NCBI GenBank assembly: GCA_050633245.1
Contig: JBOEGD010000018.1
Coordinates: 64,001-128,000 of the forward strand
DNA from: Calditrichia bacterium
GTDB lineage: Bacteria > Calditrichota > Calditrichia > RBG-13-44-9 > J075
Length of the DNA stretch: 64,000 nt
Direction of reading: 5' to 3'
The notes under the pieces are model-generated. The model saw only the letters and a list, made by a program, of their open reading frames with translations, made no database searches and was not told where the DNA came from. How positions within the stretch are numbered: the first letter of the stretch is position 1; every line of letters starts with the position of its first letter. Positions 1 through 64,000 of this stretch are shown piece by piece. A program made the position numbers and the translations under genes.

Positions 1-651
1 ATCTCTCATAAGATGAATAATCACGCCGGCTACATTGCGCCAGCAATTGTTCTGTTAAAAGAGCTGGCAAATGACAAATTGGATGACCCTGATATCACTA
101 GATTACTCGAAACCATGAATGAACATGTAAATCTGATACTGACCGAAACACATATTTTTCATACCCAAAATATATATTCTGAGGAGTTCAGCCTTAAAGA
201 TCTGGTGCGTTCCATTATTGATCAATTAAGTATTTCTGCTCCCGATGTTAAAATAGAATTTGAGTGCAAATGTGATAACGCGAACCTCATCGCGAATCGC
301 CATGAACTTCGATTAGCCATTTTTAGTGTAATTGAAAATTCAGTGCATGCAACGTCTGGTAACATTCACTCTGGAGAAATAACTATTCGAATGAGAAAAA
401 AACGCTTGCGAAAAGAAAAACTTTCTATTGTTGAAATTCTGATAGAAGACAATGGTTGTGGGATTCCAACGGCGCTTTTCGAAGCAGTTTTTAATATAAA
501 TACCAGCTACTGGGAAGACAGAACCGGGTCTGGTTATGGGTTATGGAGTGCGCAGAAGACTATTAGTGCCCAAGAAGGAAGCATAATAATAAAAGAAAGT
601 GAAATTGGTAAAGGGACAACATTTTTAGTACGCTTGCCAGTAATGAAATGA
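1..651 (+). CDS. Sensor histidine kinase, C-terminal part (5' end outside window)
   Basis: Frame open from base 1 (ISHKMNNH, H-box-like); N-box IENSVHA, G1 DNGCGI, G2 GSGYGL, GKGTTF. Confidence 0.85.
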   Translation: MSHKMNNHAGYIAPAIVLLKELANDKLDDPDITRLLETMNEHVNLILTETHIFHTQNIYSEEFSLKDLVRSIIDQLSISAPDVKIEFECKCDNANLIANRHELRLAIFSVIENSVHATSGNIHSGEITIRMRKKRLRKEKLSIVEILIEDNGCGIPTALFEAVFNINTSYWEDRTGSGYGLWSAQKTISAQEGSIIIKESEIGKGTTFLVRLPVMK

Positions 652-676
652 GACCTTCAAAACTCTGGAGTTGTTT

Positions 677-1084
677 ATGACAAGCAATAAGGCAAAAAGA
701 ATACTAATTGTTGATGATATGCCGGGTTGGAGAGAATTGTTAAGTTTGACTCTTAAAAGAATCGGATATGATATCACTTCTGTTGATAGCTTTAAGAATG
801 CCCAGAAAATGCTGGATGACTATAGGTTTGATCTTGCAGTCCTTGACAAACGTCTCGTTGATACAGACCCTTACAATATAGAGGGCATGATTCTACTCAA
901 GGAAATTCGTGAAAACTACCCTGCAATGAAAGTAATATTACTCACCGGATACCCTGACAAGGCTTTGAAAGAAAGGGCGCTTGATTATTATTCTGTAAAT
1001 CACTATCTGGAGAAAGTACCTCCTCAAAAGACTTTTGATATAGAAGAATTCCGTGAAATAGTTAACGATCTGCTAAGAGATTAA
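677..1084 (+). CDS. Single-domain response regulator receiver
   Basis: ILIVDD, DLAVLD (phospho-Asp), LLTGY, YLEK; GGAG at 667-670 before ATG 677. Confidence 0.9.
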   Translation: MTSNKAKRILIVDDMPGWRELLSLTLKRIGYDITSVDSFKNAQKMLDDYRFDLAVLDKRLVDTDPYNIEGMILLKEIRENYPAMKVILLTGYPDKALKERALDYYSVNHYLEKVPPQKTFDIEEFREIVNDLLRD

Positions 1085-2362
1085 ATGGAAAATAACACTA
1101 AACAGAATACTGTGCTCGTATTGGCTGCAGATCCTAAAGGAGACTCACAGTCTCAACTTGAAGAAGAAATCCAGGAAATCGAAGAGGGGTTGAAGCGTTC
1201 GAAATTACGTGAAACCTATAGCTTTCAGAAAAAAGTAATTAAAGACAGCAAAGATTTGCGACGTGCAATTTTAGATTGTGAGCCCAACATTATCCATTTT
1301 TGTAGCCGAGGGACAACGCAAGGCATTATGTTCGTGGATGATGAAGAGAACGCATATAGAGTATCGCCGGCTGCATTGGCCTCATTCTTTCAATCCTTTG
1401 CTGAGCAAATTGACTGTGTCTTTCTTAATGCCTGTTATGCCACAGACCAAGCAATTGCTCTAAATGAATATATTGAATATGTGGTAGGGTTTGAAGCAAC
1501 AGAACATGATTCACTTAAGACCGAATTTGCCGTAAGTTTTTATGATGCATTATGGGCTGGGAGAACTTTTGAACAAGCATTTCAACTGGGAGTAAGCACC
1601 CTCAAACTAAGTGGAGAACCTATAGAAAAATTGCCGGTGTTATTAAACCGTTTGGAGCGTTTTTATACTAACATCAAGATTGCTCAAAACGGTGAGATTA
1701 GTAACTCTCAAGACAATTTCAACCGGAATAAAGCACAACTTGCAGTTGCATATAATATGATTCCGTTCCTGAGAGAAGCACTTAGCAAAAAAAGTCAAAA
1801 TAACAAAGATGTTATTTGTTATTTAAACCGTATCGAAGCCGAGATTGAGCGAGTCGTACAACAAGAAACAGGTCAAAGGTCTATAAATCCGCAAGCATCA
1901 CTCATAGATGTGGTGAAAGTTCTAAAGGCGCTTATGACGCGAATTCAATTTATGTATGCACCTAATTTGTTTGTTCGTTTTAATAATCGTGCAGATCAAA
2001 CGAAGATATTTGCAGTGGAACATAGAATTACCGAGGCATTCAACAATATAATTTTAAGCTTGGCTCAATCTGCAAATAGTGCAGGTGAAATTAAAGTAGT
2101 GCTCCAAAACTCTGTTCAATCTGTATCGAACACTACTCTATTAAATATATCTATATCTCATTCTGGTAGAGTACCTGACAATAAAGTTTTTGAAACGGAT
2201 TCCGACACCGACTTTTGGTCAATTTCAAGAGACTCGGAGATGTCATTTTGGTATACCAAAAAGGTTGTTGAAGACCTTCAAGGGAAGGTCGTAGTAGCAA
2301 ACAATGTATCTGAAGGTAGGGTTGAGTTCATTATTCAATTACCTATTCAAGCCAAAGGTTAG
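1085..2362 (+). CDS. CHAT-domain protein fused to a degenerate HATPase_c-like domain
   Basis: VLVLAADP, LEEEIQEI, PNIIHFCSRG, VFLNACY, AVSFYDAL; C-terminus has EAFNNII...GRVEFIIQLP kinase-like fold without G-boxes. Confidence 0.75.
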   Translation: MENNTKQNTVLVLAADPKGDSQSQLEEEIQEIEEGLKRSKLRETYSFQKKVIKDSKDLRRAILDCEPNIIHFCSRGTTQGIMFVDDEENAYRVSPAALASFFQSFAEQIDCVFLNACYATDQAIALNEYIEYVVGFEATEHDSLKTEFAVSFYDALWAGRTFEQAFQLGVSTLKLSGEPIEKLPVLLNRLERFYTNIKIAQNGEISNSQDNFNRNKAQLAVAYNMIPFLREALSKKSQNNKDVICYLNRIEAEIERVVQQETGQRSINPQASLIDVVKVLKALMTRIQFMYAPNLFVRFNNRADQTKIFAVEHRITEAFNNIILSLAQSANSAGEIKVVLQNSVQSVSNTTLLNISISHSGRVPDNKVFETDSDTDFWSISRDSEMSFWYTKKVVEDLQGKVVVANNVSEGRVEFIIQLPIQAKG

Positions 2363-2604
2363 CTGAAAATCCTACCCGAAAAACTTCCTTCAATAGGTAA
2401 TATGGAGCCATTTCATTTTTAGAAAGTGATGACAAGTATTAGACACGGGACTTGCCGATAGACGGAAAGCGAGGGCTGTTCGACCCCGCCCGGACGAGTG
2501 TTCCGAGCTGAGGTGGTTTTTGGTTCGTTTTACGCTATCAAAACGAACAGGATAGAAATTGAACTCTTTCACTTGAAAAGGAAACTTGAACTTTGAACCT
2601 TTCG

Positions 2605-2640
2605 AAAAAAAGGGACCTTGACTCCCCAGGCAAGGTCCCT
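2605..2640 (-). terminator. Rho-independent terminator-like hairpin
   Basis: Perfect 10-bp stem AGGGACCTTG/CAAGGTCCCT followed by a T-run on the minus strand. Confidence 0.6.
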
Positions 2641-3013
2641 CGGCGCTTCACAGCAACCAAAGGTTGCATCGAAGCGTTTCAAATTATTTTGTATTACTAC
2701 CTCTCAACTCCGCAGAGGGCAGACAGGGTCAGTGGATCTGTAATCAAATATGCCCTGCTAAATAGCAGATGCCGAGATCTGGTATTTTTCGCAAAAAAAC
2801 GAATATTTTTTATTTTTTCCTTCCCGAGAGTTATATTACAAAATAAGGTGCTGCCAAATTTGGCGCAGCACAACACTTCCCAAAATTATTTGCGAAAACT
2901 ATGCAATTAGCACATCTATTTTGTAGCAATTAGATAATGCAGATGTTAGCAAATCTACGTCCGATAGTTAGTGGCTGTCGGCTTAACACCCTTACTCCTC
3001 CTGAGGAAAAACC

Positions 3014-6000
3014 ATGGCTGACAAAAAGAAAAAAGTGAAACACTTATATGCACTTTTAGTGGGTATCAATCGGTACGCCGGAGGTGTAACGAATCTATAT
3101 GGTTGTGTTCATGATGTACAATTAGTGGAGCAAACTCTGAAAACTGTTTATGCTAAGCGAGAAGGCTTCCAATTACACATCGAGGTGTTGACGAATGAAA
3201 ATGCTACTTATGACAATGTTGTTGCAGGATTTCGCAAGCATCTTTGTCAGGCAGATGCCGATTCGATTACTTACTTTCACTATAGTGGACACGGTAGTCG
3301 AAGACCCAGTGCCGAATTCTTTCATCGTGAGTATCCGGATGGGCTAGATGAGACTCTACTGTTACACGATAGTCGTTTGGCAGGAAAATATGAATTGGCT
3401 GATAAGGAACTGGCTGTTTTGGCTAATGAGGTTACAGCAAGCGGTGCGCATTTTACTGCAGTTTTAGATTGCTGTCATTCAGGAAGTATTTTTCGGGACG
3501 GTTATGAAGAGGATGAGGAGCATGGCGAAAAGGGAGTCCGCGAAGTACGGGGACTAAAAGATGCCAGACCACTACACACCTACCTGGATGGATACTATAC
3601 GAGGGCGGAGCGGAAAAGTATTCCATCTTCTAATTTTATCAACCTTTCAGCCTGTGCGGTAAATCAGGTTGCGAAGGAAGACTTTAACGCATTTCCTGGT
3701 TTGAGGCGTCTGCATGGTGTTTTTACGGTGCATTTAATGCGGGCTCTTGAAATGCAATCTGAAAAACTGGATTACACCCGACTTTTTCAGCAGGTGCGAT
3801 TTTCAATGGCTTCTGCAGGTTTTCGCCAATGTCCGCAATTTGAATCACATGGTAACTTTAATACCCGGAACATGTTTCTTTCTAACAAAACTGCTGAACA
3901 AGGCAAGATGTTTGAAGTGCGTTATGACAGTGGCCTGAAAAAGTGGATTGCTTCGGGCGGAAAGTTTCAAGGAATTGTGGAAGGAATGTGTCTACATGTA
4001 TTCGAATCTAATAGTGACATGAGCTTTCGCAAAGCAATTGTTATGGCAGTAGATGCCAACGAAAGTGTAGTGGAGACAGAACAAGACGACTTGAATAAAA
4101 AACATGTTTATTTTGCGCAGTTTGGACAATCACCCACTCATCAAATTGCTGTGTATCTCGATGGTGCAAAAAATAAATGCGATAGCATAAAACGCTGGTT
4201 TAGAGAAAAACAAGTTCAGACGGTCTTCTTTTCTGAAGAGCCTCGGGGCTGTCGTTTCATGATCCAGATACGGGATTCTAAATATACCCTTGTCGATCTG
4301 GAACGCAATAAGGAGATGGTTACCCATATTTTGTCTTCGCCTAAGCTTTATGAAAGGCTGTTGGAAACGTTTAACCATCTCTACCGTTGGCACGCTATCC
4401 GGGACATAAATCATCATGATGCACAGCTCGGACCGCAGGAAGTGCAGATTTGGTTCGAAATAAAAAACAAAAAGGGAGAATGGGAGTCATTTGACAGTTC
4501 GTTGATCAAGCTGGATTTTGTGCGTGAAGGCAGTGAGTGGCAATACGTGCCGTATCGTGTTCGCATAAAAAACAATACCAATACACCGCTGTCCGTGCGT
4601 CCTTTTATTATCGAAGAAGAAACGTTCCGGTCTGTTGCCATCGACGTTTTTGGCTTACCACCGGGTGAAACGATAGAGCTTTTTGATGATTACCTTGGTA
4701 TTCAAAATGAAGATGATCTGGCCGTTACAGACTATCTGAAGTTTGTTATTGCAACCCAGGATAAAGAAATCGACGCTTCGCAACTTTCTTTGTCGTCAAT
4801 AGAGCCTTTGCTAGAGCCTATTGCTGCTTTATCTCGTAGTGGAGGCGATAAGGGCCTGTTGATGAAGAAAAAGGTTGAGGAAAGTAAGTTGATGACCGGA
4901 GTATGGGTGTCCCGTACGCTAAAAATAAACATCAGACGGCGCGACAACCGCCTTGTTTCAACTCCGGTAGCCTTAGAGGGAGGACTGGTCCAACTACGAC
5001 CGCACTCTGCTATGACTGCAGAGGTCTCTTTCGCATCAGATCGAAGTGAACTCTATCGCAGCGAACGCTCCCCAATTGCAAACCTGCCGCTTGGTAAAGG
5101 CATTGAGGTCGTTAATCTAAGCGGTGCCAGAACTGTTGCAGCTTCTTTGATAGAACTAACAAATATTCAGTCTCCGGAGGCTGTTAGTGAAGACATGCCG
5201 TTGCAAATTGATGTTTCCATTCAACTGGAAGACGATGCCTATTTGGTTCCGATTGTGACTGATGGAGAAGATTGGATTGTCCTTCCGCACACTATGACCC
5301 GCAGTAAGGATGCTGTAGAGTTGGCCGTTGAACATCTTCCTGAGATTGAAGAGGAATTTCGAGTACGCAGTTTGGGAAAAGCCCTAAAAATGGCTTTTCT
5401 GAAAATCGTTTTTGGTAAGAAGAAAGTGAATTGGTTGCAAAAGATTGAATTTGATGCGGACGGTAGTTTTGAGCGCTCCGATGTTATGCACGAGGAAGTG
5501 AAAGTTGCAAAGAATATCTATGTGGCCGTGCATGGCATTATAGGAGATTCGGTTGCTGTAGCGGAGGGAATTCGCCTGGCTATCCGACAAAATGGTGGTG
5601 ATGCGGATAATATCGAAGAAAACTTGATTCTTACTTATGATTATGAAAATTTGAATACGTCTATTGAATCTACTGCTGATAATTTATCTTCCAAGCTAGA
5701 AGCTATTGGGCTACACGATGCTGAGATGCCCAAGATTACGATGATTGTGCATTCCATGGGAGGACTGGTAACCCGCACTTTACTTGAGCGAAATGATAAA
5801 TGGCACGGGCGCGTAAATAAAGTGATTTTTTGTGGCACGCCAAATGGTGGATCGCGTTTCGGAAAGATTCCGGATATCTGTCAGGTGCTAATTTCATTGG
5901 CTTCATTGGCTCTAAAGTTTGGCGGAGGTGGAATAGGATGGTTAGTCTCAACGGTGACAGCTTTGAAAAGCAGCAAAAATATAAACACAACGTTGACAGA

Positions 6001-6328
6001 AATGAATATCGGTTCAGAATTCCTGACACGTTTGGAAGAATCTACCGATCCGAAAATTGAATATCATGTTATTGCAGGCGATTTAGAGTCGTATTTGCGT
6101 AAAACTCCGGAACATCGTATAAAGTTATTGGAACGTATCGCAGTCGAATTGGGTGAAATTGTTTACAGTAATCAACCCAATGATATTGCAGTAGCAGTAG
6201 AAAGTATTAAATCAATTCCGAACAATCGCCAGCCGATACCGGTGATGGTTACGGTGCCGTGTCATCATTTGAATTATTTTGTTGAAGAGGCATCGCTGGA
6301 TGCACTTGCTTTGGCCCTAAAGACATAG
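3014..6328 (+). CDS. Caspase-like (peptidase C14) protease fused to a C-terminal alpha/beta hydrolase (lipase/esterase-like)
   Basis: ALLVGINRY, LYGCVHD, HYSGHGS (His), LDCCHSG (Cys); C-terminal VAVHGI, IVHSMGGL (Ser), GTPNGGS, NDIAV, CHHLNYF; GAGG RBS. Confidence 0.9.
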   Translation: MADKKKKVKHLYALLVGINRYAGGVTNLYGCVHDVQLVEQTLKTVYAKREGFQLHIEVLTNENATYDNVVAGFRKHLCQADADSITYFHYSGHGSRRPSAEFFHREYPDGLDETLLLHDSRLAGKYELADKELAVLANEVTASGAHFTAVLDCCHSGSIFRDGYEEDEEHGEKGVREVRGLKDARPLHTYLDGYYTRAERKSIPSSNFINLSACAVNQVAKEDFNAFPGLRRLHGVFTVHLMRALEMQSEKLDYTRLFQQVRFSMASAGFRQCPQFESHGNFNTRNMFLSNKTAEQGKMFEVRYDSGLKKWIASGGKFQGIVEGMCLHVFESNSDMSFRKAIVMAVDANESVVETEQDDLNKKHVYFAQFGQSPTHQIAVYLDGAKNKCDSIKRWFREKQVQTVFFSEEPRGCRFMIQIRDSKYTLVDLERNKEMVTHILSSPKLYERLLETFNHLYRWHAIRDINHHDAQLGPQEVQIWFEIKNKKGEWESFDSSLIKLDFVREGSEWQYVPYRVRIKNNTNTPLSVRPFIIEEETFRSVAIDVFGLPPGETIELFDDYLGIQNEDDLAVTDYLKFVIATQDKEIDASQLSLSSIEPLLEPIAALSRSGGDKGLLMKKKVEESKLMTGVWVSRTLKINIRRRDNRLVSTPVALEGGLVQLRPHSAMTAEVSFASDRSELYRSERSPIANLPLGKGIEVVNLSGARTVAASLIELTNIQSPEAVSEDMPLQIDVSIQLEDDAYLVPIVTDGEDWIVLPHTMTRSKDAVELAVEHLPEIEEEFRVRSLGKALKMAFLKIVFGKKKVNWLQKIEFDADGSFERSDVMHEEVKVAKNIYVAVHGIIGDSVAVAEGIRLAIRQNGGDADNIEENLILTYDYENLNTSIESTADNLSSKLEAIGLHDAEMPKITMIVHSMGGLVTRTLLERNDKWHGRVNKVIFCGTPNGGSRFGKIPDICQVLISLASLALKFGGGGIGWLVSTVTALKSSKNINTTLTEMNIGSEFLTRLEESTDPKIEYHVIAGDLESYLRKTPEHRIKLLERIAVELGEIVYSNQPNDIAVAVESIKSIPNNRQPIPVMVTVPCHHLNYFVEEASLDALALALKT

Positions 6329-6347
6329 GTGGTAGTTTGTTGCAGCA

Positions 6348-9300
6348 TTATCGGTTCTTGCGAACTTTGAAAAGCAACAGTAGAATGAATGCAATGATAG
6401 AAAGCAGAACGATGTAGTTCCATGGAAAGGAATGGTTCTCGCTGGTTATAGGATCAATTGAGCGATTGTAGCGCATCGGTGAACCATATAAAACATAAGG
6501 TGCCCAAAAGTAGGGGTGTTCAAAGTTCAGGAGACCACCCTGATCCGGTAAACCGTGCGAATTTTCTATTAGTTCCCGTTGGGCCAGAGCAAGTGCGGAA
6601 TCAGGTGGTAGCTCATTTTTCAACAGTTTCTGGTAAAACCTCGGCGTAAAGGCGTTTGAGTAGCCGGTATAAACCAGCCAGCGCGTTACAATAACTGACG
6701 AAATTCCGGCAGCAAAAAACTCTCTCGGTAAACCGACAAGGCCTTCCCCGATACTTTCCGCTTTTGATAGTGTTTCACAAGCATTTACCAGCAGAAGTCG
6801 GCTGGAAAAGCTATCCTGTTGGGCGATTTCATAGGCAAATGCGATACCGTCTTTTTCATCTTCCGATGCAAACAGCAACCCTTCATAGGCTTCAAAACTA
6901 CTAGTATTAATTCCATGAGTGGTAAGATGAACAATGCCTTCTTTTTTTAGCATTTCATAAAAAAGTGGTTCAGTTGCTTCGGATTTTTCGATCGGCACGG
7001 CATGCGGAGCAACACGTTTAATTCTATCGCGTTCCAAAGTATAGGTTCTAATGTCACTGAAATGCCATCTGTCACTGATATCTCCATGCCAGTCGTCGTT
7101 TTCTGGAGCTCCCTCCGGATCTTGCACCGGGTTAAGAAACATTGAAAAAGGCAAGTTAGATGAAATCGGTGTTTGGCTTAGGGGGTTAAGTTGCGTAATG
7201 GTGGGAAGCACGTTAAATATATAGCAATTTGCCAGGAATAGATCTTTATAAGCCTCAGGCGGGTCCTGCACGCGATAACTGTCCAAGGGCGTAGAATCGG
7301 TGAGTAGCGCAGGGAAAGGTAGCTGTATTAGTTCGTCGTCCGGGATAATGACAACTCGCTTTTTCAGCGAGGAAGTTAGCACTGTTTCTACAGGTAAAAT
7401 CAATTTAGAATATAGCCAATGCGCACTGTGGCTAAAAAACTGAACCTCATGTAGCTCGTCAGCCGGGCTTTGCAAAGGGCGAATTATTTTATTTACGTGA
7501 AAAACGAGAGAATCATATGCAGCATCAATGTGAATTAACTCAGATGAGCTATCGGTTGTTGCGTATACAAAAGATTCGTTCTCACTAATTTGAAATTGCA
7601 GAATCGAGCAGTTCAGGCGTCTGGCAATAGTTTGTAGTGAATCGGCAGTAATGGTAAGATCAGGTAATTTTCTTTGGTGCTCACGCTGAATCGCCAACTC
7701 GGTCGCCATGTAGTTGATTTCATGGTCATTTAGCTGGTTTTGAATGTCCTGCAACTTGGCATTCGATACGAACTTTCTGACACCAGCACGTAGCTGACTT
7801 CTGGCAGCATCCATGTCTGATGCAATGTCTCTCATCTTGGGAGAATCAATGATTTTACCGGATTCGATAAAACGCTCTTTTAAGGCCCGTGAACGACCCA
7901 TTTCAAAATAATATAAAATTTTATTTAGTGATTCATAAGATGGCTCCATTGTCCAGGTCTTTCGGTAACTTTCTGCCAAACGCTCATAAATTCCTTTCCC
8001 ACCTTTGAAGTAGCTACGCTGAAGCTGCTGTGAGTTTATCTGGAGGTGCGGCGCTTCGAAAGTATCAGCTGCTTGCATATAGAGTTGAATTGCGTCATTG
8101 ATATTGCCTAAAGCCATTACAATATCTCCGCGGATCATCGCCTCGTTCCAATATAGATCTGGATGTATTTTTTCACTTTGATTCCCAGCCAAAACTGCTG
8201 ATGCCATCGCAATATCTAATCTGGAAAGGGCCTTATTGTGTTGCCCGCGTTTCAGTTGAATTTGCGCAAGCCCCAGGTGATACCAAGGTTCGCTTCGAAA
8301 GCGTTGTGCACTTCTGGCAAGGTGAATTGCCTTCTCATAGCTGGAGACCGCCTCATCATATTGTTTCATCGCGACATAAGCTTCCCCCAGCTTGGCATGT
8401 TGAGAATACGTATCATTCTCTTTAAGTTGAGAGCTGTTTAACTTTCTTATCGCATCCTGCAAGTGTATTTTTGCAACGCCGGGTTTATTCAGGCCCAGAG
8501 CGATTCTCCCGTTAATGTCAGCAATGTTGCCACGAAAACGATTGTCTGTATTTTCCGTATAATCATAGATCAGGCGACTCAAGTCGTTTTGTGCAAATGG
8601 AAATTGATCTAGGTAAATATACACATGCGCTCGGTCTAGAAGAAGTTTGCGTAAACCTTCACTTTTCTTTTCCGCAATGGAGGAGGCTTCCTGATAAGCC
8701 CTGAAAGTTGCTGTAAAATTTGTCTCCATAAGTTGAGCATATGCCAGGTTGCGTAAACCATCTATCTTGCGTGGTAAATCTCTTATTAATTCGGAATAAG
8801 CTACGCTTTGTTCTGCTAGTGGAATAACCTTATCATAATCTTGGTTGAACTTATGGATATCGCTGAGGTGAGCGGCGGCTTCGGCAATAATTTTAGGGGC
8901 TTGGATCTTTTCTGCTCTCTTTAATGCATCTATTAACTGTTCTTTGCCTTTTTGATGGTAGCCACGTTTATATAACCTATCTCCATAGCGGCACTGGAGT
9001 GCTGTGGCGAAATGTAGTTGTCCAAGAGTTTTGGCGTGTTTTATGGCTTTTTCCCAAATCGTAAATGCAGTTGAATCTCCTAGCTTTTCAAATGAATATC
9101 CCCAGATTAACATTAGATAAGGATCTTGTTTTTCCGAATTGGAAAGTCTCTCGAATTGAGTCAATGCATCTTCATACTTACTGAAATGATAGTTATAGAT
9201 TGCCGCTATGAAGGCTTTTGAAAAACCAAATATCTTTTCTTGACTAATTCTTCTTTTTAGATCTGTGAGTGACGTGATATTTTCTTTTTCTAAGCAGTAG

Positions 9301-9716
9301 CGAATAAAATCACTTACAAGTTGAGGGTGGAATTTGGGTGCTGACTGCATTGCCGAGTTGAAGTGAAATAGAACAATATCCCGCGGGGCATTTTGGACGC
9401 TTTTATACCGCGCGAGTCGCCATTGCCCAAGCCACTTACCTGAGGCGCTTTTGCTAAAATCGGTATAAAATGTTAAAGCTGACTCTGGCCGATTACTTTT
9501 CAGATACCATTCTTCTAAGATAGAGCATGCCTCGTAAGGGCCGTTGTGTTCAAAGATATAGTTTTCAAGGCGGAGAATGCTGTCTTCTGTGGTTTTTGCA
9601 TGTAAGGAAGTTGCTAGCCACTGATGAAACTCGATGGACTTTTCCGGAGTTGCGTATAAGCATAATGAAAGTATAAATACAAGAATGCCTGGTAAGAGGG
9701 GAGTTCTTAAATTCAT
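6348..9716 (-). CDS. Exported TPR-repeat CHAT protease with C-terminal membrane anchor
   Basis: Signal peptide MNLRTPLLPGILVFILSLCLYA (AAGGA RBS before 9716); TPR helices; EMGRSRAL, IIPDDEL, HLTTHG (His), VNACET (Cys), HPYFWAPYVLYG; hydrophobic tail plus KVRKNR. Confidence 0.9.
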   Translation of the reverse strand: MNLRTPLLPGILVFILSLCLYATPEKSIEFHQWLATSLHAKTTEDSILRLENYIFEHNGPYEACSILEEWYLKSNRPESALTFYTDFSKSASGKWLGQWRLARYKSVQNAPRDIVLFHFNSAMQSAPKFHPQLVSDFIRYCLEKENITSLTDLKRRISQEKIFGFSKAFIAAIYNYHFSKYEDALTQFERLSNSEKQDPYLMLIWGYSFEKLGDSTAFTIWEKAIKHAKTLGQLHFATALQCRYGDRLYKRGYHQKGKEQLIDALKRAEKIQAPKIIAEAAAHLSDIHKFNQDYDKVIPLAEQSVAYSELIRDLPRKIDGLRNLAYAQLMETNFTATFRAYQEASSIAEKKSEGLRKLLLDRAHVYIYLDQFPFAQNDLSRLIYDYTENTDNRFRGNIADINGRIALGLNKPGVAKIHLQDAIRKLNSSQLKENDTYSQHAKLGEAYVAMKQYDEAVSSYEKAIHLARSAQRFRSEPWYHLGLAQIQLKRGQHNKALSRLDIAMASAVLAGNQSEKIHPDLYWNEAMIRGDIVMALGNINDAIQLYMQAADTFEAPHLQINSQQLQRSYFKGGKGIYERLAESYRKTWTMEPSYESLNKILYYFEMGRSRALKERFIESGKIIDSPKMRDIASDMDAARSQLRAGVRKFVSNAKLQDIQNQLNDHEINYMATELAIQREHQRKLPDLTITADSLQTIARRLNCSILQFQISENESFVYATTDSSSELIHIDAAYDSLVFHVNKIIRPLQSPADELHEVQFFSHSAHWLYSKLILPVETVLTSSLKKRVVIIPDDELIQLPFPALLTDSTPLDSYRVQDPPEAYKDLFLANCYIFNVLPTITQLNPLSQTPISSNLPFSMFLNPVQDPEGAPENDDWHGDISDRWHFSDIRTYTLERDRIKRVAPHAVPIEKSEATEPLFYEMLKKEGIVHLTTHGINTSSFEAYEGLLFASEDEKDGIAFAYEIAQQDSFSSRLLLVNACETLSKAESIGEGLVGLPREFFAAGISSVIVTRWLVYTGYSNAFTPRFYQKLLKNELPPDSALALAQRELIENSHGLPDQGGLLNFEHPYFWAPYVLYGSPMRYNRSIDPITSENHSFPWNYIVLLSIIAFILLLLFKVRKNR

Positions 9717-9740
9717 TACAACATCCTTTTGGCAGATAAC

Positions 9741-9775
9741 GTATTGTCGGCGACAAGCCATGTCGCCGACAATAC
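9741..9775. repeat. Perfect 15-bp inverted repeat between the peptide gene and the TPR-CHAT gene
   Basis: GTATTGTCGGCGACA-AGCCA-TGTCGCCGACAATAC, no U-tract. Confidence 0.8.
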
Positions 9776-9784
9776 CATTTAAAT

Positions 9785-9994
9785 CTAGCGGTTTCTAATA
9801 CCGCCGGTATTCGGTTTTTCACCTGAACCGGTAGGTTCTGTTGGTGGCGGATCCTCTCTGCCGCCTTCCAGTAATTTCTTTAATTCTTGTAATATGCTTT
9901 TTAAGTCGGACAATACGGATTTAAGGCTCGCGAGCACAATTAAAACCGCAATTTGCAGAATAACCAAGATTCCAATAATCACATAGAGTTCCAT
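9785..9994 (-). CDS. Small membrane-anchored protein (69 aa) with Pro/Gly-rich tail
   Basis: AGGAG RBS; N-terminal hydrophobic helix, heptad leucines, tail GGREDPPPTEPTGSGEKPNTGGIRNR. Confidence 0.75.
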   Translation of the reverse strand: MELYVIIGILVILQIAVLIVLASLKSVLSDLKSILQELKKLLEGGREDPPPTEPTGSGEKPNTGGIRNR

Positions 9995-10046
9995 GGTGGT
10001 GTCTCCTGTTTGAGTGACAGTTATGATGTGTTACTCAATAGATGTG

Positions 10047-11075
10047 TTATTCCGGTATATTTCGCAATAGTGCTACTTTCTCTTCATAGAAGGGTGCGTC
10101 ATCCTGAATCTTTTTAAGGGGTTTTAGTGCCTCAGTGCGCTTGTCCATGAAAATGAGGACCATCCCTTGGAAGAAATATTCACGCTCCAGGGGTGTGTTG
10201 TCCTTAGGATGTAAATATCTTACGGCTTCTTGCAAGTGAGCAAGAGCAGATTCAAGAATGATAACGGCTTTGGCTGAGCGATACTCATATTTTTGTGAGG
10301 AGGCCATCTGTGATAAGCCCAGATAGAAAAGATAGTTGCGATAGAGCTTTTTTTTGCTAAGACTGGCGTCCGTCTTAGCGGGCTCAGGAATAAGACTAAC
10401 TGTAGAAGAAAATAACCGATCTGCTTCATCGTATTTAAAAGTCGAATACATGCTGATAGCAATATCATAATTGCGTTCAAGCTTTTTGAAGTCTTTTTCT
10501 TTCTCGGGATGTAGTTTGCCTAAAAATATATCTTCAGCAGATGAATAGGGTACATTTGAAGCAAACGAGTATTCTTTGGGGGCAAATTTAACCTCAGAGA
10601 TGGTTGGGGGAAGAATGAAAAGCAAATAAGTTAGAGCGGCGACAGGGAGTAATGCTATTACTGAACTTACTGCTGAGAGTGGCCATCTTAACGATTTAGC
10701 AGGTTCTGCTTTATATTCTACTCCGTCCATTGTAGCCAGTTGGCTGCACTTAATCCATAGTTTGTCCAGAGTAATTGGAGACTGAAATATGCCTGCCAGG
10801 AAAAACAGTCTGCGTTTTTCAGAGATTGAACCACTATAAAGCTCTAACAATAGATTGTCCAGTTCACGTAACGAGATAGGAGGAGTAATTCTAGAGGGAG
10901 TGTCTTCTATAGCAATGTGAGCCGTTTTTAGCTGATCAATCACTTCAAGCAGCCATTTTATCTCACCGCTTTTCACACGCAATTTTTCCAGTTCATGCGC
11001 CTCAATATCACTTAAGCGACTTTCAATGTAACCTTGAATAACGGAATGATCAGGAATTTCACTTTGCAGTTTCAT
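10047..11075 (-). CDS. Putative transmembrane anti-sigma factor with extracytoplasmic TPR domain
   Basis: N-terminal helical region resembling a Cys-less anti-sigma domain (IQGYIESRLS), one TM (AVSSVIALLPVAALTYLLFIL), TPR-like FYLGLS and FFQGMVLI; lies in the ECF operon. Confidence 0.6.
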   Translation of the reverse strand: MKLQSEIPDHSVIQGYIESRLSDIEAHELEKLRVKSGEIKWLLEVIDQLKTAHIAIEDTPSRITPPISLRELDNLLLELYSGSISEKRRLFFLAGIFQSPITLDKLWIKCSQLATMDGVEYKAEPAKSLRWPLSAVSSVIALLPVAALTYLLFILPPTISEVKFAPKEYSFASNVPYSSAEDIFLGKLHPEKEKDFKKLERNYDIAISMYSTFKYDEADRLFSSTVSLIPEPAKTDASLSKKKLYRNYLFYLGLSQMASSQKYEYRSAKAVIILESALAHLQEAVRYLHPKDNTPLEREYFFQGMVLIFMDKRTEALKPLKKIQDDAPFYEEKVALLRNIPE

Positions 11076-11156
11076 ATTATTCTTCCCCCTTAATGCCGGG
11101 ATGGGGAGTTGTTAATGCCGGTTGTTGTGAATAGATTAAATTATTATTGGCAAATG

Positions 11157-11567
11157 TCATTCTTTCACGCTCCTTCCATCTTTGGCATTAGACGGGGCAG
11201 CATTCTCATGAACATTGGCGAAAATTTGTGCACAATAATAGCAACTATTCAAATGAATAATTACTCTTCGGCACTCATCTATAGGGGAGTTCTCTAAATA
11301 ATAGGCTACAAACCAGGGTATATTATCTTCTAAAAATATCTCTGATAAGCGACATTGGGAATTTGGGATCTCTTTAATGGTCTTGCTACATTCTTCAACA
11401 TTTTTAGTAAGCCTTGTCTTCAGCTCTAGCAAATATGCAAGAAGATCTTTATCAATAATATGCCCGGCAGCATGACCGTGCATATTATCGCGCTCGAATA
11501 GCACACTCAGGTGTGCTCCCAAAGCTGGGTAATTATCGATTTTAATGTCCAACTCCTTGGTATGCAT
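11157..11567 (-). CDS. Zinc-finger anti-sigma-like (ZAS, HxxxCxxC) protein
   Basis: HLNSCYYC motif; directly downstream of ECF sigma; start ATG 11567 or GTG 11576. Confidence 0.6.
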   Translation of the reverse strand: MHTKELDIKIDNYPALGAHLSVLFERDNMHGHAAGHIIDKDLLAYLLELKTRLTKNVEECSKTIKEIPNSQCRLSEIFLEDNIPWFVAYYLENSPIDECRRVIIHLNSCYYCAQIFANVHENAAPSNAKDGRSVKE

Positions 11568-11673
11568 CCGGCACACCTTGCTTGTTTAGATACTTTCCAA
11601 GCCTGCTGTTTACCTTACCTGGTATTAAACAGAGGCACTGAAATGCTAGTTTTCGCATCACTGATAAATCTTC

Positions 11674-12321
11674 TTACTTTTTCCTTAACTTATCTCTTAG
11701 CGTATAACAGATGCGCTGGATATAACTGCGCTGTGCTGCCAGGCGTTTTTCCTCACTGGGATCATTGGCTAAATTTGACTTTAATTTGTTTTGGGAGAAT
11801 CTGCCTATACACGGGTGATTCCAAACGGTGTTTGGATGAATTTCTCGCATCATTGCCAAATAAAAAATATGGATGTCCCGCTCTGCCTGCGTGCCCTGGT
11901 CTCTGATAGCTTTTGCACGTAGCTTTTCTACCTTTTCTTCATAGAACTCCATTCGATTAAACCCTTCTTGAGGGATATCATTAATCGATATTTCTTCATC
12001 ACTCTCACGCTTTTTATAGCGGCGCCAATATGCCGTGATGGTATTCTTTGTTATTATCCGTAGCCAGGTTACGAAAGCCGCAACATTATCAACTTTCTCG
12101 AATGTATGCAGACTTTTATAAACATTTGTCCAGACTTGTGAGGCAAATTCATTAACAAGCTGGGGAAGATTTCCTGTTTTCCAGCCCTTGCAATATTCCC
12201 ATGCCAGTTTATGTACGTAGTCAGAAAAGCTGTTTTTTAGTTCAACCCAACCGCGATTGCTTTTCGCAGTATTTTTATCCAAACAGAGTTTGATGAGTTC
12301 AGCAAGTCTTTCGTCATTCAT
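11674..12321 (-). CDS. ECF-type sigma-70 family sigma factor
   Basis: Region 2: EFASQVWTNVYKSLHTF...FVTWLRIITKNTITAYWR; divergent region 4. Confidence 0.8.
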   Translation of the reverse strand: MNDERLAELIKLCLDKNTAKSNRGWVELKNSFSDYVHKLAWEYCKGWKTGNLPQLVNEFASQVWTNVYKSLHTFEKVDNVAAFVTWLRIITKNTITAYWRRYKKRESDEEISINDIPQEGFNRMEFYEEKVEKLRAKAIRDQGTQAERDIHIFYLAMMREIHPNTVWNHPCIGRFSQNKLKSNLANDPSEEKRLAAQRSYIQRICYTLRDKLRKK

Positions 12322-12722
12322 AGGGAGTCGTCGTAGTTGAGTCGGTGTGCTGTTTCTAAAAATATACGGGTTTTTAGGAAAAGATCAAAAAAGGAATTGT
12401 TGACTTAACAAGTAAGGAGATCTGCAATGAGGGAGGCAAGTTCTCATCAGTTATTTCGGACATAAATGTCTGAATATTTATTAGGTGATTATTGAAAAGA
12501 ACTCTTCGATTTTTTGCTAGAAAGTAAGTATTATCTAGATTTAGTGAATGTTTTTTGCGAAAACTAACGGTTTTTCGCATCTGCTGAAAAAGGATAGTGA
12601 ATAAATTATCTGAGTAGTTGCAACTAAGAAACATTCTGTTTTCTTTCAAAGAGAATGGATGCAATGCATGGGCGATTTTTGGGTTTATTTGAGTAGATTA
12701 AACCTTTACGAGGGTGGGTTGA

Positions 12723-15700
12723 ATGAAATCGAATGATGCTTTCATCAAGTATGCAGAAACGCAGTTTACCTCTATTTCAGAACGAATAGAACCGTTTCTA
12801 GAATTACGTTCGCTGTCAACTGAAGAAGTGGAACAGAAAGATCAGGAGCTGGCCCATGCTGTTCGGATTGCGCTTCTTTTCATGGCGACACGGAGGCATT
12901 CCTATCAATCTACTCCATATGAAATTGAAGCCACCTTTGAAAAATTTATTGACAAAGAAGTTTGTACTAATCTTGCCTTTTTTGCCAGAGGCTATCCCTT
13001 GCCGACTCACGCTTTTATACAAAAGTATTTATATGCTGAACAGAATAGTGCTGAGAAGAATTCCTTAACACGTCGTGATGCGGAAAATGTGATTTGTGCA
13101 TTTCTAGTCGGGTATGCAATTGGTATAGCGCTGAGTTCTATCCTTGGTTCTTCCTTTAGAAAACAATGGTTGTTCGAATACATAGAAATAACCGAAAGAG
13201 AGTTTAAAGAGCTGTTGGGGGAAACCGAAAAGTTCATTTTGGGTTCGAAGCCAAGAATCTCAACTAATGGAAGTCGGTTGCAGGTAGGGCCAGAAAATGA
13301 TCCAATTTGTACGGTTGTGGTTAGAAGTTATTACCTGAGCTCTAATAAAAAACGCATTGAAAGTAGTGATCCGCCGCCTTCCCGAGTTTCTATTGGCGGA
13401 GATGTTGATGGATCGATTATTGCCAGTGGAGAAAATATAACGATAAATGATGGTCATTCTAACACTCATGCATCAATCTCTGAATTAAGGAGGGAATATC
13501 TTAACAATATTTTTGGTAAGGTGGATAGACTTGAGCTGATATCCATTTATCATACTGATGATGTAAGTAATAATGAACTGCTAAATCTAAAAGGACTCTA
13601 TGTTAGTCAATCGGCTCAAAAGCTACAAACCTCTGATACGGAGAGTGGTTCTGAAGATAACAATGAAAACATTGTTTTTTCTCCCAAGAAGCCTAAAGTT
13701 GAACAGCGGAATGCTTTAGAATTGGTGCTTGAAGAACCTCGAATGATTTTGTTAGGAGAGGCTGGAATTGGCAAAAGCAGCTTTGTTAATTTCATCATAC
13801 TCTGTCTGGCTGGAGAGGGAATTGGACATGAACAAACGAATCTTCGAACACTCTCGAATTCTTTTGCATCAAACAAAAGTGAATCTAACCCATCTAAAAA
13901 GTGGGTGGATATCCGTGAAAAGATAAAGAACCTTCTTCCAGTTCTTGTCAAGCTTCGTCATTTAGCTTCTTTTCATCAGAAGCATTACAATGCTAACTCA
14001 AACTTGTTAAAAGAGTATATTAGTGCTCAGCTTGAAGGGCTACGGCTCTCAGAATATAGGTTGCCGCTTTTTCGAGAACTCAAAGATCAGGGTGGAATTT
14101 TGCTGCTAGACGGTCTTGATGAGGTAAATGGCATTGAAGAGTTTCAGAGATTGTTGTCTAAAGAAGTTATTGACTTCAGTAGCCAGTATCCCAAGTGTCG
14201 GGTTATTATTACCAGTCGCAAGCTTGGCTATGAGCGTCGAAAGTGGGCATTCAGTAATTTTGCAGAAGCTGAGCTTATGCTGTTCAATAGAGAACAAATT
14301 AACTATACTATTCGTCGGTGGTATGAGCTGATTCAGACAAATAATCGCTCAGCTAAACCTCAGTATCAAATAAAAGAGACTGAGATTAAAGAGTTTATCG
14401 ATAATAATCGCTATGTATTTAATCTTGCGCAACGTCCATTGCTTTTAACCCTGATGTTAAGCTTAAACACCTGGGGGCATGGAAGTTTACCAAAAGAAAA
14501 AGCAGATTTATATGACCGAGCCGTAATGTTGTTACTGGAAAACTGGGAAGTGCGGAAAGCTAAAACATTAGGCAAGGATGGGGGCAATGCCCCTTTATCA
14601 GCATATATGAAGATTGGTAAAGAAGAAATCCGAAAGTTATTGAGCCTGTTGGCATTTGAGGCCATACAAGATAAGGAACAGGCAGAAGGCGGTTTATATA
14701 TTTCAAAAGATAAGCTTATTCGTAAGCTCTTTGATTTAAATAATAACTCGTCGGTTAACTTGGCCGATTTGGAACAATATCTGAGTGAGCGTAGCGGAAT
14801 TTTAGTACCAATTGGCGAAGACCGCTACACTTTTTCGCATAGAACTGTTCAAGAATATATGGCGGCATGCCATTTAACAGAAAAGCATAACTTTCCAGAA
14901 GAAATTGCCAAATTGGCTCGGGAAGATCCTCCTCGCTGGAGAGAAGTTGTTCTTCTTGCAGCGGCAAAAGCATCTTTTAAATTACGAAACAGCATCTGGC
15001 TGCTTTGTAATGCTCTCTGTGTTAAGGCTCCAACTGGAATGTCACGCATTACGGAAAATCATTGGGGAGGGCAACTGGCAGCCCAGGCATTGCTGGAAAC
15101 TATTCCACCTGATGAAATCCCCGAAACCTATTTACCGGTGAAAAAAAAGCTGCAAAATTGCTTGAAATCCATTATTTCCCATTCAAAGTTTGAATTAAAT
15201 GAACGGATATTAGCCGGGCTTAATTTAGCAGCGTTGGGAGATAATAGAAGGCATATCTGTGAAGTTGATAGAGCTAAATTTACATTTGTTCCTGGTGGAG
15301 ATTTCTGGATGGGAGCAGCAGAGAATAATAAACATTCCTATCCAACTGAACAGCCGGGGCATCTAAACCCCGACTTGGTAATGTCTTTCTATATGTCAGT
15401 TTTCCCGGTTAGTAACGGGCAATTTACGGTTTTCGAAAAGGAGAGAGGCTACGATTGTAGTATTTATTGGGAGGAGGCCGCAAAAATCGGTATCTGGAAA
15501 GAAGGATATCTTGTTAGTAATTGGTCCGATGATGTTAGAAATGCCCATAAGGATTACGGATCACAATTTAATGCGGTTAATCAGCCGGTTGTTGGCATTA
15601 CTTGGTATGAAGCTCTTGCATACTGTCGTTGGTTGGACAACCGGTGGAAAAAGATGAAGATGCTCTCTTCTGGTTACCAGGTTGTATTGCCTTCAGAACG

Positions 15701-16175
15701 AATGTGGGAAAAAGCCGCTCGAGGTGGCGTAAAAATACCTGCAAAAAAGCGAATTAAGCAAATAGGATCCCTTGAGTGGTCTGAGCATGAAATTGTTGGA
15801 AACATACTCGAGCAGAGACAATATCCATGGGGGGATGCTATAACCATTGATTTTGCACTTTTTGCCGAACACAAATTAATTTCGACGAATCCGCTGGGTT
15901 GTTTTCCCGGGGGGGAAAGTCCTTATGGGTGTCAGGAAATGTCAGGAGGAATTAATGAATGGTGTTCTACAAAATGGGGGCACTCATTAGATAGTGGCTT
16001 TGTTGAACAGATCGATGAAAGTAATGAGAACCGTGTGATTCGCGGTGGGGGCTGGTCTAATTCAGCTTATCATATTCGTTGCTCACACCGCTTTAACGCC
16101 GTTCCCACTCTTTACATGCAGAACATTGGCTTCAGAATTGCCGTTGTTCCTAAAGATATGGTAACTGAGGGCTAA
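12723..16175 (+). CDS. NACHT NTPase with C-terminal FGE-sulfatase (SUMF1-like) domain, bacterial NLR-like protein
   Basis: Walker A GEAGIGKS, Walker B LLLDGLDE, ITSR, PLLL, FSHRTVQEY, WREVVLL; FGE motifs FWMG, LPSERMWEKAARG, YPWG, SPYGCQEMSG, RVIRGGGW, IGFR. Confidence 0.9.
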   Translation: MKSNDAFIKYAETQFTSISERIEPFLELRSLSTEEVEQKDQELAHAVRIALLFMATRRHSYQSTPYEIEATFEKFIDKEVCTNLAFFARGYPLPTHAFIQKYLYAEQNSAEKNSLTRRDAENVICAFLVGYAIGIALSSILGSSFRKQWLFEYIEITEREFKELLGETEKFILGSKPRISTNGSRLQVGPENDPICTVVVRSYYLSSNKKRIESSDPPPSRVSIGGDVDGSIIASGENITINDGHSNTHASISELRREYLNNIFGKVDRLELISIYHTDDVSNNELLNLKGLYVSQSAQKLQTSDTESGSEDNNENIVFSPKKPKVEQRNALELVLEEPRMILLGEAGIGKSSFVNFIILCLAGEGIGHEQTNLRTLSNSFASNKSESNPSKKWVDIREKIKNLLPVLVKLRHLASFHQKHYNANSNLLKEYISAQLEGLRLSEYRLPLFRELKDQGGILLLDGLDEVNGIEEFQRLLSKEVIDFSSQYPKCRVIITSRKLGYERRKWAFSNFAEAELMLFNREQINYTIRRWYELIQTNNRSAKPQYQIKETEIKEFIDNNRYVFNLAQRPLLLTLMLSLNTWGHGSLPKEKADLYDRAVMLLLENWEVRKAKTLGKDGGNAPLSAYMKIGKEEIRKLLSLLAFEAIQDKEQAEGGLYISKDKLIRKLFDLNNNSSVNLADLEQYLSERSGILVPIGEDRYTFSHRTVQEYMAACHLTEKHNFPEEIAKLAREDPPRWREVVLLAAAKASFKLRNSIWLLCNALCVKAPTGMSRITENHWGGQLAAQALLETIPPDEIPETYLPVKKKLQNCLKSIISHSKFELNERILAGLNLAALGDNRRHICEVDRAKFTFVPGGDFWMGAAENNKHSYPTEQPGHLNPDLVMSFYMSVFPVSNGQFTVFEKERGYDCSIYWEEAAKIGIWKEGYLVSNWSDDVRNAHKDYGSQFNAVNQPVVGITWYEALAYCRWLDNRWKKMKMLSSGYQVVLPSERMWEKAARGGVKIPAKKRIKQIGSLEWSEHEIVGNILEQRQYPWGDAITIDFALFAEHKLISTNPLGCFPGGESPYGCQEMSGGINEWCSTKWGHSLDSGFVEQIDESNENRVIRGGGWSNSAYHIRCSHRFNAVPTLYMQNIGFRIAVVPKDMVTEG

Positions 16176-16182
16176 GCAGATT

Positions 16183-16722
16183 TTAACTAGGATTCTCCTG
16201 TTGGATATGTACATGTTTCAGAGCTTTTTGAGCCAATAATCTGAGCTCGGGTAATTCATCTATATCATTAACTACTTTTGTTAAAGCGATGTGTGACTTC
16301 ATATCTCCAATTGCCCGTAAGCCAAAAATTGCCCTGCGACGCTCATCAGTATCGGGATGTTTTAAGAAGAGGTGATATGAATTTTCATATGCCAGTTGCC
16401 TAAATTCAGGTGCTTCCAGCGATCCTCTTTCTTGGAGAATATCCATACTCTGAATATAGGCATCAGAAAAGAAACCTGTTGCTAAGTGATTCACAAAATC
16501 TTGGGTTTTTGTAAGCCGTTCTTCGCTTTTTTTCATTAAGGTCATTTGTGAGTGAATTGTAGCAATCTGACCATTGAGATCCAGACGGGCACGTTTACTA
16601 CTCTGGTACAATTGATAGGAAGTGAATTGAATCAGTAGTGCAACAATTACCGTGATGGTTAAGATCAGTAAATTGATTATCAAAAAGCCTTCATTTGTGA
16701 GCATATTCATACCTTCCTCCAT
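16183..16722 (-). CDS. Hypothetical membrane protein with C-terminal HEAT-like repeat
   Basis: N-terminal TM, coiled region, HPDTDERRRAIFGLRAIGD...LRLLAQKAL; start uncertain (16722, 16710 or 16704). Confidence 0.6.
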   Translation of the reverse strand: MEEGMNMLTNEGFLIINLLILTITVIVALLIQFTSYQLYQSSKRARLDLNGQIATIHSQMTLMKKSEERLTKTQDFVNHLATGFFSDAYIQSMDILQERGSLEAPEFRQLAYENSYHLFLKHPDTDERRRAIFGLRAIGDMKSHIALTKVVNDIDELPELRLLAQKALKHVHIQQENPS

Positions 16723-16798
16723 ATTCAGATCCTTTTCGGAAAAAAATTTATGTCTTGTTATTTAGAACGAGATAATTAGACATTGAGTTTCACTTTAG

Positions 16799-17197
16799 CT
16801 ACCCTTCGAGTAATTCTTTCACTTTTTCATAATATTCTCTGGGGGACAGAGGCTTTTTGAAGTATGCAAGTACCCGCTCATCATTGTGGAGCTTTTTCAA
16901 ATCTTGTCTGGCAGTAAGGACAACGATAGGAATTCTGCCCTTGGTAGTATCATGAATCTTATCTAATAAAAGTAAGCCTGCATCCATGCCGGCATCACTT
17001 TCAGCAGAAAACTTGGGATCCTTAACGGTCATCATGATATCCAAAGAAATGAGATCACAATCAAGGTTCACTTGCAATATCTTAAGTGCTTCCTGAGGAT
17101 CGCGAGCTTGTACAATTTTGCAACTGCAAAATTTTTCCAAATAGTCTTTAAATAGCTTCATTCTACTAATATCATCATCTACAAGAAATATTTTCAT
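16799..17197 (-). CDS. Single-domain response regulator receiver
   Basis: IFLVDDD, DLISLDIMM, VLTAR, FKKP; ATGA overlap with the upstream kinase. Confidence 0.9.
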   Translation of the reverse strand: MKIFLVDDDISRMKLFKDYLEKFCSCKIVQARDPQEALKILQVNLDCDLISLDIMMTVKDPKFSAESDAGMDAGLLLLDKIHDTTKGRIPIVVLTARQDLKKLHNDERVLAYFKKPLSPREYYEKVKELLEG

Positions 17198-20100
17198 GGG
17201 GAAGGAGCTTTCTTTCTTAACGAGTCTGGAAGATATATCGTAAATTTTGTTGGGTTTCTTTTATTTGTCAGTTCGATCTCACCACTATGAAACTCAATGA
17301 TCTTTTTTGCTACAGAAAGTCCGGTACCAGTGCCATATACGTCAATTTTTTTTACGTTGCTGCCGCGCTTGAACTCTTCAAATATGATATCAAGATCATC
17401 ATCCGCAATACCAATGCCCCAGTTCAAAACACTGATAGTATGCCATATCTTATTTTTAATGCCCGGGAAATCATGATGTCTTGTTGCGCAGATTATTTCG
17501 ATGTTTCGCAGACCGTATTGCGAATACTTCACTGCGTTATCGAGTAGATTCCAAATCGCCTGTTCAATGCGAAAAAAATCTAGATATAATTCAGGAAAGT
17601 CATCTGGAACAACTTTTATTTCAATGTTTTTATCTAATCTTGCCTTTGATCGTAATGCATTAGCGACTTTTTCGATAATTAAGTTCGGGTTAGTTGGAAT
17701 ATATTTATATAAATTGATTGCTTCGGAACTATCCCATGCCTGTATTTCAATATCCCCAATTACCCAATTTAGGATCTCGATCTCGGTTCGGAAGGATTGG
17801 AAAAGCGAATTAATTTGATCACTCTCCTCATTTAATTCTTGTTTCAATGTCTCCTGAAGGTAATCTGTAGACGAAAGCATCACATGTAACGGATTGCGTA
17901 ATTCGTGACTTAAATAATTAAGAAAATTCTGCCTTTGCTGATTAAACTCTATGTTCTCGATAATTTTTGTAACAATACTTCCAGTTAGATTTAGAAAGTC
18001 TTTGTCACCCTGTAGAAAAGATATAGGAGCATTTTGTGGATTTTGCCTATTTATACAGTTTAGAACACCGATAGATTTTCCACGACTGTCAATAATAGGA
18101 GTGGAAATCATTGAGATGCTTTTAGTACGTCGCTCTTTAATCAGATTTTCGGAATTGTAGTCATTTTGATAAGCATCGAAAATAAGTGTGGTCTCTCTGC
18201 GATTCATCACCTCAAATGTAATACTGTTTTCATCCCCATGATAAATATCTACCCCTATTACCTCTTGAATATCAACATTTTTTCTTTCAAAAAATTTTGT
18301 TGCCTTTTTCGCCGTTGTTGCTTTAAGGTATAAAGCATTATGATTAGGGTTTAACATATATAGAGAACAGGTTTCTGAGTCAATGACTTCTCTTATCATT
18401 TCAACTAAATTATGGTAAACGTTTTCTTCACCAGCTTGCTCGAATTTATGCAACCCTTTTCTAAGTAACTCTAGCTGATGAAACTGATTTCTTAACTGGG
18501 TTCGTTCTACGATGACACCAAGCCTTTTGGCAATACGCTTTAATCGCCTTTCGAGTTCGGTATTTGGCGAGTTATTATTTAGAGGGAGTTTGAAGCACAT
18601 TATTCCAATAAGTGTAGAAAGTTGCTTAGAAAACTTTTTTTTATAGCTTTCTCGAGATAGGAAATTAATCGGAACAATTAGATAAGTGAATTTACTGTTT
18701 TCTTCAAATAATTTACTTATTTCAGGGTACTTGGGTTGATCGATAAAAATCGAATCGAATCGCTTGATCTCATCAGAACTCTCACTCTCTAAATAATCAC
18801 CAAAAACAATGTCATCTTTATTAATCAGAAGAAACTCTTTATCTGCAAGAGGGACGCTTAGTTCCTTAGAAGCATGCTTTTTTACATATAAGAAATGCTT
18901 ACCAAAAATAAACTTTAAATTGTTTGGTTGTGCCTCTCCTTTAAATCCTTCTTCTATTGGCAGCCAGAATGATGCATGAGCAAAGTTGAGGTTTGTTGCC
19001 AAATACTTCAGCATTTTTACAAAGACCTCATTGATGTCATCAATGCCAGACAGCTCATTGAGGAACTTTTCCTCTTCCAAGCGCTGAAGCTCAAACTCTA
19101 GATTCTTCTCATTCTGTAGTGCAACTGCCAATTGAGAGGCAATTGTATTCATTATGCGCGTTTGATTTTTTGTAAATCCGACAGGTAATAAACTATCTTT
19201 TGAAAGATTCTTTCCTTCATTATTTTCTTTAAGTCGATTCAGCAATACGATGAATCCCAATGGCTCCTTCTCGCTGGAATACATTGGCGAAATTAACAGG
19301 TGCTGCAGTTTCCCGGTTCGTAAAATTTTATCTCTAGTAGTTTTCGCACCGCTGGAATCGAACTCAATGCCAAGCTTCCTCCTGTATTGATTCGAGCGAT
19401 CAAATAAATCCCCATGCCTCTTTGTATCCCAGTAAAACGTACGTTTGTCTGTAGGAACGATTTGCCGTGTTTTCAAGATTGAACCGGATAAGGAGCTGTC
19501 GGTGTTACGCGTTTGTAGGCTTCGTAATATTGCTGCCAACTCTTTTGTTAACTCAAAGGCCGTATAGGTTGCCTCATCAATAATTTCGTTGTTTTGACAA
19601 TAGCCGATGGCACAGTATTCAACCTGCATATTTGTTCCAATTTTTTCACAATACGTCTGTAGCTTCTCCTCCAAGGTAGTAGAAGTCTGATTGGTCTCAA
19701 TTTCAGCAACTTCCTGAAGAGCAAAGATAAGTCTATTCTGGAGTTGGCGAGCCTCAGTAAGTTCACGAAAACGATTACTGTTCTGCAAGTATAGAAAGGT
19801 GCCCAAAGCAATTGAACAGATCATCCAAATAAGAGAAAGGGTTTCAAAGTTATAGCCGACATTGAAAAACAGAGGGAGTAAAAAAGCGCAACTTGAGACG
19901 CTACCGTCACCTAAAAGGTATACTCTGTTCACTTTTCCGCCATCAGACTTTAAATAGGTAGGAAAATAGTATGAATGTAGAAATATATATAGATAGCTAA
20001 CGTGCAACAGATGTTGCACGTTAATTGTAAAGGCAACTGCCAAGCAATATATTGCCATGACATCCAAAACTATTGGCAATACCCTCATAGAAAGAATCGA

Positions 20101-20355
20101 TTTAATATGTATCTCTGGTGGGGTTTCATCAGGAAGCGTGAAAATGTTCAGCCATTGCAGGACTCTATAATTAATGATATAACAGATTCCAAAGCCTATT
20201 AACCAGTAATAGTTTGTGTGGTCAGAAAGGAACCGCCCGTGTCTTGTGATGAAAAGGAAAAGCAGAACAGCGCCGACTAACCAGTGGCCTGCTTTTCTGA
20301 AGAAAAGAAAAGAAGCGATTCGATGGGTAGGAAGTGAATATACCATTATAGTCAC
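17194..20355 (-). CDS. Membrane multi-GAF sensor histidine kinase
   Basis: N-terminal TM helices, GAF-like segments, SHELRNPL, NLLDNAVKYS, NWGIGI, FEEFKRG, GTGTGL. Confidence 0.9.
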   Translation of the reverse strand: MTIMVYSLPTHRIASFLFFRKAGHWLVGAVLLFLFITRHGRFLSDHTNYYWLIGFGICYIINYRVLQWLNIFTLPDETPPEIHIKSILSMRVLPIVLDVMAIYCLAVAFTINVQHLLHVSYLYIFLHSYYFPTYLKSDGGKVNRVYLLGDGSVSSCAFLLPLFFNVGYNFETLSLIWMICSIALGTFLYLQNSNRFRELTEARQLQNRLIFALQEVAEIETNQTSTTLEEKLQTYCEKIGTNMQVEYCAIGYCQNNEIIDEATYTAFELTKELAAILRSLQTRNTDSSLSGSILKTRQIVPTDKRTFYWDTKRHGDLFDRSNQYRRKLGIEFDSSGAKTTRDKILRTGKLQHLLISPMYSSEKEPLGFIVLLNRLKENNEGKNLSKDSLLPVGFTKNQTRIMNTIASQLAVALQNEKNLEFELQRLEEEKFLNELSGIDDINEVFVKMLKYLATNLNFAHASFWLPIEEGFKGEAQPNNLKFIFGKHFLYVKKHASKELSVPLADKEFLLINKDDIVFGDYLESESSDEIKRFDSIFIDQPKYPEISKLFEENSKFTYLIVPINFLSRESYKKKFSKQLSTLIGIMCFKLPLNNNSPNTELERRLKRIAKRLGVIVERTQLRNQFHQLELLRKGLHKFEQAGEENVYHNLVEMIREVIDSETCSLYMLNPNHNALYLKATTAKKATKFFERKNVDIQEVIGVDIYHGDENSITFEVMNRRETTLIFDAYQNDYNSENLIKERRTKSISMISTPIIDSRGKSIGVLNCINRQNPQNAPISFLQGDKDFLNLTGSIVTKIIENIEFNQQRQNFLNYLSHELRNPLHVMLSSTDYLQETLKQELNEESDQINSLFQSFRTEIEILNWVIGDIEIQAWDSSEAINLYKYIPTNPNLIIEKVANALRSKARLDKNIEIKVVPDDFPELYLDFFRIEQAIWNLLDNAVKYSQYGLRNIEIICATRHHDFPGIKNKIWHTISVLNWGIGIADDDLDIIFEEFKRGSNVKKIDVYGTGTGLSVAKKIIEFHSGEIELTNKRNPTKFTIYLPDSLRKKAPSP

Positions 20356-20647
20356 TCACATATTTAAATTTCTGAAATATCCACGCTGTTATTATTGGCA
20401 GAACCTAATACCATATAAGTAAGCATTATGAATAAATGAGGGGAGATTTTATAAATTTAAGCAAAGTTGAGCATAATAAGCAATGTTTTTTTGTTGTCTG
20501 ATTTTAAACTGTTTTGCATATTTTACTTTGATTCTGTATATTCTGCGAAACCCATCACAGTAAACTCCTGAAATTTATCTTAATTGCTAATAAATTGAGG
20601 GTTTCAGTCGTATATATTAATTAAAGCTTGAAACGGAGGTTTAGAAT

Positions 20648-20806
20648 ATGTTGCAAAATGCTACAAATACTGATGTTGAACCGATTGCTGGTAACTCATT
20701 AAGTACTACCGATAATTCTTGCAGAGACAGAGCTAAAAAGAAAACTCCCGACGACAATACAGAAGGTGTTCTCGACACTCTCCACGACCTTAAAGAAATG
20801 CTTTAA
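20648..20806 (+). CDS. Small ORF (52 aa), candidate substrate/precursor of YcaO-TfuA; not in the ORF track
   Basis: GGAGGT RBS 7 nt before ATG; MLQNATNTDVEPIAGNSLSTTDNSCRDRAKKKTPDDNTEGVLDTLHDLKEML; 113 nt upstream of ycaO. Confidence 0.6.
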   Translation: MLQNATNTDVEPIAGNSLSTTDNSCRDRAKKKTPDDNTEGVLDTLHDLKEML

Positions 20807-20919
20807 AAAAATTTCTCCCCCCGATCTAATATATATTACATGATTTCGAGATAACTGTTCGGCTTCTTAGATAAAAGCCAGCAAGGTTTCCTTCATTCTT
20901 TGTCTGAGAGACATTTATA

Positions 20920-22092
20920 ATGAATGAATTAAAACGGTTTCAACTGGGTACTCACCGTGTTGCCAGTCCGGACAAAACTCTGGAAAGGGTTCGCCCATAC
21001 CTGAAAGCGATGGGGATTACCCGGGTAGCAAATGTTACCGGTCTCGATACAATCGGTATTCCGGTGGTGACGGTAATGCGTCCCAACTCCCGCTCGCTCT
21101 CAGTAGCCCAAGGGAAAGGTGTAACCCTCGAATCAGCTAAGGCCTCTGGGATTATGGAATCCATTGAAGCCTACCATGCAGAAACAATCTCACACGAGCT
21201 ACGATATTGCCATCTCGAACAAATTCTCGCCGAGGGACAGCAAGCGGTTTCAGAGGGACTACCGTTAACTGGCCTTATACCGTTCATGTCATCGCGTAAA
21301 ATACTTTGGATTCAGGGGCGATCGTTATTTACCCGACAACCTACTTGGGTACCATATGAAGCAGTTCACCTCGACTTTACCAAACCACTTCCAACAGGTA
21401 GCGGTGTGTTTGTCCAAAGTTCCAATGGATTAGCTTCAGGGAACAGTAAAAACGAGGCGATTGGACACGCTTTGTGCGAACTTATTGAGCGCGATGCCGC
21501 TGCAAGATGGCATCGCGGATCAGATCATCGTTATCAATTAGATCGAGTGGATTTGTCTAACGGACTTGATGATGTAAATCGCGAATTGCTGAAAAAATGC
21601 GCTGCTGCAGACGTTGAGGTTGCCAGCTGGAATTTGACCACCAAAATCGGAATTCCGGTTTTTTATACACTGCTGTTTCCCTCAAAAGATTCAACACTGA
21701 TGAATCGCGGTGCGATAGGCGGATATGGTTGCCATCCAAATACTGCAATCGCATTAGGTCGTTCCATAACTGAAGCCGCTCAGGCTCGTTTAACCTTGAT
21801 CTCCGGATCTCGTGATGACCTGCTGCCTGAGCGTTATAACGAGCTGCTGGATTATGAAAATACGCATGATCTTGTAAATAAACTGGGTGTGCAGGAAAGG
21901 AAGATAAGTTTGAGCCAGACTCGATCTTTTAGTGCCTCGACTTTTGCGGAGGACATCAAATATCTTCTGAAGTCCCTGCAAGCGAATGCGTATGATGAAG
22001 CGGTAGTAGTCGATCTGTCTCAGGAGCGATTTAATATACCTGTCGTTCGGGTCTTGGTTCCCGGTTTGAAATTGGCACAAAGGAAGCATTGA
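20920..22092 (+). CDS. ycaO: YcaO-family protein, TfuA-associated (thioamide-forming) type
   Basis: GITRVANVTGLDTIGIPV, QGKG, MESIE, SSNGLASGN, ELIERD, EAAQARL, ISGSRDD, VPGL; no C-terminal PxP. Confidence 0.92.
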   Translation: MNELKRFQLGTHRVASPDKTLERVRPYLKAMGITRVANVTGLDTIGIPVVTVMRPNSRSLSVAQGKGVTLESAKASGIMESIEAYHAETISHELRYCHLEQILAEGQQAVSEGLPLTGLIPFMSSRKILWIQGRSLFTRQPTWVPYEAVHLDFTKPLPTGSGVFVQSSNGLASGNSKNEAIGHALCELIERDAAARWHRGSDHRYQLDRVDLSNGLDDVNRELLKKCAAADVEVASWNLTTKIGIPVFYTLLFPSKDSTLMNRGAIGGYGCHPNTAIALGRSITEAAQARLTLISGSRDDLLPERYNELLDYENTHDLVNKLGVQERKISLSQTRSFSASTFAEDIKYLLKSLQANAYDEAVVVDLSQERFNIPVVRVLVPGLKLAQRKH

Positions 22093-22093
22093 T

Positions 22094-23233
22094 ATGAATA
22101 CCTCTCGCAAACCGATTGTCTTTTTGGGACCCTCCCTTCCTCTTCATAAAGCTGAGAAATACCTCGACGCAGACTTTCGTCCTCCGGCCGCCTGTGGGGA
22201 TGTGTATATGGCAACTCTGGAAGCACCTGATGCGATTGGTATAATAGACGGATATTTTGAAAATCGTCCAGCGATATGGCATAAAGAAATCCTTTGGGCA
22301 CTTAAGCAAGGTGTCCAGGTATTTGGGGCTGCAAGTATGGGCGCATTGCGAGCTGCAGAGTTACATCACTTTGGAATGAGAGGCGTTGGTGAAATTTTTC
22401 GACAGTTTGCCACTGGTGAGCTGGAAGATGACGATGAAGTGGCTATTATACATGGTCCAGCTGAGTTTAAATATGCAGGTATGTCAATGGCATTGGTGGA
22501 TTTGCGTAGCTTGCTAAAAAAGGCCAGTGCAGAAAGCATTATAAGTGCCGAAATTGAAAATTCACTGATTAGTAAAGCTAAAGCTTTGCACTATTCGCAA
22601 CGCACAAAGAAAGCCATTCTTGATTCTGTGCAGCAGGTGTCTGGAGATGCATGTTCGCGGATAAAATCTTGGTTGGAGTCCCAATTTCAATACAGTCAAA
22701 AATCTATCGATGCTATCCAAATGCTAAATGCGATGCAGCGCCCATGTTCCATGTCATATCAGAGTAACATACCGAACTTTGTGTTTCATAAAACCGACAA
22801 GTGGTATAGATTTACTCGTTATTTTGAAGGTAGACTAGCTCTCACAACAAATGAACTTCAATCAGGTAGAGGAACTGAGGGGTTTGCTGAAGCGGTAATG
22901 TTGCGTCAAATGCTAATTGAGAAAGCAGAGCGATTGCAATTAACTATTCCTTCTTCCAAAATAGAAGAGGCCTGCTGCCTGTTTCGGACCCTGAACAATC
23001 TGACATCCGATAATATGTTTGGAATTTGGCTTAAGCAAAAGGGATTAAAGCCTAATTCATTTAAGAGTATTGTAAGAGATCAGCTTCTTGTGAAAAACTG
23101 TGCGAAATTAACCACATTCAAATTGCCTAAACATTTACAGGCTCTCACATGCCTATTTTCGGAAGCTGAAAAAATCGAGAAGATCAGCGAACAGATTTTG
23201 TGGCCTCAGGCAAAAGCAGACTTGAAAAGTTAA
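22094..23233 (+). CDS. tfuA: TfuA-like protein with C-terminal helical extension
   Basis: VFLGPSL, PPAACGD, IIDGYF, WHKEIL, GAASMGALRAAEL, DDDEVAIIH; starts 1 nt after ycaO stop. Confidence 0.92.
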   Translation: MNTSRKPIVFLGPSLPLHKAEKYLDADFRPPAACGDVYMATLEAPDAIGIIDGYFENRPAIWHKEILWALKQGVQVFGAASMGALRAAELHHFGMRGVGEIFRQFATGELEDDDEVAIIHGPAEFKYAGMSMALVDLRSLLKKASAESIISAEIENSLISKAKALHYSQRTKKAILDSVQQVSGDACSRIKSWLESQFQYSQKSIDAIQMLNAMQRPCSMSYQSNIPNFVFHKTDKWYRFTRYFEGRLALTTNELQSGRGTEGFAEAVMLRQMLIEKAERLQLTIPSSKIEEACCLFRTLNNLTSDNMFGIWLKQKGLKPNSFKSIVRDQLLVKNCAKLTTFKLPKHLQALTCLFSEAEKIEKISEQILWPQAKADLKS

Positions 23234-23402
23234 TTAAATTTTTTTCTGATACAGACGTTTGAAATTTCCAGAGGACTTCTCGACGAGTAAAGAAAATAAG
23301 TGTTTTCTCTTAAACTGCATTGAAAAAGCAGAAATAATGCCTCAAGCCAATTATTACGATCTATTTAATGGCCTATCTATTATGCGCGACAATGGCCCTC
23401 CT

Positions 23403-23438
23403 AAAAAAGAGAGCTGATCAACCGAAGTCGATCAGCTC
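23403..23438 (-). terminator. Rho-independent terminator with C(UUCG)G loop
   Basis: Minus strand GAGCTGATCGAC-TTCG-GTTGATCAGCTC-TCTTTTTT. Confidence 0.7.
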
Positions 23439-23639
23439 CCAAAATAGGCCCACTCCCCAGTAGGACCCTATTTTATATCATTTGAATACAAAACGTCGGT
23501 ATAGACGTGGACTTGAATTATAGCAAGTCTGTTGATAGTTTAAACTTTCGAAAAAGCCTGCCTTTCAACTCCGTTTTCTAATATCTATTTGGGTCAATAA
23601 CGTTTTGCAATTCAAGGTAGAATGATTAATTCTGCATAC

Positions 23640-23656
23640 TACAATTGGTGTGCCAA
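23640..23656 (-). promoter_or_regulatory. Possible sigma54 -24/-12 promoter
   Basis: Minus strand TTGGCACACCAATTGTA versus consensus TGGCAC-N5-TTGCW (one mismatch at the -12 C); divergent from a sigma54 activator gene. Confidence 0.35.
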
Positions 23657-23913
23657 ATCAAACTTCGTTGCTCAAGTGTTTGTTTATATTGACTTAAAAG
23701 TTGAATGCCTGAGATTGGATTGAAGTTGATTTTGTTTGCTATTTGCAAATATCATTTTAAAATATTGTTTAATTGAAAAAATTTTGATATTTTCCCTTAT
23801 AGTGCTACTCCCCATAATGCCGTTTAGAGGTTTGAGAAGATACTGTCTTTCTCGCGGTGTTCTTCTAATACTGTAGCTTAATGAGTCTCTCATTACTTCA
23901 TTCCGGGGATTTT

Positions 23914-25737
23914 ATGAATCTCAACTCAACTCAAATTAAATCATTACTGCAGTTTCAAGCACTGCGTCGTGCGATATCTCCCGGGATAGATAAAACGATG
24001 ATGTTGCGGCAAATTTTAAGTGCCACTCTTATGGCGCTCGATAGCCGCTGGGGTTACATTTTTCTTTTTGGGGAGGATAATTTGACTCTTGCAGGAAAAA
24101 TTCCACCCTCGCAAACCGAACAGGCGATCAAAGAACAGGCAACTGAGGCATTGTTTAGTGGCCGGCAATCCGATACTGATCTATTGATTAAGAAACCACA
24201 CCACCTTGGGGCAGCACTTTGGAGTGAGAGGCAAAATATTGGCCTGCTTTGTGTTTTCGATAAGTTTGGCAATGAAAATGTTGTACCTTTTGTCAGCAAT
24301 GATGAAACGCTGCTCTCCGTTATTGCTGCTACTGCCTCTGTCGGTCTCGAAAAGCTGAATGCAGATCTCGAAGTTGAAAGACTCAAAAAACAAGTTCCGC
24401 AAAATAACCTCCAAAGTTTTATTATCGGAAGTAGTGCTAAAACCCGCGAGCTACTTAAGCAAGTTCAAGCAGTTCTGGATTTTAGCGGCAACATCTCTGT
24501 GCTGATTCAGGGAGAAAATGGAACGGGTAAAGAGCTGGTTGCAAAAGCGATCCGTCTCTACGGACCTTATAGCAAAAGCGGCAATTCTCATACTGTGAAC
24601 TGTGCTGTTTTTACGAAAGAACTTTTACGGAGCGAACTCTTTGGGCACAAGAAAGGCGCCTTTACAGGTGCTGTTTCGAACAAACGTGGCTTAATGGAAC
24701 TCGCGAATAACGGTGTGTTGTTTCTTGATGAAATCGGAGACCTGGATATAGAGTTACAGTCTACCCTTCTGCGGGCACTTGACGGGGGGACTTTTAGGAG
24801 AGTTGGAGATGAACAGGAACTGTATTCTGATTTTCAGCTTGTCTGCGCGACCAATCGAAATTTAAAAGAAGCTGTAGAGAAGGGAACATTTCGCCGGGAT
24901 CTCTACTATCGCCTCACGGATATTATTATTGAGGTGCCACCGTTGCGCGAGCGACGCGGAGATATTGCAGAACTTATTAGCTATTTTTTGGAGAAGTATA
25001 ATAAGGAGTTTAACAAAAACATTAAAGGCTTCACGAGGCGAGCTATTCATCGACTTGAACAACACCCTTGGGAAGGTAACGTACGCGAGTTGGAAAGTAT
25101 GGTCAAAAAGGGAATGATACATGCCACAGGCAGCCATATTGACGTTTCGGAGCTGTCCAACGAGTTGCAGGGCGGCATCGGAGAAGCACTGGAGTTTAAC
25201 CAAATTCTACCACTAAAGGACGCTGTTGCAAGTTATGTGGATTTTGCATATAATAGGCTGGATCAGCACACGACTCATACGATGCAAAAGCTGGAAATCG
25301 ACTATCGACAATTGATGAGGCATCTGGGTAAGAGGATTGATGAACACATGGTGTTTGACTTGAAAGACGGCGTTGAGCTGGACATTGCCAAGCGCGCTGA
25401 AGAGATAATGCGGCACGCAGATATTCCAGACGAAAAATGTCGGGGTATGAAACGTGCCCTTATAGAAGCCGTTGTAAATGCACTGGAACATAGTAAAAGC
25501 AAGATCGATAAGTTAAAAGTCGATATTGAAATAACCTCACGTTTAGTTAAAGTTATGGTTAAGGACCTTGGAACAGGATTTAACCCTGACGTCATTCCGG
25601 ACGTAGATCCTAATTTGAAAATTGTTAGCCGAGTAAAAAGAGGGTGGGGGATCTACCTGATGAAGAAGAGTGTCGACAGCTTGAAGATCGATAGCAGTTC
25701 AAGCGGAACGACCGTAACGATGACAATTAATCGCTGA
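23914..25737 (+). CDS. Sigma54-dependent enhancer-binding protein (GAF-AAA+) fused to an RsbW-type anti-sigma kinase domain
   Basis: GENGTGKE, SELFGHKKGAFTGA, LFLDEIG, FRRDLYYRL, WEGNVREL; C-terminal ALIEAVVNALEH, DLGTGF, RGWGIYLMK, GTTVTM. Confidence 0.9.
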   Translation: MNLNSTQIKSLLQFQALRRAISPGIDKTMMLRQILSATLMALDSRWGYIFLFGEDNLTLAGKIPPSQTEQAIKEQATEALFSGRQSDTDLLIKKPHHLGAALWSERQNIGLLCVFDKFGNENVVPFVSNDETLLSVIAATASVGLEKLNADLEVERLKKQVPQNNLQSFIIGSSAKTRELLKQVQAVLDFSGNISVLIQGENGTGKELVAKAIRLYGPYSKSGNSHTVNCAVFTKELLRSELFGHKKGAFTGAVSNKRGLMELANNGVLFLDEIGDLDIELQSTLLRALDGGTFRRVGDEQELYSDFQLVCATNRNLKEAVEKGTFRRDLYYRLTDIIIEVPPLRERRGDIAELISYFLEKYNKEFNKNIKGFTRRAIHRLEQHPWEGNVRELESMVKKGMIHATGSHIDVSELSNELQGGIGEALEFNQILPLKDAVASYVDFAYNRLDQHTTHTMQKLEIDYRQLMRHLGKRIDEHMVFDLKDGVELDIAKRAEEIMRHADIPDEKCRGMKRALIEAVVNALEHSKSKIDKLKVDIEITSRLVKVMVKDLGTGFNPDVIPDVDPNLKIVSRVKRGWGIYLMKKSVDSLKIDSSSSGTTVTMTINR

Positions 25738-25751
25738 GGACGTGAAGGCGC

Positions 25752-26105
25752 ATGGACAAGCTACAAATTGAGTTTGAAAATGGTATTCCGATTCTGAAAT
25801 CCGGTAAATTACTGGATAATGAATTCAAAAACGATGTGACTGCGTTCCTGGGGAGCAATAAAAACGGTTCTGGTTATGTTATTGTTTTGGATCTCGGGGC
25901 TGCAGAAATCGTATATAGTTACGGCATCTCGGCTATTCAGGATCTTTGCGATAGCGCAGAAGAAGCGAATGGAATTTTTGCCCTGTGTGGCGTGTCTAAA
26001 GTTGAGGTGAGCGAGGTACTTGAAATATCTGCTCTTCTGGATCGTTGTGCTCCGCACATCTATAAAGATCGCACTGCGGCCATATCAGCACTAGCAAATT
26101 TGTAG
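25752..26105 (+). CDS. STAS-domain anti-anti-sigma factor (RsbV/SpoIIAA-like)
   Basis: SGKLLD, IVLDLGAAEIVYSYGISAI (Ser at the usual phosphosite position), VSEVLEISAL; 117 aa. Confidence 0.75.
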   Translation: MDKLQIEFENGIPILKSGKLLDNEFKNDVTAFLGSNKNGSGYVIVLDLGAAEIVYSYGISAIQDLCDSAEEANGIFALCGVSKVEVSEVLEISALLDRCAPHIYKDRTAAISALANL

Positions 26106-26111
26106 GATCCC

Positions 26112-29100
26112 CTAGGTGGTGGCGATACGCTTAATCACCATCATCGTAATATCATCATCTTGCTGTTGCATTTCATTGCCATGCTTTTTTATCCCTTCTA
26201 ATATGATATTTAATACATCGATCGGGTCTGCCGATGACTCGCAATTTTCTAATTCTCCAATCAATGTTCTGAAATAAGAGACACCATCTTCACTTTTAAT
26301 GCTGCGCAGCCCATCGGAATATAAAATCAAGAAGCTTCCTGCCTTAAGCTGCATCTCCTGAGTGAAAATATTCTTACCTCTACTAAGATTGCGGGTACTT
26401 AAACCGTTGCCAAGCGGACCGTTATTTTGACCTGCGACCTTCATAAATTCAATGGAACCATTAGTAAGTTTTATAGGAGGATAGCACCCCGCATTTAGCA
26501 GCTCTATTCTATCGGAGTCTTTGCTGAGCATGGTAAGAATTGTTGATACACGCTTGCCGTCCAGCTTCTGATAAAACAGCCGATCGACCTCAATCGCAAT
26601 TTGTTTCAGTGATGGCGGATGGTCACTGAAGATAACACCATTCAACAGTCCGTTTAGGAGAGTCGCAGGTAATGCGCCGGACATACGTTTTCCCTCTACG
26701 TCAGCAAGGGTGAGCAGATGATTTTTACCGTCATTTAAAACGATATAGTCGTAGTGATCACCACCAACATCTGCAGCAGGCGAAAAGTATCCGGCTACTG
26801 AAAATCCTTCCAGACCCGGATAGAGCTTCGGGATTAACGCGCGCTGTGCTTCTTCTGCACTCCTAATTTCCTTCTCTAAATACTCTTTTTGTGCTTTAGC
26901 AATTCCGTGGTTTCTTCCCAATATCGAAAACCCATACGCTGTGGCAACAGCTAAACTGGCGTAAAAAAGGTAGGCCCAAATACTTCGATACCAAGGCGGC
27001 AGAATGTGAAATTGATAGCTGCTGGTTTTGCTGATTTTGCCCAGAGCATTACGGGTGCGAACATCGAAATGATAAGTTGCTTCTTTCAGATATGTATAGT
27101 CCCGAAGAGGCTCACGTGTCCATTTAGACCAAGAGCCCATACCTGGCCTCAACTGGTATTGAAACTCGGGAAGCCCATTGTTAAAAAAACTGTTACTCGC
27201 TACTTCGAAGCGCAAGCTATTCTGCTCATAGTTGAAGGTTAGCACTGTATCAGGATGACTCGTAAAAATTTCACCAGACAGTGTATCACCATCAATTACG
27301 CTAAGTTGTCGCAGGCTCGTTAGGGGATGCGGATACTCAAAATGTGGTTGTGTAAGATCGTATATAAATACACCCGCTGTTGTTCCATACCAAACCGCGC
27401 CAGGTTGAGTGTAGAGGACATTCGTCTGAGGCATGCTTAGTGCCGGAAGCGGGCTATTAAGAATTGAGTAGTAACCGTTTTTATTATGTGTTGCAACATA
27501 GGCCTTTTTGTTTGCCGTAAACCATATTCGTCCATCACTTGCTTGTTTCAGGCGATAAATGGGAGCAGAAATCTCAGTTACTATCTCATTAAATCTTGAG
27601 GCCTCAATGAACAGGTTTTTTGGGGAATTATAGCGGAAGATACCCGTTTTGGTAATAAAGATCGGGGCATTGTCTACAGAGAAAATTCGCACTCGTTTAT
27701 CGGACTCAGGAACGGGAATGTCGTGGTGTTGAAGTATGCTCTCATCAGTTCTACGAAAGGATTGCTCTGATGATTGTTCAAACATCTTAATACTGGAAAG
27801 CCCGTCTGTTGAGCCTATCCAGAGCCTGCCGTCGTTATCTTCCTGAAGATGATGTATTTGGTCTCCGACAAGAGTAAGCGATTTGGGAACAACGGACTCA
27901 AGACCCTCAGTAAAATCAACGCTGTAAATAGAGTTGCCCCCGGCAATGTAAATTAGATCTTTGTCGATAGCTGAGGGTTCAAAAATGTATGCAGATTCGC
28001 CTGTAAGAGACTGAATAGGTGTGAATGGGGCTGCTTTGTCCTTCTTGAAAAATACACCCTTCGTGGTTGCTGCAAGCAAGTTTTGTCCGATGGTAATAAA
28101 ATCCCAGCTCGCCACATTAGAAAGTTCGGATTCTAATACCGGGTTTGACATAGAAATGTCCTCCGAGCGTAGAGAAAAAATTCCACGACTCGTTGCAATA
28201 TACATTCGGTTCTGATATGACTGTATTGCATTAGTAATACCATCATCTATTTTCAGAGTGCCGAATGGCAGGCTATATTGGATGCGGCTGATGCCGCCTT
28301 CTTGTGCAAGCCAAATACTCCCTTCGCGGTCTATATTTGCGTAGAGAGACTTATTGCTTAGTATTCCACTTTGCTTATCAAATACATGTTGAATATTGTC
28401 ATCACGATCTGAAACAATTAAGCCTGCTTCACGCGTTGCAAAGGCAAATGTAGAGTCATATAAAAGCGTACCCATTGATATAAAATGAGACTTTAAATAA
28501 TTGGAGACATTGGGCAGCGTTGGTGATACGTTGACTCCATTGTATAGAAAAGCGCCATGGCGCTGTGTTGTTAGTAAAAGAGTGTTTTGATTGTAAGGAA
28601 GAACAGAGCGGACTTCTTCACCATTCTGGAAGTTAATGCCTGGAAGCAGTTTTAGATGCGTATTGGTAAGCTCGATTAGCTGTTTTTTATCTCTCCGGAT
28701 ATAAATAGAATCGTTGACTCTAAAAGTCGGATACAACTGTATTCTCTTTTTGCCTTTTTGCCGGGAAGAGTCTGCAATCAAAGTTGTTAGTTCTTTGCCG
28801 TCCCAGCGAAGAATCGAATACAGCGGGTGAAAATACACCGTGTCGTTCAAAACGTATGTTCCATAGACCGTGCCAATGTCCGGTTGCTCTAGTAAGGACG
28901 TGTATGATAGCTGTCCTTTGGAATCTCGCTGCATATAACCGATTCTGCTGCTGCCTCCAATAAAGAGCCGACCATGACGATCTTCTGCAAAGGAATCAAC
29001 ATTATTACCGGGAACGACATGATATCGCCACTCCTGTCCATCATATTCCAGCAGCCCCTCATTGTTACCTACGTAAATCAAGCCATTCTTGCTTTGGAGA

Positions 29101-29297
29101 ACGCACCAGTTTTGTGGTCCGCGTTTGTAAGTATCCGTTGAAAAGTTCTCGATAAACTTATTGCTGCTATAAGAATTCAGAGTTCTCTTCAGTTCAGGGT
29201 GTTCAGGTTGAGCGAATACTACTCCGCAATAAACCAAAATAAAAATAAGGCTGCAGCGTGCTTTTCTATATGTTGGACGGGAATATGCAGCCATCAT
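26112..29297 (-). CDS. Beta-propeller/Y_Y_Y sensor with cytoplasmic PP2C (SpoIIE/RsbU-type) phosphatase
   Basis: Signal peptide, propeller repeats, YTYLKEATYHFDVR, ILPPWYRS plus TM, AEEAQRAL, VGGDHYD, LADVEGK, NAGCYPP, LYSDGL, DDITMM. Confidence 0.9.
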   Translation of the reverse strand: MMAAYSRPTYRKARCSLIFILVYCGVVFAQPEHPELKRTLNSYSSNKFIENFSTDTYKRGPQNWCVLQSKNGLIYVGNNEGLLEYDGQEWRYHVVPGNNVDSFAEDRHGRLFIGGSSRIGYMQRDSKGQLSYTSLLEQPDIGTVYGTYVLNDTVYFHPLYSILRWDGKELTTLIADSSRQKGKKRIQLYPTFRVNDSIYIRRDKKQLIELTNTHLKLLPGINFQNGEEVRSVLPYNQNTLLLTTQRHGAFLYNGVNVSPTLPNVSNYLKSHFISMGTLLYDSTFAFATREAGLIVSDRDDNIQHVFDKQSGILSNKSLYANIDREGSIWLAQEGGISRIQYSLPFGTLKIDDGITNAIQSYQNRMYIATSRGIFSLRSEDISMSNPVLESELSNVASWDFITIGQNLLAATTKGVFFKKDKAAPFTPIQSLTGESAYIFEPSAIDKDLIYIAGGNSIYSVDFTEGLESVVPKSLTLVGDQIHHLQEDNDGRLWIGSTDGLSSIKMFEQSSEQSFRRTDESILQHHDIPVPESDKRVRIFSVDNAPIFITKTGIFRYNSPKNLFIEASRFNEIVTEISAPIYRLKQASDGRIWFTANKKAYVATHNKNGYYSILNSPLPALSMPQTNVLYTQPGAVWYGTTAGVFIYDLTQPHFEYPHPLTSLRQLSVIDGDTLSGEIFTSHPDTVLTFNYEQNSLRFEVASNSFFNNGLPEFQYQLRPGMGSWSKWTREPLRDYTYLKEATYHFDVRTRNALGKISKTSSYQFHILPPWYRSIWAYLFYASLAVATAYGFSILGRNHGIAKAQKEYLEKEIRSAEEAQRALIPKLYPGLEGFSVAGYFSPAADVGGDHYDYIVLNDGKNHLLTLADVEGKRMSGALPATLLNGLLNGVIFSDHPPSLKQIAIEVDRLFYQKLDGKRVSTILTMLSKDSDRIELLNAGCYPPIKLTNGSIEFMKVAGQNNGPLGNGLSTRNLSRGKNIFTQEMQLKAGSFLILYSDGLRSIKSEDGVSYFRTLIGELENCESSADPIDVLNIILEGIKKHGNEMQQQDDDITMMVIKRIATT

Positions 29298-29442
29298 AAT
29301 CAGGTTTTCAAATCTCTTTTTGAAGATTCTGCCGGGGGGTAAAAATACGCGTTTTGTTATGTTTACTCGACTTTATCAGCTTTCTTAAATTTACCACTTT
29401 GAAATTTAAGAACATACCTTTCTTTTAGGATTGACTTGTCAA

Positions 29443-29471
29443 TCTACAGGTTTCGTCAAGAAACCTGTAGA
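29443..29471. terminator. Hairpin downstream of the 123-aa gene
   Basis: TCTACAGGTTTC-GTCAA-GAAACCTGTAGA, 12-bp perfect stem. Confidence 0.55.
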
Positions 29472-29522
29472 AAGATCCGTAGTGAGTGCTTTCCAGAACA
29501 AAAGGGAAAAGCGGTTGGGCCA

Positions 29523-29894
29523 TTAGCTTGGCGGGTCATCCTTGATTTCGATTTCCCCCTCATTCGTTGAAGGATGGGCCGGTGTCATATCATCTGGAAT
29601 AAATGCGACATAAATTTTCCCCTCCAATTCTCCGCTATCGTCAGGAAGTGATATCGTAATCTGTCGCTTTGCCGGACTAAGAGTCGCTTCGACATAGATA
29701 AACTCACTAAAATCGGCGCTAACCTCCAGAACGTCATTCGCAATCCCACCTGTCGCGATGGGGTTTGTTCCTCCTTCACCCGGGCTAGCGCTCGGTGAGA
29801 TCTGGGACAGACTGCTGGTAGTACTGTCGAACTTGAAAACCTTCATACTACTGTTGGTTTGAGTTGAGACATTCTTGATTTTAATAATGTCCAT
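29523..29894 (-). CDS. Hypothetical protein (123 aa, acidic, probably beta-rich)
   Basis: AAGGAG RBS, clean ORF, downstream hairpin; no recognised motif. Confidence 0.7.
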   Translation of the reverse strand: MDIIKIKNVSTQTNSSMKVFKFDSTTSSLSQISPSASPGEGGTNPIATGGIANDVLEVSADFSEFIYVEATLSPAKRQITISLPDDSGELEGKIYVAFIPDDMTPAHPSTNEGEIEIKDDPPS

Positions 29895-30396
29895 GTGGTC
29901 TCCTTTCCAATGATAGGATTAAGTAGATTAATTTTGGGGCGCAGTTTGACGTAGTTATGAGAAAGAACGATTGCAGTTTCTTGAAAATCCCCTGCGAATT
30001 TTAGGGGGAGTATGTTTGGCAGTGATATGTGATGGGTCTGAATGTGCAGGAATAAGGCAACTTAGGGGCCAATGTATAGGATTTGCTCTATCTGTAATAT
30101 TGTCAGGTCTTTAAGAGTTGCGGTCCTGCACTATCGTTTTTGTTGAAAAATTTGCATTTTCAGAACAAAAAAATCCCAAAATTGCAATTAGCAAATAGTC
30201 TACAAGGATGTCGCTCTTTGCTGACGAGTTGGCTGGGTTAAAAAAGAAAGCTGCATGAAGGAATTGGCAGAGATAAGTAATGAATTGGGCAGGCTATCGC
30301 TTGTTGGTGAGCGAAGAAGGTAGTGTACTTATTTTCTCAACGCTTGCTCAGTGAAATGGAAACGCTATATTTTTATATATCTACAGAGAAAGCATC

Positions 30397-33300
30397 GTGA
30401 AATATTTTTTTGTTACGGCCCTTTTATCATTCATTTTTGTCCCTTGCCTAACCGCTTTTGAGCTGCATTTTAAGAACTATGCTGCCGAAGATGGTTTACC
30501 GAGTACACAGGTACAATGCATTATTCAGGATACCCGGGGATTTATTTGGCTTGGTACGGCAAATGGATTAATACGCTTTGATGGAAATCGCTTTATGCCG
30601 TTTGCGCAGAGGCAAGAAGATCCAAATAATTTAAACGGTTCTTTTATTAATGCATTGCAGGAAGGGATTTTTAGAGGCCAACCGGTTTTATGGATTGGAA
30701 CGGAATCCGCTGGCTTAAGTGCATTGAACCTGCAAACGGAAACCATTCAACGTTGGCAGCATCAGTCTGTTTTGGAAACGTCGCTTGGCAGCAACTGGAT
30801 TCTATCTGTTCTGCAAGCTGATAGCGCCGGTCTTTGGTTGGGTACCAGCGGCAAGGGACTAAACTATTTTGATTTTTCCAGTGAGGCTTTTCGTCGATAT
30901 GACGATTCAGCTGCTCCAACAATAATTCACGATATAATAACAGCCCCTTCAGGCCGCAATCAGGTTTGGCTCGCAACGAAGGATGGATTATTTGCGCTTG
31001 ATTTAACGACTGATCAAATTACTATTAACTCGACTGTTGCTGAGGCTTTGGCACCTGTTAAAACCCAACGTATCGAAGATCTTTACTTTGATGCTGAAGG
31101 CTTGCTATGGATGGCTGCATATGGATCGCGGATACTACGCTATAATCCGCGTTTGGGCGAACTGAAGGTATGGGCTGGTGATCCTCAGGATCCGTCCGGA
31201 GATCATCTGTTCGAAGCTATTTCTATTCATTCCGTAGACGGTAAACAATTTTGGCTGGGAACTCTGAGCGATGGCCTAAAGGAATTCTCTCCACAATCCG
31301 GTCAATTCACTACATATCGTCACCAGGCAAAGCTTCTTGAAAGCCTGCCAAGTAATTCTGTGCGGCCAACTCTCATTGATAACAGCAATCAACTTTGGAT
31401 TGGAACGGCAGTAGGGCTTTCGCGGGCAACCTTACAGAAAAGTCCCTTTGAAATCTACAAACATGATCCGCATGACAAACAGTCTTTGGATAATAATTAT
31501 GTATGGTCGGTATTTGAAGATCGCGATGGCGAACTCTGGGTTGGCTCCAGCTCCGGTTTGAATCGACTCCTTGGTGACAGTAGTGGCTTTCAGTCGTTTA
31601 AACTGCATCGTGAGGAAAATCCAACAGGATTTATTGCAAACGCTGTTCTTTGCATTATGGAAGACAAAGCAGATGATCTTTGGATTGGAACATTTGGCAA
31701 AGGCCTGGTGCAATTCGACAAGGAACAACACACTTTTCGTTCCTATAAGCTTTCTGATCTGGAGCCAGGTAATCCGAATCTGAACATGATATACGACATT
31801 GTTGAAGACCCGATAACATCCGAGCTTTGGATTGCTACCGAAGGTGGTTTGCGTATATTCGACCCGGTAAATCGAAGCCTGAGGAAACCACCAAAGGGTC
31901 AGCAAAAAGCCAATATAAAGTTCGATGGCCACATTCACGCATTGCACCGTGATGCTTTCGGGCGAACTTGGATTGGTACGCTAGCCGCCGGTTTATATTG
32001 CTGGCAACCTTCCAACAACCGTTATCAGCACTGGATAAAAGGAGTTGGCGATTTTCGAAGCAATACCATTACTGATATTGTAACAATTCAAGAGGACAAA
32101 AAAGATATTGTCTGGCTAGGTACAAAAGATGATGGAGTCTATCGCCTGGATGTGCAGAATGATAAGGTAGAGCGATTTAATGTTGTATCCGGGCTCCCGA
32201 ACAATCATGTGAATCGACTTGTACGAGATGAAAATGATACGATTTGGGCAAGTCTGCAAAATGGGTTGATTCGCATTCATCCAGAGTCATTTGTTATAGA
32301 AAATATTGATGTTGCTTCCAGTGGGTCAAATATTGAGTTCACCACCTTTGCTGCCAGGCGCAGTAAGTCGGGCCGTCTGTTTTTCGGTACAAAGAGTGGA
32401 TTGATGGCATTTTCCCCTAACGATATTCGCTCTAATCATCAAAAGCCTAAACTTGTTTTTACAGATTTTCGTCGCTTTAATCGTTCGGAAACGCCGGGTT
32501 CAGATTCACCGCTGAAAAAGAACATAAACTTTACGGACAATCTGGAACTCTCGTATCGCGACCATTTAATTTCCTTTGAATTTTCCGTGCTGGATTATGC
32601 TTATCCCGAAAAGGCAACCTATCGCTATAAGTTGGAGGGGTTTCATGAGGACTGGATTCCGCTGGGGAGACGAAATTGGGTTGAGTTTACAAATCTTAAG
32701 GCTGGTTCGTATCGGTTGAAGGTCGAAGGAGCAAATAGCTCAGGAGAGTGGACAAATTCCGAGAGGAGTATTGATATAGAGATTGTCCCCCCTTTTTGGG
32801 CTACCTGGTGGTTTAGGATTGCGATCATATTGCTCATTTCCGTCTTACTTTATCTGCTTTATCGCTATCGATTAAGTCAATTACTTAAAATTGAACGAAC
32901 GCGAACGCGCATTGCTCGGGACCTGCACGATGAGGTGAGCGCGAATCTTAGCAGCATTAACTTCTTTTCAGATGCGGTAGTCCAGAGTGATAATGACTTG
33001 TCCGCAGCGGCCCAAAACTATTTGAACCTGATAACCGAGTCGGCTTCTGAAGCACGATCAGCTATGGATGACATCATCTGGGCAATTAATCCAGAGCATG
33101 CTGATTGGGGGGCGTTCCTTGCGCGGTTGCGACGATTTGCATCCGACCTTCTTGCCAGCAGGCAAATAGCATACTCCATAACCATTCCAGAAGATCATTT
33201 AACCGGGAAATTGGATATGGATGTGCAGCGTGATATCTGGCTGATATTTAAAGAGATTCTGACTAATATTGTTAAGCATGCAGAGTGTGGCAATGTTGAT

Positions 33301-33495
33301 GTAGATATCGAGTTAGATTGGCGGCGCTTTCGGATGAAGGTCATCGATGATGGAATCGGTTTTGATAGCTCTATTGAGTCCAATCGCAATGGCTTGAAGA
33401 ACATCTTTGCCCGCGGTAAAGAGATAAAAGCCGATATTCATTTGCACACACAAGCGGGACAGGGGACAACATGGCGGATTGAGCTTCCGCTATAG
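30397..33495 (+). CDS. Beta-propeller/Y_Y_Y sensor histidine kinase (HisKA_3 type)
   Basis: Signal peptide, repeated D..G.LWIGT..GL, FTNLKAGSYRLKV, PPFWATWWF plus TM, RIARDLHDEV, EILTNIVKHA, DDGIGF, GQGT. Confidence 0.92.
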   Translation: MKYFFVTALLSFIFVPCLTAFELHFKNYAAEDGLPSTQVQCIIQDTRGFIWLGTANGLIRFDGNRFMPFAQRQEDPNNLNGSFINALQEGIFRGQPVLWIGTESAGLSALNLQTETIQRWQHQSVLETSLGSNWILSVLQADSAGLWLGTSGKGLNYFDFSSEAFRRYDDSAAPTIIHDIITAPSGRNQVWLATKDGLFALDLTTDQITINSTVAEALAPVKTQRIEDLYFDAEGLLWMAAYGSRILRYNPRLGELKVWAGDPQDPSGDHLFEAISIHSVDGKQFWLGTLSDGLKEFSPQSGQFTTYRHQAKLLESLPSNSVRPTLIDNSNQLWIGTAVGLSRATLQKSPFEIYKHDPHDKQSLDNNYVWSVFEDRDGELWVGSSSGLNRLLGDSSGFQSFKLHREENPTGFIANAVLCIMEDKADDLWIGTFGKGLVQFDKEQHTFRSYKLSDLEPGNPNLNMIYDIVEDPITSELWIATEGGLRIFDPVNRSLRKPPKGQQKANIKFDGHIHALHRDAFGRTWIGTLAAGLYCWQPSNNRYQHWIKGVGDFRSNTITDIVTIQEDKKDIVWLGTKDDGVYRLDVQNDKVERFNVVSGLPNNHVNRLVRDENDTIWASLQNGLIRIHPESFVIENIDVASSGSNIEFTTFAARRSKSGRLFFGTKSGLMAFSPNDIRSNHQKPKLVFTDFRRFNRSETPGSDSPLKKNINFTDNLELSYRDHLISFEFSVLDYAYPEKATYRYKLEGFHEDWIPLGRRNWVEFTNLKAGSYRLKVEGANSSGEWTNSERSIDIEIVPPFWATWWFRIAIILLISVLLYLLYRYRLSQLLKIERTRTRIARDLHDEVSANLSSINFFSDAVVQSDNDLSAAAQNYLNLITESASEARSAMDDIIWAINPEHADWGAFLARLRRFASDLLASRQIAYSITIPEDHLTGKLDMDVQRDIWLIFKEILTNIVKHAECGNVDVDIELDWRRFRMKVIDDGIGFDSSIESNRNGLKNIFARGKEIKADIHLHTQAGQGTTWRIELPL

Positions 33496-33496
33496 T

Positions 33497-33518
33497 TTCC
33501 CACATGAAAATGTGGGAA
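33497..33518. promoter_or_regulatory. Palindromic operator candidate CCACAT-N4-ATGTGG (copy 1)
   Basis: TTCCCACAT-GAAA-ATGTGGGAA upstream of the response regulator. Confidence 0.55.
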
Positions 33519-33565
33519 GAAAGTGATATTTGGACTATAGGTTCTATAAAAAGGATGATATTAAC

Positions 33566-34231
33566 GTGCCTAAGTTTACCAGTTTACCAGAAAAATTGAT
33601 CAGTATATCGCTTATTGAAGATAATCGTTATATCCGCCAGGGTTGGGTTGCTGCTCTTGAAGTGGTAGCGGATTTTCTGGTACTCGCAGAATATGGTTCT
33701 TGTGAAGCTGCTCTTCAGGATGAACAGATTGGGGAATCGGATGTGGTTATTCTGGATATTGGCTTACCTGGAATTTCAGGGATGGAAGGAGTAAAGATGC
33801 TTTTGGAAAAATATCCAAAGTTGCGTGTTGTTATGTGCACCGTTCATGATGAAGACGATAAAATTTTTACTGCGCTTAGCAATGGCGCTATTGGATATCT
33901 GATAAAAAGTACTTCTCCAAGTGATTTTATTAAGGCCATTCGAACTACTGCTGCCGGCGGTTCGTTTATGAGTCCTGACATTGCCCGTAAGGTGATTTCC
34001 TCGTTTCAACAGCCGGGAGCGGAAGATTCTCTCGATGAAAAGCTTGATGATGTTGAAACTTGTATTTTAAGCGAGCTGGCAAAAGGAAAATCTTACCGCG
34101 ATGCTGCAGAAACGGTGCATCTTTCAATAGATGGCGTACGTTATCGCATCCAATCCATCTACCGTAAACTACAGGTGCACACGCGCTCGGAGGCTGTTGC
34201 AAAAGGCTTTCAGCGGCGGATAATAAAATGA
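33566..34231 (+). CDS. NarL/LuxR-family response regulator
   Basis: LIEDN, VILDIGLPGISG, GAIGYLIK, MSPDIARKV, C-terminal HTH IYRKLQVHTRSEAV; GTG at 33566 after AAGGA (track starts at 33530). Confidence 0.92.
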   Translation: MPKFTSLPEKLISISLIEDNRYIRQGWVAALEVVADFLVLAEYGSCEAALQDEQIGESDVVILDIGLPGISGMEGVKMLLEKYPKLRVVMCTVHDEDDKIFTALSNGAIGYLIKSTSPSDFIKAIRTTAAGGSFMSPDIARKVISSFQQPGAEDSLDEKLDDVETCILSELAKGKSYRDAAETVHLSIDGVRYRIQSIYRKLQVHTRSEAVAKGFQRRIIK

Positions 34232-34274
34232 TTTTTACGCAGCATCGCATAATTGCGTGAAGCTGCGTAAAAAA
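34232..34274. terminator. Hairpin/terminator after the regulator gene
   Basis: TTTTTACGCAGC...GCTGCGTAAAAA inverted repeat. Confidence 0.55.
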
Positions 34275-34291
34275 CCACATGCTCATGTGGT
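34274..34291. promoter_or_regulatory. Palindromic operator candidate CCACAT-N4-ATGTGG (copy 2)
   Basis: ACCACAT-GCTC-ATGTGGT about 60 nt upstream of the large secreted-protein gene. Confidence 0.55.
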
Positions 34292-34352
34292 ACAACCTTT
34301 AAATCTCCCCTCCATATTTCCTGCTACAACTACCATTAATCCGGAGGATTGT

Positions 34353-37300
34353 ATGCGGGGAATTCTCACATTCTGCCGAATAGTTTTGTGCGTAATGTTA
34401 ATTAATGGCTCGATAGGTGCTCAAACACAAATACAGCAGCTTTTTAACAGAACACTGACCTTTGATGCCGGAGGGCTTACCAGTCAGACGGTAGTACAGC
34501 TTTTGGACGATGGCCCGGCGAGTACCCGTGGCGGCTATGCTCAAAAAAACATGACCTATTTCGGTGATACCTACTATTTGGTTTCCAGGCATCAGCAGAA
34601 TGGTGATAACGATATTTATCTTCGCACCAGCTCAGATGGTTTCAACTGGTCTGCCCGAACTCTCGTCAATGATGATCCCGGCGTGACCTCGCAAAGGAAA
34701 CCGGTTTTTGCTGTCGGAGGTGATCCTCAGCAGCCTGAAATCTGCGTGATTTGGCAGGACCAGCGTGACCCGTCATTTCAGCTATGGGCTGCTGTTTCTA
34801 TTGATGGTGGACAAACCTTCTCAAGTTCTGCTCAAATCAGCGATCATACCTCTGCTACAAATATTCTTGCTGATGTTGCAAGAGACGCTGCCGGTAACTT
34901 TTATGTGGTCTGGAATCGCGCTGTCGGAGGCGGTAGTTATTACCAAACGTGGTTCAGTCGTACCACCTACAAGGGGCAAACCTGGCTGCCGAAAGCTCAG
35001 GTGCATAGTGGGAGAGTCTACAGTTTTCCCTCGCAAATAGTTGCCCGGGGAAATGGAGAGCTGCTGATCGGCATTTGCGACGATCAAAATTCCAAAAACA
35101 ATTTGGTGGTTTACAGTAGCAGCGATAGTGGCGATAACTGGCAGTTGGAGACCCAGGCGACAAACTATCCAATAAGTGAGGGTTTTCGCTACTTTTCTAT
35201 GCTAAAGGATGACGCAGATACGATCCACTTCCTGTTCGAGAAATTAGAAAGCGGACAAATTCGCAGCTATCGCCACATGAGTACAGCCGACTGGGGTGGT
35301 AGTTGGTCTACTGATCGTCCTGTCTCGGATACCACGCTGACGTCGCTTCAAAATGGACATGAAGTATGGAACGCTCCGGGGTTGGCAATTACTCCAAACG
35401 GCACTATTTATGCCGCCTGGGCGGATAAGCGAAGCGATCCTTTAGGTGCCAATTATGAGGCCTACCTAACGCGTTCTACCGATGGTGGACAAACCTGGAT
35501 GCCGGAAATCCAGGTAAACGAGATGTCACAGGTTGAAGGTCAGGGATTCATTTCCATTGCCGTGAAGTCTGATGGTACAAACGATATCGTTTCTGCGGTA
35601 TGGACAGAAAGTCGCAGCTTTGCCGGATCAAATCCACCCTCTGCGTTTACTCTGGTTAATCCGGCGAACAATACACTGTTTTCCTTTGCCAATCCCATCA
35701 GCTTTGGCTGGCAACAGTCTATCGATCCGGATGGTGATCCGGTTAGCTACGACCTGCGTATTTGGGATGTGGATATGCAGTATGCCGACACGACCATCAG
35801 TGGTATCACCACAATTAACCGCGGTTTTAATGCACCCGGTTACCTGAAGTTTGGTGGAGAATATCGTTGGACGGTCCGCGCTACCGACGGCAGCAATACC
35901 ACGGCCGCTATAGATACATTTACACTGCGCATTATGGACGCTGCGTTTCCGGTAAGTCTGCAACAACCGACAAGCGGCTCGCAACTTCCCGATATTCAAA
36001 ATGATATTCAATTTTCATGGCTCACCGACAGCATTCGAGCGAGCGGACCCATTCAGTATGAATTTCACCTGTTCGACATGGTTGATGACACGGTTATCAG
36101 TGCTATAAGTGCAGAACAGTTATCATTTAATGGAAGTACATTCTTGCGAAACAACAGTACGTATCAATGGTACGTATCGGCGAGCGATGGTTTTACGACG
36201 GCTTATTCCGATACCTTTGCTTTGCTGACACCCAGCGGCATTCTGGATGGCGAATATACCATTGGTAACGGAGGTAACTTCCTCAATTTTAGTTCGGCAG
36301 TAAATGTGCTGAATACCTTCGGCGTGAATAGTCCGACGACCTTTAAAGTATTACCGGGAACCTATAATGAAAGATTTGAAATTACCTCCTTTCCCGGTCA
36401 GGGGGAAATTAGCCCTGTGGTTTTTGAAGCTCAGAATGGAGACGTGTCCAGTGTTCTTGTTGAGTATCAACAGGCACCGCATGATGTGGCAATAGTGAAT
36501 GTAGAAAGTAGCAGTTACGTAACAATTCGCCGGCTGAGTTTTAACGCAATTTTATCTCCAAACGATAATCACGTGTTGATTGGTATTTTTAATTCTGCAA
36601 ATATTTCTGTTGAGGAATGTATTTTCACCGGTCCGGACGCGTCGATTGCAGGAAATGACTATTCTCTGCTGTCGTATTTTAGCGATAATGTACGTATTCA
36701 GGGAAATACACTAACTGGTAACGGTGGTGGCATCGCTGTTGTCGGAAACGATTTAAATCGAGTCTCCGGTATACAGGTGCTGCAAAATAATATTTCGGGC
36801 GCGCGTCGCATTAGCTTAGCCGGTTCACACATTGACGCGCCGTTAATCGATGGTAACAATGTAGAGCATTCAAGTTCATACCCTGCGGTAAACCTCATAC
36901 AGTGTATCAATCGCATGCGCTTTACTAAAAACCGCATACATGGCTATGGCGGCACTATTTGGGATTTTACCTCTGCGGTGCGTATAAGAAACTGCTACGG
37001 GAGCTCAGAGCGGGGATTAATCGCGAATAATATGATACTTTTCACCCCGGAAGATTCGATTCGCACTGCCAGTGCAGTGGATATTTTTTCCTCTGGTAAT
37101 CTCGACATATTTTATAATACTGTTCACATTCGCGGCTCTACAATACCGTTGCAGGACAGTAATTTGCCTTCTCGTTATGGACTTATTGCCTGGGGTAATA
37201 CCAGCGGGTTGCGTTTAAAGAATAATATTTTTTCTGCCGGCCAGAACAGCTGGGCTTATAATGCGAACAATAATGCCATTATTGAATCGGATTACAACGC

Positions 37301-39647
37301 ACTTTATTCTCAGGGACGGTATTTGGCGTATATTGGGGGTAGCAATTATAAAAATCTTCACGGCATTCGCGAAGCACATGGGTTTGAAATGAACTCCTTG
37401 TCCGCCCCACCACGATTCTTTGGGATGGACGACTTGCATGCAGCTTCAGAGGCTCTTGATGGAGCCGGAACACCATTGAATGAGGTATTGGATGACTTCG
37501 ATGGTGAGGGCCGTGACCCGTCGGCTCCTGACATTGGTGCTGATGAATATGTAGCGCAATCTATAGGTCTGACCGGTATTTATAAAGTTGGAGAGGGGGC
37601 ACATTTTGCAACTCTCACCGAGGCAATAGAGGCGTTGCACATGTTGGGAATTAACGAGACTACTACAATATCTATATTGCCGGGCACCTATAAAGGGTCA
37701 TTTGTCTTTTCACAGATTGCCGGAGCTGGCTCAGGTAATCACATTGTTTTTCAATCCCACAGTGGAAGGGTGCAAGACGTAGTGCTTGCCCCGGGAAGCC
37801 CCGGCAATCAGCACAACCTGATTCGAATGAGAGATGCCAGGTATTTAACTTTCCAGCGTCTTACAATGGGGGGCACTTTGCATAGCTCCTGGCTTGGACT
37901 TATTCGTCTTGAAGGTGATTCGGATAATATCTCTTTTCTTAGCAATAACCTCAGCGTGGAGATTTTAAATAATTTGAACACCGGAGCTTTGATTTACGCA
38001 GAGGGCGATTCACTGTCCGCGCCGGATAGCCTGCGATTCATCGGTAATGTGTTTGAAGACGGCTTTTTATTGCTCCCGGCAGATGAAAATTTGGCGATGA
38101 AAGGGTTGCGAATTGAGCGAAACCGTTTTGATGCCCGAAATTTATATTACTTTGGTCTTCGGGTGGAGCATGCAGAGGCGGCGGTCATTCAGAATAATTT
38201 TTTTAATTACTTTCATCCACGGGCAAATTTCACCGGGCTATCGCTGTTTGATTGTGGTAATGGTTTGCAAATGTCCGGAAACCGTATTCGGATCGATAGC
38301 CAGGGTGCCTCCTTTGGAGTTATTGTTTCCGGAGTGCGCAACGAAACCAGCGGTAACATATTCAATAATTTTATTTCAGTTGAGGGCGATAGTGGACAAG
38401 TTGGCCTGCATGTCTCAACTACTGATATGAACATTTATCACAATAGTATCAACCTCTCTGGTGGAATTGGGGCGGGGCCTGGCTTTGAAAGTATTGGCCT
38501 CTCGGTGCGGTCATCAGACTATCGTTTGCAAAATAATGTGTTGGCCAACATGGCTGGCGGATTTGCCCTCGTCAGTGGAGGAGGAACCACTATTCAGGAA
38601 TCGGACTATAACGATTTCTATACCAGCGGAGCGTCTCTTGCGCGCATTGAAGGAACAGATTATGTTAACCTTGCGGAAATACGTACAGCTACCGGATGGG
38701 AACTGAATTCGCTGTCTGCAGATCCCCGATTTCTCAGCAATACTGATTTACATCTGAATACTGACTCACCGCTTGGAGAAGCCGGCACCCCGTTACTGGC
38801 AATTAATCGCGACATCGATCGGCAGCCACGCAGCAGCACTGCCCCGGATATCGGTGCCGACGAGTTCACCTCAAGCCGCATTGTTCTTCGTCGCAGAAGT
38901 AGCATTAACCTGTCGCTGCCGCAGAATTCGTCGTTACACGATGTGCTGGATGTGCATGGCATAAGCAGTACGTTGTTAAATGGCTACGTGTTGTCTGATG
39001 TGAACGTGTTGCTGGATACCCTGGTCCATCCTGATGTGGCTGATTTGGATATCTTTATTTCGCATGCCGGTATCCGCGATACGCTGGTTTATTCACTCTC
39101 AGGGAATGGCGGCGACTTCCTCAATACAATTTTCGATGATAGCGCTGGTGTTTCGATTGAACAGGGAAGTGCTCCTTTTAGCGGTCGCTTTCGACCGAGT
39201 GGTTCACTTGCCGGCTTTGAGGGTAGTGACCCGGAAGGGGAGTGGGAAATTGAGATAGTTAATCGCGGTAGTGATACAACCGGTGTGCTTCAGGCATGGG
39301 GATTACAGCTTGAGTTTGAATATTTAACCAGCCTGGAGCCAAATAGTGGACGGGTTGTCCCTGAAAAATTGACACTTGAGCAAAACTATCCCAATCCATT
39401 TAATCCGAATACCACTATTCGTTTTGCTCTGCCAGAAGCGGCAAGGCCGCGTTTGGTAATTTATAATGCACTGGGGCAGTTTGTCGATGCTATTGTATTT
39501 GACCGAGAACTGTCGGCAGGCTGGCATCAGATGCAGTGGAAGGGCATCTCGTATTCGGGCGATCCGGTATCCAGCGGAATTTACTTCTATCGGCTGGAAA
39601 TGAGTGATAAAGTTGGAATTACTCGCAAGATGCTGTTGATACGGTAG
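34353..39647 (+). CDS. Large secreted protein: BNR/Asp-box propeller, FN3-like domains, two parallel beta-helix modules, proprotein-convertase P domain, C-terminal sorting domain
   Basis: GGAGG RBS and signal peptide; SSDGFNW, SIDGGQTF, STDGGQTW; APDIGADEY/F twice; LQAWGL; QNYPNPFNP...SSGIYFYRL. Confidence 0.85.
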   Translation: MRGILTFCRIVLCVMLINGSIGAQTQIQQLFNRTLTFDAGGLTSQTVVQLLDDGPASTRGGYAQKNMTYFGDTYYLVSRHQQNGDNDIYLRTSSDGFNWSARTLVNDDPGVTSQRKPVFAVGGDPQQPEICVIWQDQRDPSFQLWAAVSIDGGQTFSSSAQISDHTSATNILADVARDAAGNFYVVWNRAVGGGSYYQTWFSRTTYKGQTWLPKAQVHSGRVYSFPSQIVARGNGELLIGICDDQNSKNNLVVYSSSDSGDNWQLETQATNYPISEGFRYFSMLKDDADTIHFLFEKLESGQIRSYRHMSTADWGGSWSTDRPVSDTTLTSLQNGHEVWNAPGLAITPNGTIYAAWADKRSDPLGANYEAYLTRSTDGGQTWMPEIQVNEMSQVEGQGFISIAVKSDGTNDIVSAVWTESRSFAGSNPPSAFTLVNPANNTLFSFANPISFGWQQSIDPDGDPVSYDLRIWDVDMQYADTTISGITTINRGFNAPGYLKFGGEYRWTVRATDGSNTTAAIDTFTLRIMDAAFPVSLQQPTSGSQLPDIQNDIQFSWLTDSIRASGPIQYEFHLFDMVDDTVISAISAEQLSFNGSTFLRNNSTYQWYVSASDGFTTAYSDTFALLTPSGILDGEYTIGNGGNFLNFSSAVNVLNTFGVNSPTTFKVLPGTYNERFEITSFPGQGEISPVVFEAQNGDVSSVLVEYQQAPHDVAIVNVESSSYVTIRRLSFNAILSPNDNHVLIGIFNSANISVEECIFTGPDASIAGNDYSLLSYFSDNVRIQGNTLTGNGGGIAVVGNDLNRVSGIQVLQNNISGARRISLAGSHIDAPLIDGNNVEHSSSYPAVNLIQCINRMRFTKNRIHGYGGTIWDFTSAVRIRNCYGSSERGLIANNMILFTPEDSIRTASAVDIFSSGNLDIFYNTVHIRGSTIPLQDSNLPSRYGLIAWGNTSGLRLKNNIFSAGQNSWAYNANNNAIIESDYNALYSQGRYLAYIGGSNYKNLHGIREAHGFEMNSLSAPPRFFGMDDLHAASEALDGAGTPLNEVLDDFDGEGRDPSAPDIGADEYVAQSIGLTGIYKVGEGAHFATLTEAIEALHMLGINETTTISILPGTYKGSFVFSQIAGAGSGNHIVFQSHSGRVQDVVLAPGSPGNQHNLIRMRDARYLTFQRLTMGGTLHSSWLGLIRLEGDSDNISFLSNNLSVEILNNLNTGALIYAEGDSLSAPDSLRFIGNVFEDGFLLLPADENLAMKGLRIERNRFDARNLYYFGLRVEHAEAAVIQNNFFNYFHPRANFTGLSLFDCGNGLQMSGNRIRIDSQGASFGVIVSGVRNETSGNIFNNFISVEGDSGQVGLHVSTTDMNIYHNSINLSGGIGAGPGFESIGLSVRSSDYRLQNNVLANMAGGFALVSGGGTTIQESDYNDFYTSGASLARIEGTDYVNLAEIRTATGWELNSLSADPRFLSNTDLHLNTDSPLGEAGTPLLAINRDIDRQPRSSTAPDIGADEFTSSRIVLRRRSSINLSLPQNSSLHDVLDVHGISSTLLNGYVLSDVNVLLDTLVHPDVADLDIFISHAGIRDTLVYSLSGNGGDFLNTIFDDSAGVSIEQGSAPFSGRFRPSGSLAGFEGSDPEGEWEIEIVNRGSDTTGVLQAWGLQLEFEYLTSLEPNSGRVVPEKLTLEQNYPNPFNPNTTIRFALPEAARPRLVIYNALGQFVDAIVFDRELSAGWHQMQWKGISYSGDPVSSGIYFYRLEMSDKVGITRKMLLIR

Positions 39648-40200
39648 ACTATATTATTAGTGGCGCAGAGAAAATCTATGTCAATTCCAAAACACTTTGC
39701 GATTTTCTCATTGTCCCTATGTGTTTCAAAGGATAAGTTCCTTGTAGTAGAAATCGAACTTGGGTGCATAGTAAAAGTTTGATGATGGTCTATCTGTTTT
39801 TGGTCCTTCATTTTTCTTTAAGAAAAGCACCGACTACCAATAGGTTAGAAAAACTGTTAGTTTTAGAACATACAGGTCTTTTTCCTTTTGCCTGAAGCGT
39901 GTTGAGAAGCTTTCTTATCTTTTCAAAATCAAAATGTGTGACCTCGATACTTTTTTCTTCTCGCCAACCTTCTTTCATTTAATCAAATGTTCAAAGGATT
40001 AGCCGCTGCAATGGATATGCTGTTAGGTTTTGCGTATTACTCAAAAAGTTGTTAATTATCAGTGACTAATTCACCGCAACCCTGTCATAATAATAAGAAA
40101 ATCAGTTTTTTTCGGATCCTGCAGTCGCCGAATAGCCGGATACCTGTGGCTTTTTGTGATTTCAGGTGATAATTATTCATTCTCAAAATGGAGAATAACT

Positions 40201-41259
40201 ATGTCTCGTACGTTAATGATTATTGCTACCCTGGCAATGTTCCTTTTTGGTGCTGCTCAAGCACAAACAACCATTCAAGCTATTCATGGAGCTGCTGACC
40301 CCGCTTTGGATACGGTGGATGTGTATGTTGGAATTGGAGCGATTCCGCTCACTAAAATTGAGGATATTACCTTTGGTTCAGCAAACCCCACTATCGATTC
40401 ACCGATAACCGATCAGGTGTTGGAGTTTGGTATTGCGCCCGGTAACAGCACCGCTCGCAGTGACACGGTTGCAAACTTTCCTGTGTTTATTGGGCCGAAT
40501 AAGAATTATATCGGTTTGTTTAATGGTGTGGTTGACCCAAGTGGGTTTGCACCGAACCCTGATGGCCGCGATATTGAGTTGGGTGTAGCTTTTACTGATG
40601 AAGGACGTCTTCAGTCTTCCACACCGGGCAGCGTAGAGGTCATCCTTTTTCACGCAGCTACTGATGTTCCCACTGTCGACGTAACGACTCCGGGCGGTGG
40701 TATAACGCTTGTTGATAATATGGGATATGGCGATGTCACTGGTTATTTGCCGATTCCTGCCGGCGTTGCCATGTTGGACATTCGTGATGCCAGTGGTGCA
40801 AATGTACTTTTTACCGTGCAGGCCGATCTGAGTGCCTATGCTGATAGCGCAATTTCTATTATTGCATCCGGATTTCTTGATCCTTCCGCTAATCAGAATG
40901 GTCCTGCTTTCAGTATTGATGGTTATACAACGGGTGGAACACTTATCCCATTTGGGCTGCTGACTGGTATCGGTGATGAGCAAAACATTCTGCTCGAAGA
41001 CTATCGTTTGCTTCAGAACTACCCAAATCCGTTTAACCCGACCACAACAATCGAATTTGCTATTCCACAGAACGAAACGGTAGAGCTTACGATTTATAAT
41101 GCGCTTGGTGAAACCGTTGAAACGCTGGTTCGTGGAAATTTAGCTGCCGGTTCTCATTCCTATAGTTGGGATGCAGCAACACGCGCAAGTGGTGTGTATT
41201 ACTATCAGCTTTCAGCAGGTGCTTTTAACAAAACCGGCAAAATGTTGCTAATGAAATAA
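40201..41259 (+). CDS. Secreted DUF4397-like protein with C-terminal sorting domain
   Basis: Signal peptide; two repeats IHGAADP..VDVYV and FHAATDVPTVDV; QNYPNPFNP...ASGVYYY. Confidence 0.8.
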   Translation: MSRTLMIIATLAMFLFGAAQAQTTIQAIHGAADPALDTVDVYVGIGAIPLTKIEDITFGSANPTIDSPITDQVLEFGIAPGNSTARSDTVANFPVFIGPNKNYIGLFNGVVDPSGFAPNPDGRDIELGVAFTDEGRLQSSTPGSVEVILFHAATDVPTVDVTTPGGGITLVDNMGYGDVTGYLPIPAGVAMLDIRDASGANVLFTVQADLSAYADSAISIIASGFLDPSANQNGPAFSIDGYTTGGTLIPFGLLTGIGDEQNILLEDYRLLQNYPNPFNPTTTIEFAIPQNETVELTIYNALGETVETLVRGNLAAGSHSYSWDAATRASGVYYYQLSAGAFNKTGKMLLMK

Positions 41260-41336
41260 CAATTGGTTTGAGCACGCGGCGAATTCGTCGCGTGTTTCTC
41301 TCAACCCTCACTTCTACACGTAATGGAAGAGAGTAT

Positions 41337-42191
41337 ATGACTATCTCTATTCGATCTTTTACAGCAATTATTTTTATCCTCCTCGCCGGACTTTTCTTTA
41401 TAACATCCTGTGAGGTTGACAAGGGGCTGCAGCCACTGCAAACCGGCATTTCAGGTAAAATAAACTGGCTCTCTCCTGAATTCCGCCCCTCCGATGTTGG
41501 CGAAGTGCGGCTTGCGGCACTCTTAAAATTTCCACCTGCCGGATTAGGTGATCTCTTTTTTAGCGAGCCGATTGATTTCCGTCAGGATACCTCCGAATAT
41601 TTTCTCCCCCTCCCACCAGATGACTATCAAGCTGTTGCGTTGCTTTGGCGTCGTAACAATGAACCATGGTCTTTTAACAGCATTCTTGGTTTATACGGAC
41701 TTGAGCCGCCAGATGGTTTCGAGCTGCTGCCCATTTCTATTCCCGATAACAATGAAGAAGTAACGGATGTCGATATGACGGCGCTCTGGAACTTTGCGGG
41801 AGCAGATAGCAAGGTTCAGGGCACGATCTCTGTGGCAGGAACTCCTCCGGGGGATACAGAGGCGGTTCTGTTAGCAGCATTTGTTATTCGCCCGGATTTT
41901 GACGATTTCTCGAGCTCTATTTTATTTCTTGGAGGCATTCCTTTACCCGTAACACCGGGTAGAAGTAGTATTAACTATTCCTTAAATGTATATCAGGGAA
42001 GTTACCGCTTTCTCGGCTTGTTTTGGAAAGGCTCGAGCATTCCACTTGAGGAAATGAAGTGCATTGGATGGTATCCACTGCCTGGTGGAAATGGTGAGCC
42101 CGGAACAGTTGTCGCACCAGGAGATGGCGCGATAACAGGGATTGATTTTAATGCAGATTATGGCAATCTACCTGACGGTATTCGCCCATAA
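41337..42191 (+). CDS. Putative lipoprotein with two similar beta-sandwich domains
   Basis: Lipobox FITSC; repeated GISGKI/KVQGTI...V.LAA...YQAVALLW/YRFLGLFW. Confidence 0.7.
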   Translation: MTISIRSFTAIIFILLAGLFFITSCEVDKGLQPLQTGISGKINWLSPEFRPSDVGEVRLAALLKFPPAGLGDLFFSEPIDFRQDTSEYFLPLPPDDYQAVALLWRRNNEPWSFNSILGLYGLEPPDGFELLPISIPDNNEEVTDVDMTALWNFAGADSKVQGTISVAGTPPGDTEAVLLAAFVIRPDFDDFSSSILFLGGIPLPVTPGRSSINYSLNVYQGSYRFLGLFWKGSSIPLEEMKCIGWYPLPGGNGEPGTVVAPGDGAITGIDFNADYGNLPDGIRP

Positions 42192-42212
42192 GGACCAAAA
42201 AAAGGTACTGGA

Positions 42213-44399
42213 ATGAAAGTAATTAGATACACTTTAAGCCGAATATGGCTATTTTTTCTACTCCTCCCTGTGCTGGCTCTGGCACAACAGGGGAACGGCG
42301 GCATTGCCGGAAAAATAACGGACATCGAAACCGGACAGCCGCTCTTGGGTGCCAATGTTGTTGTGGTGGGAACCCTTTTGGGTACGACTACCGGTAATGA
42401 TGGGCGATATGCACTTACGAATCTTCCCGTTGGCAGTCACACACTTTCAATAAGCTATATTGGTTATTCGCACAAGGATGTTGCAGTTGTCATTGAAAAT
42501 GGGAAGTCCCAGACGCTGGATATTGAGCTGCGCACGTCTTCGGTGCTCTTCGATCAGGTTATCGTAACCGGCTCGCAGCAGCCTGAAGATCTTGCTCAGG
42601 CTGCAAATAGTGTTAACACAATGTCTCACGCCGAGATCCTCCCACGCGGTCATCACATGCTGGCTGGAGCGCTGCAAAAATTACCGGCAATTGACGAAAT
42701 TGGCGAAAATATCAGCATTCGCGGGGGATCCGGCTATAGCTTTCTAAGCGTAGGCGGAAGTCGCGTTATGATGCTCATTGACGGCGTTCCAATGTTGACC
42801 AGTGATTTTAGTCGTGCTAACTGGGATTTCCTTCCGGTTACTGAACTGGAACGTGTAGAAGTATTAAAAGGTGGCGGTTCGGTGTTATATGGCTCTGGTG
42901 GCGTCAGTGGCGTGGTAAATTTGATTAGTCGTCAACCTTCAAAAGATGCTCGTATCTCGTATCGCACTACCTTTGGTCAGTTTGATGATCCATCTGTTGA
43001 TGCGTGGAAATGGACAGAAGACAATCTGTATTATTACGGCGCAGACCTTAGTTACAGTCAGACCTTTGGCCCGATTGGACTCCGTCTTTCGGCATCGCGT
43101 TTTTTCTCAACCGGTTATCGTCAGAATTCGCAGTTGAGTCGTTACTATTTAACTGCACGTCCGATTATCAACTTCCCCGACGGTTCAAATCTACAAATGT
43201 TCATGGCATACAACCGTGAGGAGCGCGAGTTATTCTTTCTCTGGCGTAGCCAGAATAATGCACTTACCACGGAATATGAAGACGACGCAGAGGTTGATGG
43301 ACTGCTGATATCCGGTATTTACAACAAGGCTTTTTCACCGAACTTGTTGACAAAAACCCGCTTTTCATTGAATTCTCAGCTTCTTGGTTTGCCACTTAGC
43401 TTAACGGAAGGCTTCGATCCGGCATTGGGATTGTCGGGTGAATTTCGCACGGTTTGGCTGCCGCATAATCAGCATACGCTGACCTTCGGAATCGATTACC
43501 GTCATGATATTGCCACATCAGATTTTTTTGGTGACCATTCGGCAAACACCTATTCTCCGTATATGCAGGAAAATTGGAAGGTGACCGATGCGTTTCAAAT
43601 GAACCTTGGTTTTCGCTACGATGTGTATCACTTAAGAGGTGATGAGACGCTCAGCCAGTTTAGCCCGAAGTTTGGGATGAGTTATCAGCTGCATGCGAAC
43701 TCGGTTGTGCACGGGTCGATTGGGCGTGGTTTTCGCACACCGTCCATCGCAGAGCGCTTTACAGAGCATGATATTCAGGGAGCCGCTGAGCTGTTGAAAA
43801 ACCCCGATCTGAAGCCGGAAAAGACGGTGCTAATGGATTTGGGGCTCCGTCAGCGAATTAACGATAATGTCTCTTTCGAAATCGCCGGTTTCTTAAGCAA
43901 TTACGAAAATCTGATTGAACTGACGCAGGTTAGTGACATCAATCTGGTTCTACAGTTTCTGAACTGTGAGAAGGCACGTATTCTTGGAGTTGAGTCTCAG
44001 GCGGCAATGTCTTTCTGGAAAGATCGACTCTCACTGCGCGTCAACGGTACTTATATGAAGACCGAGACGCTCGGTGAAGATGAAGGTTGCCGACTTGGCG
44101 ATGGTGAAGCGCTTCCTTATCGTCCTGAATTTAGTGCGTTTGTGCTGCCTGCACTCCATTTAAATGGTGTGACTCTTGAATCGGAATATCGCTATCAGTC
44201 TCGCTTTAATCGCGTATCATTTTTCTTGAGCGAGCAGCGCGTTGCCCGCAAAACCTGGGACTTGCGCGCTCGTTATAAATGGCGCTCTATTAACTTGATG
44301 GCGCAGGTTAAGAATTTATTTAATTACAATTATACCACGGTTGAGCAAAATATTGGTGAGCTGCGAAACTTTTCGGTCTCGTTGGTTGGCGAGCTTTAA
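42213..44399 (+). CDS. TonB-dependent receptor
   Basis: Signal peptide, GKITDIETGQPLLGANV..SYIGY domain, VIVTGS, ISIRG, LIDGVP, RVEVLKGGGSVLYG, RGFRTPS, NPDLKPE, VKNLFN. Confidence 0.92.
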   Translation: MKVIRYTLSRIWLFFLLLPVLALAQQGNGGIAGKITDIETGQPLLGANVVVVGTLLGTTTGNDGRYALTNLPVGSHTLSISYIGYSHKDVAVVIENGKSQTLDIELRTSSVLFDQVIVTGSQQPEDLAQAANSVNTMSHAEILPRGHHMLAGALQKLPAIDEIGENISIRGGSGYSFLSVGGSRVMMLIDGVPMLTSDFSRANWDFLPVTELERVEVLKGGGSVLYGSGGVSGVVNLISRQPSKDARISYRTTFGQFDDPSVDAWKWTEDNLYYYGADLSYSQTFGPIGLRLSASRFFSTGYRQNSQLSRYYLTARPIINFPDGSNLQMFMAYNREERELFFLWRSQNNALTTEYEDDAEVDGLLISGIYNKAFSPNLLTKTRFSLNSQLLGLPLSLTEGFDPALGLSGEFRTVWLPHNQHTLTFGIDYRHDIATSDFFGDHSANTYSPYMQENWKVTDAFQMNLGFRYDVYHLRGDETLSQFSPKFGMSYQLHANSVVHGSIGRGFRTPSIAERFTEHDIQGAAELLKNPDLKPEKTVLMDLGLRQRINDNVSFEIAGFLSNYENLIELTQVSDINLVLQFLNCEKARILGVESQAAMSFWKDRLSLRVNGTYMKTETLGEDEGCRLGDGEALPYRPEFSAFVLPALHLNGVTLESEYRYQSRFNRVSFFLSEQRVARKTWDLRARYKWRSINLMAQVKNLFNYNYTTVEQNIGELRNFSVSLVGEL

Positions 44400-44409
44400 C
44401 ATTTCCTAC

Positions 44410-44435
44410 AGCAGAGAGGCAGACGCCTCTCTGCT
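44410..44435. terminator. Bidirectional terminator hairpin between convergent genes
   Basis: AGCAGAGAGGC-AGAC-GCCTCTCTGCT. Confidence 0.7.
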
Positions 44436-44450
44436 ATTTCCTGCCCAGGT

Positions 44451-45035
44451 TTATTTCAGATTGGTCTCTAAATCCAATAGCATAGTTTTCACATCAGTAT
44501 TTTTAGGAATTCCTGTTAGAGGAATTTGATTGAATACGCCGTTTCGCAACTCAACCAGCGAACCATCGATGGTCTTGTAAAGATTCCCGCTAAAGGTGCC
44601 GCTTACGACGCCATTTATTAAGTCGAATGAGGTTATTTCAACCGTCGCGGTAGAGCGGGTCGGATCAAAGGTTGCTTCCGCTGCAGGGTCTGTCGTGCTC
44701 GAAATACCGAGAACCAGCGTATTATTAACCGAGTTGGGAAAAGTGTAAACCTTCTCACTTATTCCGGTAAGATCTGCGACGGCAAGGGCAACTCCATCGA
44801 AGCTCCCGCTGACGCCTGCCACTCCAACCCCTACATAAGTAGTGCCGGAAGTCGTCGTGCTGGCTGCAACGCTTATAGATGTCCATGTCGCGCCGTTAAA
44901 TGATGCAGACATTGTTCCGGGTGGCGTGATGATTTCATTATCTCCATCGCTACCCATACCGTTGGAGTCACCGCTACACGCAGCCATAATAAATACAGTT
45001 AGCAAAAAAAATACAATGCGAATTGAAGTTCTCAT
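44451..45035 (-). CDS. Putative lipoprotein (beta-rich, DUF6252-like)
   Basis: GGAGG RBS, lipobox MAAC, MSASFNGATW, VSGTFSG, LRNGVF. Confidence 0.75.
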   Translation of the reverse strand: MRTSIRIVFFLLTVFIMAACSGDSNGMGSDGDNEIITPPGTMSASFNGATWTSISVAASTTTSGTTYVGVGVAGVSGSFDGVALAVADLTGISEKVYTFPNSVNNTLVLGISSTTDPAAEATFDPTRSTATVEITSFDLINGVVSGTFSGNLYKTIDGSLVELRNGVFNQIPLTGIPKNTDVKTMLLDLETNLK

Positions 45036-45252
45036 TCTTCCTCCTGAGACCTGAAGTTGATAAGTAAAAGTAAGTTTATTCAATGAACAGCGTACCCGGT
45101 AACTCGCCGATACAAGATCGAGAGCAATATTACCGAGTTCAACAATTCAAGTGTGCGGGGGAATGAAGTGTTGATGCGAATATCTTGTAAGAAAGTTATC
45201 GCTGTAATAAAGCAGATTCAAGAGAAAAAGTTTGTTTTTGACAACCGTTTTT

Positions 45253-45298
45253 AAAAAAGGGCCACTTCCAAAATCGTTTTAAGTATGGAAATGGCCCT
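45253..45298 (-). terminator. Rho-independent terminator after the 1073-aa gene
   Basis: AGGGCCAT/AGGGCCAC imperfect stem followed by a T-run on the minus strand. Confidence 0.55.
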
Positions 45299-45313
45299 GA
45301 AGTTCAGGATATG

Positions 45314-48300
45314 CTAAGCCGGTTCTGTTGGTGGCGGGTTGGCGCAGAAGTGATATTCTGCAAAGGCCGATGCTGCCAGACTGCCCATGCCGAGTGCATC
45401 GATTATTGTGAGAATAACACGTGCCGGTTTTGGTTTAACCTTCGGCGGTTTCCACTTTAGGTCTGCAACACGTGCAAAATCGGTTATCGAACCAACGTGG
45501 TTTGCTACAATTTGCCACGTTGGGACCTCGTTGTCTCGTTCATAAATAGCAGCCATTATATTAAGAACGATGGCGATAAGAAAGCCGAAAATTGCCATTC
45601 CGGTTTCATGATTTTGCACAGCTTTTCTTATTAAAACCAAATCTACTACCTGGTAGATGGTATAAAAGACGACGGCAAGTACCTGAATCACTTCACTCCA
45701 ATCGACAAGAATGGCCAATGGGATTAAAGCAAAAATCCAAAATAACGGTACCATTGAGCTTAAACCATCTCCTGCTTCTTCAAGTATATGGGCAATTCCG
45801 CTAAACAGGCCTACCATTAACAAAAATACGCCTGCAACGATCCAGACATCGCATTTGGAGGCGCCGACATTAATCGCTTCAGGGCCTCCTACTGCGGTTT
45901 CTATAATATGAACCGGTATTGCTGCAATCATCGCGGCGAAATCTAGTATTGTAAACGGTAGTTCTCCTGACTGATTATTTATCAAAGCTAAGACCTCGCT
46001 AAATAGAGGAAGTTTTGCAGATGAATTTAAAAAGGCCGTAAGAGAATCTGGTTCTGCCAGTCCCTCCAGATTTGTTAATGCTTCGAGTGATAGATGTTCA
46101 AATGCAGTTAATATACCATCCATGCGGGGTTTAAACGCATCAATCAGGTCGTTCAATAGTAACGCGTTTGGGTTGTCTCCCATGAAAACACTCTCCATTA
46201 CCGCAGTAATGTTGTCAATGGAGACTTGAACATCTCCACTTACTTGTCCCTGAACATTGTTAAAAAAAGTTGTCAACTGGTCCCAACTACCGCCATCCAT
46301 TGAAGCCGTAATTAAGCTGCTATCCGGCAGAATTGGCGCCAGCCTGTCAAAAAGCCAGGTAACTGGCACCATGATTGTATCATCGATCGCGTTAATGATG
46401 TCGCCCAATGTTGTTAAGTCGATCGAGTCTGCCGCACTACCCAATGTGTCTTGACCTATCCCGGTTTGAAAGGTAGCAATACCGGCTGGCGCACCGGTTC
46501 GGAGCTGCGCAAAGGTCTCAGGGATTTTATCCTTAATACCGCTATCGGCTATTTTTTGCGGCAGACTGGCAATACCTTCGGTAATCATAGCGGCAATTTC
46601 ATCCTTACGCTGCAAAATCTTTTCCCAATCGAACAGATAGCCAAGCCACTCGAGCGCGGTTTCAAATACAATCTTTACTTCTTCGAAAATGGCGCGTATT
46701 ACATTGAACCCTTGAGAGATTATAGAGATTACGGTTTTGAATTCTCCGGCTACTGTATTAATTGTAACGACCAACTGCTTGACGAGTCCGCCTTCTACTA
46801 CGGTTTCTATTGCCAGCCCGATGACACCCAGAATACCTTCCTTAATGGATTCAAATACATCATGAATGTCGAAGCGTTCATTTAGTGAGCCGTCCAGTGC
46901 CGTGAAATGCGCGAACCCGAACTCAGGGAGATGTTCTGGGTTTCCCTCATAATCAGGAATCGTAAACTGGCCATGATTTGGCTTACTACGTCCGATAGAA
47001 GCACAGGTGGAGATCTGTGCTGCAAGTGCATCCGCATTGGCATCTTCCCCGGCTGGAAGCACCTTCGCCCCGTTACGACCTGTTGCCGTTCGCAATTCCT
47101 GACCGGTTAGATTATACATTCTGTCTGAGGTCGCAGCCGCTGCAGAAATCGTGTGCCACGTGCCGGCAGCATCACCCGCCAACCTAATGTTAAGCTTTGG
47201 AACCCACAAGTTTGCCAATTCTTCCGCAGGCTGCATAAATACTAATAAGCCATTCCCATCAGTCTCCAGACTTAATTGTTGAAACGGACCGACAACCAGC
47301 GTTTTACCATTAACCGAGAGGATCGTAGTCTCTTCCGCTTGAATAGTTACCGGATAGCCTGCGACTGCCTGTTTTAAATTATCGGTAACCGTTGAACGGG
47401 TGTTATACCACATGACCCATTCAGAAGCAGTGGATTCCGTTTCAATGTTTTCCAACTCCCAGTCCGTTTGCTGTGGGGAACGAAGATAACGGCTCAACTG
47501 TAAATCTATTCCGGTCAGGATAAAGACCGGTCCTTCGGTTTCTGTCAAAGTTGCTGATGCCCTTAGCGCTTTATCGGTAATCTCACGTAACGGAAAGAAG
47601 GTGCCTTCACTGTCTTTTGATGTATGCCAGACAGATCCTGTCGAGTCAACGCCAACTATATTAACTATGCCGACATCGTCAACTGTCCCATCTAGGTCGA
47701 CAAGTTCGACTGAGCCTATTTGCTGGAATTCTGAACCGTTTAATTGAAACAATCCTGATGCTGCACCAATTGTTCCAGCTGCATATACTGTGGTCTTTAG
47801 ATCATGAGTCAAACCGATAATCTTCGGCAAAAAGCCTTCTGTAAGGGTGGTAACGGTTCTCATTGGGGATGTTGCTCCATCTATTCCATCCCATGCTACC
47901 AGAGACTTTATCTCCGGAATAAATAAATACAGGTCCTGCTGCGTTCCATTGATTACCGGTGTCATGCTTGGCAATTTAGTAGGCCACCAACCACTGAAGC
48001 TCCGGTCTATCTGAAAGCGGAGTTGCCAGTTCTCAGCGCTTAATAAACTGTGACCAATTCGATAGGTGTAGTTCCAGGGATATTTAAAGCGCTGAAGATA
48101 TAATAGAAAAAATTCTACGCTGCCATCGCTTCGCTCATGTAGATCCAGCTCATAAAATCGTGCCTCTCCGGCAACGCTATTGCCTGCGGGAATACGAATC
48201 CATTCCCCCCAAACACCTGCTTCAGAGCGTACTCTTGTCGCTATCTCTAATGATTTTTCATCAGCAACAGCCAAATGAAGTTTACCGTCACTGGATGTAA

Positions 48301-48535
48301 GAGCGGCAACGCAAGTTTGAGGAATGGGACATTGTTGGTCTAGCTGACTCCATCCCGTATCAGAGGAGGAGTCTTGCTTGAGTAAGTAGAGCTTACCGTC
48401 TGTTCCACTGGAGAGAATCTCACTGAGACCATCGGGACCCTCAATTACAGTAAGACGATCAGCGGCATGAACAGGTCTATGAAAATACGCATTCTCAATT
48501 AATTGACTTTTGTGCTCCAGGTTATTTGTTGGCAT
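45314..48535 (-). CDS. Large hypothetical protein (about 1073 aa): beta-propeller-like N-terminus, helical middle, hydrophobic helical C-terminus
   Basis: Probable start MPTNNLEHK overlaps the upstream stop by 14 nt; no signal peptide; several TM-like helices in the last ~180 aa. Confidence 0.75.
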   Translation of the reverse strand: MPTNNLEHKSQLIENAYFHRPVHAADRLTVIEGPDGLSEILSSGTDGKLYLLKQDSSSDTGWSQLDQQCPIPQTCVAALTSSDGKLHLAVADEKSLEIATRVRSEAGVWGEWIRIPAGNSVAGEARFYELDLHERSDGSVEFFLLYLQRFKYPWNYTYRIGHSLLSAENWQLRFQIDRSFSGWWPTKLPSMTPVINGTQQDLYLFIPEIKSLVAWDGIDGATSPMRTVTTLTEGFLPKIIGLTHDLKTTVYAAGTIGAASGLFQLNGSEFQQIGSVELVDLDGTVDDVGIVNIVGVDSTGSVWHTSKDSEGTFFPLREITDKALRASATLTETEGPVFILTGIDLQLSRYLRSPQQTDWELENIETESTASEWVMWYNTRSTVTDNLKQAVAGYPVTIQAEETTILSVNGKTLVVGPFQQLSLETDGNGLLVFMQPAEELANLWVPKLNIRLAGDAAGTWHTISAAAATSDRMYNLTGQELRTATGRNGAKVLPAGEDANADALAAQISTCASIGRSKPNHGQFTIPDYEGNPEHLPEFGFAHFTALDGSLNERFDIHDVFESIKEGILGVIGLAIETVVEGGLVKQLVVTINTVAGEFKTVISIISQGFNVIRAIFEEVKIVFETALEWLGYLFDWEKILQRKDEIAAMITEGIASLPQKIADSGIKDKIPETFAQLRTGAPAGIATFQTGIGQDTLGSAADSIDLTTLGDIINAIDDTIMVPVTWLFDRLAPILPDSSLITASMDGGSWDQLTTFFNNVQGQVSGDVQVSIDNITAVMESVFMGDNPNALLLNDLIDAFKPRMDGILTAFEHLSLEALTNLEGLAEPDSLTAFLNSSAKLPLFSEVLALINNQSGELPFTILDFAAMIAAIPVHIIETAVGGPEAINVGASKCDVWIVAGVFLLMVGLFSGIAHILEEAGDGLSSMVPLFWIFALIPLAILVDWSEVIQVLAVVFYTIYQVVDLVLIRKAVQNHETGMAIFGFLIAIVLNIMAAIYERDNEVPTWQIVANHVGSITDFARVADLKWKPPKVKPKPARVILTIIDALGMGSLAASAFAEYHFCANPPPTEPA

Positions 48536-49022
48536 TTTGTGCCTCCAGCGTATACAATACTGTGGCATGCCACCCTCGACCTCCTTTGTACTTGGCGGTA
48601 AAGCCAGGTATATTCGTTGCTGCGGTAATTGTGTTATCACCAAAAAGAGGAATATTCCAGGTCATCGTAAGGGTCTGTTCGGGATTGTCTTTTACCTGGT
48701 AGATAACTTTGCCGTAAAAGTTACACCCATCATAGTTACTGAACCATTCACCTGAACCACCTGCCGGAATATGGTCCGGTGGCTTCGTTGCCTTACTGTC
48801 AAGGCCTTCAGAACTAACGAGCTTGAGTTCAAAAGGACTTTGATTGCTTAGCTCGCCATCAAATGAGTATGCAGCCATCGGCAATGGCGTCATTGCAAGA
48901 ATGGCACTTGCAGCTTGTATTTGCACATGCTCATTTTCAGACTCTAATCCTTTCTCCAGGATATCAATTGCTTTTCCAACAGCGGTTTGAACTCTTTGAA
49001 AATCTAGTGGTTGTTTTGACAT
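48522..49022 (-). CDS. Aegerolysin/Cry34(ET79)-like protein with N-terminal helical extension
   Basis: LSNQSPFELKL, PPDHIPAGGSGEW, GKVIY, WNIPLFGDN, GGRGWHATVLYTL resemble the aegerolysin beta-sandwich pattern; GGGGA RBS. Confidence 0.6.
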   Translation of the reverse strand: MSKQPLDFQRVQTAVGKAIDILEKGLESENEHVQIQAASAILAMTPLPMAAYSFDGELSNQSPFELKLVSSEGLDSKATKPPDHIPAGGSGEWFSNYDGCNFYGKVIYQVKDNPEQTLTMTWNIPLFGDNTITAATNIPGFTAKYKGGRGWHATVLYTLEAQNANK

Positions 49023-49655
49023 GGAGTTTCCCCGTGATAATAGTAATTTGGACATGCAGCATCATGCATGTGACATATGGATTAATAGAATTAACCACCT
49101 GTACTTATCTCCCTTTTCGGGATAAGAAAAAATGTGATGATAAAAGACGATGTGAGTAAAAATGCTTGAAAAAGAATACACATACAAAAGAGTGATAACA
49201 AGACTAAACTTAGTATTTGATAAAATAGCATTGGAAGATTCACCCAAACTAGTCAAGAAACATTGATTTTCACTAAAATAGAATGTCCCCAATAGTCCAT
49301 TTTACAAAAATCTGATTATCTTTATCCTCTGGAAATAATCGCCTTGAGGTTCTCAGAGGTAGAATCAAAAACTCTTGTCGATAATGGGCTACAATAATTG
49401 ACAATTAATGTTGTTTTTTTTGGTAGAATTTCGTGTTGTTTTTGCTGCCTTTTCAGACCAAAAACGTGCAATGCCTTTTTTTCTGATTTTTTTTGAATGT
49501 GTTTTTCTTCCTGTTTATCCCACTATTTAGTTTTTGCTTTAAGTTTAATACAAAATAGACTTATGAGCTTTTTCTGCACGTTTAAAAAGGTTTCTAAACG
49601 TTCTTTGAGCTTATTGGGTTTATATCGGAATCTGATAGAATTATCGGAAACTGGT

Positions 49656-49685
49656 TTGAAACAGCGAAGGGCAATCTGCTATACT
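49656..49685 (+). promoter_or_regulatory. Sigma70-type promoter of the RiPP operon
   Basis: TTGAAA-18 nt-TATACT with extended -10 TG, 70 nt upstream of the first gene. Confidence 0.5.
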
Positions 49686-49755
49686 GAAACAGCATTTAAC
49701 AACGCCACATCAAATTCAACTTCGCAGTAACAGAATGCATCAAGCAGGAGAGTAA

Positions 49756-51225
49756 ATGCCGAACCTTTGTCTCGATAAGCAAACCATCTTCATAACCGAC
49801 GACAGCGGACTGCAGGTCCTGAATCGCAGAGGTTCCTTCCGCCTTCATGGCAAGGGTCTCGATTCTCTGCACACTCAGCTGAAGCCGTATTTAGATGGCT
49901 CGCTTGACGAAGAGACTCTGCTTCAGGCGATCCCACAAAACTCTCGGGAAGTAGTTACCTCTTATCTGGGCAAGATGAAAACTATCGGAGCACTCCAACC
50001 ATCCGGTCAGCATGCTGAAGCCGTAACAGAGATTGATGTTCCGTTAGATACTCTTCTACAGTCACCTGTAAGTTCCATCCATTTTCACTTGAACAACCAG
50101 CGGGCCTCGATTACAACAGATCGTGATTTAACGGCAGTAATTCCAAAAAAATCCGAGTATAAGATCTGTCTGATCTTTGAGCAAAAGCTTGATGAAATCA
50201 TTGCGCGAATCGAGCAGTTGACCCGCCATAATGGAACGGTTGGAATTCTGCTGATCTCGGGAGTTACTGGCAGACGTGAATTGCAGGAAAGCTTCGCAAA
50301 AAAAATGTTTTTACAGCAGGTACTCGATACTTTGCTTAGAAGCTATAGCGATATTTTTCAGAGCGAAACGCGCCTGACGGTGCATGCAGTTGACCTGGAA
50401 TGCAGCACTTTGAGTCAACTTTTACAGCTTGTTGAGAGCCCGGTTGAGCAAATAGAATTTGCCAATGTAAAAGATTGGTTTCAGCTGGTTGAGTTTAGCA
50501 ATGAAACACAGTTGCCACTGGTAAATGCGCGTCTTGCAGCGAAGTATCTCGATTTTCCAAAGCAGGCATGGGGACTTAGTTTTCAGAAGCTGGAGCGTCG
50601 ATTAATCCTCGAGCTGAAGTCGTCCTTGATCAGGCGTTTCTCAGACAATGCTCGCTTTCAGTTTTCTAAACCAGCACATCTTACATCCGCAGAAGAACGA
50701 AAGTCGGGTTTGCCTGCATCACACAATGAGTTCTATGTTGACGATTCCCTGGCTGAGCTGCGGCTTATCTGCCTGGAGTCTTTTCTGATGAAAAAAGTCA
50801 ATAAGACTGAGCTTGCCAGTAAGTCTAAAGAACACGATATGCTTTCGCGTGAATCGCTTGGAAACAGCTGCCAACTTTTAATGCAGATTCTTTCCCTGCG
50901 CCTAAAAGACTTTACTGTTAATCGCTATCAGTCTGAATCCGGACTGTTTGTCTATTGGTTAGAAGATTTTTGCTCCTATTCATTCATAGAAGAAAAGTCT
51001 TGCTTCGAGATGTTGATGTATATCGTCGGGCGGGTTTACTACGACACCCGTTTGGAAGCAACCGATATTCGCAGTGCTGCACTAGACTATGTGGCCGACG
51101 TAATTCTGAACGAACTCGTAGAAAAGCATTCGCTGGAGCTGGAGCAATCTTATCCGGAAGCTCGCTTTATTTATGTTGAGCAGGAGCTTTGGCAAGAAAA
51201 CTTATTCATGGGATATATAGGCTAA
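49756..51225 (+). CDS. RRE-containing YcaO partner (ocin-ThiF/TbtF-like)
   Basis: AGGAG RBS; N-terminal three-strand/three-helix RRE pattern GSFRLHGKG...LKPYLDG...LLQAIP...YLGKMKTIGAL; directly precedes YcaO. Confidence 0.65.
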   Translation: MPNLCLDKQTIFITDDSGLQVLNRRGSFRLHGKGLDSLHTQLKPYLDGSLDEETLLQAIPQNSREVVTSYLGKMKTIGALQPSGQHAEAVTEIDVPLDTLLQSPVSSIHFHLNNQRASITTDRDLTAVIPKKSEYKICLIFEQKLDEIIARIEQLTRHNGTVGILLISGVTGRRELQESFAKKMFLQQVLDTLLRSYSDIFQSETRLTVHAVDLECSTLSQLLQLVESPVEQIEFANVKDWFQLVEFSNETQLPLVNARLAAKYLDFPKQAWGLSFQKLERRLILELKSSLIRRFSDNARFQFSKPAHLTSAEERKSGLPASHNEFYVDDSLAELRLICLESFLMKKVNKTELASKSKEHDMLSRESLGNSCQLLMQILSLRLKDFTVNRYQSESGLFVYWLEDFCSYSFIEEKSCFEMLMYIVGRVYYDTRLEATDIRSAALDYVADVILNELVEKHSLELEQSYPEARFIYVEQELWQENLFMGYIG

Positions 51226-51227
51226 AA

Positions 51228-53075
51228 ATGAATGTAATTGTAAACCATAGGCAAGAAACATCTCAAAAGCACGCTTTGGAACAGCGCATCTCTTCCCTGG
51301 TGGATGACATTTGGGATGGGGCTATCGAAGTTGCTTTCCTGCATAATTTACATTCGCATAAGCCTGGCTTTACTCTGCCGCTTGAAGCTACTCTTTACTG
51401 CGTTTTTGATTATCATAGTATGCATCTCTGTTGTTGTTATCCCGATAGTGAGAATGCCTGCATAAATTGCCTGGTTCAAAATTTATTCCGCAACTATGAC
51501 CTCACGCTGCGCAAGCGCTACCAAAAGCAAGATCATCAAACGTTTCCATTCTTTTATTCGCAAGAATACCTGTCTGTTCTGCCAACACTTGTCTCTCAAC
51601 TTGATGCAAAAGACTTTTACAGCATCAACTTTTTATCGCCGACGATTGAACGGCAGGCGTTTATGCCAAGCGTAATGTGTGATTGCCGCAAAACCCCTCG
51701 CTCATTAATGAAACAATTAGACGGGCACGATTTAGAGCTTGAGGACCGATTTGTCGATTCAAATCTGCGATCTGACAAGCTGCCTAAATTGGAAGCCTTT
51801 GTTTCTCAGAGTGCCGGCATTATTTCAGGCGAAAGACGACTTAGTGATACACTTTCCCTACCGACAGCAATAACGGAGACGATCTCCGGAACCTATCAAG
51901 CCGATTACTGTGGCGGTAAAGCTACGACGATGCAGCATGCTTCACTGATTGCAAAGTGCGAGGCGATTGAGCGACATCATATGCTGACACCGGGAGTTGA
52001 AGACTTGTTAACATTCGGTAGTTACGATATGCTGAAGTCGCAGGCTGTGAACCCGGACGATTTGTTTTACTCTGCCGTGCATCTTTCTGATGAAAATGTG
52101 CCGTATGATCCTGCAATGTCCTTTTATTGGAGAACAGCAGCGAATCTTACCCGAAATAGCCGCCAGTTGGTGCCAGCTCAGGAAGTTTGCTCTACAAAAC
52201 ATCTTACAAATGAACGGAGTATGTTTCCCTGCACTTCGAGTGGATTTGCACTTGGTGGTTCCTATGAGGAAGCAGTGCTGTTTAGCATCCTTGAGGTCGT
52301 AGAGCGAGATAGTTTTTTGGTGCACTGGTATCTAAAGAATCAGTGTCAGTTAGTAGACCCATTGAGTATTAAGGATGAGCAATTTCAGCTGCTGTATCTG
52401 AAGGCACAATACTGTCATCCGAACTACAATTTTTATTTTCTCGATATCACAACAGATTCTGCTATTCCTGCTATCTGGGGACTTGCCATAAAGCGCTTTG
52501 GGCAGGGTATGAAAACCATGACGACTGCGGCTGCTCATATTTTTCCCGAAAAGGCGATGTATGGAGCCTTGAAGGAACTCGTCGGCTACTTTAGTATGAC
52601 AAACGATTTTGCAGAGAGAGAAGCAGAGTACCGTAAGGTGTTTCGAAATCAAGCTCTGGCCAATAAAATTGACCATCATAGCGGTATTTACGGATTGGAA
52701 GAGGCAGTAGAGAAATATGACTATCTGAACCTTGATTCCCAAAAGGCTATCAATGTTCAGGAGCTTCAACAGCGCTCGATCTTTACAGACCTCGCAGTAC
52801 CGTTTAATCTGAAGGATCTGATTCTCGCGATTGTTCAGCAGCTAAAAAAGAATGGAAATGAGGTTTTAATTATAGATATGACTCGTGAGCAGATACGAAA
52901 ATTCGATATCTGCTGTGTGAAAACGATTGTTACTCAGATGTATCCACTCACCTTCGGATATTATGACATGCGTTTTTCTTTAAGCTCACGGTTATTGAAG
53001 CTAAATGAGCATTTTGGGAAAAAACCGATTAGTTGTTTAACAGATATTAATTTTTCACTACATCCATTTCCATAG
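51228..53075 (+). CDS. ycaO: Azoline-forming YcaO cyclodehydratase with N-terminal E1-like remnant
   Basis: ACINCL, CEAIERH, TSSGFALG, ILEVVERDSF, DITTD, ALKEL, DMT, C-terminal LHPFP (PxP). Confidence 0.9.
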   Translation: MNVIVNHRQETSQKHALEQRISSLVDDIWDGAIEVAFLHNLHSHKPGFTLPLEATLYCVFDYHSMHLCCCYPDSENACINCLVQNLFRNYDLTLRKRYQKQDHQTFPFFYSQEYLSVLPTLVSQLDAKDFYSINFLSPTIERQAFMPSVMCDCRKTPRSLMKQLDGHDLELEDRFVDSNLRSDKLPKLEAFVSQSAGIISGERRLSDTLSLPTAITETISGTYQADYCGGKATTMQHASLIAKCEAIERHHMLTPGVEDLLTFGSYDMLKSQAVNPDDLFYSAVHLSDENVPYDPAMSFYWRTAANLTRNSRQLVPAQEVCSTKHLTNERSMFPCTSSGFALGGSYEEAVLFSILEVVERDSFLVHWYLKNQCQLVDPLSIKDEQFQLLYLKAQYCHPNYNFYFLDITTDSAIPAIWGLAIKRFGQGMKTMTTAAAHIFPEKAMYGALKELVGYFSMTNDFAEREAEYRKVFRNQALANKIDHHSGIYGLEEAVEKYDYLNLDSQKAINVQELQQRSIFTDLAVPFNLKDLILAIVQQLKKNGNEVLIIDMTREQIRKFDICCVKTIVTQMYPLTFGYYDMRFSLSSRLLKLNEHFGKKPISCLTDINFSLHPFP

Positions 53076-53084
53076 AGATTGAAA

Positions 53085-53546
53085 ATGACCCGACTGCACA
53101 TAAATAAGCGCGAGTATTCCGCAAAAGCGGATGCAGACATGCCACTACTCTGGTATCTGCGAGACATCCTGAACCTGACCGGCACAAAGTTTGGATGCGG
53201 TATGGGGCTTTGTGGTGCGTGCACGGTGCTCGTCGATGGTAAGGCTGCGCGGTCTTGTATGGTAACGATCAGTAGCGTAGAAAATAAAGAAGTGACAACA
53301 ATTGAAGGCATCTCACAGCGAATGAATAATCGTCTGCAGCCGGTCTGGATTGAAGAGCAGGTGCCTCAGTGTGGCTATTGTCAAACTGGACAAATAATGT
53401 CCGCGCTGGCTCTACTCAAAACAAATCCAAATCCCTCAAATGAGGAAATTGAAGCGGCGATGTCTGGCAATATTTGTCGCTGCGGAACGTATTCGAGAAT
53501 TAAGAAGGCAATTTGTTCAGCTATCGGTGAGGAAAGCCGTGGCTAA
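53085..53546 (+). CDS. iorA: (2Fe-2S)-binding small subunit, isoquinoline 1-oxidoreductase alpha-like
   Basis: PLLWYLRD, GTKFGCGMGLCGACTV, RSC, VPQCGYCQTGQ, NICRCGTY. Confidence 0.92.
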   Translation: MTRLHINKREYSAKADADMPLLWYLRDILNLTGTKFGCGMGLCGACTVLVDGKAARSCMVTISSVENKEVTTIEGISQRMNNRLQPVWIEEQVPQCGYCQTGQIMSALALLKTNPNPSNEEIEAAMSGNICRCGTYSRIKKAICSAIGEESRG

Positions 53547-55665
53547 CAAAGGAACGCTCAGCAGACGCAGCTTTATAAAAATATCTGCGGCAGCAGCCGG
53601 CGGACTCCTGATAAGTTTTGGAATTCCAACTTTAACTAAAGCAGAAGAGAAAAATATCGTGTTAAACCACCATCTCAGCATAAACAGCAGCGGTATTGCT
53701 ACTATCTCCTTCCTGAGAAGCGAGATGGGGCAGGGCATTAAGACCGCGCTTCCAATGTTGATTGCAGAAGAACTGGAGATGGATTGGAAAAACGTACAGG
53801 TTACTCAGCCGCCCTACGATATTCGATTTGGACAGCAGGCTACCGTGGCAAGCAGAAGTATTCATGATGAATGGGAGGCGCTGCGGCAAGTTGGTGCATC
53901 TGTACGTGAGCTATTGATTCTGGCTGCTGCAAACCGTTGGCAGGTTCATCCAGAGAGTTGCTATGCCGAGCGTGGTGTGGTTTATCATTCTCAGAGCTCA
54001 AAATCATTAAGCTATGGTCAGCTCGTTGAAGAGGCTGCACGTCTTGAAATGCCGGAAAATGTGGCGTTAAAAAAGCCTGCGGACTTCAAGTTGATTGGCA
54101 AATCGATTCCACGGATAGATATCCCTGAAAAAGTTATGGGTCGTGCAGTCTTTGGCATTGATGTGAACGTGCCTGAGATGGCTATTGCTACGGTCTTGCG
54201 CTGTCCGGTATTTGGTGGAAAGGTTAAACGTTTTGATGCGACGAAAACAAAAAAATTAACGGGTATTATCGATGTGGTTGAGATTACCGGCGGTATTGCG
54301 GTAATTGGCGAAAACTATTGGGCTGCCAAGCGCGGTAAGGACATGCTGGATGTGCAGTGGAATGCAAAAGGTCTGGAAGATATTAATTCTGAAAGCATTT
54401 TTATTGGGCAGCGTGAAGCATTGGTGAAACCGGGTGATCATATTGTTACAGATGAAGGCAATTTTACTTCGGCTTACAACAAGGCTGAATGGCAGCTGTC
54501 GGCAGACTACGAGGCGCCTTTTCAAGCTCATGCTACAATGGAGCCAATGAACTGCACCGCGGACGTAAAAGAAGGTGCATGTCGCATCTGGGCACCTACT
54601 CAGGGAACACTCTGGATTCAAATGACAATCTCCGAGGCGCTTGAGATTCCCATGAAAAACATTGAAATTCACACGACCTATATGGGGTGTGGCTTCGGAC
54701 GACGCGCAGAAACAGACTTTGTATTAGATGCGGTAGAAGCATCAAAAGCTGTTGGCAGGCCCGTGAAGGTGATCTGGTCTCGTGAAGATGATATGCAGCA
54801 TGACTTTTATCGCCCGGCTTTTTCCATGCAATTAAAGGCAGGAATTGATAAGAACGGAAAGCCTGTTGCCTGGAAACATCAGCTTGCCGGGCCTTCAGTT
54901 GTTCGTCGGTGGGATGTAAGTGCCTTCGATTGGGCTGCAATAACCGGCTCAGACTGGCTCCCGTATTCGATACCCAACTTTCGTACAGAAGCAACCTTTA
55001 TTCCAACGAATGTTCCGGTGGGATACTGGCGTGGAACAGCAAACTCATATACCCAATTTGCAAATGAGACGTTTATCGATGAAATAGCGACGCGACAACA
55101 AATTGACCCTCTTGAGTATAGGCTTGGTTTATTAGAGGATGCACCCAGAGCACGAAAAGTACTCGAAAGCGTTGCTGTTCAGACGCAATGGGGAAGTTCA
55201 TTGCCCGCGGGAGTTGGGCGTGGGGTCGCGTTGTTTGCCCAAGAGTGGGATGAATTTAAGGTCTATTGTGCACAGGTTGCCGACATTGAGTTATCTGAAA
55301 CCGGAGACATTCGAGTGCGCCGCATATTTTGCAGTATCGATTGCGGACAGATAGTACACCCCGATACGGTTATTGCACAAACAGAAGGTAGTATTGTCTT
55401 TGGTCTTGCTGCTGCTCTTTACGGCGAGATTGAAATTGAGAAGGGGAGAGTGAAGCAAAGCAATTTTCACGACTACCCAATGCCAAAGTACAATGAAGTG
55501 CCCGAGATAGAAGTCCGCCTGATAAAAACTACAGAGTTTCCGGCTGGTGCCGGAGAAAAGGCAGTTGGGGCTACAGCACCGGCAATAGCAAATGCGGTTT
55601 ATAACTTAACCGGGCAACGACTACGCCGTTTGCCATTAAGACTGGATAATACAACAATTAGTTGA
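53539..55665 (+). CDS. iorB: Molybdopterin-binding large subunit, isoquinoline 1-oxidoreductase beta-like (xanthine dehydrogenase family), Tat signal
   Basis: LSRRSFIK twin-arginine, SEMGQG, LIAEEL, HATMEPMN, GCGFGRR, WSREDD, QSNFHDY, GAGE; GTG start overlaps iorA stop. Confidence 0.92.
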   Translation: MANKGTLSRRSFIKISAAAAGGLLISFGIPTLTKAEEKNIVLNHHLSINSSGIATISFLRSEMGQGIKTALPMLIAEELEMDWKNVQVTQPPYDIRFGQQATVASRSIHDEWEALRQVGASVRELLILAAANRWQVHPESCYAERGVVYHSQSSKSLSYGQLVEEAARLEMPENVALKKPADFKLIGKSIPRIDIPEKVMGRAVFGIDVNVPEMAIATVLRCPVFGGKVKRFDATKTKKLTGIIDVVEITGGIAVIGENYWAAKRGKDMLDVQWNAKGLEDINSESIFIGQREALVKPGDHIVTDEGNFTSAYNKAEWQLSADYEAPFQAHATMEPMNCTADVKEGACRIWAPTQGTLWIQMTISEALEIPMKNIEIHTTYMGCGFGRRAETDFVLDAVEASKAVGRPVKVIWSREDDMQHDFYRPAFSMQLKAGIDKNGKPVAWKHQLAGPSVVRRWDVSAFDWAAITGSDWLPYSIPNFRTEATFIPTNVPVGYWRGTANSYTQFANETFIDEIATRQQIDPLEYRLGLLEDAPRARKVLESVAVQTQWGSSLPAGVGRGVALFAQEWDEFKVYCAQVADIELSETGDIRVRRIFCSIDCGQIVHPDTVIAQTEGSIVFGLAAALYGEIEIEKGRVKQSNFHDYPMPKYNEVPEIEVRLIKTTEFPAGAGEKAVGATAPAIANAVYNLTGQRLRRLPLRLDNTTIS

Positions 55666-55916
55666 GCTTATGTAACTCATCTCCGATGAGCTGATAGTAA
55701 AATATAGCATAGTAGTTGAGATTAATCGAAGCTGTCGTGAGTGCGGTGGCTATAGAAATGAACAAAAAAATAATGTCTGGAGGAACGTACCCGGTTTTTC
55801 TTGGTCGAACTTTCCGCTTAACACGGAGAGCCCAATATAAGGACTGCACAAACTAAATTTTCCACACGTTTATTGCATTTGGTGGAATTGTGTTAAAACC
55901 CTTTAGGAGAAATAAC

Positions 55917-56087
55917 ATGAAAAATTTCAAACTGAATATCGATCTTGAAGAACTGAACATCACCGAAGTAGAACTGTTTACTGAAGAAGGCACTAAGGGC
56001 ATTCCTGCATTCGCAGCTTCCTGTTCGTCAGGTCCTGGTCTCCATAGTTGTGTTCGTGAAGAGAAGCCGGCACCAAACGACGAGTAA
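55917..56087 (+). CDS. Thiopeptide-type RiPP precursor (56 aa)
   Basis: AGGAG RBS; acidic leader MKNFKLNIDLEELNITEVELFTEEGTKGIPAFAA, core SCSSGPGLHSC, tail VREEKPAPNDE. Confidence 0.85.
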   Translation: MKNFKLNIDLEELNITEVELFTEEGTKGIPAFAASCSSGPGLHSCVREEKPAPNDE

Positions 56088-56295
56088 TCGTTGCTGAGAA
56101 GTAAAGCTGATCTACAAAAATACTGTGTCAGGTAGTCAGATACATGACACAAAATCGGTGCAGAACTTAATCTGGTGAAACCGGGTTACGTTTCCTCCAA
56201 ACATTAAAAACTTAATAGAAATATACGCTCGGCGCAAGTTAAAGAAAAACTGATGGCTTGTTGTCGAAGTGTATTCCTTTTCAAGGCGGTAGACG

Positions 56296-57405
56296 ATGAA
56301 GGTCTGGAAGAATGTAAATGTCTATTATTCAAACCTCGACAAGCTTATTCTCGATTGTGTTGAACCGACTATGAATGAAAAGCACGAGCAAATTGTCGAT
56401 TGGTTTTGGGATAGGCATTATGCCGGCGGAATGCATCTGCGCATTCGCTTTAAGTGCTCACAAAATGAATCTGAGGCGCTTATTGGAGAACTTACAGATG
56501 TTTTTGAACGATTTCTCTTGGCTCATCCCCTTCCGGCGCAAAAGTCTTATGACGTTAATCGTGTAGAACAGATGCTGCAAAAAGAAGAGGAAGAGTATAC
56601 TCCTGAAGATCTGCTATTCCGAACAAATTGCGTCGTGAATCGGCCTTATTTGCGTTTTCAGGAAAAATATCTTTCGCAAGAGTCTGTTTATTTTCTGGAA
56701 GATTTTTATTGTGAGGCGAAGCCACTTTGCCTGCAAATGATGCGTTCAAATGATCAAAAAACCGTTAGCATGTTAAAGCTATATTTTCTCACTGCATTGA
56801 TGTTGGGAAAATCTTACCCCGCTGGTGTGGTTGGGTATCGGTCGCATTGGGAAGGGTTCAGAATGCAAATGGCAGAGCAAAACGTCGGAGTTCTGGATGC
56901 CATCGAAAAAGTATTTCGCAGTAATAAAAGTAACCTCGAAGAGTTAATGCTGGTGATCGAAAAACAGCATCGTGGCGAAGAAACCCCTTGCGATTTACTG
57001 CTGGAAAGCTGGGGAAAGCTGATAAATAAATATCGCACGAGAGCATTGGAATTATTTGATCGCGGAGTTCCTATTCTCCCGCAATTCAATAGTGAAGAAG
57101 AGCTGGATGTTGTTCGCAATAAATACGCGCGGCAAAAGGAAAAAAGCGAGTTTGTAGAAAGGCTATACGAAGATAAACGATTTTTCCTCGCCATAAAAGA
57201 TAGTCGATCCTTCACCGGAAATCGCATTGTTCTGACCATGCTTTACAATATGGTCGGTTTGCTGGGGCTTAGTATGATGGAAAAATTTCAGCTTTGCTAT
57301 CTGGCTCATCAAACGGTTGAAAACTATTTTCAGAGTGACTCACTTGAAATTCTTGCCGCTAATATCCGCGAAACCATAGCAGAACATACTGAAGAGAGCA
57401 CCTAG
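56296..57405 (+). CDS. Thiopeptide pyridine synthase ([4+2] cyclase, TbtD/TclM-like)
   Basis: RHYAGGMHLRIRF, YRSHWEGF, RIVLTMLYNMVGLLGLSMMEKFQLCYL resemble the cyclase branch of the LanB_C fold. Confidence 0.7.
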   Translation: MKVWKNVNVYYSNLDKLILDCVEPTMNEKHEQIVDWFWDRHYAGGMHLRIRFKCSQNESEALIGELTDVFERFLLAHPLPAQKSYDVNRVEQMLQKEEEEYTPEDLLFRTNCVVNRPYLRFQEKYLSQESVYFLEDFYCEAKPLCLQMMRSNDQKTVSMLKLYFLTALMLGKSYPAGVVGYRSHWEGFRMQMAEQNVGVLDAIEKVFRSNKSNLEELMLVIEKQHRGEETPCDLLLESWGKLINKYRTRALELFDRGVPILPQFNSEEELDVVRNKYARQKEKSEFVERLYEDKRFFLAIKDSRSFTGNRIVLTMLYNMVGLLGLSMMEKFQLCYLAHQTVENYFQSDSLEILAANIRETIAEHTEEST

Positions 57406-57474
57406 GGCTCAATTCACAAAAGAGAATATGTGTCCTTTGTCTGCACAAATCTTAAGGCCGGAAGGAATAACAGC

Positions 57475-59841
57475 ATGCGTTTGCTAGCTTTACGAAAATC
57501 CGGAGAGTCTTTTAGCAGTGTCTTTAACGTGAAGTCGGATTGTTTCGTTGAACTTTTTCAGAAACAGTCCAGGCTTCAGGAGAAAATCACCTCATTGCAA
57601 AACGAACTTGCTGAGTTGTTGCACCACGCTTTTAGACAGAACTACGATCAAAAAGAGCACCGAAGATATATTCTGAAGATAAAGCGCGATATTCATAACC
57701 TCCGCCCTGTGAAGCATATGGACGCCTCATTTCTTGGCCACGATTGTCTGGATCAGCTTGGGACGTATTCCAGGCTGGTAGAGGAGAAGTCTGAGGTTTT
57801 AAGCCAGCTTAACACAGCTCCACTCGAAGAAATCAGAAATAATATTGGTACACTGCTTCGGAATGAAAAATTTCTGAGTGCGATAGATTATTCGAATCCG
57901 GAACTGTTTGCGAAATTAAAAAAGTATCAGACGGGAAGCAGTAAGAAACACTTCTCCAAGCTCGAACGCAGCGTATACAGTTATGGATTACGATTCTTTA
58001 GCAAGGCCAACCCACTGTATGTTTTTAGCGAGTTATGGTTTGCCGAAGAACTGGGAATTGAAATAGAGCAGAGCTGTGAGCTTTCGCTTCATATGAATTA
58101 CATCCTCGGAATTGAAGAGCATTTGCTGAGTTATGCCGGTGTTCAGGAAAAGGATTTGCTTTATTGTCAAAACTCCTTAAAAAGAGAAGAGAAAATAACG
58201 TTTATCATTCCAGATGCAAGAGCCAAACGCTATCTTTCGATTTCGTCCAATCCGCTACTCGACAAAATTTTATTTTTTTTTCACCGACAGCTACCCAAAG
58301 AAAAAAGTATTGGCAGACTAACAGAATACCTGCACAGCGAATTCCCCAATGAAGATGTCGAAGGGCTGCAAAACTACGTCGCTGCCTTAATAAAAAACAA
58401 GATTTTAGTGCGGTACCTGGTTCGCGATTTCAGCAAATTTTATGTCGATCTTGAACAACAGCTTTTAAGTATGGAAAAACAACTGAAGGACTATCAGGAG
58501 ATCCATCACGGTCACTTTGACTATTCGCAGTTGTCCCAAAAAACCAACGATGATCAAATACTCGACTCCCAACTACGTCATAAGGCTCCTGCGAACTATC
58601 GCTCGTTCTATGTGGATTCGTATTTTAAAACTTCGGCTCGGGGGCCGAATGAGAAATCCTTTACGGAAACCCTGCAAGATTTAAAGCAGGTAAAACCGCT
58701 CTTCCTGCCAAATGGCAATAACCGCTATATGGCGGATAATATTGTTTTGTTGTTGAAAGATATTCTGGCCGACAAATCGTGCAATTCGATTCCCTTTCTC
58801 GACTTCCTGGATCACTGCATTCAAAATAGCGTAAATTTCTCTTCTCTGCCACCTGCACAAAATTCTGCCCGCGAGAGTTTCGAGCAGCAAAGTGCGTTGT
58901 TGCAAAAGAAGTTGGCCACGTTACAGGGAGAGCTCGAAAAGCCAATTCTAGAGCAGCTTACCCAAAAATATGATGCACCAAAGATAAATCCACACTTGTG
59001 TTTTAACGGTCCATTCGATTATCAAAACCAGCGTTACTATATAAACAATATTTGGGCCGGCAACGGGCGGTTTATTTCCCGGTACCTGATTAATCAGCCG
59101 GGCAAGCGAGCCCGTAAACATGCGAACAGTTCTGCCGGACTAAATGTACAAGTGTACGACTTTTTTGATAACTCGAATAAGGGGTATACGGTAACTCCTT
59201 TTGATGTCGGCTTTGGCATGAATGCTCGTTTTAAACATTTGTTCAAAGAATGGTTGACTCCGGAGGAAATACAGCTGTCTCTTGATGGAGATCAGGTTAT
59301 TTACTCTAAAGCCGGTAGCGGGCAGCGTATTCATTTCTATTATCTTGGGTTTGCCTTAATTTCCGGACTTGCAACAGAATACCAGATTCTCTTAGCAAAT
59401 AAGAATGACTTCTATTTGAATAGCTTCGCCGATTGGATTATCCCGCATGCTGATGCGAACCCTTTTCAACCGGGCCTAACCTATGGACAAATTTGCCTGA
59501 GACGAGACCGTTGGTACATCCCGGGAAAGGAAATTCCGGCGCTAATTCCGGCTGATAATACGGTTAGCTGTGCTATGAGGTTGTTAAGCTGGGCTGAAAG
59601 AACACTGGATAACTCTTGTCGCTATTACTATTTCCGTACTGCAGGAAATGCAACCAGGTTTGCTCATAAGCCGATGTTCCTGGACGTACAGAATCCACTC
59701 AGCGTGTCAAATTTTTATACCCGCATTGCCCAAAACGATCCGAACAGTTTTGTCTGTTTTGAGCGCATGGAACCGCCTATAAATAATCTTTATGAGTATG
59801 AGAAGCAAAAATATCTCACCGAAGTTATGCTGGAGGTTTAG
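57475..59841 (+). CDS. Split LanB dehydratase, glutamylation domain
   Basis: LKIKRDIHNLR, FLSAIDYSNPEL, RFFSKANPLYVFS, GNGRFISRY, LRRDRW, KPMFLDVQNPL, FERMEP, YLTEVMLE. Confidence 0.85.
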   Translation: MRLLALRKSGESFSSVFNVKSDCFVELFQKQSRLQEKITSLQNELAELLHHAFRQNYDQKEHRRYILKIKRDIHNLRPVKHMDASFLGHDCLDQLGTYSRLVEEKSEVLSQLNTAPLEEIRNNIGTLLRNEKFLSAIDYSNPELFAKLKKYQTGSSKKHFSKLERSVYSYGLRFFSKANPLYVFSELWFAEELGIEIEQSCELSLHMNYILGIEEHLLSYAGVQEKDLLYCQNSLKREEKITFIIPDARAKRYLSISSNPLLDKILFFFHRQLPKEKSIGRLTEYLHSEFPNEDVEGLQNYVAALIKNKILVRYLVRDFSKFYVDLEQQLLSMEKQLKDYQEIHHGHFDYSQLSQKTNDDQILDSQLRHKAPANYRSFYVDSYFKTSARGPNEKSFTETLQDLKQVKPLFLPNGNNRYMADNIVLLLKDILADKSCNSIPFLDFLDHCIQNSVNFSSLPPAQNSARESFEQQSALLQKKLATLQGELEKPILEQLTQKYDAPKINPHLCFNGPFDYQNQRYYINNIWAGNGRFISRYLINQPGKRARKHANSSAGLNVQVYDFFDNSNKGYTVTPFDVGFGMNARFKHLFKEWLTPEEIQLSLDGDQVIYSKAGSGQRIHFYYLGFALISGLATEYQILLANKNDFYLNSFADWIIPHADANPFQPGLTYGQICLRRDRWYIPGKEIPALIPADNTVSCAMRLLSWAERTLDNSCRYYYFRTAGNATRFAHKPMFLDVQNPLSVSNFYTRIAQNDPNSFVCFERMEPPINNLYEYEKQKYLTEVMLEV

Positions 59842-59844
59842 ACT

Positions 59845-60702
59845 GTGAAGCGTTGGGTTAGTTATCATGCTTTTTTAACAGAGGATACAGATCGCTATAT
59901 AACGGCTTTTCTATTGCCGGGAATTGAGCGCATCGGAATACAGATGCCTGAAGTAAAGCGATTCTTCTTTCTTCGCTACTGGGAAGGTGGAGCACACCTT
60001 CGCTTGCGCTTTCGCATTGCTGAGGAGGCCGCTATTAAGCCACTCGAAACAGAGCTTCAGCAAACGCTGGATCGCATGGCCAGGTTGAACGATCAGCAGG
60101 CGTTTATTCTCTCTGGTTCGGAAAGTCGATCGACGTGCTTGAATCCTCAAAATTTCGTGCTGATGCGCGCCGAATACGATCGGAGCAGTCATTATTTTGG
60201 TGAATCGATGGCTTCTGTATACTCCGAACTGATAAACGAACAGACTTCTTATTTGGCGATCGCTATGCTGGATTTCTGTTACGAGTCCGGGATAGACCGC
60301 CAGACGCTTGTTATACTTGTAGTCAATTATCTGATGTCGAAGAGCCTGGTAGATTATGAATTACGGCAAAAGTTAATTAATCGAGGATATGAGTTTGCTA
60401 CCCTGAATACGCAAAAATATTTTACCTCTGTTGCGTTTAAGGCACCTGTGCTGCAAAACAAACAACTCGCGGCGTTAGTCAGGAATAGTGAAGCACTGTA
60501 TCCGTTCTTTTCTTCAAATACCTACCTCAAGCAGATACTGCGCTTGATTAAGCGGATCTATCATCATAATTACGACGAGTGCATCGTGGTGCATTCCATT
60601 CATCTGCTTTGCAATAAGCTGGGTGTCAACTTACCTGCCGAGGCGGCTATTTATGATATCATTAGTTCTTTAGAAAACTTTCAAGTAAACCACCAAACCT
60701 GA
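59845..60702 (+). CDS. Split LanB dehydratase, glutamate-elimination domain (LanB_C)
   Basis: WVSYHAF, FFFLRYWEGGAHLRLRF, EYDRSSHYFG, SIHLLCNKLG..EA. Confidence 0.8.
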   Translation: MKRWVSYHAFLTEDTDRYITAFLLPGIERIGIQMPEVKRFFFLRYWEGGAHLRLRFRIAEEAAIKPLETELQQTLDRMARLNDQQAFILSGSESRSTCLNPQNFVLMRAEYDRSSHYFGESMASVYSELINEQTSYLAIAMLDFCYESGIDRQTLVILVVNYLMSKSLVDYELRQKLINRGYEFATLNTQKYFTSVAFKAPVLQNKQLAALVRNSEALYPFFSSNTYLKQILRLIKRIYHHNYDECIVVHSIHLLCNKLGVNLPAEAAIYDIISSLENFQVNHQT

Positions 60703-60726
60703 AACGCAGGATGACACGGGAGCATC

Positions 60727-62604
60727 ATGGATACTGTTAAGAATAATGAGTGGCTTAACGATTCTGAGAAAAAGAACATCAACTGGAACAACATCTTTCG
60801 GTTCGCGGCATATTACTATCCATTGCGAAATAAGCTGTTTATTGTGATGGCTCTAGCCTTCATTTTTGCCTTTGCCGCCTATTTAATCCCGGTTGTTTTT
60901 GCGCAAACTCAAGCTGCTTTTATTACTGAAAATAGAGATCTCTTTCTTCTGTCTATGCTGGGCTATTTAGGCATTCTTACCTTCCAGAGTGTGATGACGT
61001 ATAGTATTAAGATTTTGCAAACATCGGTTTTTACATGGTTGAATAAAGACGTTTTACTTCGCTATTATTCCAAATTGCTCAATATCTCAGTTCCCGATTA
61101 TCTGGCATTTAAAAACCGCACGAATCTGTTTCAGCGAGTGATGGACGTCGTGTTGATAACATCTGATGCGACCAACGTGTTTTTCGGCATTATCATTAGT
61201 GGAATAAGTGTCGTTATATTTGGCGGCATTATTTTTTACCTTTCCCCCCTCGTTTTCGCCGTGCTAATTGTCGGAAGCGTCTTTTTGATTTTATCGATGC
61301 TTTACTATACGCCAAAGCTGCGCAATTTGCGTCAACGTTGCCTGGCAATTGGCTACCCTCTCGTATCAAAGATGATCGAAATTATTGAAGGTCTGGTTAC
61401 AATTAAGACACTTACCGCCTCTGTGAGCGTCACTTCGGATATTACCGAACTGATTGATGGTCGAAAGGATGCAGAGTATAATGAAGGTGTAAAATATGCC
61501 GAGGCCGACCTGCTCAAGTCCTTTATTCGCAACAGCATTTTGATCGCAGCGGTATCTGTTAGCTTTTATCAACTGCTTATCGGCCAACTTCCAGTATCGG
61601 ATGTGTTCGCCTTGTACATCTTAATATCGAGCTTTTTAAGCCCTGTCCAGCAGCTTGTCAGCCAATACCTAAAACTCTCTACCATCTCAGTCAATATTAA
61701 CAAATACATGGAGATTATCGACCTGGAGAATGAATTTGCTGCGCCAATTTCAACAAATGGTAATGGTCGGAGTCATACTAATGGAACAACGCCACAGACC
61801 TATAATGGGACACATAAAAATGGTGTTAATACAATATTTAATAATGGTAATGGTCACGCAAATGGTCACCTGCGAGGAAATATTCGCTTTAACGACGTGC
61901 GGTTTGGATATGAAGAGTCGCAGTCTGTTTTGAAGAATATTGATGTTGAAATTAGTGAAGGACAACGAGTTGTTCTCATCGGTAAAAGCGGTGCGGGAAA
62001 GACAACATTGATGCGCCTTCTCCTTGGATTCATGGAGCCCGATTCCGGCTCTATTTCTGTAGATGGAAAAGAACTTTCAAACCTAATTACCAGCGGTAAG
62101 TATCGCAAGCACTTTGGGATCGTCAGTCAAAATGACTTTTTATTCAACGTGAGTATTAGAGAAAACCTGCTTTTTGGATTGTCTGAGTGCGATAAACATG
62201 CAGATCTGGAGACGGTGTTAAGGGCTGTTAACCTATGGGATGATATAGCCGAGTTAGAGGATGGTGTAGATACCATTTTCGAGAAAGAACGCTTTTCAGG
62301 TGGACAAAAACAACGCCTGATAATTGCACGTGCATTAATCCGCGATCCGGATATCGTTCTACTTGATGAACCAACAACGGCATTGGATTTCGAAAATGAG
62401 CGCATCATCGGCGAGGCACTCGAGGCATTGGTGGGTGGAAAGACCTCGCTGACTATTGCCCACAAGCTTTCTACAATTAAGTCGGCCGATTTGATTTTGG
62501 TATTAAAAGGTGGTCGAATTGTGGATAAGGGGACGCATAGCGAATTGCTGACGCGGTCAGAATACTATCGCAGTCTTTGCGAATTCAACAGCTTTATTGT
62601 TTAG
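60727..62604 (+). CDS. ABC exporter (fused TMD-NBD, no peptidase domain)
   Basis: TM helices, GKSGAGKT, FSGGQKQR, LLDEPT, IAHKLST. Confidence 0.93.
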   Translation: MDTVKNNEWLNDSEKKNINWNNIFRFAAYYYPLRNKLFIVMALAFIFAFAAYLIPVVFAQTQAAFITENRDLFLLSMLGYLGILTFQSVMTYSIKILQTSVFTWLNKDVLLRYYSKLLNISVPDYLAFKNRTNLFQRVMDVVLITSDATNVFFGIIISGISVVIFGGIIFYLSPLVFAVLIVGSVFLILSMLYYTPKLRNLRQRCLAIGYPLVSKMIEIIEGLVTIKTLTASVSVTSDITELIDGRKDAEYNEGVKYAEADLLKSFIRNSILIAAVSVSFYQLLIGQLPVSDVFALYILISSFLSPVQQLVSQYLKLSTISVNINKYMEIIDLENEFAAPISTNGNGRSHTNGTTPQTYNGTHKNGVNTIFNNGNGHANGHLRGNIRFNDVRFGYEESQSVLKNIDVEISEGQRVVLIGKSGAGKTTLMRLLLGFMEPDSGSISVDGKELSNLITSGKYRKHFGIVSQNDFLFNVSIRENLLFGLSECDKHADLETVLRAVNLWDDIAELEDGVDTIFEKERFSGGQKQRLIIARALIRDPDIVLLDEPTTALDFENERIIGEALEALVGGKTSLTIAHKLSTIKSADLILVLKGGRIVDKGTHSELLTRSEYYRSLCEFNSFIV

Positions 62605-62630
62605 AATCCCTGAAATCTGGAGTTGACAAT

Positions 62631-64000
62631 ATGAAAATCTGCCTGAAGCAAAAAGCGAAATCTACTGCAATTTGCATTGCCATTCTTTGCCTGATATCGA
62701 TTCCGATGAAAGCACAGGAGATACTCATTCCGGTCAAGGGGAAATTGTTGACTGAGAATGGTGAAGCCGTAATGTTTGCTAATATTTTTGTGGAGGGAAC
62801 AAGCCTCGGCACAATGTCTGATGAGAAAGGGGCCTTTGAAATTTTTTTGCCAAAAGACGATCTTACTAAAAACCTGATCGTTTCTTATATCGGTTATGAG
62901 GAGATTATGATTCGCTTAAGTGATCAGAAGGACTTGACAGGTATAGTACTGAAACTTGGCGATGAAAAGTCTATTCGTAACGAGAATGTTTTCGTATATG
63001 GAAAGCGTCCGGTACTCAAGACGCGCGGTGTCGAAAAAGATTTTATGTCGCTACTTGTTACCGAGGCCGATGGCGCTGATATAATTGAGGCCAGCTCTAA
63101 AATGCCTGGTAGCCAAAAAAAGGACAACGATTCCCGAATTTACTTGCGCGGCGGTGAGTTTTATGAAACGCGATTTATCTCTGATGGTGCTTACTTACTG
63201 AATCCTTATTTAACCAATACCGGTTTCGGGGCTATTGGGTCTTATATCGATGCCACTGATGCGAGCACTTACCTGTTTTCATCCGGAGGGTTTTCGTCCC
63301 GCTATACCGGAGCATTATCTGGAATTGTCGAAATAAAATCGAGCAATTTTCGGGAAGGTTGGTCCAGTATGACTGTTGCTGCTCTTCCTGAAGGCCTTGT
63401 TTTACATCGCGAAATGCCCTTGAGCAAGAGAGTCGGGTTTGCATTTAGTGCCTTTGCATTCGATCAGGATTCGTATTTTCAGGCCAATAAATCTTTGTTT
63501 TCAGTAGCAGAAGAACTCGATGTTTTTAGCGATCATCCCAAAGGCTTTACGACCAAGGGGCGTATAAATGCAGATTTAGGCGTGGCAGGACATTTAAAGG
63601 CCTCGGCTGCAATTGCCCAAACAGATTATGTGTATAAAATTCGAGTCGTTGGTAATCGCATCGATCTTGCTTCAACAGAAAACCATCGTCATTTCAATAT
63701 GCTGTACACAAATTTCTTTTCGACGAAGCTTGGGGTCGAAAGCAATGTTGCCCTAACCAACTATGATACGGAGTCGCTTCTAAGCGAAACAAACTGGCGA
63801 AACTCGTCAACTTTTTTTCAGTGGAATACGATTGGAAATTACTACTTCGACGAGTCGCGTGACTTGCAATTTGGCATGAATCTGCATGCTCTTGACTTGC
63901 AAACAGAACGCTACTTTCTGGATGAGGGGCAGGCCGACTTTAGGCCAGACTTAGCCAGTGGACGAAACCACATTATCCCGCAAAGCGGCATTTTTGCAGA
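62631..64000 (+). CDS. TonB-dependent receptor, N-terminal part (runs off the window; not in the ORF track)
   Basis: GGAG RBS; MKICLKQKAKSTAICIAILCLISIPMKAQ signal, KGKLLTENGEAVMFANIFV..VSYIGYE, IYLRGG, SSGGFSSRYTGALSGIVEI plug motifs. Confidence 0.85.
   Translation, partial: MKICLKQKAKSTAICIAILCLISIPMKAQEILIPVKGKLLTENGEAVMFANIFVEGTSLGTMSDEKGAFEIFLPKDDLTKNLIVSYIGYEEIMIRLSDQKDLTGIVLKLGDEKSIRNENVFVYGKRPVLKTRGVEKDFMSLLVTEADGADIIEASSKMPGSQKKDNDSRIYLRGGEFYETRFISDGAYLLNPYLTNTGFGAIGSYIDATDASTYLFSSGGFSSRYTGALSGIVEIKSSNFREGWSSMTVAALPEGLVLHREMPLSKRVGFAFSAFAFDQDSYFQANKSLFSVAEELDVFSDHPKGFTTKGRINADLGVAGHLKASAAIAQTDYVYKIRVVGNRIDLASTENHRHFNMLYTNFFSTKLGVESNVALTNYDTESLLSETNWRNSSTFFQWNTIGNYYFDESRDLQFGMNLHALDLQTERYFLDEGQADFRPDLASGRNHIIPQSGIFA

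Follow-up and report, generated by a model that had tools for sequence, protein, structure and literature searches.

A candidate serine-phosphorylation partner switch attached to a sigma54 activator in Calditrichota

Introduction

The question raised by this locus is what an RsbW-type kinase domain does at the end of a sigma54 activator. The locus lies in a 64,000-nucleotide stretch of a Calditrichia bacterium genome (contig JBOEGD010000018.1, positions 64,001 to 128,000), which we call the window. An earlier note, made from the sequence alone, had described the fused protein together with a STAS protein and a phosphatase, and had started from the premise that RsbW/V/U triads control sigma70-family factors. 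Control of sigma70-family factors is indeed the canonical role (PMC8256260), but the premise is too narrow, as diguanylate cyclases (PMC8457831) and a repressor (PMC13373217) are outputs as well, and the targets of several non-canonical triads are still unknown (PMC8256260). For sigma54 activators, control by receiver phosphorylation, by ligand binding and by protein binding in trans is tabulated, and a C-terminal kinase or STAS control is listed for none of the five groups in that table (PMC7175178 Table 1). We found no publication describing a partner switch wired to a sigma54 activator. Based on domains, locus layouts and candidate promoters, such a switch is attached to the activator described here and probably controls it.

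The activator–kinase gene

The fused gene (P0001) is a single open frame on the forward strand, 23914..25737 (607 aa; 618 aa from an alternative start at 23881), with no stop codon across the activator–kinase junction. One chain carries, in this order, a GAF-like domain, an AAA+ domain, a Fis-type helix-turn-helix (HTH) and a kinase domain of the SpoIIAB/RsbW fold. In the numbering of the 618-aa frame, Pfam places Sigma54_activat at 181-350 (E 2e-57), the AAA lid at 356-431 and HATPase_c_2 at 502-615 (E 6e-17), so the GAF-AAA+ activator with an intact GAFTGA motif and a C-terminal anti-sigma kinase domain, as claimed in the earlier note, is indeed seen in one frame. The AAA+ domain and its lid (24421..25173, +) contain Walker A, GAFTGA (24655-24672), Walker B, the R-finger region and sensor II, which together with the Sigma54_activat match are the features of a sigma54 enhancer-binding protein; GAFTGA is exact in 10/12 family members and altered in the other two. 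The N-terminal GAF-like domain (23959..24363, +; boundaries approximate) is a weak Pfam match in the window protein (E 0.078) and lies above the cut-off of 22.4 bits in two relatives with split genes (L003, 23.2 bits; L004, 25 bits). This region keeps 18 family-conserved residues of its own, so the activator may also be ligand-controlled independently.

Is the fusion real? Eight other full-length fusions were found at 36-54% identity, and two fragments. With the window protein included, 9 full-length proteins and both fragments read through the junction in frame, and GC3 is similar on its two sides (0.43 vs 0.46). Since the in-frame fusion recurs in relatives and GC3 matches across the junction, an assembly artefact or a stop codon lost in this contig alone is excluded. 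The C-terminal 183 aa had no match in a plasmid collection, and no cluster carrying both domains was among the matches listed in an atlas search, a listing that does not speak for their absence. A full-length AlphaFold2 model built from 4 sequences reached a pLDDT of 43.6 and was set aside.

The HTH (25213..25326, +) consists of three helices, predicted at pLDDT about 90-96, and is conserved in 12/12 family members. That it is divergent, as had been claimed, is reflected in the window protein having no Pfam match to HTH_8; still, at 94% probability (hhalign, E 1e-7) the family profile aligns with the HTH found at the C-terminus of ordinary activators, by which loss of the HTH or its replacement by the kinase is ruled out.

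The kinase domain (25336..25734, +) begins about 4 residues past the HTH and contains the N-box (25465-25491), DxGxG (25564-25578) and GWG (25642-25650); N-box, DxGxG and xGWG are present in 9/9 full-length fusions. Its fold matches SpoIIAB with Z 18.8 (rmsd 2.7, 130 aligned residues). SpoIIAB/RsbW chains score Z 15.8-18.8 in the structure search as against 11.2 at most for histidine kinases, and a histidine-kinase catalytic domain was rejected on these values. By fold and motifs this is an RsbW/SpoIIAB-type kinase, and phosphorylation of the STAS serine is predicted, with the residues for it present on both partners. In a tree of 84 kinases all 13 module kinases fall inside one 15-row branch (SH-aLRT 96). 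Residue R514 is kept in 10/13 module kinases and in 0/62 others, a pattern that hints at a module-specific surface and does not indicate its partner. Among 23 matches scanned, tails of the RsbW type were also seen on 6 cyclases, 1 HD-domain protein and 2 ATPase_2 proteins; they may be a portable STAS-gated switch, used on these three kinds of protein as well as on activators.

The STAS protein and the phosphatase

The activator gene is followed, as the earlier note had it, by a STAS-only protein (25752..26105, +; 117 aa). The window protein matches STAS at E 3e-4, below the Pfam cut-off, and its four locus relatives are above it (E 4e-10 to 2e-6). The family profile matches SpoIIAA (E 3e-7) with the serine in register; at the aligned SpoIIAA position, 1th8_B has Ser and 1tid_B has Ala. 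The predicted phosphoacceptor is Ser56 (codon 25917-25919), and this Ser and the Gly of the loop are invariant in 6/6 proteins. The loop itself is unusual: the canonical D-S-S/T-G (D-S-S-G in 1th8_B) is absent in 6/6, with Y-S-Y-G (the window protein), N-S-F-G or N-S-H-G in its place, so that the residue before the serine is Tyr or Asn (Asn in 4/6).

Another option is that the kinase phosphorylates the activator or some other substrate, with STAS inhibiting by competition or acting as a sink for phosphate. The anti-sigma-like kinase CapK does act on a transcription factor, by phosphorylating the repressor CapS (PMC13373217), and at least 10/12 family members here keep T140 and S142 in the GAF-AAA helix. 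However, CapK targets a serine in the STAS domain of its repressor, no such domain is present in the activator here, and a separate STAS protein with an invariant serine is the obvious substrate. We regard this option as very doubtful.

The phosphatase gene (26112..29297, −) encodes 1061 aa with an N-terminal hydrophobic leader, beta-propeller repeats, a probable membrane segment and a SpoIIE domain. Pfam detects SpoIIE (E 2e-17) and Reg_prop repeats, and SpoIIE is above the cut-off in 5/5 locus phosphatases. These proteins are only 20-27% identical overall, and the PP2C acidic motifs GGD-x-x-D, D-VEG, SDG and DD-x-T, together with DVEGKRM, are invariant in 5/5. The convergent PP2C of the earlier note is therefore present, whereas the periplasm-sensing role given to it there rests on a presumed topology, since the membrane segment of the window protein (residues 775-793) scores 1.48, under the threshold of 1.6 that 3/4 relatives pass.

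Locus organization and distribution

Related loci were viewed with 10 kb flanks. Activator, kinase, STAS and then a convergent PP2C are found in the same order and orientation in 5/5 loci (the window and 4/4 related ones). Activator and kinase are fused in 3 loci and are separate adjacent genes in L003, where they are 6 bp apart, and L004, where they overlap; the split kinases are 138-148 aa long and match HATPase alone. Fused, split and overlapping arrangements are the pattern expected of stoichiometric partners. In the tree the activators form one branch (100/100), within which the fused forms are a sub-branch (92/79) and the split forms lie outside. The family is small and, in the genomes covered here, confined to Calditrichota and one Bacteroidota genome.

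A canonical sigmaB or sigmaF cassette includes a cognate sigma70-family gene. None was found among the 51 locus ORFs scanned (143 listed), and the lone sigma candidate of the window is a sub-threshold Sigma70_r2 match 11.5 kb away. The activator occupies the place that the sigma factor has in the classical cassette. The proposal of the earlier note that the activator couples two sigma systems finds no footing in these loci. The gene for sigma54 itself, rpoN, is not within the 64-kb window, and an rpoN search for Caldithrix returned nothing relevant.

It may be asked whether the target of the triad is a sigma70-family factor, or something else, encoded elsewhere, the activator being co-expressed and following its own GAF signal and the fusion being incidental or coupling regulons. 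This would agree with the canonical role of RsbW/RsbV/RsbU (PMC8256260) and with reported triads of Chlamydia, Bordetella and Vibrio whose targets are distant or undefined, and a sigma factor could be encoded beyond the 10 kb flanks. Against it stand the lack of a sigma gene in the locus ORFs, a kinase that tracks one activator branch, a fusion kept at the identities given above, and the promoter signal on the phosphatase side described below. We judge a distant target rather improbable.

Candidate promoters and palindromes

The best consensus match to a sigma54 -24/-12 promoter in the 64 kb (candidate promoter A, 23640..23656, −; 1 mismatch) points away from the activator gene, and a candidate activator-binding palindrome, TTTGCA-N3-TGCAAA with 1 mismatch, is centred at -112 from it (23735..23749). 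Promoter A was one of the training sites of the model used below. A candidate non-coding transcript from it (23400..23630, −) ends in a terminator hairpin (23440-23409) with a U run and has no ORF of more than 16 codons; Rfam gave 0 matches at gathering score in 135 kb, this transcript included. Candidate promoter B (30056..30072, −) lies upstream of a gene for a 123-aa protein and of the phosphatase gene, with two candidate palindromes (30151..30195) centred at -112 and -142. The conserved palindrome upstream of putative sigma54-type promoters, at about -111 and -142, is new here.

A promoter-plus-palindrome model was trained on four sites, with 40 shuffles as background. Four held-out sites score 27.9-32.2 (promoter B, 27.9) against 27.8 for the best of the 40 shuffles. 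We rely on this test, as a fixed-window composite test had been devised after the sites were seen. The four training and four held-out sites, all in silico, are spread over 4/5 loci, and three of the held-out ones head the phosphatase-side gene run, in 3/3 fused loci. The trained model gave no convincing site in L004, where candidates at 4408 and, picked by eye, near 4282 were rejected, and L003 has no site on the phosphatase side.

The first gene after promoter B (29523..29894, −) encodes the 123-aa protein, which matches no known family; an atlas search from a poor query model gave unnamed matches only. A small gene stands in the equivalent place in L001 and L002, at 14-19% identity, which does not imply homology. 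A hairpin (29443-29471) lies between this gene and the phosphatase gene, and read-through from promoter B into the phosphatase is given this hairpin an unproven prediction.

Proposed mechanism

A mechanism that would fit these data has four steps. The beta-propeller of the membrane PP2C would sense something outside the cytoplasm, as its domains suggest. The PP2C would strip the phosphate from STAS Ser56 and the RsbW-type domain would restore it, as is known for these families and as the residues present on both sides would allow. In the third and least certain step, a kinase domain free of STAS may inhibit the activator through contact, within one chain where the two are fused and in trans where they are split, until the kinase domain is occupied by unphosphorylated STAS and the activator is set free. 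The HTH would then bind the palindromes and the AAA+ ring would open the sigma54 promoters, from which the divergent transcript and, in the fused loci, the gene run ending in the phosphatase would be made, giving feedback.

That the STAS phosphorylation state gates sigma54 activation, as the earlier note had proposed, thus gains indirect support from the 5/5 layout, the coexistence of split and fused forms, the kept catalytic residues and the conserved sigma54-type promoters with their upstream palindrome. A self-contained partner switch that has a sigma54 enhancer-binding protein for its output, this protein being released when STAS binds the kinase domain, is a tentative reading to which we give slightly less than an even chance. 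With the same reserve, we suggest its history: an anti-sigma-type serine kinase may have been turned into an anti-activator, a separate protein in the basal forms and later fused in cis, and released by STAS under a phosphatase whose gene run the activator turns on. Some observations sit awkwardly with this explanation, namely the retained GAF-like domain, the unusual STAS loop, the locus L004 without a site and L003 without one on the phosphatase side, the altered GAFTGA in two family members, the hairpin ahead of the phosphatase gene, the absence of rpoN from the window, and the syp STAS switch of Vibrio, which lies beside its activator SypG and acts after transcription.

The main rival is direct binding of STAS to the activator. 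Phosphorylated or unphosphorylated STAS would bind the GAF-like domain or the GAF-AAA+ helix and shift the oligomer state, the kinase would merely write the phosphate, and the fusion would be a tether. STAS-like proteins bind output enzymes directly in SiaC-SiaD, HsbA-HsbD and BgrV-BgrR, and SiaC makes its contact through N67-T68-S69 (PMC8457831), to which the Asn before the serine in most STAS proteins here is a weak hint; the 18 residues conserved in the GAF-like region also speak for it. The layout and promoter evidence fits this rival and the third step above alike. On the other side, the short linker after the HTH and the gene overlap in L004 would favour contact between kinase and activator over a tether, and R514 hints at a surface specific to the module, its partner undefined. 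We consider direct binding unlikely, though it is the alternative to be taken most seriously.

Comparison with known systems

If the switch does control the activator, a serine-phosphorylation partner switch would be an added, previously undescribed mode of sigma54 activator control, and an RsbW/V/U triad would gain a defined transcription output. The same mode of control may account for the RsbW-type tails seen on cyclases and other effectors, within the limited reach of a small family. With split and fused versions, a phosphoacceptor and candidate promoters with their sites in hand, the circuit could be rebuilt in E. coli.

With the SpoIIAB-SpoIIAA-SpoIIE and RsbW-RsbV-RsbU switches of Bacillus sigmaF and sigmaB the module has in common the kinase fold, the aligned STAS serine, the PP2C acidic motifs and the clustering of the genes. 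It differs in having a sigma54 activator, kinase-fused in 3/5 loci, in place of a sigma factor, a STAS loop of the form N/Y-S-H/Y/F-G, and a convergent phosphatase with a beta-propeller sensor. Among sigma54 activators, Group 3 enhancer-binding proteins (NifA, NorR, FhlA; PMC7175178 Table 1) have the same domain order, with a GAF or, here, GAF-like domain ahead of AAA and HTH, as well as GAFTGA and upstream palindromes, whereas the proteins here carry an extra kinase domain after the HTH.

Other switches likewise act on an output that is not a sigma factor. SiaABCD, HsbR/HsbA/HsbD and BgrSTUWV also combine a phosphatase, a kinase and a STAS-like protein, but there the STAS-like protein binds the output, a diguanylate cyclase (PMC8457831), and here the output is a transcription activator joined to the kinase. 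CapK-CapS also does without a sigma factor, an anti-sigma-like kinase and phosphorylation of a STAS serine controlling adjacent transcription; there the DNA-binding repressor is CapS itself, and that description includes no AAA+ activator (PMC13373217). The Vibrio syp locus (SypG/SypE/SypA) also pairs a STAS switch with a sigma54-dependent activator that drives transcription of the locus, but SypG, a response regulator, is activated through a phosphorelay, and SypE/SypA act post-transcriptionally on an unknown target other than SypG (PMC4517449, PMC10120452).

The NifL-NifA pair offers a precedent for the contact step, as NifL has a GHKL fold and blocks its activator by contact. In both systems an AAA-HTH activator, with a GAF or, here, GAF-like domain in front, has a co-expressed GHKL-domain partner, and in Azotobacter vinelandii contact with NifL keeps NifA from oligomerising, an effect that the small third protein GlnK modulates (PMC12998190). 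NifL is a PAS-PAS-DH-GHKL histidine-kinase homolog without kinase activity (PMC12998190), whereas here a bare RsbW-type serine kinase, often fused, comes with STAS and PP2C. The partner described here is thus not of the NifL architecture, but this small RsbW-type domain could still work as NifL does.

The activator–kinase fusion and its cassette

The earlier note read a sigma54 activator with an RsbW-type kinase at its C-terminal, followed by a STAS protein and a convergent PP2C phosphatase, and its coordinates and quoted motifs are all present in the sequence. The fusion ORF (23881 or 23914 to 25737, plus strand) is uninterrupted, with no stop at the activator/kinase boundary. Pfam assigns it Sigma54_activat at E 2e-57, HATPase_c_2 at E 6e-17 and the AAA lid, along with a weak GAF match (E 0.078). 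The HTH had been called divergent, and indeed Pfam gives no HTH_8 match in this protein, but its profile still aligns with the C-terminal HTH of ordinary activators (alignment probability 94%). The STAS gene (117 aa) begins 14 bp past the fusion stop, and the SpoIIE-domain phosphatase gene (1061 aa), on the opposite strand, ends 6 bp beyond the STAS stop.

At the level of sequence motifs and models, the individual parts look intact. The exact GAFTGA is found in 10 of the 12 family activators, and the kinase N-box, DxGxG and xGWG in all nine full-length fusions. Modeled with AlphaFold2 (79 sequences; pLDDT 95.5, pTM 0.81), the C-terminal 183 residues form three helices, a linker of ~4 residues and then a kinase fold whose top structural matches are SpoIIAB (Z 18.8, rmsd 2.7, 130 aligned), Rv1364c and RsbW. 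Ser56 and Gly58 are invariant in the STAS proteins (6/6), with Tyr or Asn replacing the usual Asp before the serine. In the alignment with SpoIIAA, Ser56 falls on a position occupied by Ser in 1th8_B and by Ala in 1tid_B, the latter being what we take to be the S58A mutant. The role of SpoIIAA Ser58 is treated in the consulted part of PMC8256260. Five phosphatases keep every acidic motif, with DVEGKRM invariant, at an overall identity of only 20–27% and with dissimilar sensor regions. An intact kinase joined to an activator could also phosphorylate that activator directly; with an invariant STAS serine encoded next to it, we consider this quite improbable.

A rare and conserved family

The fusion recurs in other proteins. 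In a whole-protein search (a capped set of 8000 scored candidates), the kinase domain was found in four of the best 120 matches, namely the window protein and three at 52–54% identity, one of them named Calditrichota. The C-terminal 183 aa gave 744 matches among 1.84 billion representatives, and 8 of the best 150 span the HTH start through the kinase. Both searches combined yield nine full-length fusions and two fragments, at 36–54% identity to the window protein. A database relative, P0005, is alike in GAF-AAA-HTH and its chain stops exactly at the expected kinase start. This activator–kinase wiring is real and conserved, and it is rare.

Trimmed at the HTH and placed in a tree with an outgroup of 24 further activators, the 12 members of the family make up a single branch (support 100/100). 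The nine fused activators form a sub-branch (92/79) with the three unfused ones outside, and 96% of bootstrap trees need one change between the two states; the fused forms may thus derive from one fusion event. A quick tree of 84 kinases, taken from the top C-terminal-search matches only and built on 144 columns (a small number for that many rows), places all 13 kinases of such cassettes in one branch (SH-aLRT 96) with the stand-alone P0138 and P0188, which may be additional split forms.

Gene neighborhood

Two exact peptide patterns, scanned against 185,579 species genomes, gave 316 candidate stretches and four confirmed loci, in three Calditrichia and one Bacteroidetes genome; because the patterns are exact, four is a lower bound. 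All four share the window order of activator, kinase, STAS and then convergent sensor phosphatase. Activator and kinase are fused in L001 and L002; L003 encodes them as two genes with a 6-bp gap, and L004 as two overlapping genes. No sigma factor was found in the 51 gene-like ORFs scanned out of 143 listed in the loci. From these loci we infer that the activator occupies the sigma factor's place in the cassette and that the window is probably from Calditrichota. Partner-switch triads with distant or unknown targets are described in the consulted parts of PMC8256260 and PMC11619594, and the sole sigma-like gene seen in the window is a 215-aa ORF (11674–12321, minus strand) with a sub-threshold Sigma70_r2 match (23 vs 24 bits); a distant sigma70-family factor as the target is unlikely.

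Other genes lie around the cassette. A thioamidation-type YcaO and TfuA pair (20920–23233, plus strand; NCBIfam scores below equivalog cut-offs) is immediately upstream in the window and was not seen in L001–L004. A second YcaO, lantibiotic dehydratase N- and C-terminal genes, an ABC transporter and a molybdopterin-binding protein (49756–63998, plus strand) make up a probable modified-peptide biosynthesis cluster. Possible conflict-system genes encode a caspase-domain/hydrolase protein facing a TPR-CHAT protein (3014–9761) and, at 12723–16175, a NACHT protein that carries an FGE-sulfatase-like domain. In L003, DUF6588 extends across two consecutive plus-strand ORFs (14441–14722 and 14732–15334; profile positions 5–91 and 107–318).

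Predicted promoters and their transcripts

The top window match to the sigma54 consensus (promoter A) lies at minus-strand position 23656 and is oriented divergently to the activator gene, and L001–L003 have weaker matches at the equivalent position. Upstream of all four lies a palindrome, TTTGCA-N3-TGCAAA, centered at -112 relative to promoter A in the window, -110/-140 in L001, -144/-176 in L002 and -111/-143/-175 in L003 (3–4 mismatches), with a period of 30–32 bp. Weight matrices trained on these sites were used to score 14,987 GG positions in 135 kb, with spacing windows that equal the training spacings and were fixed after the further sites had been viewed by eye. The top eight scores are the four training sites and four further sites (32.2, 30.0, 29.5 and 27.9), and the best score per shuffle in 40 block shuffles was 17.0 to 27.8. 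Three of the further sites, one in each fused locus (L002 16781, L001 17019 and window 30072, the last barely exceeding the shuffle maximum), lie before the small first gene of the phosphatase-side run (promoter B). The fourth (L001 17719, plus strand, score 30.0) precedes a subtilase gene (17767–19806) that would be a probable further regulon member; its product has no hydrophobic leader. The trained model found no such site in L004 or on the L003 phosphatase side. A weaker site at L002 8581 (plus strand) points into the activator gene, and its score of 20.4 is inside the shuffle range; autoregulation there is possible and unsupported.

Promoter A leads to a leader-bearing 491-aa gene in L001 and to a 166-aa gene in L003. 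In L002 and the window it is followed by a stretch with no convincing ORF, closed by a terminator-like hairpin. These two structured non-coding candidates (window 23400–23630 and L002 7955–8325, both minus strand) fold better than every shuffle (z -5.6 and -8.0, the terminators contributing partly), match no Rfam family and show no visible mutual resemblance; in the L002 candidate a repeated hairpin occurs in three copies, at distances of 73 and 97 bp. Promoter B leads to the small protein and then the phosphatase, with a zincin-like protein between them in L001 (14158–16407) and L002 (14125–16269, both minus strand; 714–749 aa, 24% identical, E 1e-27) and none at the corresponding place in the window. 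Between the window's 123-aa gene and its phosphatase gene there is a perfect 12-bp hairpin (29443–29471) with no minus-strand U run, so that feedback onto the phosphatase gene is here only likely.

Mechanism and known systems

The sequences directly show the domains and residues, the conserved layout, the existence of both split and fused forms and the promoter signal; we infer the signal sensing, the flow of phosphate and the activator-gating contact. STAS phosphorylation probably gates the activator by some route. Our leading, still tentative, candidate for that route is the kinase domain acting as an anti-activator, and direct binding of STAS to the activator is a less likely one. RsbW-type tails also end six adenylate/guanylate cyclases (P0131, P0140, P0142, P0147, P0161 and P0181), an HD-domain protein (P0137) and two ATPase_2 proteins (P0141 and P0179), among 23 of the best 150 matches scanned; because of these, the comparison suggests that the domain could be a portable STAS-gated tail, a general cis switch. 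Because the promoters are predicted, the circuit is directly testable.

We found no description of an activator–RsbW fusion or of STAS control of a sigma54 activator in the literature covered (mostly main texts of open-access papers); a domain census elsewhere may mention one. This wiring of known parts, a form of partner switching whose probable output is a sigma54 activator, is apparently undescribed. In the portions of the sources consulted, enhancer-binding protein groups are tabulated (PMC7175178, Table 1), CapK-CapS has an anti-sigma-like kinase (PMC13373217) and a REC-RsbW regulator differs in architecture from our fusion (PMC12826045). As far as the consulted parts of these papers go, NifL-NifA and SiaABCD are nearest in working principle (PMC12998190, PMC8457831) and the Vibrio syp locus is nearest in layout, but its switch does not act on its activator (PMC10120452, PMC4517449).

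Follow-up and report, generated by a model that had tools for sequence, protein, structure and literature searches.

A probable thiopeptide-type RiPP operon with a pyridine-synthase relative in a Calditrichota genome

Can the enzymatic logic of thiopeptide formation also be laid out in the genome of a diderm bacterium and, if so, what kind of peptide would it make there? Thiopeptides are potent translation inhibitors, the chemistry of which has been studied almost only in Gram-positive bacteria, and both their poor solubility and the restriction of producers to Gram-positives limit what is known of that chemistry. Predicted thiopeptide clusters in Gram-negatives are already mentioned in bioRxiv 10.1101/2020.04.23.057471, and the class definition given in PMC7327761 comprises a YcaO with an Ocin-ThiF partner, a LanB-like dehydratase and, as the hallmark, a [4+2] enzyme. 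In the window considered here (the whole stretch of 64,000 nucleotides that was analysed), we find a run of genes that probably constitutes one thiopeptide-type RiPP operon of a member of the Calditrichota, a little-studied phylum with an outer membrane. Homology shows what the genes encode; the chemistry, the ring size and what the extra genes do are predicted from sequence.

The locus occupies positions 49756..64000 of the window, with all genes on the + strand, and extends about 6.2 kb beyond the window end into five further genes (K-O), such that the total amounts to 15 co-oriented genes in about 20.5 kb. Coordinates past 64000 are window-equivalent, that is, contig position minus 64000.

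Gene A, 49756..51225, + strand: RRE partner protein of YcaO, 489 residues, assigned by fold and profile
Gene B, 51189..53075, + strand: YcaO cyclodehydratase, 628 residues from a TTG or 615 residues from the ATG at 51228
Gene C, 53079..53546, + strand: 2Fe-2S subunit of the xanthine-dehydrogenase/aldehyde-oxidase family
Gene D, 53539..55665 (start about 53539), + strand: molybdopterin-binding subunit with a twin-arginine export signal
Gene E, 55917..56087, + strand: precursor of 56 residues, with a 34-residue acidic leader and a 22-residue core
Spacer, 56088..56295, + strand: intergenic, separates E from the enzyme genes that follow, hairpins predicted
Gene F, 56296..57405, + strand: 369 residues, Lant_dehydr_C fold, predicted to be a [4+2] pyridine synthase, in the sister clade of TbtD/PbtD
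Gene G, 57430..59841, + strand: split-LanB glutamylation protein, Lant_dehydr_N-type, 803 residues
Gene H, 59845..60702, + strand: split-LanB glutamate-elimination domain, 285 residues
Gene I, 60727..62604, + strand: ABC exporter, 625 residues, permease and ATPase fused
Gene J, 62577..64814 (the window ends at 64000), + strand: outer-membrane protein of 745 residues, TonB-dependent-receptor-like, CarboxypepD_reg-headed
Gene K, 64842-65567, + strand, beyond the window: TPR-like protein
Gene L, 65548-66672, + strand, beyond the window: SagB-type dehydrogenase with a ThcOx domain (TIGR03605, 166.5 bits)
Gene M, 66563-67612, + strand, beyond the window: second SagB-type dehydrogenase (TIGR03605, 134.9 bits)
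Gene N, 67603-68868, + strand, beyond the window: SagC-type E1-like protein (TIGR03882, 58.4 bits, above cut-off)
Gene O, 68869-70218, + strand, beyond the window: SagD-type YcaO (TIGR03604, 256.1 bits, above cut-off)

The genes are tightly packed, C starting 4 nt after the end of B, D probably starting from a GTG with an overlap of 8 nt into the stop of C (its open frame runs from 53440), and the neighbours among K, L, M, N and O overlapping or abutting. Internal stops are found in none of the 15 reading frames, which are all intact, and the GC content of the cluster (0.42-0.46) matches that of its flanks. Scans of 48800-64000 for promoters (26 against 28.1 expected) and for terminators (11 against 14.4 expected) yielded nothing above chance. 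Among the sequencing runs listed as containing this DNA there is no RNA run, and three DNA or untyped runs contain small shares of 0.05-0.17. By comparison of RpoB the genome falls in the Calditrichota, the named neighbours otherwise being one KSB1 sequence (76% identity) and one from the Caldisericaceae (67%), with all the rest Calditrichota or Calditrichia. A Bacteroidota host, first assumed from SusC-like and T9SS domains, was ruled out by the same comparison and by the size of the phylum (86 genomes). The original prediction had described a co-oriented run of RRE protein, YcaO, precursor, two LanB_C proteins, LanB glutamylation domain and ABC exporter in an outer-membrane, non-actinobacterial host, and had supposed that the cluster might continue beyond the window; every element was found on the + strand, the host is as described and the continuation exists. 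Its wider claim of a thiopeptide-type enzyme set also holds, for a YcaO with its RRE partner, an azoline dehydrogenase, a split LanB, a TbtD/PbtD-like cyclase and a precursor are all present. The 2Fe-2S and molybdopterin genes C and D, at 53079-55665 inside the run, are absent from that account, as is the second cyclodehydratase set, which lies beyond the window.

The thiopeptide hallmark, a [4+2] pyridine or dehydropiperidine synthase, is represented by F, as judged from its clade, its profile matches and its predicted fold. In a phmmer search of the PDB, F matched TbtD at 3e-10, and the profile of its clade matched TbtD and PbtD at 1.9e-41 and 1.9e-38, respectively. Against the TbtD/PbtD equivalog NF045556 (TbtD_PbtD_pyrid) it scored 162.6 bits over its full length, and since this lies below the cut-off of 325, we file F as a sister-clade relative and not as an equivalog. 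We scored against NCBIfam a sample of 74 of the 149 non-self phmmer matches listed for F, and NF045556 was the best family for all 74, with 108.7-180.2 bits in the 21 nearest sampled relatives and scores above the 325 cut-off in 35 of the 53 more distant ones. A tree of 79 rows places F inside a clade of 36 (SH-aLRT 100), which groups with the 25-row clade of bona fide cyclases (99), 8 elimination domains being set apart at 95. The AF2 model of F (pLDDT 95.4) finds PbtD or TbtD in all of its top 9 Foldseek rows against the PDB (TMq 0.68-0.73; LanB C-domains 0.38-0.45), and at the columns conserved to at least 85% in 26 bona fide cyclase rows, F is identical in 31 of 48. On both its sequence and its modelled fold F is thus a pyridine-synthase relative, as had been proposed, and the grouping with elimination domains, named beforehand as the outcome that would overturn the proposal, was not obtained by phmmer, NCBIfam, tree, profile or predicted fold.

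The dehydration of serine would be the task of the separate glutamylation and elimination proteins G and H, the split LanB expected of a thiopeptide pathway. G gives a partial match to Pfam Lant_dehydr_N (41.5 bits) and its family profile finds 6ec7 in the PDB (3.2e-11), deposited as 'Lantibiotic dehydratase domain protein', which we take to be TbtB; it is conserved in 8 of the 11 genome loci compared below. Judged by homology H is an elimination domain: it matches Pfam Lant_dehydr_C (75.4 bits) and scores above cut-off for TIGR03891 (58.3 bits, against 26.8 for NF045556), its family profile retrieves the C-terminal domains of MibB (2e-4), 9g04 (6e-4) and NisB (0.1) with TbtD at merely 0.23, and in the tree it falls in the separate group (95). 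Pfam searches detected a LanC-like domain in none of the 15 genes, which places the locus outside the class I lanthipeptides, and the 15-gene cluster contains no leader peptidase gene; both absences fit loss of the leader through the cyclase.

Azole formation is represented by a YcaO with an RRE-bearing partner, A with B, and once more, in SagC/SagD form, by N with O. B carries a 240-residue (approximately) N-terminal extension and ends in Pro-Phe-Pro, in agreement with the PxP terminus noted at the outset; it matches Pfam YcaO (176 bits) and the SagD-type TIGR03604 (200.5 bits, below the cut-off of 219), finds TruD (4e-14), then LynD and MusD in the PDB, and is conserved in 7 of the 11 genome loci. 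A has no match to a Pfam or NCBIfam family. Its AF2 model (pLDDT 65.5, from a 7-row alignment) has as best Foldseek match in the PDB the RRE of the Ocin-ThiF-like PbtF (8t19; target TM 0.88, rmsd 1.4 A, 83 columns), followed by TruD and then LynD. Likewise, PbtF is the sole PDB match of the family profile (E 9.5e-4), and homologues of A adjoin a YcaO in 6 of 11 genome loci. An hhalign comparison of the A family with SagC-type N had a probability of 0.18 and was not significant, so that a likeness of A to ThiF proteins is supported for the RRE alone; approximately 400 residues lie outside this domain. A predicted complex of the precursor, given without an alignment, and the RRE (residues 1-95, with a 7-row alignment) had a score of 0.12 and a mark of 0.32, which speaks neither for nor against binding. 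An FMN-dependent azoline dehydrogenase is supplied by L and again by M, both above the TIGR03605 cut-off of 78.4.

The precursor E, preceded by an AGGAG 6 nt upstream of its ATG, has no NCBIfam or Pfam match. Its core has serine at positions 1, 3, 4 and 10, cysteine at 2 and 11 and histidine at 9, and its C-terminal part is a charged tail of 11 residues containing proline. Ser1, Cys2, Ser10 and Cys11 provide what a thiopeptide core calls for, namely an initial serine, a second serine followed by cysteine and residues able to form azoles, and with only two cysteines the core is azole-poor. In classical thiopeptides the residue before the second ring serine is azole-forming; the histidine at this position and the presence of only two cysteines speak against a thiopeptide reading, and the long charged tail is atypical for the class.

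The comparison set consisted of 11 genome loci together with 15 metagenome loci that measure 5 kb or more (of 37 fetched), 26 in all. The relatives of F reside in MAGs of Acidobacteriota and Gemmatimonadota, with 27-33% identity at F. Counting F itself, its clade comprises at least 35 sequence clusters with an E of 1e-30 or below. These loci (L005-L015, L023-L049) share with the Calditrichota cluster the F clade, A, B, L, G, H and a precursor with a homologous leader. Such leaders were detected by tblastn in 10 of the 11 genome loci, and a motif scan identified 31 distinct related precursors, in every one of which (31/31) the leader ends directly before a core-initial serine and a later Ser-Cys follows. 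Exporter homologues of I (40-42% identity) occur in 3 of 11 genome and 4 of 15 metagenome loci. Because the same core genes and homologous precursors recur throughout the 11 genome and 15 metagenome loci, the gene set is not a chance assembly. The relatives differ in having cysteine-rich cores, many with Cys-Ser-Cys, where the Calditrichota core has two cysteines, and in lacking C, D, J, K and the M-N-O set. Counterparts of C, D, J, K and N were found in none of the 11 genome and none of the 15 metagenome loci, and the matches to M and O in the 26 fall on L-type and B-type genes. Since they have no counterparts of their own there, it is by position only that C, D, J, K, M, N and O are assigned to the cluster. 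Within the phylum an F-clade protein is present in 1 of 86 Calditrichota genomes searched, the present one, and in 0 of 40 relatives; a word-indexed homologue search with F returned F itself alone among 2392 candidates, and a single-protein scan of the genome_contigs set gave 44 pattern matches, none a relative. The 33-row alignment is too divergent for a pattern search.

Taken together, these components suggest the following route. The 56-residue precursor would be made first, and the RRE of A would bind its conserved acidic leader and present the core to the YcaO B, which would cyclodehydrate Cys2 and Cys11 to thiazolines for oxidation to thiazoles by the SagB-type flavoprotein L. The split LanB would turn serine into dehydroalanine, G glutamylating with Glu-tRNA and H eliminating, and a formal [4+2] aza-cycloaddition by F could then unite dehydroalanines 1 and 10 and expel the leader, whereby a trisubstituted pyridine would close the ring, of 26 members, and a hydrophilic C-terminal tail would remain. 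The predicted ring size follows from the Ser1/Ser10 spacing, under the rule that Ser1/Ser10 thiopeptides such as thiocillin have 26-membered rings. The product, likely a pyridine macrocycle that bears two thiazoles and ends in a hydrophilic tail, would be exported by the ABC protein I, in which Pfam detects ABC_membrane and ABC_tran only, and no peptidase domain.

Should F instead be a second elimination domain or a scaffold, the product would be a linear or lanthionine-free azole/dehydroalanine peptide. The Lant_dehydr_C fold that F and H have in common, the score of F below the equivalog cut-off and the cysteine-poor core are all compatible with such a product, which we nonetheless consider improbable, because F sides with the cyclases in all the comparisons above and retains 31 of the 48 cyclase-conserved residues, a separate elimination domain is present in H, and serine stands exactly at the leader-core junction in all 31 related precursors, as a leader-expelling cyclase requires. 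We similarly doubt that the organism obtained the cluster horizontally and carries it as a silent or decaying copy from which nothing is made. Its patchy occurrence in the phylum (1/86 genomes, 0/40 relatives), the identity of at most 33% between F and its nearest relatives or any other known protein, and a core simpler than theirs would accord with acquisition and decay; yet all frames are free of internal stops, the GC content is that of the flanks, and the precursor retains its ribosome-binding site and conserved leader.

A more serious alternative, albeit still on the unlikely side, is that two or three units are juxtaposed, namely a core thiopeptide-like set (A, B, E-I and L), an independent SagBCD-type module M-N-O with its own unseen substrate, and unrelated housekeeping genes, C-D and J-K, in between. 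This would explain why C, D, J, K and N are unmatched in all 26 related loci and why M and O find only L-type and B-type genes there; O-type YcaO proteins are also rare (3 of 86 phylum genomes, the other two being 26-28% identical), and the twin-arginine signal of D implies periplasmic action, away from the cytoplasmic maturation enzymes. Against a composite stand the co-orientation of 15 of 15 genes with tiny gaps or overlaps and their interleaving, for C-D sits between YcaO and precursor, J-K between the exporter and the conserved L, and M overlaps L. Furthermore, no second precursor-like ORF was seen adjoining M-N-O, and D is not the conserved copy of its taxonomic family, in which its best relatives are just 36-39% identical, a paralogue 33% identical to D lying elsewhere in the genome (contig C1). 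J and K in particular are linked to the operon by the family-conserved dehydrogenase L, which lies downstream of both. The presence of two cyclodehydratase systems for two core cysteines counts against the reading as one thiopeptide operon.

On the reading of one thiopeptide-type operon, the genes peculiar to this cluster (M-N-O, C-D, J and K) probably elaborate or traffic the peptide. C matches Pfam Fer2_2 (97.6 bits) and Fer2, with NCBIfam matches all below their cut-offs, and D matches MoCoBD_1 (137 bits), MoCoBD_2 (123 bits) and, below its cut-off, TAT_signal (19.4 bits). Together they form an IorAB-like pair of 2Fe-2S and molybdopterin subunits with no FAD subunit, and reach no specific NCBIfam equivalog. 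J, originally assigned as a TonB receptor, is receptor-like by fold, with TM 0.75-0.85 to TonB-dependent-receptor clusters among ESM Atlas structures, several carrying PF00593, but not by Pfam, where the sole match is CarbopepD_reg_2 and neither Plug (PF07715) nor barrel (PF00593) appears even at E 10. One could imagine that the peptide is not a classical ribosome-targeting antibiotic but a molecule finished in the periplasm and coupled to a receptor, the TAT-exported C-D oxidising a heteroaromatic carbon (e.g. of the histidine imidazole, a thiazole or the pyridine) once the ABC protein has exported the peptide, and the pyridine-thiazole-His scaffold serving as a metallophore or signal that enters or leaves through J, with K. 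We regard this as a distinctly speculative and unlikely proposal, and no RiPP pathway is known to us in which a molybdenum enzyme does the tailoring; if true, a thiopeptide scaffold would have been given a new role in outer-membrane biology and a RiPP would be tailored by a molybdenum enzyme.

How does the locus compare with known systems? With the actinomycete Tbt (thiomuracin) and Pbt (GE2270) pathways it shares the enzyme logic, F corresponding to TbtD/PbtD, the RRE of A to PbtF and G to 6ec7, with a SagB-type dehydrogenase present. It departs from them in the sub-threshold, sister-clade position of F, the lack of a ThiF or Pfam signature in A, the extended YcaO, another leader family unmatched in NCBIfam, two cysteines instead of many, the Calditrichota host and the added TonB-receptor-like, TPR and molybdopterin genes. 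Thiocillin and micrococcin, 26-membered-ring thiopeptides of Bacillus, have the same Ser1, Cys2 and Ser10-Cys11 spacing; here residue 9 is histidine instead of cysteine, the ring interior would be mostly unmodified, the 11-residue charged tail is added and the cluster shows no gene for ribosomal-protein immunity. A two-serine, azole-poor pyridine macrocycle would also resemble the minimal scaffolds of lactazole and the pyritides, which have few azoles or none. Pyritide clusters, composed of a pyridine synthase and a split LanB, are without YcaO or azole machinery, and the two YcaOs and two SagB-type dehydrogenases set this locus apart from them. Pyritides are described in PMC9247985, and the ring sizes (26, 29 and 35) and targets of thiopeptides in bioRxiv 10.1101/2020.04.23.057471.

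In this context the F clade appears as a sister clade of pyridine synthases that had not been characterised before and has its own conserved leader, distributed across the diderm phyla Acidobacteriota, Gemmatimonadota and Calditrichota; in the literature searched we found no description of it apart from automated 'thiopeptide' counts in MAG surveys, such as those given in PMC13635244 and PMC11051675. The cyclase clade plus the leader motif thus offer a ready handle for genome mining, and cores with hydrophilic tails address the solubility problem of thiopeptides. The outer-membrane, periplasmic-redox and second-cyclodehydratase genes raise the question of how a diderm would produce and modify such a peptide, send it out and perhaps take it back in. 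The question is timely, since TonB-dependent siderophore receptors let known thiopeptides into Pseudomonas, as stated in PMC10128021 and bioRxiv 10.1101/2020.04.23.057471. As to expression within the run, the RNA of 56080-56300 folds at -56.5 kcal/mol (z -2.6), with 2 of 200 shuffles folding equally well, and the spacer 56088..56295, which separates the precursor from the enzyme genes, may act as a partial terminator or as a site of processing.

From 49756 to the end of the window the plus strand carries co-oriented genes without a break, and this operon extends 6.2 kb past the window (G000:C18:64001-128000 of a 252-kb contig of the source genome), giving a cluster of 15 genes, A to O, at window-equivalent coordinates 49756-70218. 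Families were assigned by Pfam and NCBIfam scans.

Genes of the cluster, with window-equivalent coordinates
A, 49756-51225, plus: 489 aa, no Pfam or NCBIfam family
B, 51189-53075, plus: YcaO, 176 bits; TIGR03604 at 200.5 bits, below its cut-off of 219
C, 53079-53546, plus: 2Fe-2S subunit with Fer2_2 and Fer2
D, ~53539-55665, plus: MoCoBD_1 and MoCoBD_2, twin-arginine signal
E, 55917-56087, plus: 56-codon ORF between D and F, the precursor
F, 56296-57405, plus: Lant_dehydr_C; NF045556 at 162.6 bits over the full length, cut-off 325
G, 57430-59841, plus: Lant_dehydr_N, 41.5 bits
H, 59845-60702, plus: Lant_dehydr_C; TIGR03891 at 58.3 bits, above its cut-off
I, 60727-62604, plus: ABC permease/ATPase without peptidase domain
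J, 62577-64814, plus: 745 aa, CarboxypepD_reg at the N-terminal head
K, beyond the window: 241 aa, signal peptide, TPR-like
L, beyond the window: SagB-type, 166.5 bits; ThcOx domain and nitroreductase
M, beyond the window: second SagB-type dehydrogenase, 134.9 bits
N, beyond the window: ThiF/SagC-type; TOMM leader-binding domain above cut-off
O, beyond the window: SagD-type YcaO, 256 bits, above cut-off; Pro-x-Pro-x-Pro motif at its end

The genes are closely packed: 4 nt separate the end of B from the start of C, the likely GTG start of D overlaps the stop of C by 8 nt, and K, L, M, N and O abut or overlap. The suggestion in the original prediction that the cluster may continue beyond the window is borne out by the completion of J and by K-O, and every gene it listed was recovered by Pfam, NCBIfam and ORF reading, although C and D had been left out. 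Its TonB receptor, J, is TonB-receptor-like by structural similarity, the ESM Atlas model giving TM 0.75-0.85 against clusters named TonB-dependent receptor, while in Pfam no Plug or barrel domain is matched even at E 10. On the 3' side of O lie a histidine kinase/LuxR pair and then an AraC regulator, and past these, 4 kb from the 3' end of the cluster, a gene for a di-haem peroxidase of cytochrome c (CCP_MauG) that carries a T9SS sorting domain at its C terminus (L002:12150-13616, window-equivalent 74150-75616). Directly upstream of the cluster are two opposite-strand ORFs, 45314-48643 (minus, 1109 aa) and 48522-49055 (minus, 177 aa), in which no Pfam family was found even at E 10. Promoter and terminator scans over 48800-64000 remained at chance level, and no RNA run was among the sequencing runs listed as matching.

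The original prediction had set a test against itself: F, which shares its Lant_dehydr_C assignment with H, might group with elimination domains and not with cyclases. In phmmer searches of PDB sequences F matched TbtD (3e-10) and PbtD and no LanB, and H had no match. Across 1.84 billion representatives searched in full with HMMER, F had 292 matches at E <=1e-3 and 35 at <=1e-30, the best non-self match being 33% identical. When 74 of the 149 non-self matches listed were scanned with NCBIfam, the best family was in every case NF045556, the equivalog for TbtD/PbtD pyridine synthases; the 21 nearest sampled relatives scored 108.7-180.2 bits, and 35 of the 53 more distant ones exceeded the cut-off of 325, a value that rules out F itself (162.6 bits) as an NF045556 equivalog. 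In a quick IQ-TREE of 79 rows (SH-aLRT support only; over-long ORF translations cut to the last 375 or 290 residues; the truncated H of locus L009 excluded), with warnings of long branches and of an atypical amino-acid composition in F, F sits in a 36-row clade (support 100) beside a 25-row bona fide clade (99), and eight elimination domains, H among them, split off from both at 95. Profiles separate the two families in the same manner, that of the F clade matching TbtD (1.9e-41) and PbtD (1.9e-38) in the PDB and that of the H family matching MibB, 9g04 and NisB in their C-terminal domains, with TbtD at just 0.23. The nine best PDB rows for the AF2 model of F (pLDDT 95.4) are all PbtD or TbtD (TMq 0.68-0.73, TMt 0.82-0.85), followed by TsrL and then by LanB C-domains at TMq 0.38-0.45, and of the 48 columns that reach >=85% conservation across 26 bona fide rows, 31 have the identical residue in F. 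Because phmmer, NCBIfam, tree, profile, model and conserved columns agree, F is predicted to be a relative of the pyridine synthases that belongs to a sister clade, apart from the elimination domains.

In an AF2 model of A (pLDDT 65.5) the best PDB match to the N-terminal domain is the RRE of PbtF (TMt 0.88, rmsd 1.4 A over 83 columns), a protein that acts as Ocin-ThiF-like partner when GE2270 is made; TruD and LynD come next, poorly superposed. PbtF is also the sole PDB match of the A-family profile (E 9.5e-4), and hhalign of the A family with N was not significant. The G-family profile matches 6ec7, a split-LanB glutamylation-type entry (3.2e-11), and B matches TruD, LynD and MusD. The C-D set is a distinct paralogue, 36-39% identical to in-family relatives and with another copy on contig C1, and the enzyme is predicted to be periplasmic.

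The ATG of E is preceded at 6 nt by AGGAG. In the core, formed by its C-terminal 22 residues, positions 1, 3, 4 and 10 are Ser, 2 and 11 are Cys and 9 is His, and a charged tail that contains proline comes after position 11. In all 31 distinct precursors found by motif scan in related loci a conserved acidic leader stops right before the core-initial Ser, with Ser-Cys further downstream, often as part of Cys-Ser-Cys; the Cys content of many of these cores is far above that of E. The predicted complex of the A RRE (residues 1-95, 7-row alignment) with the precursor, entered without alignment, had a score of 0.12 and a mark of 0.32, values that do not argue for binding or against it. Several hairpins are predicted in the spacer after E (56088-56295; z -2.6 versus shuffles), a fold that is at most a hint.

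As outlined in PMC7327761, the class combines a YcaO that depends on an Ocin-ThiF protein, a dehydratase resembling LanB and, as its hallmark, a [4+2] enzyme; this logic maps directly onto A/B/L for the predicted azole step, G/H for dehydration and F for the [4+2] step. Pfam detects neither a leader peptidase in the cluster nor a C39 domain on the exporter I, which agrees with leader expulsion by the cyclase. Under the thiopeptide ring-size rule (ring atoms = 3n - 4), Ser1 and Ser10-Cys11 of E would yield a ring of 26 members, as in thiocillin. Unlike classical thiopeptides, the core has His at position 9, just two Cys and a charged tail, features that suggest a scaffold with few azoles, nearer in kind to lactazole or to the pyritides, the latter described in PMC9247985. 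M-N-O could install an oxazol(in)e at Ser3 or Ser4, and J and K could serve in export, immunity or re-uptake; known thiopeptides pass Pseudomonas outer membranes via TonB-dependent siderophore receptors (PMC10128021; bioRxiv 10.1101/2020.04.23.057471).

The diderm, non-actinobacterial host that had been proposed is confirmed by RpoB, 76-84% identical to MAG proteins named Calditrichia, Calditrichaeota or Calditrichota and 67% to Caldithrix abyssi, with two discordant named rows (KSB1 76%, Caldisericaceae 67%); the TonB-dependent receptors and T9SS sorting domains encoded in the window are consistent with a diderm from the FCB group. None of 40 relatives within Calditrichota gave a match to F, and among the 86 genomes of the phylum in the searched set the F-clade profile matches two, the source genome and G005 of the same family, there over profile positions 3-152 only, in a LanB_C-like ORF adjoining a LanB_N fragment. 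O-type YcaO proteins occur in 3 of the 86, and the sequence cluster of the second-ranked F relative includes a partial protein named by NCBI from a Calditrichota MAG. Judged from these sequence searches, the cluster appears nearly unique within Calditrichota. G005 carries the LanB_N fragment and the following 363-aa LanB_C-like ORF at L003 (G005:C93) and, on a different contig, a YcaO of SagD type with 28% identity to O (L061, G005:C58), genes that may belong to a different RiPP cluster.

Outside the phylum, a pattern scan with an 11-row alignment recovered F relatives at 11 loci on genome contigs, ten in Acidobacteriota MAGs (Acidobacteriaceae, Candidatus Angelobacter, Blastocatellia, Pyrinomonadaceae, Sulfotelmatobacter, Bryobacteraceae) and one in Longimicrobiaceae, and at 37 loci on metagenome contigs; of the latter the 15 of >=5 kb were analysed, five duplicating genome loci by identical match coordinates. 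By tblastn with the 15 cluster proteins, F is present in all 11 genome loci, precursors in ten, G and L in eight each, B and H in seven each, A in six and I in three (40-42% identity), and C, D, J, K and N in none; these five had no match at the 15 metagenome loci either, and in both sets matches to M and O were always L-type and B-type genes. In the Acidobacteriota-type loci L010, L014 (= L037) and L035 the cyclase gene directly follows the LanB_N gene, with no separate elimination-domain gene found by tblastn in the fetched flanks. L006 (= L025) and L023 carry RRE protein, YcaO, dehydrogenase, cyclase and precursor, with no LanB_N or LanB_C homologue found by tblastn within 10 kb on either side. 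The Blastocatellia-type loci L007, L008 (= L029) and L028 have three precursors in tandem along with split LanB, cyclase, dehydrogenase and ABC exporter, and no YcaO or RRE protein was found in the fetched flanks, though the cores have Cys.

Our literature search, not exhaustive, found no description of the F cyclase clade, and such clusters may have been listed earlier; two MAG surveys (PMC13635244, PMC11051675) give just automated 'thiopeptide' counts. The biosynthetic logic is already known; what appears new are the cyclase clade, the leader family, the host phylum and the accessory genes.

Elsewhere in the window, the stretch 20920-23233 (plus) holds a third YcaO (390 aa, 250 bits) and, directly 3' of it, a TfuA-like protein, a type linked by NCBIfam to thioamidation, followed by a sigma-54 activator at 23881; no obvious small Cys/Ser-rich ORF lies just upstream. 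The stretch 3014-16175 holds a run of large conflict-system-like proteins: a caspase-domain (Peptidase_C14) protein of 1104 aa, an opposite-strand TPR-CHAT protein of 1137 aa and a fusion protein of 1150 aa that joins a NACHT NTPase with an FGE-sulfatase domain.

Follow-up and report, generated by a model that had tools for sequence, protein, structure and literature searches.

The window, a stretch of 64,000 nucleotides, carries two genes for a predicted molybdenum enzyme between a cyclodehydratase gene (ycaO) and a precursor peptide gene. The iorA gene (53085-53546, + strand) encodes a small subunit of 153 residues with two [2Fe-2S] centres and without a signal peptide. The iorB gene (53539-55665, + strand) encodes the molybdopterin-binding large subunit, with a predicted N-terminal twin-arginine (Tat) signal. 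The ATG of iorA at 53085 follows the ycaO stop codon (TAG, 53073-53075) after a gap of 9 nt. The iorB frame is open from an ATG at 53440, which would give an overlap with iorA of 107 nt. The Tat motif occupies residues 40-57 of this long frame. Therefore, the GTG at 53539 is the likelier start; the N-terminus is then VANKGTLSRRSFIKISAAAAGGLLISFG..., and the two genes overlap by 8 nt. The precursor gene starts 251 nt after the end of iorB. A sequence-only reading of this DNA had described iorA as starting 9 nt beyond the end of ycaO, iorB as overlapping iorA, and the precursor as lying 3' of iorB, with a Tat-type IorAB thus embedded between ycaO and the precursor. This anatomy is borne out, and all of these genes are co-oriented.

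There is no terminator-like site on the + strand in the iorB-precursor interval, and the promoter/terminator scan gives nothing above shuffled expectation. No transposase, repeat, or insertion scar flanks iorAB, the repeat search yielding short chance matches only. The GC and GC3 values of iorAB and of the other cluster enzyme genes deviate from the genome background by no more than 1.5 sd; the outliers are the precursor gene, which is short (+2.9 sd), and a flanking histidine-kinase gene (-2.7 sd). Composition is therefore uninformative, either way.

Judged by its domains and motifs, IorAB looks like an intact, two-subunit member of the xanthine oxidase family of molybdenum enzymes, in the branch of IorAB and the membrane-bound aldehyde dehydrogenases, without a FAD subunit. 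IorA contains the Fer2_2 (E 4.6e-28) and Fer2 (E 2.1e-8) domains, and all eight Fe-S cysteines are present in its translation (C38, C43, C46, C58, C96, C99, C131, and C133). Its best match among solved structures is 8GY3_B, over the full length (E 7.7e-54). IorB contains the MoCoBD_1 (E 6e-40) and MoCoBD_2 (E 3e-35) domains and matches 8GY3_C over the full length (E 3.9e-88). The catalytic GxGE glutamate is kept, as GAGE of IorB aligns with GLGE of 8GY3_C. IorB retains 123 of the 132 family columns with at least 95% conservation; one deviation is G384C, within the GGGFGRR motif. IorB has the Tat motif SRRSFIK with a hydrophobic stretch behind it; in the alignment, this motif coincides with the RR motif of 8GY3_C, and TatC is encoded in the genome. 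Because the Pfam TAT_signal match is weak, at 19.4 bits short of its 22.7 cut-off, the predicted Tat signal is mainly motif-based.

8GY3, which we take to be the membrane-bound aldehyde dehydrogenase of Gluconobacter, aligns with IorA (chain B) and IorB (chain C) and has in common with them a twin-arginine motif at the N-terminus of the large subunit, the GxGE glutamate, the two [2Fe-2S] centres, and the absence of a FAD subunit. In acetic acid bacteria, a cytochrome c joins the aldehyde dehydrogenase as third subunit and acts as membrane anchor. In contrast to the 8GY3-type enzyme, no gene for a cytochrome c or another electron acceptor is present among the ORFs flanking iorAB, and the pair is therefore assigned to the two-gene IorAB form rather than the three-subunit form. 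The database name presumably derives from isoquinoline 1-oxidoreductase IorAB of Brevundimonas diminuta, to which the pair is likened by name and gene layout, the two-gene iorA/iorB architecture being the same. Many of the closest database homologues bear that name; the names are annotation transfer and therefore do not evidence an isoquinoline substrate. Every match of IorAB to NCBIfam equivalogs is far below cut-off.

IorAB has a paralogue in its own genome that is 33% identical, and its best relatives within 86 genomes of the phylum are 36-39% identical. In a collection of 5.8 billion proteins, searched with residues 40-330 of iorB as query, the best homologues reach about 48-49%, or 53% over a shorter aligned stretch. 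Identities this low indicate that iorAB was not recently copied from a housekeeping gene.

The genes around iorAB, all on the + strand, were compared with 12 sister genome loci, found via the pyridine synthase with a 10-sequence alignment. Upstream, orf489 (49756-51225) is a conserved partner gene of YcaO1 that matches no Pfam or NCBIfam family and may encode a cyclodehydratase docking (F-type) protein. By tblastn, its counterparts adjoin YcaO1 in 6 of the 12 sister loci (in L028, L035, and L036 with a short N-terminal alignment only) and in L068. The YcaO1 cyclodehydratase (51189-53075, 628 aa) has its YcaO domain at residues 243-584 (PF02624, E 1.3e-51), scores 200.5 bits against TIGR03604, below the 219 cut-off, and is 29-33% identical to its sister counterparts. 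The precursor peptide (55917-56087, 56 aa) consists of the leader MKNFKLNIDLEELNITEVELFTEEGTKGIPAFAA and the core SCSSGPGLHSCVREEKPAPNDE. The leader is homologous to those of 12 sister precursors (28-42% identity), and Ser1 of the core and a later Ser-Cys are invariant in all 13 aligned precursors. A TbtD-like pyridine synthase, the [4+2] enzyme, follows (56296-57405; NF045556, E 1.4e-47; PF14028). Its activity is predicted, its best NCBIfam match, TbtD_PbtD_pyrid, scoring 162.6 bits, below the cut-off of 325. The lanthipeptide-type dehydratase is split into an N-terminal glutamylation part of LanB (57430-59841; PF04738, E 6.9e-11), with counterparts in 9 of the 12 sister loci, and a C-terminal elimination part (59845-60702; PF14028, E 1e-20, and TIGR03891), with counterparts in 8. 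The ABC exporter (60727-62604; PF00664 and PF00005) unites permease and ATPase and is without a peptidase domain; counterparts occur in 6 of the 12 sister loci, four of them full-length (38-41% identical) and two as split matches.

The operon continues on the + strand for 6.2 kb beyond base 64000 as an array of overlapping genes. A divergent TonB-receptor-like outer-membrane protein with a CarbopepD_reg_2 domain is cut by the window end at 64000 (62577-64814 in window-equivalent coordinates, as for the following genes); it shares 25% identity over 232 aa with the TonB-dependent receptor encoded at 42213-44399. Beyond it are orf241, encoding a secreted, TPR-like protein (64842-65567), SagB1 (65548-66672; TIGR03605, 166.5 bits), SagB2 (66563-67612; TIGR03605, 134.9 bits; cut-off 78.4 for both), a ThiF-like protein (67603-68868; PF00899), and YcaO2 (68869-70218; TIGR03604, 256 bits). 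PF22767 (ThcOx) is also matched in the SagB region. Taken by its predicted genes, the cluster is of the thiopeptide/pyritide type, spans about 49.7-70.2 kb in window-equivalent coordinates, and is complete without iorAB: besides the pair it holds two cyclodehydratase sets, two SagB FMN dehydrogenases, the split LanB, the pyridine synthase, and the ABC exporter.

Like the thiomuracin/thiocillin-type clusters (TbtB/C/D/E/F/G) and those of the pyritides, the cluster combines a precursor whose core begins with Ser and has a Ser-Cys further on with a predicted split LanB, a predicted TbtD-like pyridine synthase, a YcaO protein, a SagB/ThcOx-type dehydrogenase, and an ABC exporter. Unlike them, it has only two Cys in the core, two cyclodehydratase sets and two dehydrogenases, a pyridine synthase below the NCBIfam equivalog cut-off, a leader family otherwise found mostly in Acidobacteriota, and an embedded, predicted Tat-type molybdenum enzyme and an outer-membrane protein.

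The sequence-only reading had noted that no flavin dehydrogenase is in view and had proposed IorAB as a possible substitute. Within the 64-kb window, the observation holds: genome-wide TIGR03605 and PF00881 searches place no nitroreductase-fold/SagB gene there, which is the point in favour of azoline oxidation by IorAB. For the cluster it does not hold, and a dehydrogenase was out of view only because the cluster runs on past the window end. The downstream flank, where an FMN dehydrogenase was to be sought, contains the nearest two SagB-type matches, at C18:130091-131588, 2.1-3.6 kb beyond the window; the two genes, in the same overlapping array, begin 1.5 kb and end 3.6 kb after base 64000. 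Among the sister clusters, the conserved dehydrogenase is SagB1, with 37-46% identical counterparts in 9 of the 12 loci, and the gene order of one of them, L035 (ABC-SagB1-ThiF-YcaO2-SagB2), mirrors the downstream module here, indicating that the dehydrogenation role is already filled. In thiopeptide pathways, azoline oxidation precedes pyridine formation and takes place in the cytoplasm, whereas IorAB is predicted to be periplasmic. IorAB is also not itself an enzyme of the SagB/TbtE type (nitroreductase fold, FMN, cytoplasmic), since it has only Fe-S and Moco domains and the Tat motif. With canonical SagB dehydrogenases just past base 64000 and iorAB missing from all sister clusters found, the substitution argument is removed, and it is highly improbable that IorAB replaces the FMN dehydrogenase in oxidising azolines to azoles.

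The search for iorAB in sister clusters, suggested by the same reading, went against a conserved role. Counterparts of iorA or iorB occur in none of the 12 sister genome loci and in none of the 31 metagenome loci that match the pattern, 8 of which have a true sister precursor and most of which are shorter than 4 kb. Since the pair is missing from all sister loci found, there is no conservation argument for a function in the pathway. In L031 and L034, the precursor lies directly 3' of ycaO. In view of this adjacency, iorAB looks like a lineage-specific two-gene insertion into the ycaO-precursor spacer. The TonB-receptor-like protein and orf241 likewise have counterparts in none of the 12 sister loci.

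The leader family is rare and otherwise occurs mostly in Acidobacteriota metagenome-assembled genomes. Searches of 16, 37, and 86 genomes, covering the organism's own family, order, class, and phylum, gave no sister cluster; the sole weak match, G001:C93, carries LanB and LanC, belongs to the class I lanthipeptides, and was rejected as a sister. Queried with the pyridine synthase, a word-index protein search returned only the query itself, a metagenome scan with the 10-sequence alignment returned zero relatives, and none of 400 further genomes sampled from the phylum of the sister genome G086 gave a match in a profile search.

We tentatively favour the reading that the inserted pair is an accessory enzyme for a late, periplasmic oxidation of the exported peptide, added to a cluster that is complete without it. 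The pair would share a transcript with the cyclodehydratase genes. IorAB would be exported folded via Tat, with IorA carried on the signal of IorB; once in the periplasm, the enzyme may modify the macrocycle, which by then would have been aromatised and exported. The reaction could be hydroxylation of an electron-poor heteroaromatic C-H, for example at a free pyridine position or at His C2; water would supply the oxygen, and a periplasmic cytochrome would take up the electrons. The tight same-strand packing (the 9-nt gap, the 8-nt overlap, and no terminator-like site on the + strand from iorB to the precursor) counts for an accessory enzyme, and the extra envelope proteins found only in this cluster, the outer-membrane protein and orf241, fit a periplasmic stage.

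Nearly as likely is that iorAB is a passenger, a widespread stand-alone cassette in the ycaO-precursor spacer that is expressed with the operon and oxidises an unrelated periplasmic aldehyde or N-heterocycle, with no role for the peptide. Pairs of iorA and iorB occur in varied, unrelated contexts in 23 of the 86 phylum genomes (source genome included), and as such common stand-alone cassettes they could land here by chance. That proximity alone happens is illustrated by G086, where 6.4 kb and six unrelated genes separate an iorAB pair from the cluster. The absence of the pair from the sisters and the direct succession of ycaO and precursor in two of them point the same way, as do the relatives of iorB, the closest being Ignavibacteria-labelled (about 48%), whereas those of the RiPP genes belong to Acidobacteriota (30-46%). 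However, iorAB sits in mid-operon with 9-nt spacing rather than at an edge, and transposase, repeat, and scar are all missing from its flanks. Thiopeptide clusters normally have variable accessory genes, and absence from distant sisters is therefore weak evidence.

A link to the cluster other than tailoring is improbable: periplasmic IorAB could oxidatively inactivate re-entering peptide, or serve uptake or recycling together with the TonB-receptor-like protein. Only here does iorAB co-occur with the TonB-receptor-like and the secreted TPR-like proteins, and the predicted periplasmic location agrees with such a role. Against it, the support is purely contextual, and no homology to known immunity proteins was found.

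In its most specific form, the accessory-enzyme reading makes IorAB the first Moco enzyme in RiPP maturation, catalysing the first periplasmic tailoring step for a product of the thiopeptide type. Once the ABC exporter has released the peptide, IorAB would use water-derived oxygen to introduce a hydroxyl group, either at the unoccupied gamma carbon of the trisubstituted pyridine or at C2 of the core His. The outcome would be a hydroxypyridine or oxo-histidine macrocycle, possibly metal-binding, which the adjacent TonB-receptor-like protein would handle. We consider this form doubtful. No literature precedent for a molybdenum enzyme in RiPP maturation was found. Full-text literature on thiopeptide/RiPP YcaO clusters with IorAB-, xanthine dehydrogenase-, or molybdopterin-type enzymes gave nothing relevant, although supplementary tables of genome-mining papers could list the cluster family; full-text literature combining thiopeptide, Acidobacteria, and pyridine synthase likewise gave nothing relevant, and the portion of PMC11924602 covered has no bearing on the IorAB enzyme type. 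Pyoverdine offers an analogy only. Its ABC exporter delivers a peptide precursor that is matured in the periplasm by Tat/Sec-exported enzymes. ABC export, periplasmic oxidative tailoring, and a TonB-dependent receptor in the locus are the points of likeness; pyoverdine is non-ribosomal, and the enzymes that mature it in the periplasm are, unlike IorAB, not known to be molybdoenzymes.

In practical terms, the earlier reading is corrected: the locus encodes a complete thiopeptide-like pathway with canonical dehydrogenases and a precursor of a rare leader family, to which the molybdoenzyme is a singleton addition with a candidate role only. If IorAB does act on the peptide, RiPP tailoring would extend to a new compartment, the periplasm, and to a new class of cofactor, Moco, with water as the oxygen source; IorAB would also provide an enzyme for hydroxylating peptide-embedded heteroaromatics.

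Open reading frame mapping and family scans bear out the arrangement described in the sequence-only reading, in which iorAB is embedded between ycaO and the precursor gene; all of these genes lie on the plus strand. The first ycaO gene (51189-53075, 628 aa) ends with a TAG stop at 53073-53075, and iorA starts at ATG 53085, 9 nt past this stop; its 153-aa product has both [2Fe-2S] motifs. The iorB gene ends at 55665 and encodes MoCoBD_1 and MoCoBD_2 domains. Its frame is open already from 53440, and the twin-arginine motif sits at residues 40-57 of this long frame. Therefore, GTG 53539 is the more likely start. With this start, IorB has the N-terminus VANKGTLSRRSFIK with a hydrophobic stretch behind it, and iorB overlaps iorA by 8 nt. 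The 56-aa precursor is encoded at 55917-56087. Next come genes for a TbtD-like pyridine synthase, a split LanB, an ABC exporter, and an outer-membrane protein, of which the outer-membrane protein gene is cut by the window end. The outer-membrane protein (62577-64000 within the window) keeps a CarboxypepD_reg domain and shows weak plug-region similarity to a bona fide TonB-dependent receptor encoded nearby at 42213-44399, with no Pfam Plug or barrel match.

The window corresponds to C18:64001-128000 in an assembly of 6.35 Mb, from which we fetched the downstream flank (L007, C18:124001-142000). There, the cluster continues as an unbroken plus-strand array in which neighbours overlap or are separated by at most 28 nt. 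The ABC exporter is followed by the outer-membrane protein (745 aa in full), orf241 (signal peptide present, TPR matches weak), SagB1 (a ThcOx N-domain and a nitroreductase fold), SagB2, a ThiF/SagC-like protein, and YcaO2, a second SagD-type YcaO (256 bits, cut-off 219); histidine kinase and response regulator genes come next. The SagB model TIGR03605 has three matches genome-wide, two of which are SagB1 (166.5 bits) and SagB2 (134.9 bits; cut-off 78.4) at C18:130139-131588. A genome-wide PF00881 search recovers these two genes and no match inside the window. In total, the cluster carries two cyclodehydratase sets (orf489 with YcaO1, and ThiF-like with YcaO2) and two SagB genes, the downstream module spanning window-equivalent positions 65548-70218 (L007:5548-10218). 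Despite these doubled sets and dehydrogenases, the precursor core contains only two Cys, plus four Ser, and no second precursor is seen 3' of YcaO2. Lying 4 kb past the cluster (L007:14150-15616, window-equivalent 74150-75616) is a gene for a di-haem peroxidase that resembles MauG/MbnH (TIGR04039 153 bits, under the cut-off) and has a sorting tail for type IX secretion.

Two other loci lie within the window. At 20920-23233, with 27 kb between it and the thiopeptide-like cluster downstream, a YcaO (390 aa, PF02624 E 3.7e-74) is followed at once by a TfuA-domain protein, a pairing of the type linked to peptide thioamidation; a sigma-54 activator gene comes after the pair. Three very large adjacent genes at 3014-16175, encoding a caspase-like Peptidase_C14 protein (1104 aa), a TPR-CHAT protein (1137 aa), and a NACHT and FGE-sulfatase-domain protein (1150 aa), resemble a signalling or defence island of the STAND/caspase type.

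No word-sharing homologue of the pyridine synthase exists among 5.8 billion proteins, and the 86 genomes of its own phylum, identical here to the set for its class, contain no counterpart; a single weak match in the phylum belongs to a lanthipeptide locus and was rejected as a sister. An exhaustive HMMER search yields 292 relatives at E ≤1e-3, 35 of them at E ≤1e-30, the best being 33% identical. A profile of the top ten relatives, run against species-representative genomes, identifies 12 sister loci, 11 in Acidobacteriota-type metagenome-assembled genomes and one in a Longimicrobiaceae genome. These are distant (pyridine synthases just 28-34% identical), and contig ends cut four of them (L025, L026, L029, and L032). 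Their small open reading frames encode precursors with a leader matching that of the window precursor; all 13 aligned sequences (28-42% identity) share the first core Ser and a later Ser-Cys.

By tblastn with the cluster proteins (E ≤1e-5, flanks of up to 10 kb), SagB1 is present in 9/12 sister loci (37-46% identity), LanB-N in nine, LanB-C in eight, and YcaO1-type, orf489, and the ABC exporter in six each. IorA, IorB, the outer-membrane protein, and orf241 are each found in 0/12. Most sister loci have a single cyclodehydratase set, of either type. ThiF with a YcaO2-type protein occurs in L033 and L035, the latter also having a short orf489-like fragment. The order ABC-SagB1-ThiF-YcaO2-SagB2 in L035 closely mirrors the module past the window end, which therefore belongs to the same pathway. 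This 21-kb Acidobacteriota locus also has at least 11 precursor genes with the leader seen in the window precursor and three paralogous TbtD-like genes, which looks like an expansion of precursor and synthase. L031 reads orf489, YcaO1, precursor(s), SagB1, LanB-N, LanB-C, TbtD, and L034 has the same order minus orf489 and LanB-C; in both, the precursor lies directly 3' of ycaO, the exact spacer filled by iorAB in the window cluster. A DNA-pattern search of metagenome contigs for the leader motif gives 31 loci, eight with true sister precursors; none of the 31 has a match to iorA or iorB, L058 (9.8 kb) and L061 (6.4 kb) being the only ones long enough to inform.

As judged from its sequence, IorAB falls within a known enzyme family and is unexceptional there. 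IorA and IorB align from end to end with the small and large subunits, respectively, of the aldehyde dehydrogenase in PDB entry 8GY3 (E 7.7e-54 and 3.9e-88). The RR motif and the GxGE glutamate near the C-terminus both fall within the alignment, and all NCBIfam equivalogs score below their cut-offs. IorB is 41-48% identical to its 112 closest full-length homologues, whose median identity among themselves is 49%, and keeps 123 of the 132 columns whose conservation among them is ≥95%. One of the nine deviations at highly conserved columns is G384C (54688-54690), within the GGGFGRR motif close to the Mo site, where 99% of these homologues have Gly. The closest homologues are labelled Ignavibacteria or bear the name 'isoquinoline 1-oxidoreductase beta subunit' by annotation transfer. 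The genome has only one other IorB copy (33% identical), and the best matches in the phylum (36-39%) occur in iorA-iorB pairs whose contexts are unrelated; one of these pairs is accompanied by an XdhC chaperone gene. The genome encodes TatC.

The sequence-only reading had proposed, as one of two options, that IorAB replaces a missing FMN azoline dehydrogenase. This is refuted, on the terms which that reading itself had set, by the two canonical SagB genes that lie in the cluster just past base 64000, 2.1-3.6 kb beyond the window end, one of which, SagB1, is the dehydrogenase conserved in the family. In the thiomuracin and thiocillin pathways, azoles are formed in the cytoplasm, before pyridine synthesis, whereas IorAB is predicted to be periplasmic. 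We therefore reject IorAB as the azoline dehydrogenase and regard such a substitution as highly improbable. IorAB could well be an accessory oxidation enzyme acting in the periplasm, a prospect that we place a little short of even. Its mid-operon position with 9-nt spacing points to a role in the pathway, as do its apparent intactness and the fact that it is not a recent duplicate. In addition, this cluster alone has two further envelope proteins, the outer-membrane protein and orf241, the latter secreted, and accessory tailoring genes are normally variable among thiopeptide clusters.

There is nonetheless a sizeable chance, smaller than that of the periplasmic role, that iorAB is a passenger: it is conserved in none of the sister loci, the cassette is common and evolutionarily mobile, and no electron-acceptor partner gene is nearby, with no cytochrome or FAD-subunit gene adjoining. 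Some other cluster-linked role is unlikely. IorB searches in the genomes of five sister loci (E ≤1e-20) give one near miss. In G086, the genome of L027, an iorA/iorB pair (L068:3095-5763 on G086:C3; identities of 50% and 35%) is located on the opposite strand, 6.4 kb upstream of the first cluster gene. Six unrelated genes intervene, encoding a 207-aa protein of no family, BtpA, a 169-aa open reading frame, a Ser/Thr kinase in two open reading frames with PD40 repeats, a metallophosphoesterase, and a diacylglycerol-kinase-like protein. G087 has three IorB loci, none on the contig bearing L028, and G088, G089, and G090 have none. A rough estimate from five copies, genomes of ~5.5 Mb, and a 45-kb target in each gives a chance of ~4% for one such neighbour, and the G086 pair is probably a coincidence.

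For an accessory oxidation by IorAB, hydroxylation of the pyridine or His ring, also proposed from the sequence alone, is plausible by analogy with the chemistry of the enzyme family. Mo hydroxylases such as quinaldine 4-oxidase and xanthine oxidase attack electron-poor carbons adjacent or gamma to a ring nitrogen, and also purine C8. The cluster itself is of the thiopeptide/pyritide kind and belongs to a rare leader family. The literature found by full-text search contains no embedded Tat-type Mo enzyme in a RiPP cluster. A Mo enzyme embedded in a RiPP cluster, supported here by a single genome, is an apparently new combination of known kinds.
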